Assembly (NCBI GenBank): GCA_964022095.1
Contig: CAXHZO010000011.1
Span: 14,481-78,480 of the forward strand
DNA from: an uncultured Arcobacteraceae bacterium
Lineage (GTDB): Bacteria > Campylobacterota > Campylobacteria > Campylobacterales > Arcobacteraceae
Length of the DNA stretch: 64,000 nt
Direction of reading: 5' to 3'
In this document: positions 1 through 64,000 of the stretch, piece after piece
How the letters are laid out: each line of letters starts with the position of its first letter
How positions within the stretch are numbered: position 1 is the stretch's first letter
Notes under the pieces: model-generated
What the model was told of the DNA's origin: nothing
The model's input: only the letters and a program-made list of their open reading frames with translations
Database searches by the model: none
Made by a program: the position numbers and the translations under genes

Positions 1-552
1 TCTACAACAACAGTAAGAAATGTTGGTTCAACTGAAGCTCACCCTTATGTATCAATTGCATCTGGTATTTCTGCATTATGGGGATCTGCTCATGGTGGTG
101 CAAATGAAAAAGTTATGGATCAATTAACATTAATTGGTGATGTTAAAAATGTACCTACATACATCGCAAAAGCAAAAGATAGAAATGACCCATTTAGATT
201 AATGGGATTCGGTCACAGAGTTTATAAAAACAGAGATCCAAGAGCTGAAACTTTAAAAGGTTTACAAGATAAATTAAGAGAAGAGTTAAACTTAGACTCT
301 AAATTATTAGATGTTGCTGCTGCTGTTGAAGAAGCTGCGTTAAATGATGATTACTTTAAAGAAAGAGGTTTATATCCAAATATCGACTTCTATTCAGGAG
401 TAATTTTAACTGCACTTAAAATCCCAACTGCAATGTTTACACCATTATTTGTAATTGGTAGAACACCAGGTTGGTTAGCACAATGGTCAGAGTTAAAACA
501 AGATCCTAAGCATAAAATTGCTAGACCAAGACAATTATATACTGGAAACTAA
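1..552 (+). CDS. gltA: Citrate synthase, 3' part (runs in from the window edge)
   Basis: Frame 1 is open from base 1 ([10 protein letters not shown]...[13 protein letters not shown]), with GFGHRVYK and YPNIDFYSG citrate synthase motifs. Confidence 0.95.
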
Positions 553-584
553 TAAAAATAAAAGCCATTAAAAGGGGTTAAAAA

Positions 585-2021
585 ATGAGTGAAATGATTG
601 AATTCACAGTCAATGGAATGAAAATGGAAGCTACTAAAGGTAGTTTACTTATAGATAAATTACTGGATGAAAATATCCATATTCCTCATTTTTGTTATCA
701 TCAAGCATTGGGAAAAGATGGAAACTGTCGTATGTGTATGGTTGAAATTGAAGGTCAAAAAAGACCTCAAATTGCTTGTGATACTCCTGTAAAAGATGGG
801 ATGATTGTAAGAACAAAAGGTGAAAATATTGAAAAAGTTAGAAAAGATATTTTAGAGCTTGAACTTATAAATCATCCTATAGATTGTCCTACTTGTGATC
901 AAGCAGGAGAATGTAAGTTACAAGATTACTACATGGAATCTGGGTTTTATGAATCTAGAGTAAATGTAGATGATAAAGTTACTCATAGAAAAAGAGTTGA
1001 TATTGGATCTAATGTTATGTTAGACCAAGAAAGATGTGTACTTTGTACTAGATGTGTAAGATTTTGTAATGATATTACAAAAACATCAGAACTAGGTGTA
1101 ATAACTAGAAGTGACCACTCATATATTGGAATTTTTCCAGGGAAACCACTAGCAAACCCATATGCCATGAATGTTGTTGATATTTGTCCAGTTGGAGCAT
1201 TAACATCAAAAGATTTCAGATTCAAACAAAGAGTTTGGTTCTTAGAAACTTTTAACGCAATATGTAATGGATGTTCAAAGGGTTGTAATATATATGTTGA
1301 CCACAGAAAAGAAAAATACAAAGATGATCAAATTCATAGATTCAGACCAAGAGTTAATAAAGAAGTTAATGGTTGGTTTATGTGTGATGAGGGAAGACTT
1401 TCATATCACAATGAAAATGAAAATAGATTTGAAACTCCAATTTTAGAAAATAGTGAAACAAATATTAGTAATGCTATTTCTAACGTATTTAAACAGTTAA
1501 GCACTAATGAAAAAATACTATTTGTATTAAGTCCAAATCTTTCTTATGAAGAGATGTCAAATGTTAAAAACTTGGCATCTAAATTAAATGCAAATGTATC
1601 AGGATATTCACCAAATACCTATGATGAAAACTTTGGTGATGATTATTTAAGAAAAGCAGATAGAACTGCTAATAGAGCATCATTTAAAGAATTAGATATA
1701 GATGAATCAAAAGATTCTTTTGATAAAGCTCTAGAAGAAGCACAATTAGTTATTATTTTAGAAAACTCTGTATTTGAAGAAAATAAAAACTTATTACAGA
1801 ACAAAAAAGTAATCTCTATGTTTGCACATAATTGTATGACTATATCTTACTCCAATATTGCAATTCCAGTTGCTTCATTTTATGAAAAATCTGGAACATA
1901 CATCAATGGTGATGGAATTAAACAAAAAATGATTTCAGGAATGAATAAAAATAATCCAATGGAAACAGTAACAACAATTATAGAGAATATCCAAACTATG
2001 ATTGAAAAAGGAGCTCTATGA
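585..2021 (+). CDS. nuoG: NADH-quinone oxidoreductase subunit G-like protein (short form)
   Basis: HFCYH...GNCRMC 2Fe-2S motif, HPIDCPTCDQAGEC, CVLCTRC, CNGCSKGC; lies just upstream of nuoH. Confidence 0.85.
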   Translation: MSEMIEFTVNGMKMEATKGSLLIDKLLDENIHIPHFCYHQALGKDGNCRMCMVEIEGQKRPQIACDTPVKDGMIVRTKGENIEKVRKDILELELINHPIDCPTCDQAGECKLQDYYMESGFYESRVNVDDKVTHRKRVDIGSNVMLDQERCVLCTRCVRFCNDITKTSELGVITRSDHSYIGIFPGKPLANPYAMNVVDICPVGALTSKDFRFKQRVWFLETFNAICNGCSKGCNIYVDHRKEKYKDDQIHRFRPRVNKEVNGWFMCDEGRLSYHNENENRFETPILENSETNISNAISNVFKQLSTNEKILFVLSPNLSYEEMSNVKNLASKLNANVSGYSPNTYDENFGDDYLRKADRTANRASFKELDIDESKDSFDKALEEAQLVIILENSVFEENKNLLQNKKVISMFAHNCMTISYSNIAIPVASFYEKSGTYINGDGIKQKMISGMNKNNPMETVTTIIENIQTMIEKGAL

Positions 2022-3301
2022 GTACTTCAACATTAGTAATTGTAATTATAAATATCTCTATTGCATCATTACTTGCAGTTGGTTTAACACCACTTTTTGT
2101 ATGGTGGGAAAGAAGAGTATCAGGATTTATGCAAGATAGAACTGGTCCTAATAGATGTAATATTGGGCCATTTAGACTTGGTGGACTGATCCAAAGTTTT
2201 GCAGATATGCTAAAACTTATATTTAAAGAGGATTTTGTTCCTGCTCATATTAAATACAGATTTTTCTTCTCTATAGCTCCTGTAATTGTATTTGTGTGTT
2301 CTTTTTTATCTTTTGCAACTATACCTTTTGCAGATGTATTAGTAATAGATGGTAAAGAGCATATCATGCAAGCAATTCCAAGTCAATTAGGAATTATGTG
2401 GTTTTTAGCATTTGCGGGACTTTCTGTTTATGGAATAATACTAGGTGGTTATGCATCAGCTAATAAATATGGACTTTTAGGTTCAATAAGAGCAAGTGCT
2501 CAAGTTATTTCATATGAAGCTGCAATGGGGCTATCAATTATTTCAGTGTTAATTTCATATGGCTCTATTCACTTAACAGATATGGTAAATGCACAAACAG
2601 GAACTTATCTTGGAGTAATTCCTATGTGGGGGATATTTATTCAACCACTTGCCGCAATTATATTTATAATATGTGCATTTGCAGAAACAAATAGAGCGCC
2701 ATTTGACATAGCAGAAGGTGAATCTGAAATTGTTGCAGGTTATCATACTGAATACTCAGCAATGAAGTTTGGTCTTTTCCAAGTTGGTGAATATGCTGCA
2801 ATGAGTGCTTCAAGTGCAATAATTGTAACACTATTTTTTGGTGGATATCAAATTCCTTGGCTAGATACACAAGCTATTCAAAGTAATATTAATTATGTGA
2901 TAATTGCTATTATGATCTTACTTCCTTTAAAAGTATTTTTCTTTACAAAATGGATGAAAAAGAATAATGTTACAAAAGGATTAGGAGATGGTAGTAGGGA
3001 AAAAGAGACTAAAATCCTAACTTTTATATTTTGGGGCCTAGCAATTGGAATTGTTGCATTATTAGCAATATTCTTAGCAACTGGTCTTGGAACAAATGGT
3101 GTAAATATAGCAACAGCAATTATTCAAGTAGGAACATTTTTAGTTAAATTCTTTTTAATAGCATTTGTTTACATTTGGGTAAGATGGACTGTTCTTAGAG
3201 TTAGATACGATCAATTACAAATGTTTGGTTGGAAAGTGTTAATACCATTAGCACTTTTAAATATAGCGATAACTGCAATAGTTGTAGTATTAGGGAGCTA
3301 A
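2018..3301 (+). CDS. nuoH: NADH-quinone oxidoreductase subunit H
   Basis: ERRVSGFMQDRTGPN, AETNRAPFD, RYDQL motifs. Confidence 0.95.
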   Translation: MSTSTLVIVIINISIASLLAVGLTPLFVWWERRVSGFMQDRTGPNRCNIGPFRLGGLIQSFADMLKLIFKEDFVPAHIKYRFFFSIAPVIVFVCSFLSFATIPFADVLVIDGKEHIMQAIPSQLGIMWFLAFAGLSVYGIILGGYASANKYGLLGSIRASAQVISYEAAMGLSIISVLISYGSIHLTDMVNAQTGTYLGVIPMWGIFIQPLAAIIFIICAFAETNRAPFDIAEGESEIVAGYHTEYSAMKFGLFQVGEYAAMSASSAIIVTLFFGGYQIPWLDTQAIQSNINYVIIAIMILLPLKVFFFTKWMKKNNVTKGLGDGSREKETKILTFIFWGLAIGIVALLAIFLATGLGTNGVNIATAIIQVGTFLVKFFLIAFVYIWVRWTVLRVRYDQLQMFGWKVLIPLALLNIAITAIVVVLGS

Positions 3302-3302
3302 G

Positions 3303-3809
3303 ATGGGAATAAAAGTAGTAAAAAGACACGGTGATTCTTTTAGAGATAAATTATACCTTCCTGCAATTGCAAGTGGTATGACAACAACTATAAAACACTT
3401 TGTAAAAAACCTTAGAGATGTAAATAATCTAAAAACCATGCAATATCCAGAAGTGCAACCTGATGATTTAAATGAAAGATACAGAGGCGTGCATAGACTT
3501 ACTAAGTGGGAAGATGAAAGTGAAAAATGTGTTGCATGTTATATGTGTGCAACAGCTTGTCCTGCTGAGTGTATATTTATTGATGCTGAAGAAAGATTTG
3601 ATGATAAAGCTGAAAAAAGACCAAAAGAGTTTAAAATCGATTTATTAGAGTGTGTGTTTTGTGGATATTGTGTTGAAGCATGTCCATGTGATGCCATTAG
3701 AATGGATACAGGGATTTTTTCATTTACAGGTGATAAAAGAGAAGATTTTGTTCTTGATAAAAAAGCATTAATGGCAAATGAAAGATCAAAGGATTTAAAT
3801 AATGATTGA
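3303..3809 (+). CDS. nuoI: NADH-quinone oxidoreductase subunit I
   Basis: Two CxxCxxCxxxCP 4Fe-4S motifs; operon position. Confidence 0.95.
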   Translation: MGIKVVKRHGDSFRDKLYLPAIASGMTTTIKHFVKNLRDVNNLKTMQYPEVQPDDLNERYRGVHRLTKWEDESEKCVACYMCATACPAECIFIDAEERFDDKAEKRPKEFKIDLLECVFCGYCVEACPCDAIRMDTGIFSFTGDKREDFVLDKKALMANERSKDLNND

Positions 3810-4335
3810 TTTAATTTTTATAGCTTTATCATTTTTAGCAATTAGTGGTGCAATTGCAATGATAGTATATGCAAATCCAATGTATAGTGCACTAGGAGTT
3901 TTAATATCAATGCTAAGTGTTGCAGGGATGTTTGCACTTTTAAATGCCATATTCTTATTTTTAGTTCAAATTATTGTTTATGCAGGTGCAATTATGACAT
4001 TAATTTTATTTATATTAATGTTCTTAAATATTAGAGAAGAAGATTTACCAAAAGAGCCAAAAAAATTTAAGCTAATTGCACTTGGTGCGGTGATTATGAT
4101 TCCTTTAAATATTTTAATTTTGAAAGCTGTTTCAAAACTGCCTGAAAAAGATATGAGTATAGTTGAAGGAGGTTTTGGAGATATAAAACCTATTGGAGAT
4201 CAGTTATATAATGACTGGATAATTGCATTTGAGTTAATCTCAATTTTACTTTTAGTAGCACTTATTGGTTCAGTTGTTTTAGCTAAAAAAAGAACTTCAA
4301 AAATTAATTCTAAAAATGCAGGAGGACAATCATGA
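3802..4335 (+). CDS. nuoJ: NADH-quinone oxidoreductase subunit J
   Basis: QIIVYAGAIM and FELISILLL motifs. Confidence 0.95.
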   Translation: MIDLIFIALSFLAISGAIAMIVYANPMYSALGVLISMLSVAGMFALLNAIFLFLVQIIVYAGAIMTLILFILMFLNIREEDLPKEPKKFKLIALGAVIMIPLNILILKAVSKLPEKDMSIVEGGFGDIKPIGDQLYNDWIIAFELISILLLVALIGSVVLAKKRTSKINSKNAGGQS

Positions 4336-4646
4336 TTTCACTTGAGTCTTATGCATTTGTTTCTATGATGCTTTTTTCTATTGGAGCTATTGGTGTAATT
4401 GCAAGAAGAAATGTCTTTGTAATTTATATGTCTATTGAAATGATGTTAAATGGAGTGAACCTATTTTTAGTAACTTTTGCTAGATATCATTTTAATATGG
4501 ATCCTCAAGTAATTACAGTTATGGTAATTGCAATTGCTGCTGCTGAAGCTGCTATTTTTTTATCAGTAATAATTCTTTTATATAGAAGTAGAAAATCACT
4601 AGATACAGATATCTTTACAACTTTAACACAAGGAGAAAAATCATGA
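4332..4646 (+). CDS. nuoK: NADH-quinone oxidoreductase subunit K
   Basis: SIEMMLN and AAAEAA motifs, three TM segments. Confidence 0.95.
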   Translation: MISLESYAFVSMMLFSIGAIGVIARRNVFVIYMSIEMMLNGVNLFLVTFARYHFNMDPQVITVMVIAIAAAEAAIFLSVIILLYRSRKSLDTDIFTTLTQGEKS

Positions 4647-6532
4647 TAGATACTTCTTTGTTAGTTTGGATCATATTAGCACCACTTATGGGTGCAATTT
4701 TAAATGCTGCTTTTTACTTTTATCATATTAAAAGAAAACCTGTTAGTGAATTAACTTTTGCACTTATTGGATGTATTACTCCACTTATTGCATTTTTATT
4801 TACATTGGCAGTTTTTCTAAATATAAATGAAACAGGTAGTACTTATACTCAGCACCTATTTACTTGGCTTAGTGTTGATAAGCTTGATATTGGAATGACT
4901 TTACTTGGAGATAACCTATCAATATTTATGTCTATGTTTGTAACATTTGTTGGTTGGTTAATTCATATTTATGCAATTGGATATATGAGAGGAGATGCAG
5001 GATTTGGTAAATTTTTTGCATATTTCAATCTGTTCTTAGCATCAATGTTAATTTTAGTACTTGCAGATAATCCAATTATTTTATTTATTGGATGGGAAGG
5101 TGTTGGAGTTTGTTCATACCTTTTAATTAAATTCTATTATGGGAATAAAGATAATGTATTAGCTGCAAATAAAGCATTTATTGTTAATAGAGTTGGAGAT
5201 TTTGGCTTCTTACTTGGTGTTGTTGTACTTTTCTTTGCATTAGGAGAAGTTAACTTATCATTTGGGAATATTGAAGCAAATATAGGAAATGCATCTAATT
5301 CACTTTTACTAGTAGCTGGATTTTTACTATTTGTAGGAGCTATGGGTAAATCAGCTCAAATACCTTTATATGTGTGGCTTCCAGATGCAATGGCAGGACC
5401 TACTCCAATTTCAGCTTTAATTCATGCTGCAACTATGGTTACAGCAGGTATTTATATGGTTGCAAGATTTCACTTTTTATATAGTGGAATTGAAGAAATC
5501 GGATTATTTATAGCTTATATTGGTGCATTTTCAGCCCTATTTGCAGCTATTATTGCCACAAGACAAACTGACATTAAAAAAATACTTGCTTACTCTACAA
5601 TGAGTCAGTTAGGATATATGTTCCTTGCTGTCGGGCTTGGTTTTTATTCAACTGGACTATTCCATGTATTTACACATGCATTTTTCAAGGCAATGTTATT
5701 TATGGGTGCAGGTGGAATTATAATTGCCTTACATCATGAGCAAAATATATTTAAAATAGCTCAACACAGAGCAAATCTTCCTATTATAGGAACTACATTT
5801 TTAATAGGGGTTATTGCAATATCAGGTATTCCTCCATTTTCTGGCTTCTTTTCAAAAGATGCAATTTTAGCAGCAGCTTTCCAAGAAGGTGAATATTTAT
5901 TGTATGCAATAGCATTATTTACAGCATTTTTAACAGCATTTTATATGTTTAGAATGTATTTTATTGTTTTTGTTGCACCAACTAAGAGTAATAGCTCATA
6001 TGTTTATACTTCAAAAACGATTACAATTCCTCTTTTATTACTAGCGATTGGTGCAGTATTTGCAGGTTTTTTAAATCTTCCAGCAATATTTGGAGGAGAT
6101 CATTTAGTTGATACATGGTTAGGTCAACTTAATTCTAAACATATCCATATGGATCATACAACTGAGTTTGTATTAATGGCACTATCAGTTATTGTTGCTG
6201 CTACTGGAATTATGGCTGCATATTCTAAGTATGCAAAATTTGATGTTAGCAAGCCTGAAGAAGAGATTGGCTTTATTGGTAAAAAATTCTACGTGGATGA
6301 AATTTATGATTCACTGTTTGTACAACCATTAAAAGCTATATCAACATTTATAGACAAAATAGTAGATGATAAAATCATTGATGCATTTATTATGAACTCA
6401 TCAGCTATGTTTATCAATATAGGTAAAAAAGTTTCAATGATTCAAAATGCAAATGTAAGATTTTATGCAGGAACAATGCTTGTTGGTATGACTTGCATAT
6501 TTATCTATTTATATATCAAATTAGGATTGTAG
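4643..6532 (+). CDS. nuoL: NADH-quinone oxidoreductase subunit L
   Basis: GKSAQIPLYVWLPDAMAGPTPISALIHAATMV motif. Confidence 0.97.
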   Translation: MIDTSLLVWIILAPLMGAILNAAFYFYHIKRKPVSELTFALIGCITPLIAFLFTLAVFLNINETGSTYTQHLFTWLSVDKLDIGMTLLGDNLSIFMSMFVTFVGWLIHIYAIGYMRGDAGFGKFFAYFNLFLASMLILVLADNPIILFIGWEGVGVCSYLLIKFYYGNKDNVLAANKAFIVNRVGDFGFLLGVVVLFFALGEVNLSFGNIEANIGNASNSLLLVAGFLLFVGAMGKSAQIPLYVWLPDAMAGPTPISALIHAATMVTAGIYMVARFHFLYSGIEEIGLFIAYIGAFSALFAAIIATRQTDIKKILAYSTMSQLGYMFLAVGLGFYSTGLFHVFTHAFFKAMLFMGAGGIIIALHHEQNIFKIAQHRANLPIIGTTFLIGVIAISGIPPFSGFFSKDAILAAAFQEGEYLLYAIALFTAFLTAFYMFRMYFIVFVAPTKSNSSYVYTSKTITIPLLLLAIGAVFAGFLNLPAIFGGDHLVDTWLGQLNSKHIHMDHTTEFVLMALSVIVAATGIMAAYSKYAKFDVSKPEEEIGFIGKKFYVDEIYDSLFVQPLKAISTFIDKIVDDKIIDAFIMNSSAMFINIGKKVSMIQNANVRFYAGTMLVGMTCIFIYLYIKLGL

Positions 6533-6533
6533 T

Positions 6534-8021
6534 ATGAGTGCAGATATTCTTTCATTTATCATATTTTTACCAGCAGTTGTAGCATTTGGATTAATGCTTA
6601 CAACTAGGGATGTTAATACTATTAGAAATATTGCATTTTTAAGTACAACAGTTATCTTAGCACTAGTATTAAAAATCTATATTGAGTTTGAACCAAGTGC
6701 AGGAATGCAGTTTGTTACAAATGTAGCATGGATTGAAACATATGGGATTCATTACTATATCGGACTTGATGGTTTTTCTTTAACAATCTTAGTAATGATT
6801 GCTATACTTATTCCTACAGCATACTTACTGCTATGGGAAGGAAAAACTAAAGGATATTGGATAAATATGCTTTTAGTTCAAAGTGGTGTTACAGGAACTT
6901 TATTATCACTTGATGTGGTACTTTTTTACTTCTTTTGGGAAGTTATGCTTTTACCAGTATTTTTGATGATTGGTCAGTATGGATTTGGTAATAAAGTATT
7001 TACAACTATAAAAGTAACTGTTTATACAATGGTTGGATCACTACTTATGTTTATAGCCATTTTATATCTTGGAGTTGCTTACCATAATGAGTTTGGACAA
7101 TGGTCTTTTGCATATGATCAATTAACAAAAATCACAACTTTAGAATATGATACAAAAGTTTGGTTGTTCTTAGCATTTTTAGCAGCATTTGCAATTAAAA
7201 TTCCTATTTTTCCATTGCACACTTGGATTATGGAAACATATAAAAATGCCCCTACTGGTGCAGTTTTTTTACTATCTTCAATTATGGCAAAACTTGGTGT
7301 TTATGCAATTGTTAGATTTATGATTCCAATTTTTCCAGATATTTATGTTGAATTTTCATCTTGGTTTGTAGCTATAGGATTATTTGGTTTAATCTACTTT
7401 GGAATTGCAGCAATTATGCAAGATGATATTAAAAGAATGTTTGCATACTCTTCAGCATCACATTTAAGTTTCATCTCTGCTGGTATTTTTTCGCTAAATG
7501 AATATGGAATTAATGGAGCATTATATTTAATCATAGCACATGCTATAGCAACTGGTGCATTATTTTTACTTGTTGGATTAATTCATGAACAAACTGGATT
7601 TAAAACAATTAAAGATTTAGGCGGAATTGCTAAAAAAGCTCCTATATTAACTTTTATATTTGCAATTATGTTATTTGCAAATGTTGGATTGCCAGGAACG
7701 AATGGTTTTGTATCAGAACTTTTAATCATTTTTGGTATTTTTGAATTTAATGCAGCACTTGGTTATGTATCTGCACTTACTGTTATTATTGGAGCTTCAT
7801 ATATGCTATGGATGTTTCAAAGAGCAATACTTCAAGATAGACCAGAAGGTTCTACGCAACTTGTAATGAGAGACTTAAAAATCAAAGAAATCATTGGTTT
7901 AGCTCCATGGGTTATCTTAGTATTTGTAATGGGATTTTATCCAGAAATATTTATGAATAAATTTGAGCCAACTGTAACTCACTACTTAAATGATATCTTA
8001 CATATTGGAGCAGCAAAATGA
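6534..8021 (+). CDS. nuoM: NADH-quinone oxidoreductase subunit M
   Basis: [14 protein letters not shown] and [11 protein letters not shown] motifs. Confidence 0.96.
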
Positions 8022-9538
8022 GTCAATTCTTCTATTTAGTACCAGCACTATCAATTTTAATTGGTGCATTGACACTTATGTTCATGAGTATGTATGAAAA
8101 GTTTAGTGTTAAAAACTTTATTACTGTATCTTGTGTATTTTTATTTATTGCACTTGGATTTTCATTAATAGAAGTATCTAATTTATACTCTATTCAGCCA
8201 TATAGTAAATTTATAAATGATGTTTTAATATTTGATACATTTTCAAATTTCTTTAATGTACTTTTAATTGGTGGTACAATTTTAACTCTACTAATTGGTG
8301 AGCATTATTTCCAACATAGAAGTTACTTCAAAGGTGAGTTCTTTAGTATTTTACTATTTGCACTTTTTGGAATGATGATGTTAGCTCATGCTAATGAATT
8401 AGTAACTGCTTATATTGCATTAGAAGTTGCTTCTTTTTCTGTTTATATTATGGTTGGATATAACTCTAATGATTCAAAAAGAGTTGAAGCAATTTTCAAG
8501 TATTTAGTTTTAGGTTCATTTATTGGAGCATTTTACTTATTAGGTGTAGTTTTAGTTTATGGAGCAACTGCAACAACAAACTTAACTGAAATTGGGGCAT
8601 TTATTACAAGTCATGGAAGTGAAGATTTAATTTTAGTTTATATTGGATTAACTCTAATTTTATTCACATTCCTTTTCAAAGTTGCAGCATTTCCATTCCA
8701 ATCATGGGTACTTGATGTTTACAGAGGTGCGCCTATGGTTATCACTGCTTATATGGCATCAACATTTAAAATTGCAATCTTTTCATTCTTCTTAAGAGCA
8801 ATACTACAAGATATTGCTCCTATTATTGATTTTTGGGATACTATAATTTCAGTGATTATTGTATTAACTTTAGTATTTGGTACTTGGTTAGCAATTACTC
8901 AACAAATCATTAAAAGAATGCTAGCAGCATCTTCTATAGTTCATACAGGATATTTATTATTAGCATTTATTGCACTTAGTTATAAAGATGGTGAAGTATT
9001 AAATATAGATTCTGCATATGCAATTATGTTTTATTTAATTGCATATTTATTATCAGCACTTGGTTCATTTGGACTTGCATCACATATTATTTCTGAAACA
9101 AATGTAAGAGTTACATATGATGACTTTAAAGGTTTAGCAAAAGAGAGACCTTTTTTAGCAGCAATGATGACAATATTCTTATTCTCACTTGCAGGAATTC
9201 CATCAACTATAGGTTTTATTGGTAAATTTTATGTATTCACTGAAGCAATAAACGCTGGATATACAGCACTTACAGTTTTAGCCGTATTTGCAACAATTAT
9301 CTCAGTTTATTACTACTTTAAACTAATTGCAATGATGTATTTTTATCCAACAAAACAAGAGTGTATCTCAGAAGAGTTTAATGATAAAAGAGTTTCAACT
9401 TATGCAATAGCATTTGTTGCAATTTTAACTGTATTAGGTGGAATTGGTTCAGCAATTGTATTCTTTATTCCTGGACTTACTATTGACACACTAATTAATT
9501 TATCACAAACTGCTGTACAGTCACTATTTATCAAATAG
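8018..9538 (+). CDS. nuoN: NADH-quinone oxidoreductase subunit N
   Basis: [11 protein letters not shown] and [14 protein letters not shown] motifs. Confidence 0.96.
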
Positions 9539-9545
9539 TGACTGT
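9517..9545 (+). terminator. Hairpin at the end of the nuo operon
   Basis: ACAGTCACTATTT-ATC-AAATAGTGACTGT, 13-bp perfect stem overlapping the nuoN stop. Confidence 0.65.
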
Positions 9546-9750
9546 GTTATTTTGTAACATAAGCCACATAATTAATTTATATAATTAATCTAAATTTTAT
9601 TTATACCAAATCCCTATAAAATCGAACTTCCTATCAATTATTTTATCTAAACGTGTTAATTTATCATTAACTTTCTAAACATATGTGAAGACGGTATTAG
9701 CTATTATATTGCTATTATTCAAAATCTAAAATCGTAGGAAAGGATAGACA

Positions 9751-10551
9751 ATGAGTGACCTAATAGAAGGTTATTTAGGTAAAACTGTTGAGGGAAGAAA
9801 GAGCAGATTACCTGCAAAACTTGATTATATTCAAAGTTTTACTGGAGGTTTTTTAGCTTTATTTATGTGGGCGCATATGTTATTAGTTGCATCGATTCTT
9901 GTATCAAAAGATTTCATGTACACTGTAACAAAGTTATTAGAGGGAAGTTTTATATTTGAAGGTGGTAATCCAATACTAGTTACGATAGCTGCAGCATTTA
10001 TTTTTGTTGTATTTATTGTTCATGCTGCAATGGGTATGAGAAAGTTACCTGGTAACTTTAAACAGTATCAAGTAATGAGAGCACATGCAAAAAATATGAA
10101 ACATGATGATACAAAATTATGGTTTACTCAAGCATTTACTGGGTTTGCAATGTTCTTCTTAGGTTCTATACACTTATACATTATCATGACTAACTCTGCT
10201 GATATTGGTCCTTATGCATCTGCAGATAGAGTTTGGTCTGAGTGGATGTGGCCATTATATATTTTACTTTTATTAGCTGTTGAATTCCATGGAACAATTG
10301 GTCTTTATAGATTATGTGTTAAATGGGGATGGTTTGATGGTGAAAACCCAAGAGAAACTAGAAAAGCTCTTAAAAAAGTGAAATGGGGATTAACTGTTTT
10401 CTTCTTAGTATTAGGATTTGCTTCATTAGCAGCATATATGAAAATTGGTATGGATCAAGTTAACAACGGAAACGTTGGTAACAAATATCAACCTACTGCT
10501 AAAGTAATGGAGTACAAAATGATAAATAAAAATGTTGGAGGAATTGCATAA
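9751..10551 (+). CDS. frdC: Fumarate reductase cytochrome b subunit
   Basis: Wolinella/Campylobacter-type FrdC (KSRLPAKLD...FMWAHM, His-containing TM helices); upstream of frdA. Confidence 0.95.
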
Positions 10552-12536
10552 TGAAAATTAATTACTGTGATGCATTAGTTATTGGTGGAGGTTTAGCTGG
10601 TCTTAGAGCTGCAGTTGCTGCTCAAAAGAAAGGTTTAAACTCTGTCGTTTTATCATTAGTTCCTGTAAAAAGATCTCATAGTGCAGCTGCTCAAGGTGGT
10701 ATGCAAGCATCTTTAGGTAACTCAAAAATGTCTGATGGTGATAATGAAGATTTACACTTTGCAGATACTGTAAAAGGTTCTGACTGGGGATGTGATCAAG
10801 AAGTTGCAAGAATGTTCGTACATACTGCACCAAAAGCTATTAGAGAATTAGCATCTTGGGGTGTGCCTTGGTCTAGAGTTAAAGAAGGAACAAGAGAAGC
10901 AGTTATCAATGCTAAGAAAACTACTATTACTGAAGATGCTGATAGACATGGTCTAATTACATCAAGAGACTTTGGTGGTACTAAAAAATGGAGAACATGT
11001 TATACAGCTGATGCAACTGGACATACAATGTTATTTGGTGTTGCAAATGAAGCTTTAAAACATGATGTTGATATTAGAGATAGAAAAGAAGCATTATCAT
11101 TAATTCACGAAAATGGAAGATGTTACGGTGCAATCGTTAGAGATTTAATTACTGGTGAATTAGAAGCTTACGTTGCAAAAGGTACATGTATCGCAACTGG
11201 TGGATATGGTAGAGTATTTAAACAAACTACTAATGCTGTAATTTGTGAAGGTACAGGGGCAGCTATTGCACTTGAAACTGGTATTGCTACACTTTCAAAT
11301 ATGGAAGCAGTACAATTCCACCCAACTCCAATTGTACCATCAGGTATTTTATTAACTGAAGGTTGTAGAGGTGATGGTGGTATCTTAAGAGACGTTGATG
11401 GTCATAGATTTATGCCAGATTACGAGCCAGAGAAAAAAGAACTTGCTTCAAGAGACGTTGTTTCTAGAAGAATGATTGAACATATTAGAAATGGTAAAGG
11501 TGTTCCTTCACCTTACGGTTTCCACGTATGGTTAGATATTTCTATTTTAGGTAGAGAGCATATTGAAAGAAACTTAAGAGACGTTCAAGAAATCTGTCAA
11601 ATCTTTAATGGTATTGATCCAGCAGATGAAGGAAAAGCAGGATGGGCTCCAGTTTTACCAATGCAACACTACTCTATGGGTGGAATTAGAACTAAACCAA
11701 CAGGTGAGTCTACTAGATTAGGTGGATTATTTGCTTGTGGTGAAGCATCTTGTTGGGATATGCATGGATTTAATAGACTTGGAGGAAACTCTGTATCTGA
11801 AACTGTTGTTGCTGGTATGATTATTGGTAACTACTTTGCAGATTATTGTTTAGAAAATGATGTAACAATTCCTACTTCAACTGTACAAAAATTCTTAGAT
11901 GAGCAAGAAGCTTATTTAGATGAAATCTTAGCTTACAATGGTAATGAAGATATCTTCAAAATCAAAAATAGAATGCAAAGATTAATGGATGAAAAAGTTG
12001 GTATCTTTAGAGATGGTCCACACTTAGAAGAAGCTGTTGAAGAGTTAAAAGAGTTATTACTTAAAACTAGACAAATTAATGTTAAATCTAAAGAAAAAGC
12101 TGGTAACCCAGAATTAGAAGAAGCATATAGAGTTCCTAGAATGTTAAAAGTTGCATTATGTGTAGCAAAAGGTGCTAGAGATAGAACTGAATCTAGAGGT
12201 GCACACTATAGAGAAGACTACTTAAAAAGAGATGATGCTAACTGGTTAAACAGAACTTTATGTACATGGCCAAATAAAGATGATATTGAACCAACTATCG
12301 AATATGCTCCATTAGACATTATGTCTATGGAAATGCCTCCAGCATTCAGAGGTTATGGTGCTAAAGGTATGATTATAGAGCATCCAGAATCTGAAGTAAG
12401 ACAAGCTCAAGTTGATGAAACTGTTGAGAAGTTAGAAGCAGAAGGTAAAGATAGACATGAAATTCAAGATGCATTAATGCCATTTGATTTACCAATGAAC
12501 TATAAAGAGAAAAATGAAAGAGCAGGAGACAAATAA
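10551..12536 (+). CDS. frdA: Fumarate reductase flavoprotein subunit
   Basis: GGGLAG FAD-binding motif, [19 protein letters not shown]. Confidence 0.97.
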
Positions 12537-13270
12537 TGAGCGTTGAAAAAGGTAGAGAAATAACTATATCAGTTCTTAAATTTAATCCAAGAAGTAAGGT
12601 TGCAAAACCTCACTTTGTAGACTACAAATTAGAAGAGACTCCAGGTATGACTCTTTTCATTGCATTAATGAAAATTAGAGAAGAAATGGATCCAGATTTA
12701 TCATTTGACTTCGTATGTAGAGCCGGAATTTGTGGTTCTTGTGGTATGGTAGTTAATGGTAAGCCAGCACTTGCTTGTAGAACATTAATTGCTAATTACC
12801 CTACTGGTAATATTCAGTTAATGCCTATGCCAGCATTTGAACTTATCAAAGATTTATCAGTTAATACTGGTAAATGGATGGATGCAATGTCTAAAAGAGT
12901 TGAATCTTGGATTGTTGATAATGGTGAAGAAACTGATATTGCAAAAATGGAAGAAAGAATTGATCCAGATGTAGCAGACCAAACATTTGAATTAGACAGA
13001 TGTATTGAGTGTGGTATTTGTGTTGCTTCTTGTGGTACTAAATTAATGAGACCAGATTTCGTTGGACCTGTTGGATTAAACAGAGTTGCAAGATTTGAAG
13101 TTGATCCTCATGATAAAAGAACTGCAGAAGACTTTTATGAGTTAATTGGTGATGATGATGGAATCTTTGGTTGTATGTCTTTAATGGCGTGTGAAGACCA
13201 CTGTCCAAAACACTTACCATTACAAAATAAAATTGCTTACTTAAGAAGAAAACTAGTAGCACTTAGATAA
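12536..13270 (+). CDS. frdB: Fumarate reductase iron-sulfur subunit
   Basis: [32 protein letters not shown]. Confidence 0.97.
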
Positions 13271-13276
13271 TAATTT

Positions 13277-13302
13277 TAATACGAGGGATTCCCTTCGTAT
13301 TA
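13277..13302 (+). terminator. Terminator-like hairpin after frdB
   Basis: TAATACGAGGG-ATT-CCCTTCGTATTA. Confidence 0.65.
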
Positions 13303-13313
13303 TAAAGCTCAAG

Positions 13314-13356
13314 TATAAAAAGTTAAGTACCATTATTTGGTATTTAACTTTTTATA
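13314..13356. repeat. 19-bp inverted repeat upstream of the dynamin operon
   Basis: TATAAAAAGTTAAGTACCA-TTATT-TGGTATTTAACTTTTTATA, one G-T mismatch. Confidence 0.8.
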
Positions 13357-13372
13357 TTTTAGGGAGAGAGAT

Positions 13373-15730
13373 ATGAGCTTAGCAAATGACTATTTTTTAC
13401 TATATCATGGTATTACATTCGAACAGAATTTAGATGTAGAACCAATTGATTTAGAAGTTGACCATGATGTATATTCAATATATGCATTAGTTCTAGCAAT
13501 TACAAGAAAGAGTTCAGATAGAATTGTTCCTTTAACATCTTTTAAAACATTATGTCAAAAACTTAATGTTAAAGCACCTTCAAATATTGAAGAATTGAAT
13601 CACTTACAACACAATATTGTTGAAAATATAAAAATCACAAAAAGTAAAGATTTTATAAACACATTACATGAATCTTTTGAATACTTAAAAAAAGAAAAAA
13701 TGCTTAAACTTGAAGGATTAAGTAAATTAATTTCATTATTTGATCCAGAAGAGTTAGATTTAAATAATCATATCAATAATATTGATAATGAAGATTATGT
13801 AAAAGAAGAGAATAGATCATCATTTAAAGATCTAAAAGCTACTTTAGAAAAAGTAATTAATGAAGTTAAAAGTGAAATTTCTACAAATGAAAAATTTAAA
13901 GATGAATTAGAAGAAACAACTGAGTATTTAAACAATCAAAAATTCTCTATTGGTATTACAGGCGTGATGAATGCTGGTAAATCAACAATGTTAAATGCCC
14001 TAATGGGTAGAGAAATTCTTGGAAGTGCCGTTGTTCCTGAAACTGCAAATTTAACAATAGTAAAACATAACGTAAGTGAAAATGCAAAAGTATTTTACTG
14101 GAATAAAAACGAATGGTCTAGAATAGAAAACTCGGCAAAAGAGCTAGAGTCTATGAGAGATTATGTAAATGAAACAAACAAAATCTTTGGTGATGAATTA
14201 AAATCATATATTCAAGAAGAATCTAGATTTGATGAAGTAGAAATAAATGATTTATCACAATACACTTCAGCAGAAGCAAGTGGTAAAAAATGTAATTTAG
14301 TTAAATATGTAGAACTAGGTTCAGATTTAAACTTCTTAAAAGATGGAATTGAAATTGTTGATACTCCAGGATTAGATGATCCAGTAATTCAAAGAGAAGA
14401 AATTACAAAAGAGTACTTAGCTCAATGTGATATGATGTTACATTTAATGAATGTATCTCAAAGTGCAACACTAAAAGATGTTGAATTTATCATTGATGCA
14501 CTGCTTTATCAAAATATCTCAAAACTATTAATTGTAATTACAAGAGCTGATACAGTTAGTAAAGAACAACTTGATGAAGTAATTAGTTATACTAAATCAT
14601 CAATTGAAAAACAACTAAAAAAACAAAATAAAGATTCTCAGCTTGATTATATTTTAAAAACAATCAAATTTATTCCAATCTCTGGAAAAATGGCCTTACT
14701 TCATAGAATAGGAAGAGAACAAGAAGCATTAGATGCTGGTTTTAAACTTGAAGACACTGGAATATTAGAAATTGAAAACTACTTAAATGAAACTCTATTT
14801 GGATCAAGTTCTCAAAAAGGTGAGATAATTATTCAATCTGCTAAATCACAGATTATAAAAACCATCGAAAAAGAGAGCTTATCTTTAAACTATGAATTAA
14901 AACTTTTATCAAAATCAAAAGATGAACTAGAAAAAGAATTAAAAGAGTTCTCTAAAAGAAAAGAAGTAAATAAAAGAATTTTCGATGCTATGAATGAAGA
15001 TATTAATTTCTATAAAAATGACGCTAAATCATACATAGAATCACTTGAAACTTTTTTACAAGGGGAATTAATAGAGCTACAAAATGTCATCAAGCAAAGA
15101 GTTGTTGGTGATGTTAGATACTCTTTTGAAAAAACTAAGAAAAGACCTGAAAATTCAAGAATCAAAGTTATTGTTCAAACTGCAATTAAAGATGGAATGA
15201 TAGATATCATTAGAGACTACAGATATAAATTTATTAAAAAATCTCAAAGTATAGGGGAACAAAGTGAACAAAAATATCAAGACTTTGGATTTGTAGTTGG
15301 TCACAAAAATGATAATTTTGATGCAAGAGGTTTTTTCCAAGATGATTTTAAATCAGGTTTCTTAACATCAAACAATGAGGTACTTGTAAATCAAATTACA
15401 AATGCCGTTTCAAAATCAAAAGCTAATAAAATTCAAGAATTAGACAGAGAAATTGAATCTTATGTAAAAGAGCAATTTATTGATATTGAAAATGATTTAA
15501 AAACAAAAATAAATAAAGTTTCTCATCATCTTGTAGAGACATTCTTTGAAACATTAAATGCTCCACTAATTAGAGTTAGACAAAAATTAGAAGATGAAGA
15601 AAATATTTTACAAAATCAAATAGAGTCATTTGAGAAAAATGATGAAAATAGATCAAACTTATCAATTGATATTCACAAAAAAATCAAAAAATTAGAAACT
15701 ATTTCTAATGATATTAAAGGACTTGTATAA
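13373..15730 (+). CDS. Dynamin-like GTPase 1 (DLP1-like)
   Basis: GVMNAGKS P-loop, PET, DTPG, TRAD; coiled-coil C-terminus; ATG at 13373 follows an AGGGAGAGAG RBS. Confidence 0.88.
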   Translation: MSLANDYFLLYHGITFEQNLDVEPIDLEVDHDVYSIYALVLAITRKSSDRIVPLTSFKTLCQKLNVKAPSNIEELNHLQHNIVENIKITKSKDFINTLHESFEYLKKEKMLKLEGLSKLISLFDPEELDLNNHINNIDNEDYVKEENRSSFKDLKATLEKVINEVKSEISTNEKFKDELEETTEYLNNQKFSIGITGVMNAGKSTMLNALMGREILGSAVVPETANLTIVKHNVSENAKVFYWNKNEWSRIENSAKELESMRDYVNETNKIFGDELKSYIQEESRFDEVEINDLSQYTSAEASGKKCNLVKYVELGSDLNFLKDGIEIVDTPGLDDPVIQREEITKEYLAQCDMMLHLMNVSQSATLKDVEFIIDALLYQNISKLLIVITRADTVSKEQLDEVISYTKSSIEKQLKKQNKDSQLDYILKTIKFIPISGKMALLHRIGREQEALDAGFKLEDTGILEIENYLNETLFGSSSQKGEIIIQSAKSQIIKTIEKESLSLNYELKLLSKSKDELEKELKEFSKRKEVNKRIFDAMNEDINFYKNDAKSYIESLETFLQGELIELQNVIKQRVVGDVRYSFEKTKKRPENSRIKVIVQTAIKDGMIDIIRDYRYKFIKKSQSIGEQSEQKYQDFGFVVGHKNDNFDARGFFQDDFKSGFLTSNNEVLVNQITNAVSKSKANKIQELDREIESYVKEQFIDIENDLKTKINKVSHHLVETFFETLNAPLIRVRQKLEDEENILQNQIESFEKNDENRSNLSIDIHKKIKKLETISNDIKGLV

Positions 15731-17763
15731 TGAGTGCAAATTTAAAAATATTAGATAGTTTTATAAACGAATATAAACACACCTATGGAAAAGAAGAAAC
15801 TGTTTATGATGAAAGTTTAGTTGGTGATATTAAAAAGATTAAAGATAAATTATTAGATGAAAAGTTTTTACCTTCAAGACAATTAGAAAGAATTTTAGAT
15901 AAACAAATAAGAAAAGCAAGATATCCTATGGAAGTTGCAATTACAGGACAATTTTCAGCTGGTAAATCAACTTTTTTAAATGCCCTTTTATCAAAAAACA
16001 TCTTACCTACAGGAATTACTCCTGTTACTTCAAAAGTAAACTTTATCAATTATGGAGATGAGTATAAACTTAAGATCACATACTATTCAGGTGCTCAAGA
16101 ATATGCTCCAATTGAAGCAATTGCAGATTTTACAGATCAAAGACAAGATGAAATGAATGATATCAAATATCTAACTCTTTATGCTCCTATGGATATTTTA
16201 AAAGAGATATCTTTTGTAGATACTCCAGGACTTAATTCTCAAAGTCAAAGTGATACAGATACAACAAGAAGAGTTTTAAGAGATGTAGGTGGTATTATTT
16301 GGTTAACACTAATTGATAATGCAGGAAAACAATCTGAAGCTAAAATACTAGAAGAGTACATGGAGCATTTCCAAGATAAAACACTTTGTGTTTTAAATCA
16401 AAAAGATAAATTTAGTGAAGAACAAATTCAAACAACAACTAAATACGTAAGTGAAAAATTCTCAAAATATTTTGCCCAAGTTACTCCAATATCTGCAAAA
16501 ATGGCACTTGATTCTAGAGCTCAACAAAAAGATGTACTTATAGAAAACAATGTTGATGATATTTTAAAAGAGTTCAAAAATGATTTAAAAAGAAATTTAG
16601 ACAGTGGGAATCTAGAGTTCTTTGGAGAAAAATATAAAGAATTCCAATATAAAATTAGAGAAATCAAATATACTGATATCACAGAAAATCTAAAACTACA
16701 AAATGATTCAAATATCCAAGAAGTATTAAATTATATTGAAAATGAAATGAGACCAAAAGCAGCACAATCAAAAGAGCATGCAATTAAAAAAGATTTAAAA
16801 GGTATATGTGATATTTTAATTAAAGAGTATCAAACAATTATCGGTGTTTATGAAGCTTTAGCTCAAACATTACAAGACTTAGAAGAGTCTGTAATAAAAG
16901 ATTTTGAAGAAATTCATAAAAAATATAGTAAGCAACTATTTACTATATATAACTCTTTAGAATCAATCATGGATAAAATATCTCAAGAAACATATAAGAA
17001 TATAGAGAGAAAAAAAGCTATAAGATTTGAAGAATCAAAAGGTGGCTTCTTAAAAGGTGAAAAAATCCAAAAAGTTGAATATGAAACTTATTGGCTAAAT
17101 GCTGATAATATTTATAAAAACCTTTTTTATGATGATCAAACAATTGATAAAATGTTTAAAAGATCAATTAAACTTCTAAAAAATGTTGAGCTTGAAACAG
17201 ATGAAGCATTTAGAGAAGTTTATAGACATATTAGAAAAGATGTTAAAAAATGGCAAGAACCATATGAACTTCTTAGAAAACACAGAGAAATTGCTTCTGA
17301 TTTAGAGTTCTCAAATACAAGACACTTTGCAGCAAAAGTTTATGAAAATGTTTTAAGTAGTTACCATAGAGCTATTTTAGAAAATATCTCAGCACTTAGA
17401 AAAAAGTTTGCATACTTTAATGGTGCCTTATCTTATTCATATATTCAAACAACACAAGCAACTGTTGCACACTTTGAGCAACAAATACATGAGTCAGAAG
17501 AGCTATACAAAAAAGAACCGACAAGATTTTCTATTCAACATCCAAGACAAGAAGATATTCTTACAAAATTAAAAGCTAATTTTGGATTTGAAAAAATTGA
17601 AGACTTCTTAACTTCAAGAAGAAACTATTTATTTAAAGTAGTTAAATACTCAAAAGAGCAATTTGTAGATATAAATGAAGATAGAATAAAATTCATTAAG
17701 TCTAAAGAGGCACAATATCAAGAAAAAATTAAAGATTTAGAAAAAATTAAAGAGGGAATTTAA
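15730..17763 (+). CDS. Dynamin-like GTPase 2 (DLP2-like)
   Basis: GQFSAGKS, PVT, DTPG, NQKD; start overlaps the stop of the preceding dynamin gene. Confidence 0.88.
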   Translation: MSANLKILDSFINEYKHTYGKEETVYDESLVGDIKKIKDKLLDEKFLPSRQLERILDKQIRKARYPMEVAITGQFSAGKSTFLNALLSKNILPTGITPVTSKVNFINYGDEYKLKITYYSGAQEYAPIEAIADFTDQRQDEMNDIKYLTLYAPMDILKEISFVDTPGLNSQSQSDTDTTRRVLRDVGGIIWLTLIDNAGKQSEAKILEEYMEHFQDKTLCVLNQKDKFSEEQIQTTTKYVSEKFSKYFAQVTPISAKMALDSRAQQKDVLIENNVDDILKEFKNDLKRNLDSGNLEFFGEKYKEFQYKIREIKYTDITENLKLQNDSNIQEVLNYIENEMRPKAAQSKEHAIKKDLKGICDILIKEYQTIIGVYEALAQTLQDLEESVIKDFEEIHKKYSKQLFTIYNSLESIMDKISQETYKNIERKKAIRFEESKGGFLKGEKIQKVEYETYWLNADNIYKNLFYDDQTIDKMFKRSIKLLKNVELETDEAFREVYRHIRKDVKKWQEPYELLRKHREIASDLEFSNTRHFAAKVYENVLSSYHRAILENISALRKKFAYFNGALSYSYIQTTQATVAHFEQQIHESEELYKKEPTRFSIQHPRQEDILTKLKANFGFEKIEDFLTSRRNYLFKVVKYSKEQFVDINEDRIKFIKSKEAQYQEKIKDLEKIKEGI

Positions 17764-17769
17764 CCCTCT

Positions 17770-18261
17770 TTGAAACAAATAGCACACTATCCAAAAGAGA
17801 TACAAACACAAGTAAAATCTCTAATTGACAATAAAAAACTATCAGATTATATAAAATCTAAATATAAAAGCAAACACAGTTATGCAACTGATAAATCACT
17901 TTATAATTTTGTAATGGATTATAAAAATGACTACTTCAAAAAATATCAAGTATCAAAAGCTATTTATGATGGAAAAATAAATGTAATTGATAATGCTTTA
18001 GGAATGCATTCTTTTGTATCACGAGTTCAAGGTGGAAAACTAAAAGCAAAAAATGAAATTAGAGTTGCAAGTATGTTTAAAAATATGCCCGAAGAGTTTT
18101 TAGAAATGATTGTTGTTCATGAGTTATCTCACTTTAAAGAAAAAGAGCACAATAAAGCTTTCTATGATATGTGCACTTATATCATGCCTAATTATCATCA
18201 AGTTGAGCTAGATCTTAGAATTTATCTTATTCATTTAGAAAGGTTTGGAAAGCTTTACTAA
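17770..18261 (+). CDS. YgjP-like/M48-family metal-dependent hydrolase
   Basis: VVHELSHFKEKEHNKAFY HEXXH motif typical of YgjP. Confidence 0.8.
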   Translation: MKQIAHYPKEIQTQVKSLIDNKKLSDYIKSKYKSKHSYATDKSLYNFVMDYKNDYFKKYQVSKAIYDGKINVIDNALGMHSFVSRVQGGKLKAKNEIRVASMFKNMPEEFLEMIVVHELSHFKEKEHNKAFYDMCTYIMPNYHQVELDLRIYLIHLERFGKLY

Positions 18262-19130
18262 ATAAATTTTATAGGCACATAATAATCTAAACTAAACTTC
18301 TCTTCACTATTTAAAAAATGGTTTTCATGATAAATAGTAAATGATGGATTAGTTGAAGTTTCATAACCACTATTTATAAGCCAAGAGTGATAAACCCATT
18401 GAATTAATTTTAAAACATCTCCATAAACTCCAGTTACGCTAAATTTTGCATAAACTCCAGATGGAATATTTAAACTTGGTAAAGAACAATTCTTTATATC
18501 TTTTGAAGTACTTACACAAGCTATATATTGGCACTCTTTTAAATTTGTAATAATAGGATTATCATGGTGCAGTCCTACTTGAATAAAGTTTTCAATATCA
18601 TTTGAATAAATCCAAGTTTGAAGTTTCTGCCAAGTTTTTTTGATACTTCTATCATAACCTTGATGTCTAATATAATATGCTTTTCTTGAAGATAATCTTA
18701 CTATTTGAGGCTGTAAATTAGTAAAATCTGCTTTTGAATTAATTGCACTAATCGAATCTTTTAATATCTCATTTGAGTATTTTTTGTACCCTTCAGATTT
18801 CCACTGCTTTGGAGTCATTTTAAATCGTTGTTTAAATGCCCTTAAAAATGAAGTTTGAGAACTATATCCTATCATTTTTGATATTTCAGTTATTGTTGAA
18901 TTTGTATTTGAAACTAATAAATTTGAAGCTTTTATAAGTCTAATATCTTTTATACTTTCATAAATATTTTTTCCAAACTCATCTTTAAAAATTCTATGTA
19001 AATGATATTTACTTACGTTTAAATCAATTGATAATTCATCTATATTTATATCTGTATCAATATATTTATAAATATAATTCATAACATCATTTGCTAACTT
19101 TGCTCTTTTTTGAAGTGTAATTTTTTTCAT
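18258..19130 (-). CDS. AraC-family regulator with GyrI-like effector domain
   Basis: AraC HTH (SKYHLHRIF...GYSSQTSFLRAFK) plus C-terminal GyrI-like domain; ATG at 19130 preferred over the longer ORF start. Confidence 0.88.
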   Translation of the reverse strand: MKKITLQKRAKLANDVMNYIYKYIDTDINIDELSIDLNVSKYHLHRIFKDEFGKNIYESIKDIRLIKASNLLVSNTNSTITEISKMIGYSSQTSFLRAFKQRFKMTPKQWKSEGYKKYSNEILKDSISAINSKADFTNLQPQIVRLSSRKAYYIRHQGYDRSIKKTWQKLQTWIYSNDIENFIQVGLHHDNPIITNLKECQYIACVSTSKDIKNCSLPSLNIPSGVYAKFSVTGVYGDVLKLIQWVYHSWLINSGYETSTNPSFTIYHENHFLNSEEKFSLDYYVPIKFI

Positions 19131-19250
19131 AATTTTTATTATATCAAATTTTGCAAATAATATTAGCAAAAATAGATAGTTTTTGATTGTTTTTTAGTAA
19201 AGAATTAATTTTTTAAATAATATAAACTTCAAATAAAAAAAGGATAACAA

Positions 19251-20357
19251 ATGAAAAGATCATTTGTAAGAGAAATATTAGAATCAATTGATGAACAAAC
19301 AATATCATTTGCAGGTGGCTTACCAAACGAAAAATTATTTCCAAGTAAACAATTAAAAAAATGCGCAAAAAAAGTATTAAAAGATAAAAATATTTATCAA
19401 TATAGTTTAAGTAATGGAATACTTCCTTTAAGGCAAAAAATTGCAAAAAGGTACACAAATGAGGGCTTTGAAACAAATGAAGAAAATATTATGATTACAA
19501 CAGGTAGCCAACAAGCTATGTTTATACTTGCAAAATATTTTGAACAAAAAGAGATTACTTTAGAATGCCCATCATATCTAGGAGCAATAAATATTTTTAA
19601 ATTAAACAATATAAAAATGAATAGTATAAAATTAAAAGAAAAGGGAATAAAGCTAAATGATTTTGAAAAAAGTTTCAAAAAAAACAAACTTGCATATTTA
19701 ATTCCTGATTTTCAAAACCCAACATCAAAAACATATAGTGAAAAATCAAGAAAAGAAGTTGCAAGTATTATAAGAAAGTACAATGGACTTCTAATAGAAG
19801 ATTCCCCATATAGTGAATTGTATTTTGATAAAAAAATGACTTCTATTAGTTCTTATATTCCAAACAATAGTTTTCATCTAGGAAGCTTTTCAAAGACTTT
19901 AAGCCCAAGTCTAAGGCTTGGTTGGATTAGAGCATCAAAAGAGCTTATTGACTCGCTAATGATTATAAAAGAGAGTATTGATTTACATTCAAGTGGAATA
20001 TCTCAACATATTTTAAATGAATATTTAAGTGATGAAAATATGTATGAAGAACATATACAAACAATTAGAAATAATTACAAAAAAAAGATGAACTACTTTT
20101 GTAAGTGTTTAGATAAATATCTACCTACATTTAAATATAAAAAACCAAAAGGTGGAATGTTTATTTATGGAAGTTTTAAAGATATTGATACATTTAAATT
20201 AGTACAAAAAACAATGAAAGAAAAAGTTTTATTTGTACCGGGGAATCAATTTTATGAAAATAAAGAGCTTGAAAATAACCAGATCAGATTTAATTTTACT
20301 AACTCAAAATTAAAAAATATGAAAAAAGGAATTAAAAAAATTGCTTCTTTAATCTAA
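19251..20357 (+). CDS. PLP-dependent class I/II aminotransferase
   Basis: ISFAGGLP, PDFQNPT, EDSPY, GSFSKTLSPSLRLGW. Confidence 0.9.
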   Translation: MKRSFVREILESIDEQTISFAGGLPNEKLFPSKQLKKCAKKVLKDKNIYQYSLSNGILPLRQKIAKRYTNEGFETNEENIMITTGSQQAMFILAKYFEQKEITLECPSYLGAINIFKLNNIKMNSIKLKEKGIKLNDFEKSFKKNKLAYLIPDFQNPTSKTYSEKSRKEVASIIRKYNGLLIEDSPYSELYFDKKMTSISSYIPNNSFHLGSFSKTLSPSLRLGWIRASKELIDSLMIIKESIDLHSSGISQHILNEYLSDENMYEEHIQTIRNNYKKKMNYFCKCLDKYLPTFKYKKPKGGMFIYGSFKDIDTFKLVQKTMKEKVLFVPGNQFYENKELENNQIRFNFTNSKLKNMKKGIKKIASLI

Positions 20358-21677
20358 AGGAATATTTATAACTGTCTTTAAACCTTTATACTCTTCATCT
20401 TCAAAAGTAAAGTTTATATTTTCACTATAAACTTTACCTGATATTCCATTTTTTACTAGATTATAAACTATATTTAATCCCAATCCGGTACCAATATTTT
20501 TATGCTTAGTTGTAAAATATGGCTCATAGATTTTTTCTAAGAAGGCATCTTTAGAGTTATTAAAAATATTTAATAAAATTTGCAGAATTTCATTAGGATA
20601 GTTATATAGTATCTCATCATTAAGTATATTAATTTTTAAGTTAATATTATTAAACCATAACACAGGTTTAGTTAATTCATTAAAACTACTAATAACTTCA
20701 GAAACTTTAAAATGTACTTTATCTTTTTCACCTTTTATGTACTCTCTAAAATCATCAATTGTTTTTGATAGATACTGTACATTATCGTTTATATATTTAC
20801 AGTTTTCTTCTAAATTTTCTTTTGTAAGTATATTATTATCGCTTTGAATAATAATTCCTGTGGCACTTGAAGAAATGACAGATAAGGGCTGTCTCCACTG
20901 ATGAGCTATATTTGCAATCATTTCACCCATTGAAGCTAATTTTGCTTGTTCAAATAAAATTTTGTCTTTTGCTTTATTTTTTTCAATTTCTTCTTTGATT
21001 TTTTCATCTAAGTTTTTATTTAAATCTTTTAACTTATCACTTCTTTCTTTGATTTTTGTTTGCATTTGAATCATAGATTTTGAAAGTACACTCACTTCGT
21101 CATTTGAAAAAATTTGTTTTATCTTGTAATTTTCATCTTCACCAAGTTTTTTTGCATCAATTTCTAATTTTTCTAAATTTTTTGAGAGGGTATAACCAAT
21201 TAAATATGCCATTAATAAAGACAATAGCAATTCAAGTAAAATAATCTTATACATAGTATTTTTATGATTTTCAATAATCGAGTAATTTTTCTGAAAATCT
21301 AACCAAATTTCTAAATAGCCTAACTTTAGATCATTTTGAATTAATGATATTTTTTCTACTGTAGAGTTTGATATATTTTGTGCATCTCCAACCTGAGATA
21401 AAAGTAAATTTGAAGAGTCAAAAACTTTCATCAATTTTACATTTTGATGTTCAATCATATTTTTTAATATATTATCAATTGTTCCAATATCACAATTAGA
21501 AACTGGGACTTTCAATAACTTTTTACTAAGATTTTTAATAAATTTTTCTTTTTCATCAATTAGTTTATATGATGAATTATTTATAAAGTTAATATTAAAG
21601 TATATAATCAATGCCAAAAAGATTGATTCAAGGAGAACAAAAGAAAAAATAAATTTATATTTAAATGAAAAGTTCAA
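20349..21677 (-). CDS. Membrane sensor histidine kinase (HAMP-HisKA-HATPase), apparently lacking the G1 box
   Basis: IAHQWRQPL H-box, N-box NIFNNSKDA, EPYFTTK and GTGLGL present; DxxxGI segment absent. Confidence 0.8.
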   Translation of the reverse strand: MNFSFKYKFIFSFVLLESIFLALIIYFNINFINNSSYKLIDEKEKFIKNLSKKLLKVPVSNCDIGTIDNILKNMIEHQNVKLMKVFDSSNLLLSQVGDAQNISNSTVEKISLIQNDLKLGYLEIWLDFQKNYSIIENHKNTMYKIILLELLLSLLMAYLIGYTLSKNLEKLEIDAKKLGEDENYKIKQIFSNDEVSVLSKSMIQMQTKIKERSDKLKDLNKNLDEKIKEEIEKNKAKDKILFEQAKLASMGEMIANIAHQWRQPLSVISSSATGIIIQSDNNILTKENLEENCKYINDNVQYLSKTIDDFREYIKGEKDKVHFKVSEVISSFNELTKPVLWFNNINLKINILNDEILYNYPNEILQILLNIFNNSKDAFLEKIYEPYFTTKHKNIGTGLGLNIVYNLVKNGISGKVYSENINFTFEDEEYKGLKTVINIPLD

Positions 21678-21731
21678 ATTAAAGCCTAATATTAAATGAA
21701 TATTGATTCACATTATACTATAAAGAGTTTA

Positions 21732-21758
21732 TAAAATAGGGATTAAATCCCTATTTTA
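21732..21758 (-). terminator. Terminator hairpin after the nitrite/sulfite reductase gene
   Basis: TAAAATAGGGAT-TAA-ATCCCTATTTTA. Confidence 0.7.
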
Positions 21759-21766
21759 ATCAAGTT

Positions 21767-23338
21767 TTATTTATTTAATTCAATATTGTTTAAATAGTCT
21801 TTAAAAGTTACATGTCCTAAATTGTCAGTTTGATAATCTGTTATTAAGTCAGTCACAAAATTTACTAATTTTGTAGCTTGTACTTTTACACCAGTTTTTT
21901 TAGCAATTCTACTTAGTTTTTCACCTTGTAAGTGTCCACCAAGTAATACATCATAACCCTCTACTCTATTACCATCTTCATCTCTAACTTTTGTTCCCAC
22001 AAAACCTATATCAGAAATTTGAGGTTGAGAACATCCATTTCCACATCCAGAAATTGCAATCATTACTGGCTCATCAAAATCAGGGTTTTTTTCTTCAAGC
22101 TCAAGTACAACTTTTTTTGCATACTCTTTAGTTTCTGTAATACCAAATTTACAGAACTCAATTCCAGTACATGATTGTAATCTTGCTCTAAATGGTGTTG
22201 GTTTATATGGATATCCAAGTGCATCGAATTCATCAGCTAAAGCTTGAGCTACCTCATCTTTAACACCATATACAATAAAGTTTTGAGTTGAAGTTAGAGC
22301 TATTCCACCTGCATTATATTTTTTACAAATGTCACTCATAATTTTAAAATCAGTACCTTCAACTCTACCAGAGTTTGTTGCAAATCCTACAAAAGATTCA
22401 CCCTCTTGTTTTGCTTTATGAATACCAAAGTGATCTCTTTGATTAAACGGTGTGATTTCAGGCTCAACAGTTCCAACTTGAAGTTTATATCTAAGTTGAT
22501 TTTCAATCTCATCAACAAACTTTTCTAATCCCCACTCATTTACTAAGTGTCTAACTCTTGCTTTGTTTCTATTATGTCTATTACCATTATCTCTAAAGAT
22601 TTCAGCACATACAACTGCTACGTCTAAAACTTGTTCTGGTTTTACATATCTATTTGCTCTATATGCAATTTGTTTTGATTTTGATAATCCACCTGCAAGT
22701 GTTAAATCAAATAAAACTTCTCCATTTTCATCTTTAAATGCTGTAAATGCAACATCTTGAATTTCATGTGCAACTGCATGTTTTGAACATCCTGAAATTC
22801 CTATTTTATATTTTCTAGGGAAGTTACAAAATCTATCTTCATTTTCATCAAAGTATGTATCTACTTGTTGTGCTAATACACTTGCATCAATAATTTCTTC
22901 AGGATCAATTCCACCAACTGGAGAAGTCATAATAGGTCTTGGTCCATCACCTGATGCCATTCTTGAAGTTAATCCAACACTATCTAATAATTCGAACATT
23001 GCTGGAATCTCTTTTATTTGAATGTAATGAAACTGTACATTTTGTCTATCTGTAAAATCAACTAAACCTTGTGCATAATCTAAACCAATCTTAGCCATTA
23101 CTTCTAATTGCTCTAAGTTCATTTTTGCATCAGTTAATTTAATTCTTTTCATAAAGTATGCTTTATCTTCTAAATCATCTTTATTAATATGTGGGTACAT
23201 TCCATACCACTTTAAAAGTCCAATATATTCTGGCTTTAAAGGAACTCCTTCCTTTGCTTCTTTGAACATATCATCAACTACTCTTAAAGGATTTCTTGAA
23301 GCCTTTAATTTTTCTAAGTCTGATAACTCTTTTTCCAT
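21767..23338 (-). CDS. Siroheme nitrite/sulfite reductase (ferredoxin-dependent type)
   Basis: TDRQNVQFH, PRKYKIGISGC, CTGIEFC and SGCGNGC siroheme/4Fe-4S cysteines. Confidence 0.9.
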   Translation of the reverse strand: MEKELSDLEKLKASRNPLRVVDDMFKEAKEGVPLKPEYIGLLKWYGMYPHINKDDLEDKAYFMKRIKLTDAKMNLEQLEVMAKIGLDYAQGLVDFTDRQNVQFHYIQIKEIPAMFELLDSVGLTSRMASGDGPRPIMTSPVGGIDPEEIIDASVLAQQVDTYFDENEDRFCNFPRKYKIGISGCSKHAVAHEIQDVAFTAFKDENGEVLFDLTLAGGLSKSKQIAYRANRYVKPEQVLDVAVVCAEIFRDNGNRHNRNKARVRHLVNEWGLEKFVDEIENQLRYKLQVGTVEPEITPFNQRDHFGIHKAKQEGESFVGFATNSGRVEGTDFKIMSDICKKYNAGGIALTSTQNFIVYGVKDEVAQALADEFDALGYPYKPTPFRARLQSCTGIEFCKFGITETKEYAKKVVLELEEKNPDFDEPVMIAISGCGNGCSQPQISDIGFVGTKVRDEDGNRVEGYDVLLGGHLQGEKLSRIAKKTGVKVQATKLVNFVTDLITDYQTDNLGHVTFKDYLNNIELNK

Positions 23339-23752
23339 GCTTTTCTCCTAGTTTTTTAAACTATATTTGTAAAATTATATCAGCTTTTCTTGAAAAACTA
23401 ATTAATTTAATCTTGATTATTTTACTATAGTATTAAAAATGATAAGTTTTTTTACTCAAAAATTAATTTATTCCAAAAAAAATATTATTTGCCAAGAAAA
23501 AAAATTGTATTAAAGTGCCTATAAATAAGGTCTTTTTTTTAAGTAAAATCATATTAAGTTTTATTTAAGTTTATTTCTAAATTTATGATTTATAATTCCG
23601 ATATAGAATAAGAAGTATGTATTAGGCATTCTAGAAATTTAATCATTTGGCGATGGGATAAATTTCTAGAATATGTTGACTCTTTTATAAAGAGTTCTTC
23701 ATACTAACTAAAAAATCTTAGTTTTTAGTTAAATATTTGGAGTAAACTAACT

Positions 23753-23974
23753 ATGTTAAAATTTTTAATGATTACGCTTGTAATATGTTCAATCTCGCTA
23801 TTTGCAAATGAAGATATGGACCAACTAGACCAAATAAATAAATGCGATATAGTTTATGATAACTGTGCATTAAAATGTGAAAAAAACGATTCAACTGACA
23901 ATGAAGAGTGTTACGCAAAGTGTGAAGCACTATTTGACAAATGTCAAAATGAATCTGAAAACTTAGAAAACTAA
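23753..23974 (+). CDS. Small exported Cys-rich acidic protein
   Basis: Signal-peptide-like N-terminus; CX6CX3C...CX3CX6C; GGAG RBS. Confidence 0.65.
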   Translation: MLKFLMITLVICSISLFANEDMDQLDQINKCDIVYDNCALKCEKNDSTDNEECYAKCEALFDKCQNESENLEN

Positions 23975-24023
23975 TTTTTGTTTTTTCTTCTTATTCTATA
24001 TTTATTTTATTAGGAGAACAAAA

Positions 24024-25109
24024 TTGGATAGTTTTGTAAAAAATGAGCCAATTAAAAATTTTATTCCATTCTTTGATTTACTAAAACAGCTTATTAGAAT
24101 ACCAAGTGTAACGGGAGCTGAGCACTCTTTTTTACTATATTTAAAAAGAGAACTTGAAGAAATCGGAATAAAAACACAACACTATGATGGACTTTTAGTA
24201 GCCCAAGGTAATAATCCCCAAAAAGGTATGCTAAGCGCGCATATAGATAGACACGGTATTATTTGCACTGGTCCAAATGAGTTTCAATTTGCAGCATTTC
24301 TTGCAAAGAATAGTTCTGATTTAAAAGGCAATTCTTTATCAGAACAGACTTATCAACTAATTGCATCTAGATATATAAATCAACAAGTTCAAGCTTATGA
24401 GCCTTGGAGTGGATCATATTTAGGTTTAGGAAAAATTGATGATGTGTTTATTGATAAAAGAGTAAACAACCTATTTTTTAAAATTGATGGGCTATCTCAC
24501 TTATTACCTGGAACACCTATTGCATTTAGTGATAAACTAAAAAAAGATGATGATCTAATAAGCGCACAACTTGATAATGTAATATCTGCTGCAATAATTG
24601 TATATCTTTACCAAAACGGTTATGAAGGAACTGCATTTTTCACAGCACAAGAAGAGGCTGGAAAATCTTGGAGATATGTTTATGAGTGGTTTAAAAAAAA
24701 TGATTTGACTACTGATGAACTATTAGTATTAGATACAAGTCCTTTTGATACAAGACAAGAAGCAAATATGCAACAAGTCGTACTAAGAAATCAAGATGCA
24801 AATGCAAAATTTAAATCAAAAGTTTTAAATGATTTAAAAAAATATTGTAGAAAAAATAAAATTGAATTTATCTGTAAAGATACATTCATAAAAAACAAAA
24901 ACAAATTACGAATTGAAAATGGCCTAGAACCAATAACAATTGGGAGTACTGAGCTTGGAAGAATTGTAAAAGAATCCAATGGAAAAATTCAAGGGACAAC
25001 TCTTCAAATTCCAACAACAGGTTATCATACAGTAGAAGAAACAGCTTCTATAAAATCTGTAAAAGCCATAATTCAAATCTTAAGTGATTTGTATATTAAT
25101 AAAGTATAA
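24024..25109 (+). CDS. M42/M28-clan metallopeptidase-like protein
   Basis: SAHIDRHG, AQLDN, AQEEAG, YHT metal ligands; AGGAG RBS before TTG. Confidence 0.78.
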   Translation: MDSFVKNEPIKNFIPFFDLLKQLIRIPSVTGAEHSFLLYLKRELEEIGIKTQHYDGLLVAQGNNPQKGMLSAHIDRHGIICTGPNEFQFAAFLAKNSSDLKGNSLSEQTYQLIASRYINQQVQAYEPWSGSYLGLGKIDDVFIDKRVNNLFFKIDGLSHLLPGTPIAFSDKLKKDDDLISAQLDNVISAAIIVYLYQNGYEGTAFFTAQEEAGKSWRYVYEWFKKNDLTTDELLVLDTSPFDTRQEANMQQVVLRNQDANAKFKSKVLNDLKKYCRKNKIEFICKDTFIKNKNKLRIENGLEPITIGSTELGRIVKESNGKIQGTTLQIPTTGYHTVEETASIKSVKAIIQILSDLYINKV

Positions 25110-25120
25110 AAGGTTTAATA

Positions 25121-25357
25121 ATGGATTTAGCAATTGTTTATGAACTAAGAGCTAATGATGTAAAAGAGGAACACATTAAGCTGATTATGGAAAAAGTTAA
25201 AAATAGATTCACCGAAGAAAATATTGATTTAGAACTAGTAAAATTGGGTTATCAAAAAATGTTTACAGTAGATTATGATGAATACGATGAATATGGCTAT
25301 AATGAATTGGATTATGTTTCAAATCAGAAAGGGCACCATGAAGAAGACTTTGAGTAA
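25121..25357 (+). CDS. Small acidic hypothetical protein
   Basis: AAAAGG RBS, operon position. Confidence 0.6.
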   Translation: MDLAIVYELRANDVKEEHIKLIMEKVKNRFTEENIDLELVKLGYQKMFTVDYDEYDEYGYNELDYVSNQKGHHEEDFE

Positions 25358-25745
25358 CAAAGAGCTAGTAAAACTATACTATGAAGAGTTATGGAATAAA
25401 AAGAATAAAGATTACATAGATATTTTATTTGATGACAATTTTACATTTCATGGCTCATTAAATGTTACAGCAAATGGTAAAAAAGAGTTTGAAAAATATA
25501 TGGATACTATATTCACGGGTATTCCATCACTATTTCACAGTATTGTATCTATGGTTTGTGAAAATGATCAAATTGCAGTAAGAGCACTATATAATGGAAG
25601 ACATACAGGAAAACTTTTTGAATATGAAGCTAGTAATAATAAGATAGTTTATAATGGTGCTTCATTTTTTAAATTTGCAGATGGAAAAATTATTGATATC
25701 TGGGTTTTAGGTGATTTAAATAACTTGACAAAGCAATTAACATGA
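25338..25745 (+). CDS. SnoaL-like (NTF2-fold) ester cyclase family protein
   Basis: NKELVKLYYEELWN...GRHTG...FFKFADGKIIDIWVLGD; start uncertain. Confidence 0.8.
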   Translation: MKKTLSNKELVKLYYEELWNKKNKDYIDILFDDNFTFHGSLNVTANGKKEFEKYMDTIFTGIPSLFHSIVSMVCENDQIAVRALYNGRHTGKLFEYEASNNKIVYNGASFFKFADGKIIDIWVLGDLNNLTKQLT

Positions 25746-25761
25746 TTTTAAATGATTCAAA

Positions 25762-26472
25762 TTGAGACAAATTAGTAACAAGGTTTTTTGTGAAGATTTT
25801 TTATTAGACTTTGATATTCAAACAAAAATATTACCAAACCCATATTATGATTATCCATATTTAATTATTGAAAACTTTTTTGATTTAGATGAGTGTAAAT
25901 TAGTAAATAATATTACTAAAAAAAATAATGACTTTCAAAAAGCACAAGTTTTAATTTCAAAAGAAGTTGTTACAAGTAAAACAAATGAGAATATTAGAAA
26001 AACAAATATTTATAAATTAGATGAAATATTACAAAAAATTTATGATGAAAGATTTATTAAGTATCAAAAACAAATAGAAGAGTTTTTCAAACTTCCAATT
26101 AGCACAACATCCAATCTACAAGTACTAGAGTATCAAGAAGGTTGTTTTTATAATATGCACAGTGATGATTCTAGTATGTTATATAAAGATGATGAATTAG
26201 TTGGATTTATACCAGTAACAAAAGAGAGAAAAATATCTACTGTTTTATTTACAACTTCGTATGATGAAAATATTGATGAAAATAGTTTTTTAGGGGGAGA
26301 GCTTTTGTTTAATTTTTTATATGACATAAATGGAAATCAAATAAAAATTAAACCAAAAGCTGGGAATATGGTAGTATTCTTAAGTAATCCCTACTTCACA
26401 CATGAAGTATTAAAAGTAAAACAAGGGAGAAGAATCTCCCTTGTTCAGTGGCACAATGCTATTGTAAACTAA
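25762..26472 (+). CDS. 2OG-Fe(II) oxygenase (prolyl-hydroxylase-like)
   Basis: HSD...GGEL...HEV...GRRISLVQW facial triad. Confidence 0.82.
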   Translation: MRQISNKVFCEDFLLDFDIQTKILPNPYYDYPYLIIENFFDLDECKLVNNITKKNNDFQKAQVLISKEVVTSKTNENIRKTNIYKLDEILQKIYDERFIKYQKQIEEFFKLPISTTSNLQVLEYQEGCFYNMHSDDSSMLYKDDELVGFIPVTKERKISTVLFTTSYDENIDENSFLGGELLFNFLYDINGNQIKIKPKAGNMVVFLSNPYFTHEVLKVKQGRRISLVQWHNAIVN

Positions 26473-26493
26473 AGTAAGTTTTCTTACTTTAGT
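26468..26493. terminator. Bidirectional terminator between convergent genes
   Basis: ACTAAAGTAAG-TTTT-CTTACTTTAGT. Confidence 0.65.
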
Positions 26494-26917
26494 AACTTAG
26501 ATTTTGATAATCTTTATTTAATAAATTTGTAGCAACATCCATTGGTTTTGCAACAGTAATTCCATCTAATAATACAGATGCATCTTTGTTAGCATTTGGT
26601 AAATAAAGTGGACAAACTTGAACATTAGCACCTTTTTTGATTAGGCCATTTAAAAGCATTTTTGGTGATTTATTTTTTGGTTTTAAAGTTTCACCTTTGA
26701 TATTTTTATCTGCTAAATCTCCTGCTTTTGAACATAAAACAATATTTACATCTTTTCCTTGTTTTTTAGCCATTGTTGATAAAACCATTGCCATCATTTG
26801 AGTTTGACTATCTGCTGAAGTTACAACTACGTTTAATCCCTTTGCGCTATTTTCACTTGCATATAAATTTGCCGATAAAAAAAGTACACTTACAAATACT
26901 AATATTTTCTTTAACAT
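26489..26917 (-). CDS. Exported DsrE-like protein
   Basis: Signal peptide; VVTS...QTQMMAMVL...VQVCPLYLPN. Confidence 0.7.
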   Translation of the reverse strand: MLKKILVFVSVLFLSANLYASENSAKGLNVVVTSADSQTQMMAMVLSTMAKKQGKDVNIVLCSKAGDLADKNIKGETLKPKNKSPKMLLNGLIKKGANVQVCPLYLPNANKDASVLLDGITVAKPMDVATNLLNKDYQNLSY

Positions 26918-27085
26918 AAGTTTTCCTTATAATTTATTGATTAGTTTTACTAATAAAACTTTTCAATTATAGGTCTAATAAACTTATATTATTATTAAAC
27001 GTAAATATTTTTGTTATTAATTAATTTTATACGTTAAATAGGTAAGTTTTTATATAATCAAAAAAATATTTCATAAAGAGTATAG

Positions 27086-27820
27086 ATGCTACTTACACCT
27101 CAACAACTTGAAAAATTCCATGAAGATGGCTTTTTAGTTCTTAAAAATTTTGCACCACATCAATTGTGTGATGAAATCTTAGAAAAAGCCAAAGAACACC
27201 TAAATAAAAAACTTGCACCCATAGAGAGTGAGCAAGAGTATATGAATATAAATGAAGATGAAATTACAGTTAGAAGACTAAGACAAGTATATGATAGAGA
27301 AGAAGTTTTTAGAACTTGGATGACAAATCAAGAAATCAGACCTATCTTAAAACAGATCTTAAATGACACTCCTGTTTTAACTTTGGCACATCATAACTCT
27401 ATTATGACAAAGCTTCCAAAAGAGAGTACTAGAACATACTGGCATCAAGATAGAAGATATTGGAACTTTGAAAATGACAATTTAGTTTCTGTTTGGCTTT
27501 CACTTGGAAATGAGTTTATAGAAAATGGATTATTGGAGTTTATTCCAAGAAGTCATAAAATGGATTTTGGCTCTGATAGATTTGATGAAAAATCAAACTT
27601 TTTAGATGAAAACGAAGAGAATATAAAACTAATTCATCAAAGAACTTACACAAACTTAGAAAAAGGTGATGTTGTTTTATTTCACTGTAAAACACTGCAC
27701 CATGCTAGTAAAAACACAACAGATACTCCTAAAATCTCTTTTGTGTACACAGTAAGAGCGCAAAGTAATAAACCAATAAAAGATACAAGAAGTGATTTTA
27801 AGGAAGTAATACTTGACTAA
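27086..27820 (+). CDS. Phytanoyl-CoA dioxygenase (PhyH) family protein
   Basis: FHEDGFLVL, WHQD, GDVVLFH...HHAS. Confidence 0.88.
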   Translation: MLLTPQQLEKFHEDGFLVLKNFAPHQLCDEILEKAKEHLNKKLAPIESEQEYMNINEDEITVRRLRQVYDREEVFRTWMTNQEIRPILKQILNDTPVLTLAHHNSIMTKLPKESTRTYWHQDRRYWNFENDNLVSVWLSLGNEFIENGLLEFIPRSHKMDFGSDRFDEKSNFLDENEENIKLIHQRTYTNLEKGDVVLFHCKTLHHASKNTTDTPKISFVYTVRAQSNKPIKDTRSDFKEVILD

Positions 27821-29918
27821 TGATTTAATAAACCTACTTAGTGAAAAAACAAAACTTTCAGATAAAACCATACACAACATCATCAAACTACTTGATGAAG
27901 GTTGTACTATTCCTTTTATTGCAAGATACAGAAAAGATTACACTAATGGTGCAACTGATGAAGAATTAAGAATTTTTGAAGAGACATATAACTATTTTGA
28001 TAAGTTTTTGCAAAGAAAAGAAGAGATTAAAAATATACTAAAAGAGAAAAACTTTTTAGATGATAGGGTTTTAAAAAATCTAAATGAAGCAAAAACACTA
28101 CAAGCTTTGGAAGATATATATACTCCATTTAAAGATAAAAAATCTTCAAGAACAAGTAGTGCAATAGAAAATGGACTAGAACCACTAGCAAATATAATTC
28201 AATCTATGAAATACTCAAAAGAAGATGTAGAGTATAAGTCAAAACAGTTTTTAAATAAAAATATAAAGACAACTACTGATGCAATAAATGGTGCAAAAGA
28301 TATCATAGCCCAAAGATATGCAGATGATTTTAAATCAAAAGAGGTTTTAAGAAACCTAATATCAAATTGGGGAAACTTAGAGATAAAAGAAGCAAAAGAG
28401 TTTGATAAAAATGGTGTTTATGCAAACTTTGCAAATACAGTTGAGAAAATAAAATATATAAAATCACATAGAATCTTAGCAATTTTAAGAGCAGTAAATG
28501 AAAAGCAACTAAGTATAAAAGTAGATATTGATGAAAAGCATATTTTAGAAAATATCAAAAAATACAAAATTCCATCACATGCAAACTCTTCAAAAGATAT
28601 AGTTTTTGATGCATACAAAGATGGATTAAAAAGACTTTTGCTTCCTAGTTTAAAAAGAGAAGCAATCAATAACCTAAAAGAAAAAGCTAGCCTAGAAGCT
28701 ATCGAGCTTTTTGGGAAGAACCTAAAAGAGTTACTCCAAACAGCTCCACTTGTAAATCAAGTAATCTTAGGAATGGATCCTGGATATAAAACTGGATGTA
28801 AACTTGCAGTAATTGATGAAAATGGAAACTACCAAGATAGTAGTGTTATATATCCTACAAAACCAAAAGAGGATATAAAAACATCTTCAAAAGTAGTACT
28901 TGAACTAATCAAAAAATACAACATCACTTCAATAGCAATTGGAAATGGAACAGCTTCAAGGGAAACTGCGCAGTTTGTAAGTGAACTAATCACTCAAAAT
29001 AATCTAGAAATAAACTACGCAATAGTTAGTGAAATAGGAGCTAGCGTTTACTCTGCTTCAAAAATAGCTATACAAGAGTATCCAAACTTAGATGTTACCA
29101 TAAGAGGAGCTATCTCAATAGCAAGTAGACTAAGAGACCCAATGGCAGCCTTAGTTAAGATAGACCCAAAATCTCTTGGAATCGGACAGTATCAACACGA
29201 TGTAAACCAAAAAGAGTTAGAGAAAAAACTAGAAAACATCACTATAGATTTAGTAAATAAAGTAGGAGTAGATATAAACTCTGCTTCATATAAACTTTTA
29301 TCTTTTATCTCAGGAATATCTGAAAAACTAGCTAAAAACATAATAGAACATAGAGCCAAAATCAAAAACTTCACTTCAAAAAAACAACTTCTTGAGGTAA
29401 AAGGAATTGGTGCAAAAGCATATGAGCAAGGTGTTGGATTTTTGAGAATCAAAGATGGAAAATCTATTTTAGATAATACTGGTATTCACCCTGAAGATTA
29501 TGATTTAACTGATAGGATACAAAAGAACTATGAATTAGAAAAAATAGTTGATTTTGAAAAAGTAGCAAAAGAGTTAAACACTACACCACTAAAACTAAAA
29601 GATATAGTAACAGAACTTTTAAAACCTGGATATGATGTAAGACAAGAGTTTAATCAAGTAAAGTTTTCAAGTGATATTACAAATATAGAAGATTTAAAAG
29701 AGGGTTTTACCTTAAGTGGAATAGTTAGAAACATCACTGATTTTGGAGCTTTTGTAGATATAGGACTTAAAAATGATGCCCTACTTCATATCTCACAAAT
29801 AAGCCAAAAAAGAATCTCACATCCAAGTGAAGTTTTAAGTATAAATCAAAATTTAGAAAATATAAAAGTACTAAGTGTAGACTTAGAAAAACAAAGAGTA
29901 GGTCTTAGTTTAAAATAG
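27813..29918 (+). CDS. tex: Tex-family RNA-binding transcription accessory protein
   Basis: TIPFIARYRK, GMDPGYKTGCK, GNGTASRET, HhH and S1 domain (NITDFGAFVDIG). Confidence 0.93.
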   Translation: MTNDLINLLSEKTKLSDKTIHNIIKLLDEGCTIPFIARYRKDYTNGATDEELRIFEETYNYFDKFLQRKEEIKNILKEKNFLDDRVLKNLNEAKTLQALEDIYTPFKDKKSSRTSSAIENGLEPLANIIQSMKYSKEDVEYKSKQFLNKNIKTTTDAINGAKDIIAQRYADDFKSKEVLRNLISNWGNLEIKEAKEFDKNGVYANFANTVEKIKYIKSHRILAILRAVNEKQLSIKVDIDEKHILENIKKYKIPSHANSSKDIVFDAYKDGLKRLLLPSLKREAINNLKEKASLEAIELFGKNLKELLQTAPLVNQVILGMDPGYKTGCKLAVIDENGNYQDSSVIYPTKPKEDIKTSSKVVLELIKKYNITSIAIGNGTASRETAQFVSELITQNNLEINYAIVSEIGASVYSASKIAIQEYPNLDVTIRGAISIASRLRDPMAALVKIDPKSLGIGQYQHDVNQKELEKKLENITIDLVNKVGVDINSASYKLLSFISGISEKLAKNIIEHRAKIKNFTSKKQLLEVKGIGAKAYEQGVGFLRIKDGKSILDNTGIHPEDYDLTDRIQKNYELEKIVDFEKVAKELNTTPLKLKDIVTELLKPGYDVRQEFNQVKFSSDITNIEDLKEGFTLSGIVRNITDFGAFVDIGLKNDALLHISQISQKRISHPSEVLSINQNLENIKVLSVDLEKQRVGLSLK

Positions 29919-29936
29919 AAAAATAAAAGGAAAAAA

Positions 29937-30203
29937 ATGCAAGATATAAAAACACAACTAAAAGAGTTAATTGACGAAACAATGATTCCAGAAACAATGG
30001 ATTATATAGAAGAATTAAAAGTTTTAAAACAAAATAACAAAGCTACACAAGATGATTTAAACGCCATTGAAGAGATGCAGTTCTTTTTAGAAGAGTTAGA
30101 ATCTGTTGTAACTGCAATAGAAGAAGATAAAATCTCAGATGAAGAAGCACAAGAGATTTTTACTAAAATTGAAAGTATGATTGAGGAACATCAAGAACAT
30201 TGA
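29937..30203 (+). CDS. Small acidic hypothetical protein
   Basis: AAAAGG RBS, followed by a terminator hairpin. Confidence 0.7.
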   Translation: MQDIKTQLKELIDETMIPETMDYIEELKVLKQNNKATQDDLNAIEEMQFFLEELESVVTAIEEDKISDEEAQEIFTKIESMIEEHQEH

Positions 30204-30205
30204 TT

Positions 30206-30230
30206 AAAAACTAGAGAGAAACTCTAGTTT
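30206..30230. repeat. 25-bp direct repeat, left copy (terminator hairpin) at the CRISPR-Cas locus boundary
   Basis: AAAAACTAGAGAGAAACTCTAGTTT, identical to 36844-36868. Confidence 0.9.
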
Positions 30231-30231
30231 C

Positions 30232-31849
30232 TAATTAACCTACTCTCAAATCCCCATTTGATATAATACAAAACCAGTAAATTTCATGCCTTCGTAAGTT
30301 TTAACCTACTCTCAAATCCCCATTTGATATAATCAAAGCATTCAGGAATTGGCTGTCCTTTTGTTTTAACCTACTCTCAAATCCCCATTTGATATAATCA
30401 AAACATTTGAAAGTAATCACCATCTAAAGTTTTAACCTACTCTCAAATCCCCATTTGATATAATTGTTCTAAATTTGTTTGTAAAACCATTGCTGTTTTA
30501 ACCTACTCTCAAATCCCCATTTGATATAATTATATCACGAATATGAACGCAGAAAGCTTTGTTTTAACCTACTCTCAAATCCCCATTTGATATAATCTAA
30601 GTTCTAATTGGCAATATTCGGAAGTAGTTTTAACCTACTCTCAAATCCCCATTTGATATAATGTTGTAGTTTTGTGCTTTCAGTTCGCGTTAGTTTTAAC
30701 CTACTCTCAAATCCCCATTTGATATAATATTATGATAATAGTCGGCACTAATTCTTATGTTTTAACCTACTCTCAAATCCCCATTTGATATAATTTAATA
30801 GCTTAATTGTTATTGATGAGGCACAGTTTTAACCTACTCTCAAATCCCCATTTGATATAATTTGCTTTCTTGTTTCTTCTTCAAATACGTTCGTTTTAAC
30901 CTACTCTCAAATCCCCATTTGATATAATGATTACTTTGCTCAAGAATTAGCGTTAAGGGTTTTAACCTACTCTCAAATCCCCATTTGATATAATTCATTC
31001 TTTAATGTTCTCTGGAATTCCCATGTTTTAACCTACTCTCAAATCCCCATTTGATATAATATTTGAAGTCCCATACCATCTAATGTCAGTGTTTTAACCT
31101 ACTCTCAAATCCCCATTTGATATAATCCCATCTTTCTTTTCGTATACATTAGTTAGTTTTAACCTACTCTCAAATCCCCATTTGATATAATATATATTTT
31201 CCAATTGCATTGTTTAAGTTTGTTTTAACCTACTCTCAAATCCCCATTTGATATAATTAGAACCTTGGCAGAAAAAGATGATTTGCGTTTTAACCTACTC
31301 TCAAATCCCCATTTGATATAATAAATAAAAATAGATATTTATCGGAAATTAGTTTTAACCTACTCTCAAATCCCCATTTGATATAATGGGAGCAGGAACA
31401 TGGATAGTGGTTTACTTGTTTTAACCTACTCTCAAATCCCCATTTGATATAATGGGAGCAGGAACATGGATAGTGGTTTACTTGTTTTAACCTACTCTCA
31501 AATCCCCATTTGATATAATTTGTTATTGACTCAAGATTATCAATATCCCGTTTTAACCTACTCTCAAATCCCCATTTGATATAATTTCTTAATTCGAGAG
31601 ATGCATTAGTATCTTGTTTTAACCTACTCTCAAATCCCCATTTGATATAATAACAAGAATTTAAAGAAAACAATAGTAGTTGTTTTAACCTACTCTCAAA
31701 TCCCCATTTGATATAATTCAAAAGCTAGAAGTAAGTTCTTGAAAGATGTTTTAACCTACTCTCAAATCCCCATTTGATATAATTTTAGATGTATTTCAGA
31801 TATATTTATGATGGTTTTAACCTACTCTCAAATCCCCATTTGATATAAT
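30232..31849 (+). CRISPR. Type II-C CRISPR array: 25 repeats (36 bp) and 24 spacers (29-31 bp)
   Basis: Repeat GTTTTAACCTACTCTCAAATCCCCATTTGATATAAT; first copy (30232-30267) differs in its first 3 nt; last copy 31814-31849; orientation from tracrRNA complementarity and the embedded TGATATAAT. Confidence 0.99.
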
Positions 31850-31864
31850 AGAGTAGATTAAAAC
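31850..31864 (-). repeat. Inverted partial CRISPR repeat directly after the last repeat
   Basis: Minus strand GTTTTAATCTACTCT vs repeat start GTTTTAACCTACTCT (14/15). Confidence 0.85.
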
Positions 31865-31897
31865 TTCGATTTTATAGGGTTTTCAAGTCTAAAAACA

Positions 31898-32248
31898 CTA
31901 AAAAACAAGTACAGTTTGTACTTGTTTTTCTACTTTTTCTTCGGGTTTTTCTCTATAATTTTCTATTACTAACATATTTTTATATTGTGCTTCTGTAACT
32001 TTTACTACTCTTATAGAACCATTTAAAGGTGAAGCTAGTTCAATCTTTTTTTCATATTTTTGTGCGATTGCCAAACTTTTGCAAAATCTTATATAAACTG
32101 AATATTGAAACATTATAAAACCCATTTCTAAAAGTTTATTTCTAAATTTTGTATATTTTTTTATATCTTTTTTTGTATTTGTTGGCATATCAAACATTGC
32201 AAATAAAACCATCTTTCTATACCTACTTTCTTGTGATATATTTTTCAT
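31898..32248 (-). CDS. cas2: CRISPR-associated endonuclease Cas2
   Basis: MVLFAMFDMPT...FRNKLLEMGFIMFQYSVY, type II Cas2 signature. Confidence 0.96.
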   Translation of the reverse strand: MKNISQESRYRKMVLFAMFDMPTNTKKDIKKYTKFRNKLLEMGFIMFQYSVYIRFCKSLAIAQKYEKKIELASPLNGSIRVVKVTEAQYKNMLVIENYREKPEEKVEKQVQTVLVF

Positions 32249-33117
32249 AATTTAAATAATATTAATTCTTCAGTTTTTGATAAGCAAATTGATTGATAAT
32301 TTGCAACCATAAGTTTCATACAGTTTGATACAGTCATATTTTTATTATCATAAGTAACAGTTTCCTCTAATAGTTTTAATAAAGCTATTTTAATAGATGA
32401 ATTTAATTCCATATCTTTTTTTATAGACCTTGCAACGTAGTTATCTACTATTGGTCTAAAAGGTTCTATTAAATCATCTGCTAGATTAAAAGAATTTAAT
32501 TCACTACTGTGATGAATACCAAAAGCTGGATTTAAACCATAGGCTATTAAATATCTACAAATAGAACTTCTAAATATTGCATAACCAAAGTTTAGTACTG
32601 AATTGTTTATATTTTCAGGATTATTTCGTGAAAAATCTTTACCAAATAACTCTTTAAAATAATACGCTGCTGCAGTTGCCTCAATATTTTCTTTATCATT
32701 TGATTTTATTCTAGGAATTAATAAATCAATATATTCATAGTTTTTATTTAGTTTTTTTAATATTTTGGATTGATTTCTCACTTTTGAAGCGACTATATCT
32801 TTCCATATTTGATTTAGTTTTGGTTTTGAAACTAGGATTTGAGACTTTTGTATTTTTGTTGTTCTACTGTTTTTATTTATTCCAAGAAGTATGGAACTAG
32901 GCATAAATTTTTCATCACAAAAGATTACATTGATATTTGATTTAGTTAATTGAGATAGAAGTGCAGAGGTGATGGTAGTTTGCTGGTTTTCTATGACTAT
33001 TGTATCAATATCATCAAAACAGACAGTTGTTTCAAAGTCATCAATTTTTACAGATATTAGATTATTTTTATAGCTTAGATATGATTTGTTTTTTATATAT
33101 AGTTTTTGAAGAGACAT
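32245..33117 (-). CDS. cas1: CRISPR-associated endonuclease Cas1 (type II)
   Basis: EATAAAYYF, NSVLNFGYAI, GIHH, NLADDLIEPFRP. Confidence 0.97.
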   Translation of the reverse strand: MSLQKLYIKNKSYLSYKNNLISVKIDDFETTVCFDDIDTIVIENQQTTITSALLSQLTKSNINVIFCDEKFMPSSILLGINKNSRTTKIQKSQILVSKPKLNQIWKDIVASKVRNQSKILKKLNKNYEYIDLLIPRIKSNDKENIEATAAAYYFKELFGKDFSRNNPENINNSVLNFGYAIFRSSICRYLIAYGLNPAFGIHHSSELNSFNLADDLIEPFRPIVDNYVARSIKKDMELNSSIKIALLKLLEETVTYDNKNMTVSNCMKLMVANYQSICLSKTEELILFKL

Positions 33118-33217
33118 TTATAAACTCCTCAAAAAGAAGAGCTTATAAAAAAACTTTTGCGGGACTAAATCGTCCCTTGTTTTAACCAGACTATCAAATC
33201 CCCATTTGATATGAGAA
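33117..33217 (-). ncRNA. tracrRNA (ends approximate)
   Basis: Anti-repeat at 33179-33212, followed on the - strand by AAGGGACGATTTAGTCCCGC (nexus-like hairpin), a U-tract and a second hairpin; TATAAT on the - strand at 33224-33229. Confidence 0.9.
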
Positions 33218-33229
33218 TATTTTATTATA

Positions 33230-36200
33230 TTATTTCTTAAACTCTTCATAGGAAATATCTCCTTGATAATTTATAAATACTTTTCTTGCAATTGTGTCTT
33301 TATTCAATGTTACTTTTATTTCAACTTTAGATTTTGTATTTAAAGGTTTTAATTTAATTTTATTGTTTGAACTTGATATATCTCCTCCACCATTAAAAAT
33401 AAAATACTCTTTAGTAGATTCTTTTAAATTTTCAATTTCTAGAATATCACCTTTTTGAATATTGATTTTGTCTTCGTAATCTTTTATAAGTTCTATTTTC
33501 TTTTCATTTATTTTTGGAGGAATATTGTTTTTTATAGAAGAAAAATAGTTTAAACCTATAACTTGTCCTTTTGAAGTATTAAATAAATCTACATTTAATG
33601 TAGTGTCATTTAGTTTTGCGACAAAGGGAATATCTTTTTCTTTTAATTCTTTATATACATCAAGTGATAATCTTTGTAATCTATCTTTTTGTGTTTTATC
33701 TGTGATTATTATACTATCTGCTTTTGAGGCACTTTTAGTTTTTACTTTTATATTTCTAACTATTTGTTTTAGACCTTTTTTTGTAATAAAAAAGCAAGGT
33801 TCGTTTTGTAAAAACTCTTCACTTTTTTTCTGTTCATCTAGTCTAGATATTTTATCTTTTATAGCTATTGTTTGCTCTGTATCTTCATAGTTTTTTTTGT
33901 TTGGTAGTTCACCTTTTAATTCATCTATCTCTTTTTTAATATTTGAAATATTTTCTCTTGTAGTTAAAAGTTTATTTTTATATTCTAATAATGCATTTCT
34001 AATATTTTCTTGTTTTGGTAAATCTAAATGAGAGATCAAATCTTCTACTTTTTTATTTACCTCTTTATCACTTATATCTTTTCCATAATTATCAAATAAA
34101 AGATTTTTATCGATAGCTTTTTTATCAATTTGATAAAATTCTTCTTTCTCTTTATCTAAATATAGTTTTACATTTCCATCTTTAAAGCCTACTACATTGT
34201 CTCTTTTTTTGATTATTGGGCAAATATATAATTCGTTGTTTTCATATTTTTTAACTTTATCTTTTATAAATTCTACTAAATTAGTTCCATCACTAGTAAC
34301 TGGAAATCTAGTTTTGATTTTTTCAATTATCTTCTTTGTTTTAAATCCATTTTCGTTTTGTTTAAAAAAATCATTTAAACCTTTTTTTGCTGATTCATTT
34401 AAAAGAGAAATTACTATTGCATCAATAGTATGATGATAGTTTGTTTTCCTATCTTTTTTATCATCTTCATTTTTAGGCTGTACTTTATCAACACCCCAAA
34501 GTCTTTTTAATTCACTTATTGCTTTTCCAGTAACTCTTATTACATTTTGATTTGTTTCACCTTTTCCATATTCATTTTGTTTAGGATATAAATAGTGTTC
34601 CAAATAATTAGCTATAATCTTTGTAGCACTTCTAGTATCATTTAAAAACCTATCTTCAAGATTTTCTCTTTCCCAATTTTTATTTATATTTTCTTCATCA
34701 GTTAGCCAAAAAACTTTACTATCGTTTGTTAATTCTTTTTTAACTCTTGAAGTAAACTCCTCCCAAATATTTTTTGATTTTAGATAAGTGATTGGATGTG
34801 TATTTGATTTGTCCTGATTATGTTTTTTTAGAACTAATATTTTATTTTTATATGAATTTATCCATATTTTACTTCTTGGGATAAAATGTTCTACTTCTGT
34901 TTTGTGTTCATCAAGTGCATCTTCTAAAGTTAAAGGCTCCCCACTATAAAGACATTTTGATTTTTGTTCAATTAAAAGTCTAGCTCTTTCTATATTTTTT
35001 CTACTTAATTCATAATCTTCAGCTAAAAGCAGTTTCTCAGAAGCTTTTATCTCTTTTCTACTATTTGCTTGAGCTTCTTTGATTTGCTCTTCTTCTTTTT
35101 TTGAGTTTAACTCTCTGGCAGTTTCAATGATTATTTTATCTATTTTCCCATATTTAAATATTAAATCATTTACTAATCTTCTTAAAATTGAAATTACTCT
35201 TTTTACATTTGGAGAAACTAAAGGCTGATAAAATATATGCTCTCTTTTGAAGTTCTCAATATTTTTTTCAAGCCAAAGTAAATCTTTTTCTGATGGATTT
35301 AATGGTGGTAAATAAGAATAAGGTTTCATATCTAAATATTTTCTAAAATATCCTAATTCAACAAGAGTATCGTGATATGATTTTTCAAATCTCATTTTTT
35401 GTAAAATCTCTTCAATGAAACATAACGAAAAAGAAGCATATGTGTCTTTTGTTCCTTTTGAAACTTTTGATAATTCTTTGATTATTTCATTACTTAAAAG
35501 GTTTTCTTTTTCAACTTTTTTAATCTCTTTAAAAATTTGTTCTTTATTTACATAATAAAATATTTTCTTTAAAATCTCTGAATATAAGTCTTTATGTGTT
35601 TTAAAAATATCAAAATCAGTCTTTTTAAATATTTCCAATAACTGTGTATGAATTCCAATATCAAGAATAGTTTCATCTTGTTTATTTGAAGTTTTAATTT
35701 TTATATTTTTTAGTCCAGCTTTATCAAAAATATTTTTAGTATTTATTGTTTTTGTTGGTGGTTTTTTTAACCATAACTCTACTGTATTATCAATTTGTTC
35801 TTTTGTTGGAGTAAATAGTTCTCCGGTTTTATCATTAAAAATTAAATTACCTAAAATAGAATTCTCAATTCTTTGTCTAATAGTTAACTCAATACTAGAA
35901 ATATGAGATTTTGGAATTCTTTTTTGAGGCTTTTTATGGAATTTATTATAGAAACTACAAAAACCAACCATATCTTCCATACTTTTTAATGCTCTTTGTT
36001 CAAAAATACCTATTGAGTTTTCATTTACACCATTAATAAGCTTATTCTTAAAATTATCATATATTTCAACAGTTTTAAAAAGCTCTTTATTTTCTTTTTG
36101 TGATTCTAATAATATTTCTAATTCTTCTTGCCATAAATCTCTATCAAGTGAATTATTATAATTGTCTTTTTTATTTCTAACTGCAATATTTGTAAAACCA

Positions 36201-36736
36201 TTATTTTCTAAATTTAACTTTTTATTTAACAAAACAGAGGAAGGAAGAGATAAATCATTTTTTACATATAGTTCTTTATTGTTAGAGATAGCTTCATTTA
36301 TCACTCCATCATCTTTTGAATCTTCTGTTTTAAATTGATTAGAATATCCCCTTCTTGTAATGATAGAATAAAGTGAAAAAGTGAAATCATCTTTCGATAA
36401 ATTTTTACCATTAACGGCTTCTTGCCTTAAAATATATGGATTTTTATCTTTTGATAATTTGTTAAAATATTTAATTGGATTAGTAAGAATAGATTTTTCT
36501 GCTAGTTCAAAACTACTCAATAGTTTTCTAACTATTTCATTTCTTCTACTTTTTCTTTCATTTCTTCTTCGGCTACTTCTAAAACTTCTTCTATCCTCTG
36601 CTTTAATATATTCACTAAATATAACACTATTTGAAGACAGTTCTTTAAAAACTGTTTGTTCATTTTCTATTTTTATTTCATTAAGTGAATAACCAATACT
36701 ATTTGTACCAATATCTAATCCTAATACCTTTGACAT
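33230..36736 (-). CDS. cas9: Type II-C Cas9 (1168 aa)
   Basis: RuvC-I LGLDIGTNSIG, Arg-rich bridge helix, IETARE, HNH EHFIPRS...NKILV...NQDKSN, RuvC-III HHTIDA; no csn2 or cas4 in the locus. Confidence 0.98.
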   Translation of the reverse strand: MSKVLGLDIGTNSIGYSLNEIKIENEQTVFKELSSNSVIFSEYIKAEDRRSFRSSRRRNERKSRRNEIVRKLLSSFELAEKSILTNPIKYFNKLSKDKNPYILRQEAVNGKNLSKDDFTFSLYSIITRRGYSNQFKTEDSKDDGVINEAISNNKELYVKNDLSLPSSVLLNKKLNLENNGFTNIAVRNKKDNYNNSLDRDLWQEELEILLESQKENKELFKTVEIYDNFKNKLINGVNENSIGIFEQRALKSMEDMVGFCSFYNKFHKKPQKRIPKSHISSIELTIRQRIENSILGNLIFNDKTGELFTPTKEQIDNTVELWLKKPPTKTINTKNIFDKAGLKNIKIKTSNKQDETILDIGIHTQLLEIFKKTDFDIFKTHKDLYSEILKKIFYYVNKEQIFKEIKKVEKENLLSNEIIKELSKVSKGTKDTYASFSLCFIEEILQKMRFEKSYHDTLVELGYFRKYLDMKPYSYLPPLNPSEKDLLWLEKNIENFKREHIFYQPLVSPNVKRVISILRRLVNDLIFKYGKIDKIIIETARELNSKKEEEQIKEAQANSRKEIKASEKLLLAEDYELSRKNIERARLLIEQKSKCLYSGEPLTLEDALDEHKTEVEHFIPRSKIWINSYKNKILVLKKHNQDKSNTHPITYLKSKNIWEEFTSRVKKELTNDSKVFWLTDEENINKNWERENLEDRFLNDTRSATKIIANYLEHYLYPKQNEYGKGETNQNVIRVTGKAISELKRLWGVDKVQPKNEDDKKDRKTNYHHTIDAIVISLLNESAKKGLNDFFKQNENGFKTKKIIEKIKTRFPVTSDGTNLVEFIKDKVKKYENNELYICPIIKKRDNVVGFKDGNVKLYLDKEKEEFYQIDKKAIDKNLLFDNYGKDISDKEVNKKVEDLISHLDLPKQENIRNALLEYKNKLLTTRENISNIKKEIDELKGELPNKKNYEDTEQTIAIKDKISRLDEQKKSEEFLQNEPCFFITKKGLKQIVRNIKVKTKSASKADSIIITDKTQKDRLQRLSLDVYKELKEKDIPFVAKLNDTTLNVDLFNTSKGQVIGLNYFSSIKNNIPPKINEKKIELIKDYEDKINIQKGDILEIENLKESTKEYFIFNGGGDISSSNNKIKLKPLNTKSKVEIKVTLNKDTIARKVFINYQGDISYEEFKK

Positions 36737-36768
36737 AATTAGCCTTTAATAATTGTAATAATAACTAA

Positions 36769-36806
36769 ATAATAACATAATAATGACTCAGAAATGACTC
36801 AATTTA
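36769..36806 (-). promoter_or_regulatory. Putative cas9 promoter: tandem TGAGTCA-N4-TGAGTCA element 6 nt upstream of an extended -10 (TGTTATTAT)
   Basis: 36782-36806 is 24/25 identical to 48461-48485, with the same spacing to the -10. Confidence 0.75.
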
Positions 36807-36843
36807 GAAGAAAAGTAGGATTATAGATTAGAAAAATTGTTAG

Positions 36844-36868
36844 AAAAACTAGAGAGAAACTCTAGTTT
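36844..36868. repeat. 25-bp direct repeat, right copy; terminator containing the RidA-family gene stop
   Basis: AAAAACTAGAGAGAAACTCTAGTTT, identical to 30206-30230. Confidence 0.9.
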
Positions 36869-37245
36869 TTAAATGCAATTACATCAACTTCTACTAAAAC
36901 ATTTTTAGGAAGTGTTTTCACTGCAACTGTAGCACGTGCAGGTGCAGTTTCAGCGGAGAAGTACTCTGCATATACTTCATTAAATGCTACAAAGTTATCC
37001 ATATCTGATAAATAACAAGTAGTTTTAAGTACATTATCAAAAGATGAGTTTGCTTCTGTTAATACTGCTTTTAAGTTTTCCATAACTTGTTTTGTTTGCT
37101 CTTTGATTCCACCTTCACAAATTTCCATTGTTTCAGTGATTAATGGAATTTGTCCTGATAAAAATACTAGCTTCTCAAAAGAAGTTCCTTGGTTATATGG
37201 GCCAATTGCCGATGGTGCTTTATTAGTAGAAATTATTTCTTTCAT
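36862..37245 (-). CDS. ridA: RidA/YjgF enamine-imine deaminase
   Basis: APSAIGPYNQG, SGQIP, PARATVAVKTLPKNVLVE. Confidence 0.9.
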   Translation of the reverse strand: MKEIISTNKAPSAIGPYNQGTSFEKLVFLSGQIPLITETMEICEGGIKEQTKQVMENLKAVLTEANSSFDNVLKTTCYLSDMDNFVAFNEVYAEYFSAETAPARATVAVKTLPKNVLVEVDVIAFKN

Positions 37246-37279
37246 AAAAATCCTTTATATTTTTTAAGATGGTATTATA

Positions 37280-38413
37280 TTAGAATCTTCTTTTTATTAC
37301 AATTATTATTAAAATAATTAAAATAAACCAACCAAAAATTTCAAAGAATTTTTGAACACCAAAAATACTAACTAAAGGCATAGTAAGTATGGGAGAGAAA
37401 AACTGTCCCATAAATAATGAGCTTGTTAGATATCCTGAACTCTTTACTCTTTTTTCTGGTTTTACTAAAGTTAACATCCAAGAAGTTACACAAGTCATTA
37501 GTAAACCTCCACCAAATCCCATCAGTGGCGAAGTTAAGAAAAAGTAATAGACATTATCTATAATTCCAATAATAATAAATCCAATACCAATTACTACTAA
37601 CCCAATGATATAAATAGTACTAAATTTTAGTTTCTTTTTTAACCTTGCAAAAGCCAATGCACCCAAACCATTAAAAACAAAGGCAAGACTTATAATACCA
37701 CCTGCTAATGTTCCACTTGCACTAAAATGATTCATAATCAAAAATGGCATTTGTGTTGGTAAAATATAAAAAATCACCATCAAAATAAATGCTAAAACAT
37801 AAATAAAAAACACTCTATTATCAGCTGTTTCTTCTTCTAATTCTTGATCTTGGATTGGTATTTCTTTTACATATTTTAATACAAAAGGTAAAAGAACAAC
37901 TCCAATAGAATAAATCAAAAATGGATAATGCCAAGAGATATCACTAAGCATTCCTCCACCTGCTACAAATAGCACTCCTCCAAGAGAAGTAAAAGCCATT
38001 TGTACACCCATGAATCTATGTCTTTGCTCACCTTTAAAGTAATCCCCTACTAAAGAAGTAGATACAATCATAAGTATTGCAACAGATATTCCAAATACTG
38101 CTCTTGATACTAATATTTGTTCAATACTTTGTAAATAAAACCCTGCAGTTCCAGTTAGTGAAAAAAGAATCAGTGCAAAAACAGCAGAGTTTTTCTTACC
38201 AATTTTATATACAAAATGCCCTAAAAAAGGCGCTAAAAAAGCTATTGTAAAAGATGGCAAAGTAACTATTAGTCTAGAATATAGTTCTATATTATCTATT
38301 TTAAAAATATCTTTTAAGTGAGGAATCACTGTAATTATTGCAACATTACTCATCATTGTTGTTACTGCTAAAAGTAACAGTGTGAGTTTAGTTAAGTTTG
38401 AGATTTGGTTCAA
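37280..38413 (-). CDS. MFS transporter
   Basis: About 12 hydrophobic segments, MFS pattern. Confidence 0.85.
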   Translation of the reverse strand: MNQISNLTKLTLLLLAVTTMMSNVAIITVIPHLKDIFKIDNIELYSRLIVTLPSFTIAFLAPFLGHFVYKIGKKNSAVFALILFSLTGTAGFYLQSIEQILVSRAVFGISVAILMIVSTSLVGDYFKGEQRHRFMGVQMAFTSLGGVLFVAGGGMLSDISWHYPFLIYSIGVVLLPFVLKYVKEIPIQDQELEEETADNRVFFIYVLAFILMVIFYILPTQMPFLIMNHFSASGTLAGGIISLAFVFNGLGALAFARLKKKLKFSTIYIIGLVVIGIGFIIIGIIDNVYYFFLTSPLMGFGGGLLMTCVTSWMLTLVKPEKRVKSSGYLTSSLFMGQFFSPILTMPLVSIFGVQKFFEIFGWFILIILIIIVIKRRF

Positions 38414-38421
38414 TATTTTAC

Positions 38422-39195
38422 TTAGGAATTATTAAGAAAGAAAAGTTCAAAAGTTCTATTGACTTTATTTAGTACCTCTTCATTTTTTCTTATTAGTTTA
38501 TGGTTTGATTGTCCTGCTTTTACTATCGCTTTTGAGTAGGGAATAACATTTTCATCATCTAAGTATTCATTTACATCTACCCATTTTGCATCTTCTATTT
38601 CATCAGTATCATTTATATTTATTTCAGATGTTAAAGGTTTGGCACAACATAAAATATATAAATTTGATTTATGAAATTGATGTGGATAAAAATGCCCAAG
38701 AGAAACTACAGATTCAAACTGTACTTTTATTCCTGTTTCTTCATATACTTCTCTAATGGCAGCTGTTGAGATCATTTCAGCATCATCAATATGCCCACCA
38801 GGAAGTTTATACCCAATAGTACTGATTTTCTCTTTTATTACAAGAAGTTCATTTTTTTCATTTATAACTACAACCCCTACTCCTAAAGTATGATTTGCAG
38901 CAGTGGGAATAATAGCATTTGGTTTTAATCTTCTTACAACTAAAACATAATCTTCACCGCAAGAGTGAAAAAAGAACTCTTTTTTTGTTGCTATTTGTAT
39001 AAAATTTGATTTTTCAATAGGTATATAAATCCATATCAAAAATCTGTGATTTATAGTCTCTTGTATTAAAAAATCAAGATTTAATTCAAACTCATTTATA
39101 TCATCTGGTAAATCTTTTGCATCAATTGTAAGACCATTATATGGGTCTAATATAGTTTTAAAACACCCTATTTCTTCTACACTTGTATTTTTCAT
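38422..39195 (-). CDS. Nudix hydrolase with N-terminal extension
   Basis: GGHIDDAEMISTAAIREVYEETG Nudix box. Confidence 0.88.
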   Translation of the reverse strand: MKNTSVEEIGCFKTILDPYNGLTIDAKDLPDDINEFELNLDFLIQETINHRFLIWIYIPIEKSNFIQIATKKEFFFHSCGEDYVLVVRRLKPNAIIPTAANHTLGVGVVVINEKNELLVIKEKISTIGYKLPGGHIDDAEMISTAAIREVYEETGIKVQFESVVSLGHFYPHQFHKSNLYILCCAKPLTSEININDTDEIEDAKWVDVNEYLDDENVIPYSKAIVKAGQSNHKLIRKNEEVLNKVNRTFELFFLNNS

Positions 39196-39208
39196 AGACC
39201 TATCTTAA

Positions 39209-39823
39209 CTAAAATGAAATTAAATCTATTAAAGAATAAGCAATATAAAGCATAAGTAAACCAATACCTACATCTAATATTTTCCATGTGATTGGTTTTT
39301 TAAATAGTGGTATTAAAAACCTTGCCCCAAAACCTAACATACTAAACCAAACACTAGAGGCTAAAACTGCACCAAAAAGAAAATATAGTTTTAGACTATC
39401 TTCAATATTTGCACCAATTCCACCAATTAATAATACAGTATCTAAGTATGTATGAGGGTTTAAATACGTAAATACCAAAATCATAGTAATTACTTTTTTT
39501 AAAGGATTAGTTTTAACTTCATCATCAATTTTTAAACTCTCATTTTTTAAAGCTGATTTAAATGATAAAAAAGCATAAGAAACTAAAAATATTATTCCAA
39601 AAATTGCAATTGAATTTATAAGAAGTTGATTACCTTTGATAAAAAAACCTAGACCATAAACACCTAAAGTAATAAGTAAAAAATCAGAGATTACACATAT
39701 TAAAACTGCAGGTAAGACATACTGTCTTAGAAGTCCTAATTTTAGTAAATATGCATTTTGAGCACCTATTGCTACAATCAAAGAGAAGGTAACAATAAAG
39801 CCTTTTAAAAGAATATCAAGCAT
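39209..39823 (-). CDS. LysE/ArgO family amino-acid exporter
   Basis: LIVAIGAQNAY and TYLNPHTYLDT. Confidence 0.9.
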   Translation of the reverse strand: MLDILLKGFIVTFSLIVAIGAQNAYLLKLGLLRQYVLPAVLICVISDFLLITLGVYGLGFFIKGNQLLINSIAIFGIIFLVSYAFLSFKSALKNESLKIDDEVKTNPLKKVITMILVFTYLNPHTYLDTVLLIGGIGANIEDSLKLYFLFGAVLASSVWFSMLGFGARFLIPLFKKPITWKILDVGIGLLMLYIAYSLIDLISF

Positions 39824-40445
39824 TTAGATACATCTTAACTAAACTCACAGTTCCACCAACTATAAACTGTACTGCAATTGCACCAACAATTAATCCCATA
39901 AGTTTAGTAATAATATTTTGTCCCGTTTGTCCAAGATATTTTTTTATATAAATTGAATTTTTTAAAACTAAATAAAGAATTAAGGCATTTACACAAAAAG
40001 CAATTAAAATAGATACCACATCAAGTGCAGTTTGAGCTTGGTGCTTAAAAATAATAATCGTAGTAAATAACCCTGTTCCAAAAGCAATTGGAATACCAAT
40101 TGGAATTATTGCTAATTCTTGATCATCTTTTTTATCATTATTTTTTACATCACCTGTTTTTGGGCCATTTACCATGGAAATTGCCATTAAAATAAGTACT
40201 AATCCACCCATTACTTTTAATGAATTTTCACCTATTCCAAAAAGTTTTAAAATAGCATCACCTGTTATTAGAACTATTATAAAAGCTATTAAAATAGTAA
40301 TTGTTGTTTTAAATGCAATTGAAGATATTTGTGATTTTGTAATATTAGAGCTAAGTAGTGAAAGTGCGATTGCACTTACACCAATAGGATCCATAATAGC
40401 AAAAAATGTAATTGTTTGCTGTAGTAAAAGTGAAGTAAAATCCAC
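39816..40445 (-). CDS. MarC family membrane protein
   Basis: FFAIMDPIG, AIIPIGIP, IITKLMGLI. Confidence 0.88.
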   Translation of the reverse strand: MDFTSLLLQQTITFFAIMDPIGVSAIALSLLSSNITKSQISSIAFKTTITILIAFIIVLITGDAILKLFGIGENSLKVMGGLVLILMAISMVNGPKTGDVKNNDKKDDQELAIIPIGIPIAFGTGLFTTIIIFKHQAQTALDVVSILIAFCVNALILYLVLKNSIYIKKYLGQTGQNIITKLMGLIVGAIAVQFIVGGTVSLVKMYLNA

Positions 40446-41410
40446 TAACTCATTCCACCTTTAGAAGCCATGTTTTTTTCTAGTCTATGACCAATAAAAC
40501 TTAAAACTGAAGTTATACATAAATATAAAAGTGCAACAACAATCCATGTTTCAAAAGGAGAGAAAGTATTTGCAACGATCTCTTTACCAACTTTTGTTAA
40601 ATCTGTAATTGAAATTACAGAAACTAAAGATGAATCTTTCACAAGTGCGATCATTTCTCCAACTAATGTTGGCAATGCTCTTTTAAAAGCTTGAGGTAAG
40701 ATGATATATCTCATAGCTTGAAAATTTGAAATACCAAGTGACTTAGCAGCTTCAAGTTGACCTTTATCAATAGATTGAATAGCACCTCTTAGAATTTCTG
40801 CCATATAAGCACCAAAGAAAATACCAAGTGATAATACACCAGCTACAAAACTTTCTAATCCAAATATATTAGCTACAATAAAATAGAATAAAAAGATTTG
40901 TACAAGTAAAGGTGTACCTCTTACAATAGTAATATAAACCGTTGCGATACTTCTTAAAAAACTCAAAGATGACAATTTCATAAATGCGACTATAATACCT
41001 ATTATAAATGTCAATACAGCAGCTAAAAATGATATCTTAAGAGTCATCCACAGACCGTTTAATATAGGACCTGCTTTTGTTTCAGTTTTAGAAGCAATAT
41101 AATCATATTGATAAATATTGTCTCCAACTTCATAATCAAATGAAAAACTACTATCCAAATTTGTTAGCTCTATCTTTTCATCACCATCAATAAAGTATTT
41201 TCCATTTTCTAATACTAGTTTTCCATTTGCTGGTGCTTCAATACTTATTGTTTCTTCATATACAAAATATTTAGGAACAGAATTCCACTTCCAAACATAA
41301 TTCATGTTTGAAGCAGCCATATAGAAAAAGTAACCAACTACTACATAAAAACATAGAGCAATTAAATGCCCTGTGTTTTTATTTTGTGTCCAAGATTGTT
41401 TTTTAGCCAT
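40445..41410 (-). CDS. Polar amino-acid ABC transporter permease
   Basis: RGTPLLVQ, AEILRGAIQSIDKGQLEAA (EAA loop), KDSSL. Confidence 0.93.
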   Translation of the reverse strand: MAKKQSWTQNKNTGHLIALCFYVVVGYFFYMAASNMNYVWKWNSVPKYFVYEETISIEAPANGKLVLENGKYFIDGDEKIELTNLDSSFSFDYEVGDNIYQYDYIASKTETKAGPILNGLWMTLKISFLAAVLTFIIGIIVAFMKLSSLSFLRSIATVYITIVRGTPLLVQIFLFYFIVANIFGLESFVAGVLSLGIFFGAYMAEILRGAIQSIDKGQLEAAKSLGISNFQAMRYIILPQAFKRALPTLVGEMIALVKDSSLVSVISITDLTKVGKEIVANTFSPFETWIVVALLYLCITSVLSFIGHRLEKNMASKGGMS

Positions 41411-41413
41411 TTA

Positions 41414-42223
41414 CTATTGAACTCTTTTTAACCAAGCTGTATCTTTAAGCCATTTTTCATTTAAGTTGTCATAGAAACCTACAACTTTGTCTTCTTTTAC
41501 TTGTCTTAAGAAGTTGTTTAACCAGTTTAAGAAATCTGGATCACCTTTTCTAATTCCCCAACCTAATGGCTCATAAGTTAATGGTTCATCTAGGTGAACT
41601 AATTTTCCTTTTCCTTTATCACTCATAAATAAAATATTATATGGTTGGTCATATACAAAAGCATCTGCTTTTCCATTTAGTACTTCACTAGCGGCATCTG
41701 CTTCTGTTTCAAAAGTTACGATTTTTGCTTTTTTAAAGAATTTTCTTGTTGCAACTTCACCAGAAACACCAAGTTTAGTAACAATAGTATATTCAGGTTT
41801 ATCTAACTCTTTTGCACTTTTAGCAGAAAGACCTTTTTTCATCATAACAGTTTGTCCAACAACAACATATGGATCAGCAAAGTTAATTTTTAAGTTTCTT
41901 TGTTGAGAAATAGTCATACCAGACATGATGATATCACATTTTTCAGTTACAAGTGCAGCAATAATACCATCCCAAGCAGTAGGAAGTAATTTTAACTTAA
42001 CACCCATTTCTTTAGCCATTTTTTTAGCCATATCTACATCATAACCTATGATTCTTCCCTTTTTGTCTTTCATCTCAAAAGGCATATACCCAGGTTCTAA
42101 ACATACTTGTAATTCACCTCTTTGAATAATTTTATTCAATGTAGAATTCTTCCAAAGGTTAATATCAGCTGCAAACATATTTAATGTTGCAAAAGCCATC
42201 ATTGCTAGTACTATTTTTTTCAT
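41414..42223 (-). CDS. Amino-acid ABC transporter substrate-binding protein
   Basis: Signal peptide, PFE...GYDVD...WDGII...SGMT family-3 SBP pattern. Confidence 0.92.
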   Translation of the reverse strand: MKKIVLAMMAFATLNMFAADINLWKNSTLNKIIQRGELQVCLEPGYMPFEMKDKKGRIIGYDVDMAKKMAKEMGVKLKLLPTAWDGIIAALVTEKCDIIMSGMTISQQRNLKINFADPYVVVGQTVMMKKGLSAKSAKELDKPEYTIVTKLGVSGEVATRKFFKKAKIVTFETEADAASEVLNGKADAFVYDQPYNILFMSDKGKGKLVHLDEPLTYEPLGWGIRKGDPDFLNWLNNFLRQVKEDKVVGFYDNLNEKWLKDTAWLKRVQ

Positions 42224-42250
42224 TTTGTCTCCTTGTTTTTGTTAAATAAA

Positions 42251-42991
42251 TTAGTGAATTAAAATTTCATTTAGAAACTTTTTAGCTCTTTGACTTTTTG
42301 GGTTTTCAAAAAACTCTTTTGGTGTAGTTTCTTCAATAATTACACCCTCATCCATAAATACAATTCTATCTCCAACTTCTTTTGCAAAACCCATTTCATG
42401 AGTTACACAAACTATTGTAAAACTCTCTTTTGCTAAATCTTTCATAACTGAAAGCACATCACCAATAGTTTCAGGATCAAGTGCAGATGTTGGTTCATCA
42501 AAAAGTATAATCTTTGGTTTCATTGCTAAGCTTCTAGCTATTGCAACTCTTTGCTTTTGACCACCACTTAAATCACCTGGATATGAATCTGCTTTATGCT
42601 CAAGTTTAACTTTCTTTAATAAAGACATTGCTACTTCTTGTACATCAACCTTTTTCATATCTTTAACAAGTTGTGGGGCTAAAGTTATATTTTCTAAAAT
42701 TGTCAAATGGGGAAATAAATTAAAATGCTGAAATACCATTCCTACTTCACTTCTAATTGTTTGAAGATTTTTCTTTTTCTCATGAATATCAATATTGTCA
42801 ACAACTATATTTCCATTATCAATATCTTCTAAACCATTAATACAACGAATTAAAGTAGATTTTCCAGAACCACTAGGTCCACAAACTACAACAATTTCAC
42901 CTCGTGCTACACTAAAATCAATATCTTTTAATACATGAAAGTCATCATAATATTTATTGATTTTAGACATAGAGATTATGTTTTCTGCCAT
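42251..42991 (-). CDS. Amino-acid ABC transporter ATP-binding protein (GlnQ-like)
   Basis: [27 protein letters not shown]. Confidence 0.95.
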
Positions 42992-43133
42992 AATACCTCT
43001 TTTTAAAATTTGCTAAGAGCAAATCATACAATAGATAATGTTAATTAAAAATATATTAAATACATAGTTTATATACAATTTAAATACAATTTAAATATTT
43101 TAGAATATAATCCATCTTTTTATTGGAGAAATC

Positions 43134-44015
43134 ATGATTATAAATAAACTGCAATCTTATAAAGCAGACTTATTACTATTGTCTGTTGCTATTGCATGGG
43201 GTGTTACATTTTTAATGGTTCAAGAAGCAATTGATACTACTCCTGTTTATTCATTTTTATTTTTTAGATTTTCATTAGCTTCACTTATTATGTTTGTTCT
43301 TGCTTATAAATTTTTTAGATTTTTTAATATGAAAACACTTTTATATGGAATCATTTTAGGAATATTTTTATTTTCTGCTTTTGCAACCCAAACATTTGGA
43401 CTAGCATATACAAGTAGTTCCATTGTTGCTTTTATCACAGGATTAAATGTAATTGTAGTTCCTTTTTTAGCATACTTACTTTTTAAAAATACCGTAAAAC
43501 TAAATGTATTTATAGCAACTATTCTTGCAGTAATTGGACTTTATATGCTAACTATGAGTGGAACATTAACATTTCAAAAAGGTGAATTTCTAACTTTAAT
43601 TTGTGCAATATTATTTGCACTACAAATTATATTCACTGGAAAATTTTCAAAAGAGGTAAATGTATTTTTATTAGTTTTAATTCAATTAATAACAGTTTCT
43701 GTTTTATCTCTTATTTTTTCACTTGGATTAGATAGTGCAACATTTGATATTCCATATGATTATGCATTTTTTAAAGCAGTTATTATTACTGCAATATTTG
43801 CTACAGTTTATGCTTTTTTAATACAAACATATATGCAACAATTCACAACAGCAACAAAAACTGCAATTATATTTACTATGGAGCCAGTAAGTGCTGGCGT
43901 GTTTGGATACTTTATTGCAAATGAACTACTAACATCAACTCAATTAATTGGTGCATCTATAATTATTTTTGCAACTTTACTTGCAGAAATTAAACTAAAA
44001 AAGAGAAATACATGA
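43134..44015 (+). CDS. EamA/DMT family transporter
   Basis: About 10 TM segments, WG...FRF...EPV EamA pattern. Confidence 0.88.
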   Translation: MIINKLQSYKADLLLLSVAIAWGVTFLMVQEAIDTTPVYSFLFFRFSLASLIMFVLAYKFFRFFNMKTLLYGIILGIFLFSAFATQTFGLAYTSSSIVAFITGLNVIVVPFLAYLLFKNTVKLNVFIATILAVIGLYMLTMSGTLTFQKGEFLTLICAILFALQIIFTGKFSKEVNVFLLVLIQLITVSVLSLIFSLGLDSATFDIPYDYAFFKAVIITAIFATVYAFLIQTYMQQFTTATKTAIIFTMEPVSAGVFGYFIANELLTSTQLIGASIIIFATLLAEIKLKKRNT

Positions 44016-44902
44016 ATTTATTTGGCGCATTAATTTTAACATTTGCAATGTTTATTTGGGGAAGTTCTTTTATTGCTTTAAAAATAGCAATGCAAGACAT
44101 TGGACCACTAACAGTTATATTTTTTAGAATGCTAATTGCATCATTGTGTTTTGTATATTTTATAAAGAGTTTTTTACAATTTAATTTTAATAAAAAAAAT
44201 ATACGATTATTACTTTTATTAGCTTTTTTTGAGCCTTGCTTATACTTTATATTTGAAGCAAAAGCATTACAACTAACAACTGTTTCTCAAGCAGGAATGA
44301 TTACCTCACTTTTACCTATTATTGTAGGAGTTGCAGCAGGATATTTTCTAAAAGAGAAAATCACACTAAGACTTGTAATAGGTGCACTAATAGCCTTAAG
44401 TGGAGCAGTTTTACTTAGCTCAAATGCGACAATCTCAACACAAGCTCCAAATCCAGCTCTTGGAAACTTCTTTGAATTTTTAGCAATGGCTTGTGGTGCA
44501 GGATATACAATAGTTGCACGATATCTTACAAAAGAGTTTTCAGCCTTGTTTATCACTGCATTTCAAGTATTTATTGGTGTAGTTTTCTTTTTTCCAATGT
44601 TTATTTATGAAAGTATGACTATGGAAATGAACTATACGTTTGATGCTATTAGTTCACTATTTTATTTAGGTGTAGTTGTAACACTTGCAGGGTATGGATT
44701 ATATAATTATGCCCTAACAAAAATAGAAGCTTCAAAAGCTGCTATTTTTATATATTTAATTCCTATTTTTTCATTAATATTAGCAAATTTAATACTACAT
44801 GAAAAAATTACTATTTTAGAGCTTGTAGCATCGGCTATAATACTATTTGGAGTATTTATTAGTGAATTTCCTATAAAGAGGTTTATGAAAAACAAAGCAT
44901 AA
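44012..44902 (+). CDS. EamA/DMT family transporter
   Basis: IWGSSF, FLKEKI, LHEKI repeats. Confidence 0.88.
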   Translation: MNLFGALILTFAMFIWGSSFIALKIAMQDIGPLTVIFFRMLIASLCFVYFIKSFLQFNFNKKNIRLLLLLAFFEPCLYFIFEAKALQLTTVSQAGMITSLLPIIVGVAAGYFLKEKITLRLVIGALIALSGAVLLSSNATISTQAPNPALGNFFEFLAMACGAGYTIVARYLTKEFSALFITAFQVFIGVVFFFPMFIYESMTMEMNYTFDAISSLFYLGVVVTLAGYGLYNYALTKIEASKAAIFIYLIPIFSLILANLILHEKITILELVASAIILFGVFISEFPIKRFMKNKA

Positions 44903-44963
44903 TGCTTTTTTCATGCGACTTTTAACTGCTAAAATTTTTAAGAAAAATTAAAGGAGTTAAGAG

Positions 44964-46076
44964 ATGAGTAAGTTTTTGTATATTACAGACCAAAACGAAT
45001 TTACTGACCACAGTTTTATAGGCCCTTTATTCCAAAAATACTTAACAAAACATTTTGATATTAATACAACATTTTTTTCAGATTATAAATTTGATATTGA
45101 GATTCAAGATAATGGAACAATTGTTATTCCAGAAAAGTTTAAAGGTAATATCCTAAAAGAATTAGAAAATGCAGGTGTTGATTTGTCAAGTTATGATTTT
45201 GTTGTTGTAAGAAATAGTACTAATTTATTAAAAGAAGTACTAAAAAAAAGACTATCTTACAATTTCAAAGTAGGATTTAGACTATCTTTTCCAAAAAGAA
45301 TCGCAAAACTTCAAACAGATGAAGCAAATAATAAAAAGTCTTTAATTGATGTTATTAGTAATAAAGTAAAAACATATGGAGAAATAGGACTTATAAATGA
45401 ATGTGATATTTTCTTACCCACTTCATTTAAAATGAAAAATGATTACTTCAAAGATGTAAAAGTTAGAAGTTTCGTTATCCCTTCTGCAATTGACCCTGAT
45501 AATTTACATACTAATGTTCAACATGAAGGAAGTGAAAAAAGATTTTTCTATGCAGGAACACTTGATAAACTTAGAGAATTTGAAACTATATTAGAAGCAT
45601 TCTCTAGTATAAATAGTTCTAATTACAAACTTATGATTTCTACAAAAGATCCGGCTTATTTAAATAAACTTATAAAAGAGTATTCAGTTCTTGAAAATAA
45701 TATTGAAGTATATGAAGCAAAAACAAGAAAACAGCTATTAGAAGTTATTGCAAAAGCAGATATTGGACTTGCTACACTTCCTGATATAGAATTATTTAAT
45801 AGTTCAACTCCTATGAAGGTACTAGATTACTATTCAAGTGCAATTCCATGTATTATGAGCGGAAATGAAAATAATGCTTCTATATTTGAAGACAATGAAA
45901 GCGCCTGGTTTGTAAACTTCAATGAAGACTCAATTAGAGAAAAACTTGAATATATAATTTCACTTTCAAAAGATGATGTTACAAAAGTAGGAGTTAATGG
46001 TCAAAATAGATTATTAGCAGTAAGAAATTATGAAAGAATTGCAGCTGACTTAGCACATCAATTAAATATATTATAG
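44964..46076 (+). CDS. GT-B (family 4-like) glycosyltransferase
   Basis: FYAGTL...ADIGL...[10 protein letters not shown]. Confidence 0.75.
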
Positions 46077-46084
46077 GAAAATTT

Positions 46085-47356
46085 ATGAACAAAAACTCAC
46101 TTGTAATTTCATTCGTAGCTATAGTATCAATAGTATTATTAACTCTTTTAAATAAAGAAGCAACTAATGTTGCTATTGGTATTTCTGTTTTATCTGTATT
46201 AATAATAATAGGTTTAAACTTTTTTCTTAGAGAAAAAACAACAAATGAAATTGTCCAAGAAGAAGTTGTGCAAGAAGAATCTATAGATGATGTTTTCTTA
46301 GATGAGATACTAGAAGTTACTAAACAATCTTCTAATGGTGAATATGACATTAGGATTACGAAAAATGGTAGTGATGAAAAACTTCAATTAATTGCAAATA
46401 ATATTAATAATACTTTAGATCAATTTAGAAAATCTATTGATTCTATTAAATTATTTATGGAAAAATATCATCAAAATGACTTTACAATTCAGATTGAAAA
46501 TAGTTACGACAATGATTTAAAAGAGATGGTTGATGAAATAAATCAAGTAAACATCAAAATATCAAAAATGTTATTAAGTAGTTTAAAAAATAATACAAAA
46601 TTAAATGCAAACTCTGATGAACTAAAAGCAAACATGGACTCATTAGGAGATAGTGTTATTCAACAATCTGCAACACTAGAAGAAACAGCAGCAGCAATTG
46701 ATGAGATCACAAGTACAGTAATTAATAACAATAAAAGTGTAAATGATATGCTTCAATATTCTGAAAAGCTGAGTGCTTCTATTGATAAGGGATACTCAAA
46801 TGCTAGAGAAAATGCACAATTAATGGATGGGATAAGTGAAAAGACAAATGCAATAGAAGAAGCAATTGTAATTATTGATCAAATAGCATTCCAAACAAAT
46901 ATTCTATCTCTAAATGCAGCAGTTGAGGCTGCAACAGCAGGAGAAGCTGGAAAAGGTTTTGCTGTAGTTGCACAAGAAGTTAGAAATCTAGCTTCAAGAA
47001 GTGCTGAAGCTGCAAATGAAATAAAAAAATTAGTAAATGATGCTACAGAAGTTACACAACAAGGTAAAAATGCTTCAAATGATATGATAAATGAATACAC
47101 AATTATTAATGAAAATATTGATAAAACAAAAAGTGTTATTAATGAAGTTTCAAACTCTTTAAAAGAGCAAGAAAGAGGAATTGCACAAATTAATGACGCA
47201 GTATCTCAACTAGACAAAACAACTCAAGAAAATACTATAAGAGCACAAAATACACTACAAGTCGCAAATATAAATCATGAAATGGCTAAAAAAATGGTAG
47301 AAGATACAAATAAAACTAATTTTTTTGGAAGAGATGATTCTAATTCTAAAAATTAA
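46085..47356 (+). CDS. Methyl-accepting chemotaxis protein
   Basis: [34 protein letters not shown] signalling domain; two adjacent TM segments. Confidence 0.95.
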
Positions 47357-47381
47357 AAACTAGAGAAATTCTCTAGTTTTT
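47355..47381. terminator. Bidirectional terminator related to the CRISPR-flanking repeat
   Basis: AAAAACTAGAGA-AAT-TCTCTAGTTTTT. Confidence 0.8.
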
Positions 47382-48420
47382 ATCTCAACGATATATTTAA
47401 AATCTTATCGTAATAACCTTGCTGATTATAGTATGTTGAATCAACTGGATTTACATACTCTTTTTTGCCATTAATTATATTTGTTCTAACATGAACCACT
47501 AATTTATCTAAATTTTTTATACTAATTTCTAGCTTGATGATTTTTTCTTCATTAGCTCTCCATTTATTACTCCAACCTTCACTTAAAAGATATGAAGACC
47601 TAACTGTTTTCCTAATTTCTCTATTCCAAATTTTTGTGCCTTTTTTATAAAGGTTCACTTTATTAAATCCTATTTTCTCACTTTTTAGAACTCTAGAAGT
47701 AGTTACAAACTGAGGAAAAGATACTGAAATCCCACCTTTCCCATCATCAACTAAATTTGTTGATTTAACTGTTAGTATAAGTTTATTTCCAACTATTTCG
47801 TGTGAAGTTTTTAAATCAACTTTATTATTACTATTTACTAAGTCTCTTTTTTTATTTTCACTAGCTACAAATTTTTGGGCATCTTTGTAGTGATTAAATT
47901 TTTTTAGTGGAACAATATATGATTCACCATCTTTTTCAAACTCTCCATAAATATACATAAAGCCTCTATTTGCCGTTCCACCATATTGATTTGATACAAC
48001 TAAATATGCAGCTTTCTTACAAGTTGCGTCTAAATTTGGTGCAAGTTTTTGACAAGTCTCTTTTGATATATTTTTTCTTACTTGATATGCCTCAAAGTAG
48101 TTTTGTTTTTGTGTTAAACATTCTTTTACATTTATTATTGATAATCCATATCCATAAGTAGTGCCATTGTATGCTTCTCCTTTATACCATTTGATATTTC
48201 CCTCAAAGTATTTTCCAGGGTTTTGAGTAAAAGCATCTTCTACTGATTTATTAATCCTAAATTTTGTTTGATAATACTCAGGATAAGACTCTACAAAATC
48301 ATCTTGAAATGTAAAACAGCCATAAGAAAGAGATTTCCCTTTATGTTCCCAAGTTTGATTTTCTGTAGCATTTAATAAAGATACTAGCATCAGTAAAATT
48401 GTAAAGACTGATTTTTTCAT
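47380..48420 (-). CDS. Uncharacterised exported protein (346 aa)
   Basis: Signal peptide MKKSVFTILLMLVSLLNA; AAGGAA RBS; no recognised domain. Confidence 0.75.
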   Translation of the reverse strand: MKKSVFTILLMLVSLLNATENQTWEHKGKSLSYGCFTFQDDFVESYPEYYQTKFRINKSVEDAFTQNPGKYFEGNIKWYKGEAYNGTTYGYGLSIINVKECLTQKQNYFEAYQVRKNISKETCQKLAPNLDATCKKAAYLVVSNQYGGTANRGFMYIYGEFEKDGESYIVPLKKFNHYKDAQKFVASENKKRDLVNSNNKVDLKTSHEIVGNKLILTVKSTNLVDDGKGGISVSFPQFVTTSRVLKSEKIGFNKVNLYKKGTKIWNREIRKTVRSSYLLSEGWSNKWRANEEKIIKLEISIKNLDKLVVHVRTNIINGKKEYVNPVDSTYYNQQGYYDKILNISLR

Positions 48421-48447
48421 TATATTCCTTGTGTAAAAAATTAATAG

Positions 48448-48485
48448 ATTTTACCAAAGAAATGACTCACAAATGACTCAATTTA
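48448..48485 (-). promoter_or_regulatory. Promoter with tandem TGAGTCA-N4-TGAGTCA element 6 nt upstream of an extended -10 (TGGTAAAAT)
   Basis: 24/25 identical to the element upstream of cas9. Confidence 0.75.
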
Positions 48486-48493
48486 TAGATTAT

Positions 48494-49294
48494 TTACTTT
48501 TTTTCCCAAGAAATCACTGCCCAGTATACATAATCTGATTCATTTTTCTTTTCTAAGTCTAAACTATTATAATAATTTGATAGTCTTTTTACCTCATCAT
48601 CACTAAGTCCATCTATACTCCATGAAACTGACTGTATAAACTTTTCTTTTGAAGTATATATTGTATTTCGTCCTTCACTTCTTATAAAGTTTACACTTGC
48701 ATTTATTCCCATACTATAAAGAATATTTATAAGATAAATATAATCAGGTTTTTTTATAATCTTTTTTTCTAAAACATCAAGTATCTCATCAGATACAAAT
48801 GACCCACCTACTTTGTATGTAAGTACAACTTTTTTATTTGCTTTGTCATTTAGTTTATTTAGCGCTTCTTTCATATCTTTTACTTCCATAGACCTTGAAG
48901 CAATTACTAAGTCTGCATTAGGAATACCTTCCCAAGTATCATACCAAGAGCTATTTATGGCTTTAATATTTAATATATTTTGATCAATGGCATTTTTTTC
49001 TAAAACTTCTAACATACCTTTTGAGTAATCTAAACTATAAACTTGTTTTAATTTTGGTGCAAGTTTTAAAGATAAATTTCCAACACCACAACCAACATCG
49101 AGTAAACTATCAATTCCCTCTAAATCAAGTAAATCTAAAAACTCTTCATTGTAAATTGATTTATGAACTCTTTGATTCATCGAATCAGCTTTTTTATCCC
49201 AATCATCACTATTTTTTGCTTTAAATGATGTCTTTGCTTTTTGGTTTATATAAAGTTTATTAAAATCGATATCTTCAAAATTTTTATATTCCAT
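48494..49294 (-). CDS. Class I SAM-dependent methyltransferase
   Basis: LLDVGCGVG, LDYSKGML. Confidence 0.88.
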   Translation of the reverse strand: MEYKNFEDIDFNKLYINQKAKTSFKAKNSDDWDKKADSMNQRVHKSIYNEEFLDLLDLEGIDSLLDVGCGVGNLSLKLAPKLKQVYSLDYSKGMLEVLEKNAIDQNILNIKAINSSWYDTWEGIPNADLVIASRSMEVKDMKEALNKLNDKANKKVVLTYKVGGSFVSDEILDVLEKKIIKKPDYIYLINILYSMGINASVNFIRSEGRNTIYTSKEKFIQSVSWSIDGLSDDEVKRLSNYYNSLDLEKKNESDYVYWAVISWEKK

Positions 49295-51397
49295 TTATGA
49301 TTCCTTTGATAAATACTCATACAAATACAAGTAAGCTCTTAGCTGTTTTAAACTATCAAGTTTTATTCCAGCTTCTATCCACTGTTTTATCTCATTTGGA
49401 ATTTCAAGTGGTTTTAGTAACTCTTGTTTTTTCTCAATTGATATTTTCTCATGCTCAGTTAAAAGTGAAATATGAGATAAAATAGAAGTAATACCTAAAT
49501 CTCTTTTTTGGGCTATTTCTTCTACGCTACTTCCTTCTAAAACTAACTCATAGGTATCAAGGTATGTTTTTGTTAGTTTTTTAAGTGGTGCTTTGTTTTC
49601 TAGTTTTTCACTAAATTCTTCTTTTATACTTTTTGATAAGTCTAAAAAAGCTTCTCCATATTTTTCATATTTTACAAGCCCTACTCCATTTATATCTAAG
49701 ATCTCTTCTTTAGAAGTTGGAAGTTTTAAAGCAAACTCTTTTAAACTCTTATCTCCAAATATCACATAAGCTGGAACTTCATGCTCTTGTGCAATCTCTC
49801 GTCTAAGTGTTCTAAATCTTTCATAGAGTTGCTCATCAAAACTAAGCACTTCTTCACTTTGTTCTAACTTCTGTGCAATTCCTAGTTTATCACTATCCAT
49901 TAAAAGTTTTTCATTTCCTTTTAGGATATTCATTCCAAGATTGTTTAGTTTTAAAACTCTAAATTCTCCTAATGTAACTGCTTGCATATCTATTAATTTA
50001 TCTGCTATTGCAAGCCATTCATTTTTACTTTTATCTTGCCCTATTCCATAAACTTTTAATTTGTCATGTCCAAACTCTAAAAGCTTTTGATTTTTCGAAC
50101 CTCTTAAAATGTCTATTATGTGATTTGTTCCAAATCTTTGTTCACTTCTATATATAGCACTTAAAAATTTTTGAGCATCAACACTTACATCAACTAGTTC
50201 TACTTCACCTTTAGTACAATTATCACATAAAGTCTCACAATCAGGTATTTCATCTTCAAAATAAGAAGCTATGATCTTATGTCTACAGTTATTTGATACA
50301 CAATATCTATACATAGCTTCTAGCTTATCAAGTCCAGTTTGCTTGTATGAATTATCTATTGCTTCTTGGATTTGTAACTTTCTTTTTACCTCATCACCTT
50401 TTGAATAAAGTAAATATACATAAGACATCTCTCCATCTCTTCCAGCACGTCCTATTTCTTGATAGTAGTTTTCAAGTGTTTTTGGTAAACTTGTATGGAT
50501 TACAAACCTAATATTTGATTTATCAATTCCCATCCCAAAAGCAATGGTAGCAACTACAATATCAATCTTTTCGTATACAAAATCATCATATACTTCATCT
50601 TTGACATTTGGACTCAATCCTGCGTGATATGCCTTTGATCTATAACCATTTTCACTTAAAAACTGTGCTGTACTTTCTGCTTCTTTTCTAGTAAAGGTAT
50701 AAATAATTCCACATAATCCTTTGTGTATTTTTAGGAAATTTAGTATTTGTGTTTTACCATTTGCAATTCGAGGCTCACACTTTATATCAATATTATCTCT
50801 TATAGTTTTTGCTCTAAAGTGCCTTGCATTTTCTAAGTTCAAATTTGATGCAATATCAGCTTCTACTTTTTTAGTTGCAGTTGCAGTGAAAGCACAAATA
50901 GGAGTATTTGGAAAAAATCTTTTTAACTTATCAAGATTTCTATACTCTGCCCTAAACTCGTGTCCCCAAGCTGATACACAGTGAGCTTCATCTATTACAA
51001 AGTAATTGATATTTATTCGTTGTAGTACTCCTACAAACTCATTTGAAGTAAATCTCTCAGGAGCTACATAGATAAACTTTAAATCACCATTTAAAAGCTT
51101 TTGCATAGTAAAACTATTTTCATCATTTGATTGTGATGAACTTATCATTTCTGCACTAATATCCAAATCATTTAAAGCTTTTATTTGATCTTGCATAAGT
51201 GCAATAAGTGGAGAGATTACAACTGTAACTCCACTCATAAGTAGTGTTGGGAGTTGATAACAAAGTGATTTACCACCACCAGTAGGTAAGATTGTCAATA
51301 CATCTTGTTTATTTAAAATAGTATCAACAACATCTTCTTGAAAACTTCTAAAGCCATCATGACCAAAAGTTTCTTTTAGTATTTTATATTTATTCAT
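49295..51397 (-). CDS. recQ: DNA helicase RecQ
   Basis: PTGGGKS, DEAH, QEIGRAGRDG, Zn-binding CDNC, RQC and HRDC domains. Confidence 0.97.
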   Translation of the reverse strand: MNKYKILKETFGHDGFRSFQEDVVDTILNKQDVLTILPTGGGKSLCYQLPTLLMSGVTVVISPLIALMQDQIKALNDLDISAEMISSSQSNDENSFTMQKLLNGDLKFIYVAPERFTSNEFVGVLQRININYFVIDEAHCVSAWGHEFRAEYRNLDKLKRFFPNTPICAFTATATKKVEADIASNLNLENARHFRAKTIRDNIDIKCEPRIANGKTQILNFLKIHKGLCGIIYTFTRKEAESTAQFLSENGYRSKAYHAGLSPNVKDEVYDDFVYEKIDIVVATIAFGMGIDKSNIRFVIHTSLPKTLENYYQEIGRAGRDGEMSYVYLLYSKGDEVKRKLQIQEAIDNSYKQTGLDKLEAMYRYCVSNNCRHKIIASYFEDEIPDCETLCDNCTKGEVELVDVSVDAQKFLSAIYRSEQRFGTNHIIDILRGSKNQKLLEFGHDKLKVYGIGQDKSKNEWLAIADKLIDMQAVTLGEFRVLKLNNLGMNILKGNEKLLMDSDKLGIAQKLEQSEEVLSFDEQLYERFRTLRREIAQEHEVPAYVIFGDKSLKEFALKLPTSKEEILDINGVGLVKYEKYGEAFLDLSKSIKEEFSEKLENKAPLKKLTKTYLDTYELVLEGSSVEEIAQKRDLGITSILSHISLLTEHEKISIEKKQELLKPLEIPNEIKQWIEAGIKLDSLKQLRAYLYLYEYLSKES

Positions 51398-51448
51398 GGT
51401 GTGATGTTAGCATAGATTAAATTCTATTTACTTGATAAACTCTTATAT

Positions 51449-52588
51449 TTAATCAGCTAATTTACCACCTCTTTTATAATTTTCCAATTGAGGTTTAATC
51501 ATCTTCCATGCTCTTTTTACTTCATTCAAATATTCAATATGTAAATTTGTACTTACAACGCTCTCAATTCCCCTAGTGTCAGGTTCTTCATTTTTTATCT
51601 TTCCTAATGCAATTTCTGCTTCAAGCATAATCTTTACAGCATCATTCATGAAAATATCAGCATTATAATTATACTCTGACCTTACTCTAAATATTTCATA
51701 TATTGTACAACTTAACCAAAACATTCTAATTGGAGGTTGAGGGTGAGTTTCTTTATCTTGATTAAAATAATTCCATTCATGAAAATCAAATAATCTAAAC
51801 AAAATATAAGTTGAAAAAACTACTGTTTTAGTAGATATTCTTTTATCCGAATAAGAAGAATTAAACGCAGCTAGAATATTTGGATCAACTCCATCTCTAG
51901 AAGATAAATTCATTAACTTAAATGATTCATTTAATACTTTTAAAATTGCACCACTATCTGCATCCATTTCAAGTGCTTGATGAATAACTGGATCGAGTTT
52001 TTTTCTACCAGTATCCATTGCTTCTTGATAATATGAATAATTTAGTTCTTCTTTTATATATTCTAAATGACCATTTCGCAAGTGAGTAATTTCATGATAA
52101 AAAAGAAATTTTAGTGCTGTCATCATTAAATTACTTGAGTAGATATTTCGAATAGGACAATTGGGAATACATGACATATTTTGTGTTTTCATTACATCTG
52201 TTGATAAATATGAAATATAAGTTCTTTCTTCTTTTTCTAATGTAATATTACCTACATTAAGTAAATTGTCAGGGTGTGATAAAATTCGTCCAAAAATATC
52301 AAGTAATGAGAATATTGTTCCAATATTAATCCCAACAAAATCAAAAGGTTTTTCTTCTTCTTGAGGAGAAGCATAAGCAAATGCATTGAAATTTGTATTT
52401 TCAATAATTCCATAAGAGATTTTTCTAGGTTTGTCTTTATAAAGTTCTTGCTCTACCTCAACTATCAAACGATCAAAAATAGAATTTATTGTTTCAAACA
52501 TTTTAATTGTTTTAATTGAATGTTCACTATCAAGAACAAATAATCCTCCTTTTGATTCAATAATTCTTTCTAGTTCAGTATTTATCAT
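51449..52588 (-). CDS. Putative zinc metalloprotease, Lit/peptidase U49-like (start uncertain)
   Basis: FNAFA, YHEITHLRNGH, LEMDAD, THP motifs. Confidence 0.6.
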   Translation of the reverse strand: MINTELERIIESKGGLFVLDSEHSIKTIKMFETINSIFDRLIVEVEQELYKDKPRKISYGIIENTNFNAFAYASPQEEEKPFDFVGINIGTIFSLLDIFGRILSHPDNLLNVGNITLEKEERTYISYLSTDVMKTQNMSCIPNCPIRNIYSSNLMMTALKFLFYHEITHLRNGHLEYIKEELNYSYYQEAMDTGRKKLDPVIHQALEMDADSGAILKVLNESFKLMNLSSRDGVDPNILAAFNSSYSDKRISTKTVVFSTYILFRLFDFHEWNYFNQDKETHPQPPIRMFWLSCTIYEIFRVRSEYNYNADIFMNDAVKIMLEAEIALGKIKNEEPDTRGIESVVSTNLHIEYLNEVKRAWKMIKPQLENYKRGGKLAD

Positions 52589-52628
52589 TGATGGTGGGAG
52601 TAGGTAAAATCTTTTTCATTATAACTCT

Positions 52629-53561
52629 TTAAATTTTATTGATAAACTCTTCAATATTAGCTGCGACCATTTTTATAAGCCTAGCTCTAGCTTCTATACT
52701 TGCCCAACCAATATGAGGTGTTAAAAGCAATTGCTCTTTATTTTTTACTTTTAGTAGTGGGTTTGATTCTTCTATAGGCTCAACAGATACTACATCAATA
52801 CCACAGTAGATTTCTTTTTCATCTATGATTTTTGCTAAGTCTGGTTCATTTATAATTCCACCTCGACCAAGGTTTAAAAGTATTGCACCATCTTTGATAT
52901 TTTTCATATTTTCATAGTTTAATAAATCTTTTGTATCATAATTTAATGGACAATGAATAGAGATAATATCACTAGTACTTAGTAATTCATCAAGTTCCAC
53001 TTTAGTGTATTCATTATTTGAATTTCTTCCACTTGTTGAATAGTAAACTACTTCACAATCAAAAGCCTTAGCTTTTTTTGCAAAGTTTCTTCCTATATCA
53101 CCAAGTCCTATAACACCTACTCTTTTATTATCAAGTTCATGAAATAGTTCATCAATATGAGTAAAGATTTCACTTTTTTGCCAATTACCCTCATCTACAT
53201 ATTTTTTATAATAATCAAGTTTAGATACAAAATGAAAAATCATAGAAAAAGCAACTTGAGCAACTGAAGAACTTGAGTATCCAGCTACATTTTTTACTTC
53301 TATTCCTTTTTGTTTTGCATGAACTAAATCAACATTATTAGTTCCCGTTGCACTAATACATATAAGTTTTAAATTTGAGTTATCCATGATATTTGAGTCA
53401 ATCACAACTTTATTTGTGATTACAATATCTGCATCTTTTACTCTATCTAAAGTTTGCTCTTCTTTTGTCATATCATGAGATACAACTTCACCAAACTTAT
53501 TAAAAACACTAAGGTCTACATCGCTCCCTAGTGTATCTCTATCAAGTATTACTATTTTCAT
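52629..53561 (-). CDS. D-2-hydroxyacid dehydrogenase
   Basis: GVIGLGDIG, NLGRGG, TPHIGW; start at MKIVILD. Confidence 0.92.
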   Translation of the reverse strand: MKIVILDRDTLGSDVDLSVFNKFGEVVSHDMTKEEQTLDRVKDADIVITNKVVIDSNIMDNSNLKLICISATGTNNVDLVHAKQKGIEVKNVAGYSSSSVAQVAFSMIFHFVSKLDYYKKYVDEGNWQKSEIFTHIDELFHELDNKRVGVIGLGDIGRNFAKKAKAFDCEVVYYSTSGRNSNNEYTKVELDELLSTSDIISIHCPLNYDTKDLLNYENMKNIKDGAILLNLGRGGIINEPDLAKIIDEKEIYCGIDVVSVEPIEESNPLLKVKNKEQLLLTPHIGWASIEARARLIKMVAANIEEFINKI

Positions 53562-53563
53562 TA

Positions 53564-54070
53564 TTAATCTTTTTTTATCCAAACTTTAAATTTCCAAGCT
53601 GGAGATTTTATATTTCCATTTTCATCTTTGATTTCTTCATAATTTCTTTCTTCTTCTAAATCCCAAGTAGAAAAATCAATAGGCTTTAAAAATGCATCAG
53701 CCTCACCTTCATAGTCAACTTCAGATAAATACATCTTATCAACATACGGAAAAAGTGTTTCATAAATATTAGCTCCACCTATGATAAATAGTTCTTCCTC
53801 AGCATTAGCACGTGCGAAGTTAAATGCCTCTTGAACATCATTAAAAGTCTCAACACCTTCCTGTGAAAAATCACCCCTAGTTAAAACTAAAGAAGTTCTA
53901 TTTGGAAGTGGTTTTCCTATACTTTCAAAAGTTTTTCTACCCATTAAAATATGATGTCCAGAAGTTATAGTTTTAAAGTTTTTAAAATCTTCACTTATAT
54001 GCCATAACATCTCATTATTTAAACCTATTTCCCAATTTTTACCATATGCTACTATCATTGAAATTTTCAT
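53564..54070 (-). CDS. folA: Dihydrofolate reductase
   Basis: IG...MLW...DFKNFK, MGRKTFESIGKPLPNR, IIGGA. Confidence 0.95.
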   Translation of the reverse strand: MKISMIVAYGKNWEIGLNNEMLWHISEDFKNFKTITSGHHILMGRKTFESIGKPLPNRTSLVLTRGDFSQEGVETFNDVQEAFNFARANAEEELFIIGGANIYETLFPYVDKMYLSEVDYEGEADAFLKPIDFSTWDLEEERNYEEIKDENGNIKSPAWKFKVWIKKD

Positions 54071-54082
54071 ATCTGTTTTCTC

Positions 54083-54946
54083 CTATACTGCCATTACGGC
54101 TTTGATTGGTTCATCACACTCATATCCAACAAGCTCAAAATCACTCATCTTGAAATCATTAATATCTTTTACATCAGAATTGATTTTCATAATTGGCAAT
54201 TTGTGTGGAGTACGACTAAGTTGTAAATTTACTTGATCCATATGATTTGAATAAATATGCGCATCACCAAAAGTATGTACAAAATCTCCAACTTCTAAAT
54301 CACAAACTTGAGCAATCATCATTGTTAAAAGTGCATATGAAGCGATATTAAAAGGTACTCCTAAAAACACATCTGCACTTCTTTGATAAAGTTGACAAGA
54401 TAGTTTTCCATTTGCTACATAAAACTGGAAAAATGTATGACATGGAGGTAAAGCCATATTATCAATTTCTGCTACATTCCACGCATTTAAGATGATTCTT
54501 CTTGAATCTGGATTTGTTTTAATTTGATTTATAATATCAGATAATTGGTCATATGCTTTTCCATCTGCACCCTTCCAAGATCTCCATTGAGAACCATAAA
54601 CAGGGCCTAACTCTTTTATAGTTTCTGTATTTGTATAGCCTAAAGCTTTACCTTGAGCATCAGCATTTGCAGTCCAAACAGTTTTTTTATCTTTGATATT
54701 TTCTGCTTTATCACCATAGTGAATTTCAGCAAGTCTTCGCTCATCAGTACTACCTTCAATAAACCATAAAAGTTCACTAATAATACCTTTTAAAAAAGTT
54801 TTTTTAGTAGTAACTAAAGGAAAACCTTGACTTAAATCAAATCTCATTTGATAACCAAAAACTGAAGTTGTACCAGTTCCTGTTCTATCTTCTTTTTTTA
54901 TACCATTGTCTAATATATGTTGTAATAAATCTAAATATTGTTTCAA
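54083..54946 (-). CDS. thyA: Thymidylate synthase (ThyA)
   Basis: [34 protein letters not shown] start. Confidence 0.97.
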
Positions 54947-55034
54947 TTAATTTCCTTAGTATCTCAAACTTTTTCAATTAGTATTTTACCATGTTGAAAT
55001 AAAAATGAGATATAAGGAATAAATTTAAATAATT

Positions 55035-58000
55035 TTATATCGATCTTAAGAAGTTTAGTAAGCTTTCTTGTTCTTGTGTTGAAAGTTGCATAAAATTATC
55101 TCTAACATTTTGAGCTTCACCTCCATGAAGTTCTATAGCCTCTTTTATACTTGAAGCTCTACCATCATGTAGAAATTTTGCACCCTCTTTTTGTTCAACA
55201 ATTCCTATTCCCCATAATGGTGGTGTTCTCCATTCTGAACCTGTTGCATTTTTTTCTTTTACACCATCAGCTAAGCTCTCACCCATATCATGTAAAAGTA
55301 AATCTGTATATGGATAGATTTTTTGATTACTTAAACTTGCAAATTTGCTACTTATTCCTGTTGTCATTGAAGGTCTATGACAAGAAGCACAACCTATAGT
55401 TTCAAAAATCATTTCACCATTATCAAATTTTTCTTGATTAGAAATTCTTCTATTTGGTACTCCTAATGCACTCATAAAGTCAACTATAGCTTGAAGTGAA
55501 GTTTCTGTAACTTCTGGAGCTCCACCATTTTCTTCCTCAGAACAAATTGTTTGATTACTTGTACAATTCTCTACAGGATTAACTGAACTTGTAAGTCCCA
55601 TATCTTGATGCAATGCTCCTGCATTTTGAGTTCTTAAACTTGAATTTATTGCTTTCCAACCAAATCTTCCAATTTTTCTCTCACCCTCTTCAAAAACCCA
55701 ATGGGCTCTTCCTGAAACTCCATCACCATTTGAATCATTTATATCTTCATACTCTAAAATTGTCTCTTCAGAGATTAAATCTAAAAGTCCCATTCCTAAT
55801 AAATGAGGAGATATTCTTCCTCCTATATTAAATCCATCACTACTTAAATCAGTTGAACTAATAAACTCTATTTCATTATTTATATTTTTAATCCATGTAA
55901 TAATACTTTCAGCTTCTCCAACAGTAGCTTGTGTTTGTAATTGTCCTCCAAAAATTGGATGTTCTTCACCATTTTCATTTCCAACTCTAAATAAAAAAGA
56001 ATTATCTATAGTTCCATCCTCAAAATATGGTACAACTCTACCATCTGATACATGACATGAAGTACAGGCAGTTGCATTGAATAAAGGTCCAAGACCATCT
56101 AATGTTGGTCTTGACCCTGGTGCTACTTGCCATTGGGCAATAAAAAGTTCTCTTCCTTGAGATACACCTGAAATTTCATTTTCTGAGATATTTGTTGATA
56201 CTTTCATAAAAGGCTCTTGCTCATCATAATCAACCGTTGCACTTCCACCAGGAGAATTTAAAGCTATATCTCCTGATGAATTATCTGTTGAATCATCACT
56301 TACATTTTCATCTGGAAACTCTGGAATTACTGGATAGTTATAGAACCAAATATTTGCTGTTGATTCTCCTCCACCAAGTGAACCTTCAAAACTCCATCTC
56401 CAAGTAAATACAGTATTATTCTCTTTTATTGCTGTTACATGCAATGCACCTGCTGAAATATCTTTAACAGAAGTTATTGCTTTTAATTTATCTTCTGGAT
56501 AATCAGGATTTTGATAATTTTGAGAACCATCTGATTCAGTTTGTCCAAACATTCCCCAAGGGTATACTTTTCTATCAGCTCTTAAAATATAACTAGAGTT
56601 TCCACCTGCATAAACTTCTTCAATTGGATTATTTTCATAATTTATTAAGATTTTTGTTGGTGTATAAATACGAGAATCCCACGCATAATTACTATTTTTG
56701 TATTGATATCCATTAAAGCCAACTTGACTTGAAAAGTTATTTCCCCATCCATAAACATCACCATTTTGCGTTAAAACTAAAATATGAGAAGTTCCAGTTG
56801 CAACTGATTTTACCTTTTCATTATCTCCAATAGTAATCTTAATAGGTGTTAACTGATCATCGCCACTACTTCCTTGTCCCATTTGACCATAATTATTTTT
56901 TCCCCAAGCCCATAACTGTCCGTCTTCATCAATTGCCATAGAAAAATCCGAACCTGCACTTACTTGAAGTATTTTTATATTTTCTTGAGGGAAAACAACT
57001 TTTACTGGAATTGCATCTGTAACAGTTGTACCATTTCCTAATTCTCCATCACCATTTGTTCCAAAAGCGTAAACTTCACCATTTTTATTAACTGCTAAAG
57101 TATGACTAAGTCCTGCATCAATTGCAACAATATATGATAAGCCCTCTACCTTTGCAATACTTAGCCTACAATCATTTGAAGAAGAACAACTATCTCTATT
57201 CTCTTTGCCTCTTCCTAATTCACCATTTTTATCATATCCCCAAGTATAAACATCTCCAAGTTCATCTATAGCAACTGAAAAGTTTTGCATAAATGAAATA
57301 GATACAAATTTTGTCGGAGTTGTAATTTCAACTGGAGTTACAGGATGAACACCATTTGATTCATCTGATAGTTTTGAAGTATATCCAAGTCCAGTTTGTC
57401 CATAATTGTTTCTTCCCCAAGTATAAAGTTTATCACCTTTTATAGCCCCTGAGTGAGAACCACCAGCACTTGTTTTACTACCTAAATAAATAACTCCAGA
57501 TTTAATCTCTTTTTTACCAGTTGTATCTTCAATAGATATTTTAAAACTATTTTCCCCTAAATTTAACTGTTTTAAAACAGAGAAAGAGTTGTCATTTACA
57601 GTTATATTTTCTAAAACACCATTGAATTCTAAATTTATTGATGTAAGTTCAATATCAGTATTTACTTCTCCTTTAAAATCCCAAATAGAAGATAAAGAGA
57701 TAATCTCATCTCTTTCAACATTTGTTTTTACTAAGTAATCATTGTTTGAACTATTTAAATCAACTGTTATTTTACCCTCAACAAATGTCTCATTACCTTC
57801 TGTATCAAGAACATTAATTCTATAGCTATTTTCACCGGCATTTAATTGTTTTGACAAATTAAAAAAGTCATTTTCTAATTCAATATTTGAAGAAAGGCCA
57901 TTTAGTGTGAGATTTATACTTGAAATATCATTATCATCTCTAGCCATACCTGAGAATGTCCAGTTTGTTCTTGAAATATTAATATCATTTGATTGATCCA

Positions 58001-58886
58001 TATTTGTCTGCAATGTTGGTTTTACAGATTTAGCACTAAAAGAGATAGTTATATCATCATTGTTATTACTATCATAATTTTCTATTTTTGATACTTTTAT
58101 AGTGATAATATACTGCTCTGATTCTGTTAAAGTTTGAGTAGGGATTATCTCAACTGTGTTATAATCATACTCTAAATCATAAGATAATGTAGTTCCATTG
58201 GAAGCAGATAGAATAAAGATATCTTTTCTAACATCATCTTTTTTTATATCTTTGGTAAATTCTATATCAAAAGAGGAGTCATACTCTACTTCATAATCTC
58301 CATCACTAACAGATGTACTTTTGATTTCTAATAAAACATTATCTTCTATTACATCATGATGTTTTAAAACATTATCTAAGTGTCTTTTTACATTTGTTTC
58401 AGATACTTTTTCAAAACCTTTTTCACTTAAAATTGTATCAACATCCACATCATCAATACTTAAATTAGAGCTTTCATTAAATTTATCAAAATCTAATCTA
58501 CTAATTTCAATCTTATTTGTTGTGTCATCTGAATCTAATGACTGTAAAAATGTTGCAATTTTTAAAACTCTTTCATTTTCAATATTTGTTCTATCTCCAT
58601 TTAATTCAGGGATTAAATCTTGAATAAATACTTTATTATCTGAATTCAAAGAGTTTAACTCACCTATTTTAATACTTCCTATAAAAAACTCTACAGTCCC
58701 TCCATTATATGGGAATTGTCCATTTTCATCTGTATATCCACTCTTATTACCATTAATATATTTTATACCTTCAACTACATCATCAATAAAGGTACCATTA
58801 ACTTGATTATTTCCACTGTTACCGCATCCAGTGTATAAAAACATAGTTATTAATGATAATAAAATACTTTTATAAATATTATTCAT
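55035..58886 (-). CDS. Large lipoprotein: Ig-like domains, RCC1-like repeats and a C-terminal di-heme oxidoreductase (DUF1111-like) domain
   Basis: Lipobox LYTGC; repeated WGxNxYGQxG and AGxxHS motifs; CTSCH and CASCH heme motifs; GRFGWKA, PYTDLLLHDMG, WRTPPLWG, LHDGRA. Confidence 0.85.
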   Translation of the reverse strand: MNNIYKSILLSLITMFLYTGCGNSGNNQVNGTFIDDVVEGIKYINGNKSGYTDENGQFPYNGGTVEFFIGSIKIGELNSLNSDNKVFIQDLIPELNGDRTNIENERVLKIATFLQSLDSDDTTNKIEISRLDFDKFNESSNLSIDDVDVDTILSEKGFEKVSETNVKRHLDNVLKHHDVIEDNVLLEIKSTSVSDGDYEVEYDSSFDIEFTKDIKKDDVRKDIFILSASNGTTLSYDLEYDYNTVEIIPTQTLTESEQYIITIKVSKIENYDSNNNDDITISFSAKSVKPTLQTNMDQSNDINISRTNWTFSGMARDDNDISSINLTLNGLSSNIELENDFFNLSKQLNAGENSYRINVLDTEGNETFVEGKITVDLNSSNNDYLVKTNVERDEIISLSSIWDFKGEVNTDIELTSINLEFNGVLENITVNDNSFSVLKQLNLGENSFKISIEDTTGKKEIKSGVIYLGSKTSAGGSHSGAIKGDKLYTWGRNNYGQTGLGYTSKLSDESNGVHPVTPVEITTPTKFVSISFMQNFSVAIDELGDVYTWGYDKNGELGRGKENRDSCSSSNDCRLSIAKVEGLSYIVAIDAGLSHTLAVNKNGEVYAFGTNGDGELGNGTTVTDAIPVKVVFPQENIKILQVSAGSDFSMAIDEDGQLWAWGKNNYGQMGQGSSGDDQLTPIKITIGDNEKVKSVATGTSHILVLTQNGDVYGWGNNFSSQVGFNGYQYKNSNYAWDSRIYTPTKILINYENNPIEEVYAGGNSSYILRADRKVYPWGMFGQTESDGSQNYQNPDYPEDKLKAITSVKDISAGALHVTAIKENNTVFTWRWSFEGSLGGGESTANIWFYNYPVIPEFPDENVSDDSTDNSSGDIALNSPGGSATVDYDEQEPFMKVSTNISENEISGVSQGRELFIAQWQVAPGSRPTLDGLGPLFNATACTSCHVSDGRVVPYFEDGTIDNSFLFRVGNENGEEHPIFGGQLQTQATVGEAESIITWIKNINNEIEFISSTDLSSDGFNIGGRISPHLLGMGLLDLISEETILEYEDINDSNGDGVSGRAHWVFEEGERKIGRFGWKAINSSLRTQNAGALHQDMGLTSSVNPVENCTSNQTICSEEENGGAPEVTETSLQAIVDFMSALGVPNRRISNQEKFDNGEMIFETIGCASCHRPSMTTGISSKFASLSNQKIYPYTDLLLHDMGESLADGVKEKNATGSEWRTPPLWGIGIVEQKEGAKFLHDGRASSIKEAIELHGGEAQNVRDNFMQLSTQEQESLLNFLRSI

Positions 58887-58949
58887 TTACTTCCTTTCTT
58901 TTAAAGTAAGCGAATTTTAATATATTTTTCTTAAATAATCTTTAATATT

Positions 58950-58968
58950 GAAAATTATTATCATTATC
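58950..58968 (-). promoter_or_regulatory. Fur box
   Basis: Minus strand GATAATGATAATAATTTTC, 17/19 to the classical GATAATGATAATCATTATC. Confidence 0.8.
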
Positions 58969-58980
58969 GTAGTAAAAAAA

Positions 58981-59011
58981 TAAAAGACAAGGAAAACTAC
59001 ATTGTCTTTTA
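58981..59011 (-). terminator. Terminator-like hairpin after the L,D-transpeptidase gene
   Basis: TAAAAGACAA...TTGTCTTTTA stem. Confidence 0.5.
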
Positions 59012-59024
59012 TAAATTTTTCTTA

Positions 59025-60374
59025 TTAGTAATTTAACTTCTGTATTTTATCATAATCATATCTATCTTTATAAAATGAAACTTTCCCTTCATTATTTATA
59101 TAACTAGTAATATATGTCAAATGAATAGGAAGTTTTTTACTTAAACTTACCCCTGAAGTTTTAAAACTATCATACAAACCTCTTGTATAGCTATAATTAT
59201 GTTTTGTGTAATTTGTTGTGATATGTTTCATTAAACTTAATGGATGTTCTAATCTAACACACCCATGACTTGCAAATCTAATTTTTTGATTTTTGTGCTT
59301 AAATCTCCATGCTCCAATTGTGTCATGCATATATACAGCATATTTATTTTTAAATAAGAATTTTAATCTACCCATACCATTTCTAGGTGATGGTAATTGA
59401 ATAAATTTATATGGAATATATTTAACATCTTTTTTTAAATACTTTTTCCAATTTACATCGCTAAATTTGATTTTTTGTGAATCTAATTTATAATTTTTTC
59501 TAATTACAATATTTTTACTTTTTAAATATTTTTTATCTTTTAAAGCCTTAGGAATAATTGACTTTTTTGCAATTGAATCTGGAATATTCCAAGTTGGGTT
59601 AATTACAAAATAATTTAATCTACTTGATAAAACAGGTGTTTGACTCTCTTTTTCTCCAACAACAGTATTGAAGTTTTTAATAACCCTGCTATCTTCATAA
59701 AAAGTAAAATCAGTAGAAGGAACATTTAACTGAATAAAACTATCACTACCATCATATTTTAGTAATTTTAATCTCTCAATATTTAGCTTTAATTTTTTAT
59801 ACTCACTTGTACTTAAATTATTTTTATCTAAAACCTTAATAAACTTGAAAAAGCTTGGATGTTTAGGTACATAAGTACCTAAAATAGATTCTACACTATT
59901 ATTTTCATCTCTGAATTCTTCTAAAAGTTTTGTTTTATCAATATTTGTTTCATAAACCTCATAATCTTGATTCATATCTTTATATTTTTGTTGAGAAATT
60001 TTTCTTTTAAAGGATTCTATATCAATACAAGAGTTTGCTAAATTATTAGTATAATCCACAAAAAGTTCTTCTATTAATTTTATTTTTTCATCTTTGTTAT
60101 CTATTACATTTATTTGTTCAAACTTATTTGCACTTCCACAAAGAGAAGAGTATTTATCATCTTTTAATATTTCAAGAAACTCTTTTTGGTTTTTATTTAA
60201 AATTTCTTTTTTTACAACTAACGGAGTTATAATCTCTTTTGATTGTTCTAATACTTCAATAGTTTTTGCATATTCAACTTTTTTATCATCATATTTTATT
60301 ACTTCTTCTTTTACACTACAACCAACAAAAAAAGTTGCAATAGCAATACTTACCAGAAATTTACTTCTTATCAT
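59025..60374 (-). CDS. L,D-transpeptidase (YcbB-like) lipoprotein
   Basis: Lipobox FFVGC; NPTWNIP, YMHDT, SHGCVRL. Confidence 0.88.
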   Translation of the reverse strand: MIRSKFLVSIAIATFFVGCSVKEEVIKYDDKKVEYAKTIEVLEQSKEIITPLVVKKEILNKNQKEFLEILKDDKYSSLCGSANKFEQINVIDNKDEKIKLIEELFVDYTNNLANSCIDIESFKRKISQQKYKDMNQDYEVYETNIDKTKLLEEFRDENNSVESILGTYVPKHPSFFKFIKVLDKNNLSTSEYKKLKLNIERLKLLKYDGSDSFIQLNVPSTDFTFYEDSRVIKNFNTVVGEKESQTPVLSSRLNYFVINPTWNIPDSIAKKSIIPKALKDKKYLKSKNIVIRKNYKLDSQKIKFSDVNWKKYLKKDVKYIPYKFIQLPSPRNGMGRLKFLFKNKYAVYMHDTIGAWRFKHKNQKIRFASHGCVRLEHPLSLMKHITTNYTKHNYSYTRGLYDSFKTSGVSLSKKLPIHLTYITSYINNEGKVSFYKDRYDYDKIQKLNY

Positions 60375-60384
60375 ATTCTCTCTT

Positions 60385-61362
60385 TTAATTTCTTTTTTGA
60401 CCACTTTTTGGTTCGCTTACTTCTTTTTGTAAGTCAAAACTTAAGTTATTATAGAATAATTCTCCATAATCTGTCTGTCTATTTATCATTTCATATGCTT
60501 GTTTTATATCATTGTTATATCTAAGTGCATCTTGTAAAATCTTTATAATCTTTACTGATTCTAAAAAGTTCACATGACTTGGCGCTTCTATAGGGGAACT
60601 ATAATATTTGTGCATTCTCTCAACTAAGTTTTTATTTCTGATTTCTATAAACACTGATTCAATAGGTGATTTAAAGAATAATATCTTTTGCTTAACATTA
60701 ATAGAAATATATGTAGTTTCCATTCCATATATCTTTCTAGAAAAAGAATCAAATAAAAACAGTTTCTTATTATAATTATTATTAAATAATTCATACATTA
60801 AATCTAAAATTTTGATCTTTTCTTCTTTAGTATAAAAGTTTCCAATACTTGCAAAACAAAAAGATAAAACTGATTTAATAGAATACCACTCAGTTGTATC
60901 ATAATCATATCTAAGCATTTGATTTATTCTTTGTTGTTTTAAATCTTCAATATCTTTACTTGTAGTAGTTCTGTACACTTTTTGTACAGCAGAGTCCCTA
61001 TACATAGGACCTGGGAACTGCGCTTGAATTACAAACCTTCTGTTTTTTTCCATTTCCATTATGTATTTTAATCGTCCATAATAGTCTTCATCAAGGATTC
61101 TTACTTCTTTTTGAGGTATCTGACTAATAGACTTTATAAATTCTTCGCCATTACATCCCTCTTCCCAAATATAATCAGGATATCTGAAAACTTGGCAGAT
61201 TTTACTTTTAACATCTTCATTTGGTTCAATACTAGAAATATTATCAATCCACGAAGTTACGGTTCTTCTATCTTTGTTAATCAAGGATGCAAACTTTGAA
61301 ATACTTAGATTAGAACGCTGAAATATTTCTATGAATTTTTCTATAGAGTTTTTATAAGTCAT
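60385..61362 (-). CDS. Hypothetical protein with N-terminal XRE-like HTH; probable regulator
   Basis: LSISKFASLINKDRRTVTSW HTH-like segment; divergent from prpB. Confidence 0.6.
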   Translation of the reverse strand: MTYKNSIEKFIEIFQRSNLSISKFASLINKDRRTVTSWIDNISSIEPNEDVKSKICQVFRYPDYIWEEGCNGEEFIKSISQIPQKEVRILDEDYYGRLKYIMEMEKNRRFVIQAQFPGPMYRDSAVQKVYRTTTSKDIEDLKQQRINQMLRYDYDTTEWYSIKSVLSFCFASIGNFYTKEEKIKILDLMYELFNNNYNKKLFLFDSFSRKIYGMETTYISINVKQKILFFKSPIESVFIEIRNKNLVERMHKYYSSPIEAPSHVNFLESVKIIKILQDALRYNNDIKQAYEMINRQTDYGELFYNNLSFDLQKEVSEPKSGQKRN

Positions 61363-61536
61363 ATGCTTCCTTTATTCTTTATGTTAAAAAATTGTACCAT
61401 TTTCTTTCATAAAAACAAATATTGTACATTTTATATAATAAAAGAAAAAAATTGTGTTTTGTCATACAGAAATCATACACTACTGTCATGTACAAATTAT
61501 GTATAATGAAAGTCAACTTTTATTTAAAGGATGTGT

Positions 61537-62421
61537 ATGAGCGCAGGAAAAAAATTTAGAGAAGCACTTAAGGAAGAAACTCCTTTACAAATTGTAGGTA
61601 CTATTAACGCGTACCAAGCATTACAAGCTACAAAAGTAGGATACAAAGCTATCTACTTATCAGGTGGAGGTATTGCAAATGCATCTTATGGTTTACCAGA
61701 TTTAGGTATGACAATGATTGAAGATGTATGTATTGACATTAGAAGAGTTACTTCTATTTGTGATACTCCATTAATTGTTGATGCAGATACTGGTTGGGGA
61801 CATGCATTTAATGTTGCAAGAACTGTTAAAGAATTCATCAGAGCTGGAGCTGCGGGGCTTCACATTGAGGATCAAGTTGCTGCAAAAAGATGTGGTCACA
61901 GACCAAACAAAGAATTAGTTACAACAGAAGAAATGTGTGACAGAATTAGAGCTGCAGTTGATGCAAAAAATCAATTAGACCCTGATTTTTACATTATTGC
62001 TAGAACTGATGCACACGCATCTGAAGGTCAAGAATCTGCAGTTGCAAGAGCAAAAGCATATGTTGAAGCGGGAGCAGATGCAATTTTTGCTGAAGCAGTT
62101 CACACATTAAAAGAGTACAAAGAGTTTACTGATCAAATGACTGTTCCAGTATTAGCTAACATTACTGAATTCGGAGCTACTCCAATGTTTACAACTGAAG
62201 AATTAGGTTCAGTTGGTATTGAGATGGTTCTTTACCCATTATCAGCATTTAGAGCAATGAATAAAGCTGCATTACATGTATACCAAGAGTTAAGAGACAA
62301 AGGTACACAAGAAAGCACTTTAGATACTATGCAAACAAGAATGGAACTTTACGATATGTTAGGTTACCATGATTATGAAAATAAAATGGACGAACTATTT
62401 TCAAAAGGTAAAGCTAAGTAA
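61537..62421 (+). CDS. prpB: 2-methylisocitrate lyase
   Basis: LPDLG, DADTG, KRCGH; AAGGA RBS before MSAGKK. Confidence 0.96.
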
Positions 62422-62487
62422 TTAGCTTTCCTTTTAATAAAAAGACAAAATTTAATTTAAATAAAACTAGATAGATAAGGAGAAAAT

Positions 62488-63594
62488 ATGAGTGGTTTAG
62501 CAGGTGTTACAGCTGGTTCTTCAGCAATTTGTACTTGTGGTTTAGGAAACGGATTAAACTATAGAGGATATGATATTGCTGACTTAGCTTTAAAAGCTGA
62601 TTTCGAAGAAGTAGCATATTTATTATTAAATGGTGAATTACCAAATAAACACGAACTTAAAATGTTCCAAAGAAAAATTATTCAAGGTAGAGAGTTACCA
62701 ATCTCTGTTAAGAATGTATTAAAATCAATTCCAGCATCATCACATCCAATGGATGTTATGAAAACTGCAACTTCAGCACTTGGTTGTGTTGAACCAGAAG
62801 CAGAAGATTTTTCTGATCAAATGGATAAAATCATCAGATTATTAGGAGCTTTCCCATCGTTCTTAGTATACTGGCATCACTGGCACGTAAATGGAAAAGA
62901 GATTGATTTAATTTCTGAAGAAACTACAATTGCTGGTTTCATCTTAGAAAGATTAAAAGAAACTACTCCATTAGACGTTGAAGTTAAAGCTATGAATGCA
63001 ATGTTAACTTTATATGCTGAGCATGAGTTTAACGCATCAACTTTTGCAAACAGAATTACTGCTTCTACATTATCTGATATCTACTCTTGTATGACTACAG
63101 GTATTGGTACTTTAAAAGGTCCATTACATGGTGGAGCGAATGAAGTAGCAATTAAATTTGTATTACAGTTCGATAACGTTGAGCATGCATTAAAAGAAGT
63201 AGATGGTTTATTTGCTAGAAAAGAAAAAATCATGGGATTCGGACACAGAGTATATAGAGAAGTGGATCCAAGATCTCCAGTAGGATTTGATTTAGCAAAC
63301 GAATTAAAAGAGTTAGAAACTTCTGACCCTAAATTATTTGATATTGCAAAAGCAGTTAGAGATAAAGTTAAAGCTGAAAAAGGTTTACCAGATAATATCG
63401 ACTTCTTCGGTGGATTAATTTACCACTACATGGAAATCGAAAGATTATACTATACTCCATTATTCATTATGTCAAGAGCTGCTGGATGGGCTGCTCACGC
63501 ATTTGAACAAAGAGCTAACAACAGAATCATCAGACCAAGTTCAGAGTATACTGGACCAGAGCCTAGAGATTTCGTTGCTTTAGAAGATAGATAA
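62488..63594 (+). CDS. prpC: 2-methylcitrate synthase
   Basis: GLAGV, HEFNASTF, GPLHGGANE, GFGHRVY; follows prpB. Confidence 0.93.
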   Translation: MSGLAGVTAGSSAICTCGLGNGLNYRGYDIADLALKADFEEVAYLLLNGELPNKHELKMFQRKIIQGRELPISVKNVLKSIPASSHPMDVMKTATSALGCVEPEAEDFSDQMDKIIRLLGAFPSFLVYWHHWHVNGKEIDLISEETTIAGFILERLKETTPLDVEVKAMNAMLTLYAEHEFNASTFANRITASTLSDIYSCMTTGIGTLKGPLHGGANEVAIKFVLQFDNVEHALKEVDGLFARKEKIMGFGHRVYREVDPRSPVGFDLANELKELETSDPKLFDIAKAVRDKVKAEKGLPDNIDFFGGLIYHYMEIERLYYTPLFIMSRAAGWAAHAFEQRANNRIIRPSSEYTGPEPRDFVALEDR

Positions 63595-63620
63595 TAATTC
63601 TAAACTTTTCAAAATAGAAA

Positions 63621-63652
63621 TTTAAATAGTCCTAATTCTAGGACTATTTAAA
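63621..63652 (+). terminator. Hairpin after prpC
   Basis: TTTAAATAGTCCTA-ATTC-TAGGACTATTTAAA. Confidence 0.65.
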
Positions 63653-63755
63653 ACATATTAGCGCCACATTACAGTGGATAAATTCCAAACAATTTTTTTC
63701 ACTGTTGGTAAACAAATTAGGAAGCAAACCTTAAAACTTAAAAACGGATATAAAA

Positions 63756-64000
63756 ATGACAAACGAAAAATATCTTAAAGACCTTGATGGTGTAGATGGT
63801 GTTAAATTTTATGATGTTAAATCTGCTGTTGAAGATATTCAACCAGGTTCATTTGAAAAACTAAACTATACTTCAAGAGTTTTAGCAGAAAACTTAATTA
63901 GAAAATGTCCTAGTGAAGATTTAAAAGATTCATTAGTTCAATTAATTGAAAAAAGAACAGACAAAGATTTCCCTTGGTTCCCATCAAGAGTTATTTGTCA
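63756..64000 (+). CDS. acnD: Fe/S-dependent 2-methylisocitrate dehydratase, 5' part (truncated by the window)
   Basis: MTNEKYLK...YTSRVLAENLIRKC...DFPWFPSRVIC; follows prpBC. Confidence 0.9.
   Translation, partial: MTNEKYLKDLDGVDGVKFYDVKSAVEDIQPGSFEKLNYTSRVLAENLIRKCPSEDLKDSLVQLIEKRTDKDFPWFPSRVIC

Follow-up and report, generated by a model that had tools for sequence, protein, structure and literature searches.

A tandem repeat element adjoining the -10 of a type II-C cas9 promoter recurs upstream of defense, envelope and other genes in Arcobacteraceae

Results and Discussion

The cas9 locus and its surroundings

The window analysed here is a 64-kb stretch of DNA of 24-32% G+C, in which ordinary chromosomal genes (nuo, sdh/frd, citrate synthase, recQ, thyA and folA) accompany a CRISPR-Cas locus. 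On the minus strand, cas9 (33230-36736, 1168 aa) matches the type II Cas9 model NCBIfam TIGR01865 at 396 bits against a cutoff of 100, and carries the Pfam domains HNH_4 and RuvC_III. Downstream of it (31898..33117) and on the same strand lie cas1 (32245-33117; Pfam Cas_Cas1, 7e-33) and cas2 (31898-32248; Pfam CRISPR_Cas2, 1.9e-13). With Cas9, Cas1 and Cas2 present and csn2 and cas4 absent, the locus is of type II-C. A tblastn search of plasmids with Cas9 returned no close ortholog, the best matches reaching 26-31% identity.

The CRISPR array (30232..31849, plus strand) contains 25 repeats, each 36 nt long and with TGATATAAT at its end. This is an extended -10-like sequence, which suggests repeat-embedded promoters reading toward cas2; such promoters are a mark of type II-C arrays. 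Two adjoining spacers, after the repeats at 31352 and 31418, have the same first 20 nt, and a 143-aa open reading frame called at 31290-31721 is an artefact of reading through the array. A candidate tracrRNA is located between cas9 and cas1 (33150..33215, minus strand), with an anti-repeat at 33180-33215 (repeat-like copy of family D2, 33180-33235), a GGGAC...GTCCC hairpin and a T7 run. A TATAAT overlaps the end of cas9 ahead of the anti-repeat, and the T7 run stands directly before the cas1 ribosome-binding site. Since hairpin and T7 directly precede cas1, expression of cas1-cas2 may need read-through. An Rfam search over 29900-49000, which includes the candidate tracrRNA, gave no family match.

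The gene upstream of cas9 is of the RidA family (36862-37245), and a hairpin with a U-run is found at its end (36844..36870, minus strand). This hairpin was not flagged by a consensus terminator scan; its RNA fold is -11.9 kcal/mol (z = -5.46), and 0 of 200 shuffles were equally stable. It probably terminates the RidA-family gene, in which case the cas9 promoter would act alone. The element described below lies at the only recognisable proximal promoter of this type II-C operon.

The second gene of concern here, P0001 (47380-48420, minus strand), encodes a 346-aa protein with an N-terminal signal-like helix, predicted to be secreted. It found no match in Pfam, PADLOC, NCBIfam, PHROGs, PDB sequences or the ESM Atlas, and its family comprises seven members, P0001 included. 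The AlphaFold2 model is of fair quality (pLDDT 78.2) and consists of tandem beta-sandwiches, for which a fold search gave weak, generic Ig-like or adhesin matches (TM <=0.25). Elsewhere in the window, two dynamin-family GTPase genes are adjacent to each other (13337-17763).

A tandem element at the cas9 and P0001 promoters

The original prediction held that cas9 and a gene 11.7 kb away have a 24/25-nt tandem element in common. Both copies were located on reading the sequence: AATGACTCAGAAATGACTCAATTTA at 36782-36806 and AATGACTCACAAATGACTCAATTTA at 48461-48485 agree at 24 of their 25 positions. Read on the minus (coding) strand, each site gives TGAGTCA-N4-TGAGTCA, followed by 6 nt and an extended -10, exactly the geometry that had been described. 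Each can be written as TGAGTCATTT[C/G]TGAGTCATT, then 7 nt that include TGn, then the -10 hexamer.

Upstream of cas9, the putative regulator-binding element (36782..36805, minus strand) is made up of AAAT, TGAGTCATTTC and TGAGTCATT, the latter two forming 11-nt direct-repeat units, and with the transcription start predicted near 36762, we infer that it covers about -39 to -20. It is followed by the extended -10 TG-T-TATTAT (36769..36777, minus strand; hexamer 36769-36774). The second copy (48461..48484, minus strand; AAAT, TGAGTCATTTG and TGAGTCATT) begins 9 nt past the end of an upstream methyltransferase gene (48494-49294) and precedes the extended -10 TG-G-TAAAAT (48448..48456, minus strand; hexamer 48448-48453), with a predicted start near 48441. 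The start codons of cas9 (36736) and P0001 (48420) lie 32 and 27 nt past the hexamers, each behind a purine-rich ribosome-binding sequence. A promoter scan of the minus strand called neither site nor any other, and no -35-like hexamer was seen at 16-18 nt spacing on reading the sequence.

Within the window the tandem arrangement is rare, and the single heptamer is not enriched (9 copies of TGAGTCA found, 8.09 expected). A search for TGAGTCANNNNTGAGTCA with up to 2 mismatches matched only these two sites, each scored on both strands, giving 4 matches where 0.52 were expected; 0 of 100 shuffles reached 4. With TGAGTCATTTNTGAGTCATT and up to 3 mismatches there were 2 matches against 0.09 expected, a count reached by 0 of 100 shuffles. 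No third tandem copy was found in the 64 kb, even at 3 mismatches. The flanks of the two sites had been called otherwise unrelated, which holds only in part: AAAT stands directly upstream of the element at both, and the 10-mer TAATCTATAA occurs upstream of both at differing distances.

Recurrence in other genomes

A scan for exact matches to TGAGTCATTNNTGAGTCATT, which covers perfect sites only, was run over 185,579 species genomes and returned 53 loci. Twelve come from seven Arcobacteraceae/Campylobacterales assemblies, five of the twelve from one MAG; from base composition we estimate about 0.04 chance matches for a few hundred such genomes. The genome of the window is itself not among the matches. 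When the 51-nt promoter was compared with plasmids by BLAST, the single significant match (E = 1e-6) was to the Arcobacter cloacae LMG 26153 plasmid pACLO, where the site reads aaaaaaaGAGTCATTTGTGAGTCATT-tgttttg-TAAAAT with one mismatch to the element. The same comparison with a phage collection gave chance-level matches only (E ~4). The element is thereby present at 13 sites in 8 further Arcobacteraceae/Campylobacterales genomes or replicons. In what follows, the 14 exact sites are the 12 loci plus the two in the window, and pACLO is the 15th site.

At all 14 exact sites a TAnnnT hexamer lies 7-8 nt after the 20-mer. The other 41 loci hold 49 sites, none of which shows this, and in the same DNA the background probability of TAnnnT is 0.07. 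Across all 15 sites the distance is 7 nt at 12 and 8 nt at 3. Every exact site (14/14) has an open reading frame downstream on the same strand; at 10 of them its listed start is 25-53 nt beyond the 20-mer, and at the other 4 the distance is 134-303 nt. The 303-nt figure belongs to L050, where a DrmD-like helicase gene seems broken near its 5' end (4069-4324): a 15-codon open reading frame occupies the expected start (+41), and the long helicase frame begins 255 nt after it in another frame, which explains the distance. Either the MAG assembly has a frameshift here or the gene is a pseudogene.

Conservation extends to positions outside the search pattern. AAA occupies -3 to -1 in 15/15 sites, T is found at unit position 10 in 15/15 first units (position 10) and 13/15 second units (position 21), and G at unit position 11 in 9/15 and 10/15 (positions 11 and 22). 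The resulting consensus is AAAW-TGAGTCATTTn-TGAGTCATTTg. The hexamer is TATAAT at 10 of the 15 sites, and by eye a G stands at -14 in 13 of the 14 exact ones. Two sites in different Aliarcobacter species (L021 and L035) precede an orthologous PAS gene with 93% amino acid identity, and there the element and -10 are kept while the upstream flank has diverged, which bears out conservation upstream of orthologs. No site upstream of a further cas9 was among those found.

A search for degenerate sites with up to 5 mismatches in the window and the 12 loci (about 150 kb) recovered self-overlaps of known sites and chance-level 5-mismatch matches only. The 14 exact sites are perfect by ascertainment, and the absence of imperfect sites from this ~150 kb is unusual for a transcription-factor regulon, which counts against the element as such a site. 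On these comparisons the tandem is nonetheless a conserved promoter element rather than a chance repeat, and the recurrence shows a predicted cis-regulatory site, conserved in a subset of Arcobacteraceae, that always faces a downstream gene.

Genes downstream of the element

The original prediction had also proposed looking in relatives for defense genes and WYL regulators behind the motif; among the genes downstream of the 13 further sites, all with the same element, register and orientation, are defense genes and one WYL gene. In the window the genes are cas9-cas1-cas2 and the 346-aa secreted protein. On pACLO they are a NERD-helicase, csx20, cas6 and csm2-5, which make up a type III-A CRISPR locus. 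Other sites precede a WYL regulator and a dynamin-like GTPase beside type I HsdR (L012), a small secreted protein and an Eco47II restriction enzyme (L013), an Mrr-like nuclease cluster with a MORC/MzaB-like ATPase (L026), and the DrmD-like (DISARM-like) SNF2 helicase with a TmtA-like (Tiamat-like) ATPase (L050). The remainder consist of TraT (L042), a CarO-like small outer-membrane protein with TetR and RND efflux (L008), a membrane protein with carbonic anhydrase (L028), SbcD-SbcC (L048), PAS plus chemoreceptor in the orthologous pair L021/L035, a 256-aa protein with a phage-type regulator domain together with an OmpR-type winged-helix protein (L052), and a 55-codon open reading frame at a contig end (L007).

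Recognisable defense genes lie behind 6 of 14 independent sites, two of the six being CRISPR-Cas loci of different types, an enrichment that was spotted post hoc and from few sites. A DNA-repair operon is found behind one of 15 sites only, sbcCD at L048, and the regulon is not dominated by DNA-damage genes. The element-driven cluster at L012 ends in its dynamin-like GTPase gene (5920-7101; CrfC/LeoBC-like).

Two of the restriction or nuclease sites share a mobile-element backbone (L013, 3990-4600; L026, 3990-4400), with a cI/XRE-like gene and divergent small open reading frames ahead of differing defense cargo. An identical cassette of ~50 nt stands between the diverged cI/XRE-like gene (39% amino acid identity) and the unrelated cargo, in what looks like a cargo hotspot behind a repressor gene.

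A PHO-box-like layout and its candidate reader

Each half of the element is an 11-nt direct-repeat unit in which 7 positions are conserved and 4 less so, and the second unit stops 5-6 nt short of the -10. If the hexamer is set at -12 to -7, the 18-bp core extends from about -39 to about -22, so that relative to the predicted transcription start the element sits in the place of a -35 at a fixed distance from the -10. Starting from the two window sites, it had been proposed that a trans-acting factor binds between about -22 and -40 and that cas9 is thereby part of a wider regulon, and the 13 further sites in the same register and orientation support both parts of that proposal.

This layout resembles the PHO box, which the available part of PMC4415409 defines as 11-nt direct-repeat units of 7 conserved and 4 less conserved, A/T-rich positions. 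Both adjoin the -10 and fill the -35 region, the GTCAT core of the Arcobacteraceae element resembles the E. coli CTGTCAT, and its gap from heptamer to hexamer is 9-10 bp. In E. coli the gap from PHO box to -10 is roughly 10 bp, and PhoB sits at about -39 to -22. Unlike the PHO box, the Arcobacteraceae heptamer is palindromic and preceded by an invariant AAA, and activation through it is our inference. The Pho regulon proper was rejected, as no phosphate uptake or scavenging genes (pst, pho) were found in any of the 15 downstream operons.

The cas9 -10 agrees with gnTAnaAT, the consensus of C. jejuni sigma-70 promoters; these, in the portion of PMC3847290 available, generally have no -35. In this lineage a missing -35 is for that reason not evidence of an activator. 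The register of the element to the -10 is fixed, which suggests a stereospecific contact with polymerase and hence activation.

The best explanation, held with moderate confidence, is a conserved cis site read by an OmpR/PhoB-type regulator that would tie cas9 into a regulon of defense and surface genes. A trans-acting protein, most likely the two head-to-tail DNA-binding domains of an OmpR/PhoB-family response regulator, would bind the tandem element at about -39 to -22 and control RNA polymerase at the adjoining sigma-70-type -10 (gnTAnaAT type) with no -35 hexamer. Less certainly, judging from the fixed register, it would activate by stereospecific polymerase contact. The cas9-cas1-cas2 operon and the 346-aa secreted-protein gene would then belong to one regulon, and in relatives the same regulator's element would serve type III-A CRISPR, restriction and other anti-phage genes, SbcCD and surface proteins.

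Further repeats of this architecture are found on pACLO (NZ_CP053834.1), where four perfect 7-4-7 repeats (L055-L058) with the heptamers TGATACT, TTGTGAT, TTAGCCA and TTGCAAC lie at 117886-117903, 125688-125705, 140148-140165 and 154480-154497, in the same register to the -10 as the TGAGTCA element. Three of the four are 24 nt, 11 nt and 5.6 kb from Response_reg + Trans_reg_C genes, and the genes behind the repeats include a TolC/type I secretion operon, a TonB receptor and an RND efflux cluster. Loci of the same architecture number 8 on pACLO against 1.11 in shuffles and 3 in the window against 0.29, and 0 of 100 shuffles reached the real count in either. Our reading, by analogy, is that the 7-4-7 layout would be a standard OmpR-type docking site in Arcobacter and TGAGTCA the specificity of one regulator. 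Arcobacter genomes are rich in two-component genes, which makes the adjacency of site and regulator weak evidence. The window contains another such repeat, GCTATTA-N4-GCTATTA at 9700-9717 (plus strand), 9 nt before a TAAAAT; the sdh/frd-type operon that starts at 9751 follows closely. This repeat has the same two-unit register as the TGAGTCA element and may likewise be read by a response regulator.

No candidate regulator was found in the window, where Pfam searches of 54 open reading frames (52 of them >=100 aa) returned only an AraC/GyrI-like protein and an orphan histidine kinase. The L052 site lies in a divergent intergenic region beside an operon of DUF1104, an OmpR-type regulator and a histidine kinase, and this divergent regulator-kinase pair is only a lead. 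Its response regulator has no close ortholog on pACLO (best 43% identity), and a search of the other loci, pACLO and the window found nothing closely matching either it or the kinase.

Alternative explanations

Symmetry in the element counts against head-to-tail binding. The heptamer TGAGTCA is a perfect palindrome and the outer flanks AAA...TTT mirror each other as a dyad, so that a symmetric dimer-of-dimers fits almost as well as head-to-tail monomers; in addition, with a -10 near consensus and a generally dispensable -35, the promoters may fire unaided and the bound protein may repress. It is possible, if doubtful, that the palindromic heptamers, one turn apart, are a repressor operator for a symmetric RHH or XRE/cI-like dimer-of-dimers or for a negative OmpR-type regulator. 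Such a protein would block an otherwise constitutive -35-less promoter and release the defense or cargo genes on its inactivation. The L013 and L026 sites directly follow a cI/XRE-like repressor gene, while neither window site adjoins a repressor gene. Repression is also the mode of the sole published response-regulator control of cas9 that we found, CovR in group B Streptococcus (PMC12216829, available in part). TTTg, however, follows both heptamers, which is direct repetition rather than mirroring. Steric block also needs no constancy of register such as the 7-8 nt seen at 15/15 sites, and the pACLO analogues, which are not palindromic, have the same register.

The original prediction likened the geometry to WYL-domain activators of the PafBC type, which would act just upstream of the -10 and induce after DNA damage or infection. 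PafBC/RecA-NDp promoters of Actinobacteria do have an element directly upstream of the -10 and no -35; they are tied to stress-induced genes, and a WYL heterodimer regulates them. Downstream of the L012 site is a gene for a 302-aa HTH+WYL protein (Pfam WYL 5.8e-9, PADLOC WYL 1.2e-28) beside type I HsdR, a WYL protein with 30% identity to it is encoded on pACLO some 19 kb from the site there, and one site is ahead of sbcCD. However, no copy of the element was found upstream of the pACLO WYL gene, a DNA-repair operon follows just the one site of 15, and no WYL gene is among the 54 window open reading frames scanned with Pfam, as had been noted from the start. PafBC recognises a single, asymmetric motif and other WYL regulators recognise inverted repeats, whereas the Arcobacteraceae element is a tandem 11-nt repeat in the PHO-box pattern. 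By analogy with that pattern, and with the same-register pACLO repeats beside OmpR-type genes, a PHO-box-type OmpR/PhoB-family site appears to be the better match, and a WYL activator is improbable. The WYL protein of L012 may instead belong to the regulon, as the site drives its gene.

Many of the downstream genes are accessory or mobile (TraT, restriction behind a cI-like gene, CRISPR, a plasmid), every site is perfect or near-perfect, and L013 and L026 carry the identical ~50-nt cassette. This would be expected of a portable promoter cassette without a dedicated regulator, which spreads with acquired genes and whose repeats serve polymerase or DNA shape directly. We consider it quite improbable: the 5-7 nt between element and -10 and the other flanks vary across sites, which are thus not simple transfers; chromosomal orthologs in two species retain the element; and more than 18 invariant positions plus AAA are far above the information content of any known core-promoter element.

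In S. pyogenes, Cas9 acts as a repressor of its own promoter, and in Francisella it represses a lipoprotein operon; here the second target encodes a secreted protein. Self-regulation by a tracr-L/scaRNA-type guide RNA that targets the common 25-mer to repress the cas9 promoter and an envelope-protein gene is extremely unlikely and close to refuted, since in other genomes the element stands ahead of type III-A, restriction and other genes as well, and a k-mer comparison of its core with 30000-33300 and the rest of the cas locus found no match of at least 10 nt on either strand.

Comparison with known systems and significance

CovR, a regulator of the OmpR family, offers a likeness to the response-regulator reading of the Arcobacteraceae element. 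In Streptococcus agalactiae, according to the part of PMC12216829 available, this two-component response regulator ties cas9 into a wider regulon, repressing the distal promoter of the type II-A operon and linking it to virulence genes. The corresponding tie in Arcobacteraceae would be through a site at the proximal promoter of a type II-C operon, and the partners are other defense and envelope genes. The two kinds of control are thus alike in type, with a different position, predicted sign and set of partners. In enterobacteria, CRISPR-Cas is under envelope-stress or global control by BaeSR and Rcs, and in Serratia by Rsm. The likeness is that one pathway co-ordinates several CRISPR types with surface functions; these pathways differ in using other cis elements or post-transcriptional action, and we know of no promoter cassette common to several defense systems described for BaeSR, Rcs or Rsm.

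Literature searches on TGAGTCA with Arcobacter and on Arcobacter cas9 regulation found nothing, a search for TGAGTCATTT found nothing relevant among the matches listed, and one on TGAGTCA with response regulator and direct repeat found only S. aureus WalKR, in a source available in part. Within that literature, the motif and the regulon composition are new and the class of mechanism is known.

The timing of costly or self-toxic defense expression is poorly understood and is usually studied system by system. Here one easily recognised cis element joins CRISPR-Cas of two types to restriction, helicase-based and surface-exclusion genes within a single bacterial family, and if one regulator reads it, co-ordinated control of the immune repertoire is directly testable. 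We tentatively suggest, well short of an even chance, a lineage-specific 'immune regulon' in which one sensor-regulator pair and one high-information element would switch adaptive, innate and surface-exclusion or envelope genes, and in which mobile elements would adopt the element. The adaptive group would comprise type II-C and type III-A CRISPR-Cas. The innate group would hold the restriction enzymes, the DISARM-like helicase with the Tiamat-like ATPase, the Mrr/MORC-like cluster and the WYL-dynamin module, and the surface group TraT, the outer-membrane protein with RND efflux and the 346-aa secreted protein. Mobile elements would express the defense cargo behind their cI-like gene through the host's element, and so plug it into the host defense circuit. 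If one regulator reads the element, the cas9 of the window would be the second natural case, after CovR, of signal-dependent cas9 transcription and, within the literature searched, the first for type II-C in Campylobacterota.

Related repeats outside Arcobacteraceae

Among the remaining loci of the exact scan, in L022 of Alicyclobacillus ferrooxydans (4001-4174) the 11-nt unit TGAGTCATTGC is repeated head-to-tail at least 16 times, a plain tandem repeat unconnected to a -10. The 256-aa protein of L052 was compared with the DUF4062/HATPase_c_4 proteins of the non-Arcobacter loci and proved unrelated. Those proteins are encoded at six of nine loci examined (L001, L004, L011, L034 and L040, at ~3960-4030, and L053, at ~2000), where two clusters of AAATGACTCA repeats (alignment A4) follow the 3' end of a gene with DUF4062 and/or HATPase_c_4 (or Fic-like_C) domains. 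The hosts include Nitrospirota, ANME archaea, Kiritimatiellia and Verrucomicrobia, among others. AAATGACTCA is the same 9-10-mer as in the Arcobacter element and likewise occurs in defense neighborhoods, the adjoining DUF4062/HATPase_c_4 genes sitting among methylase, SNF2 and endonuclease genes.
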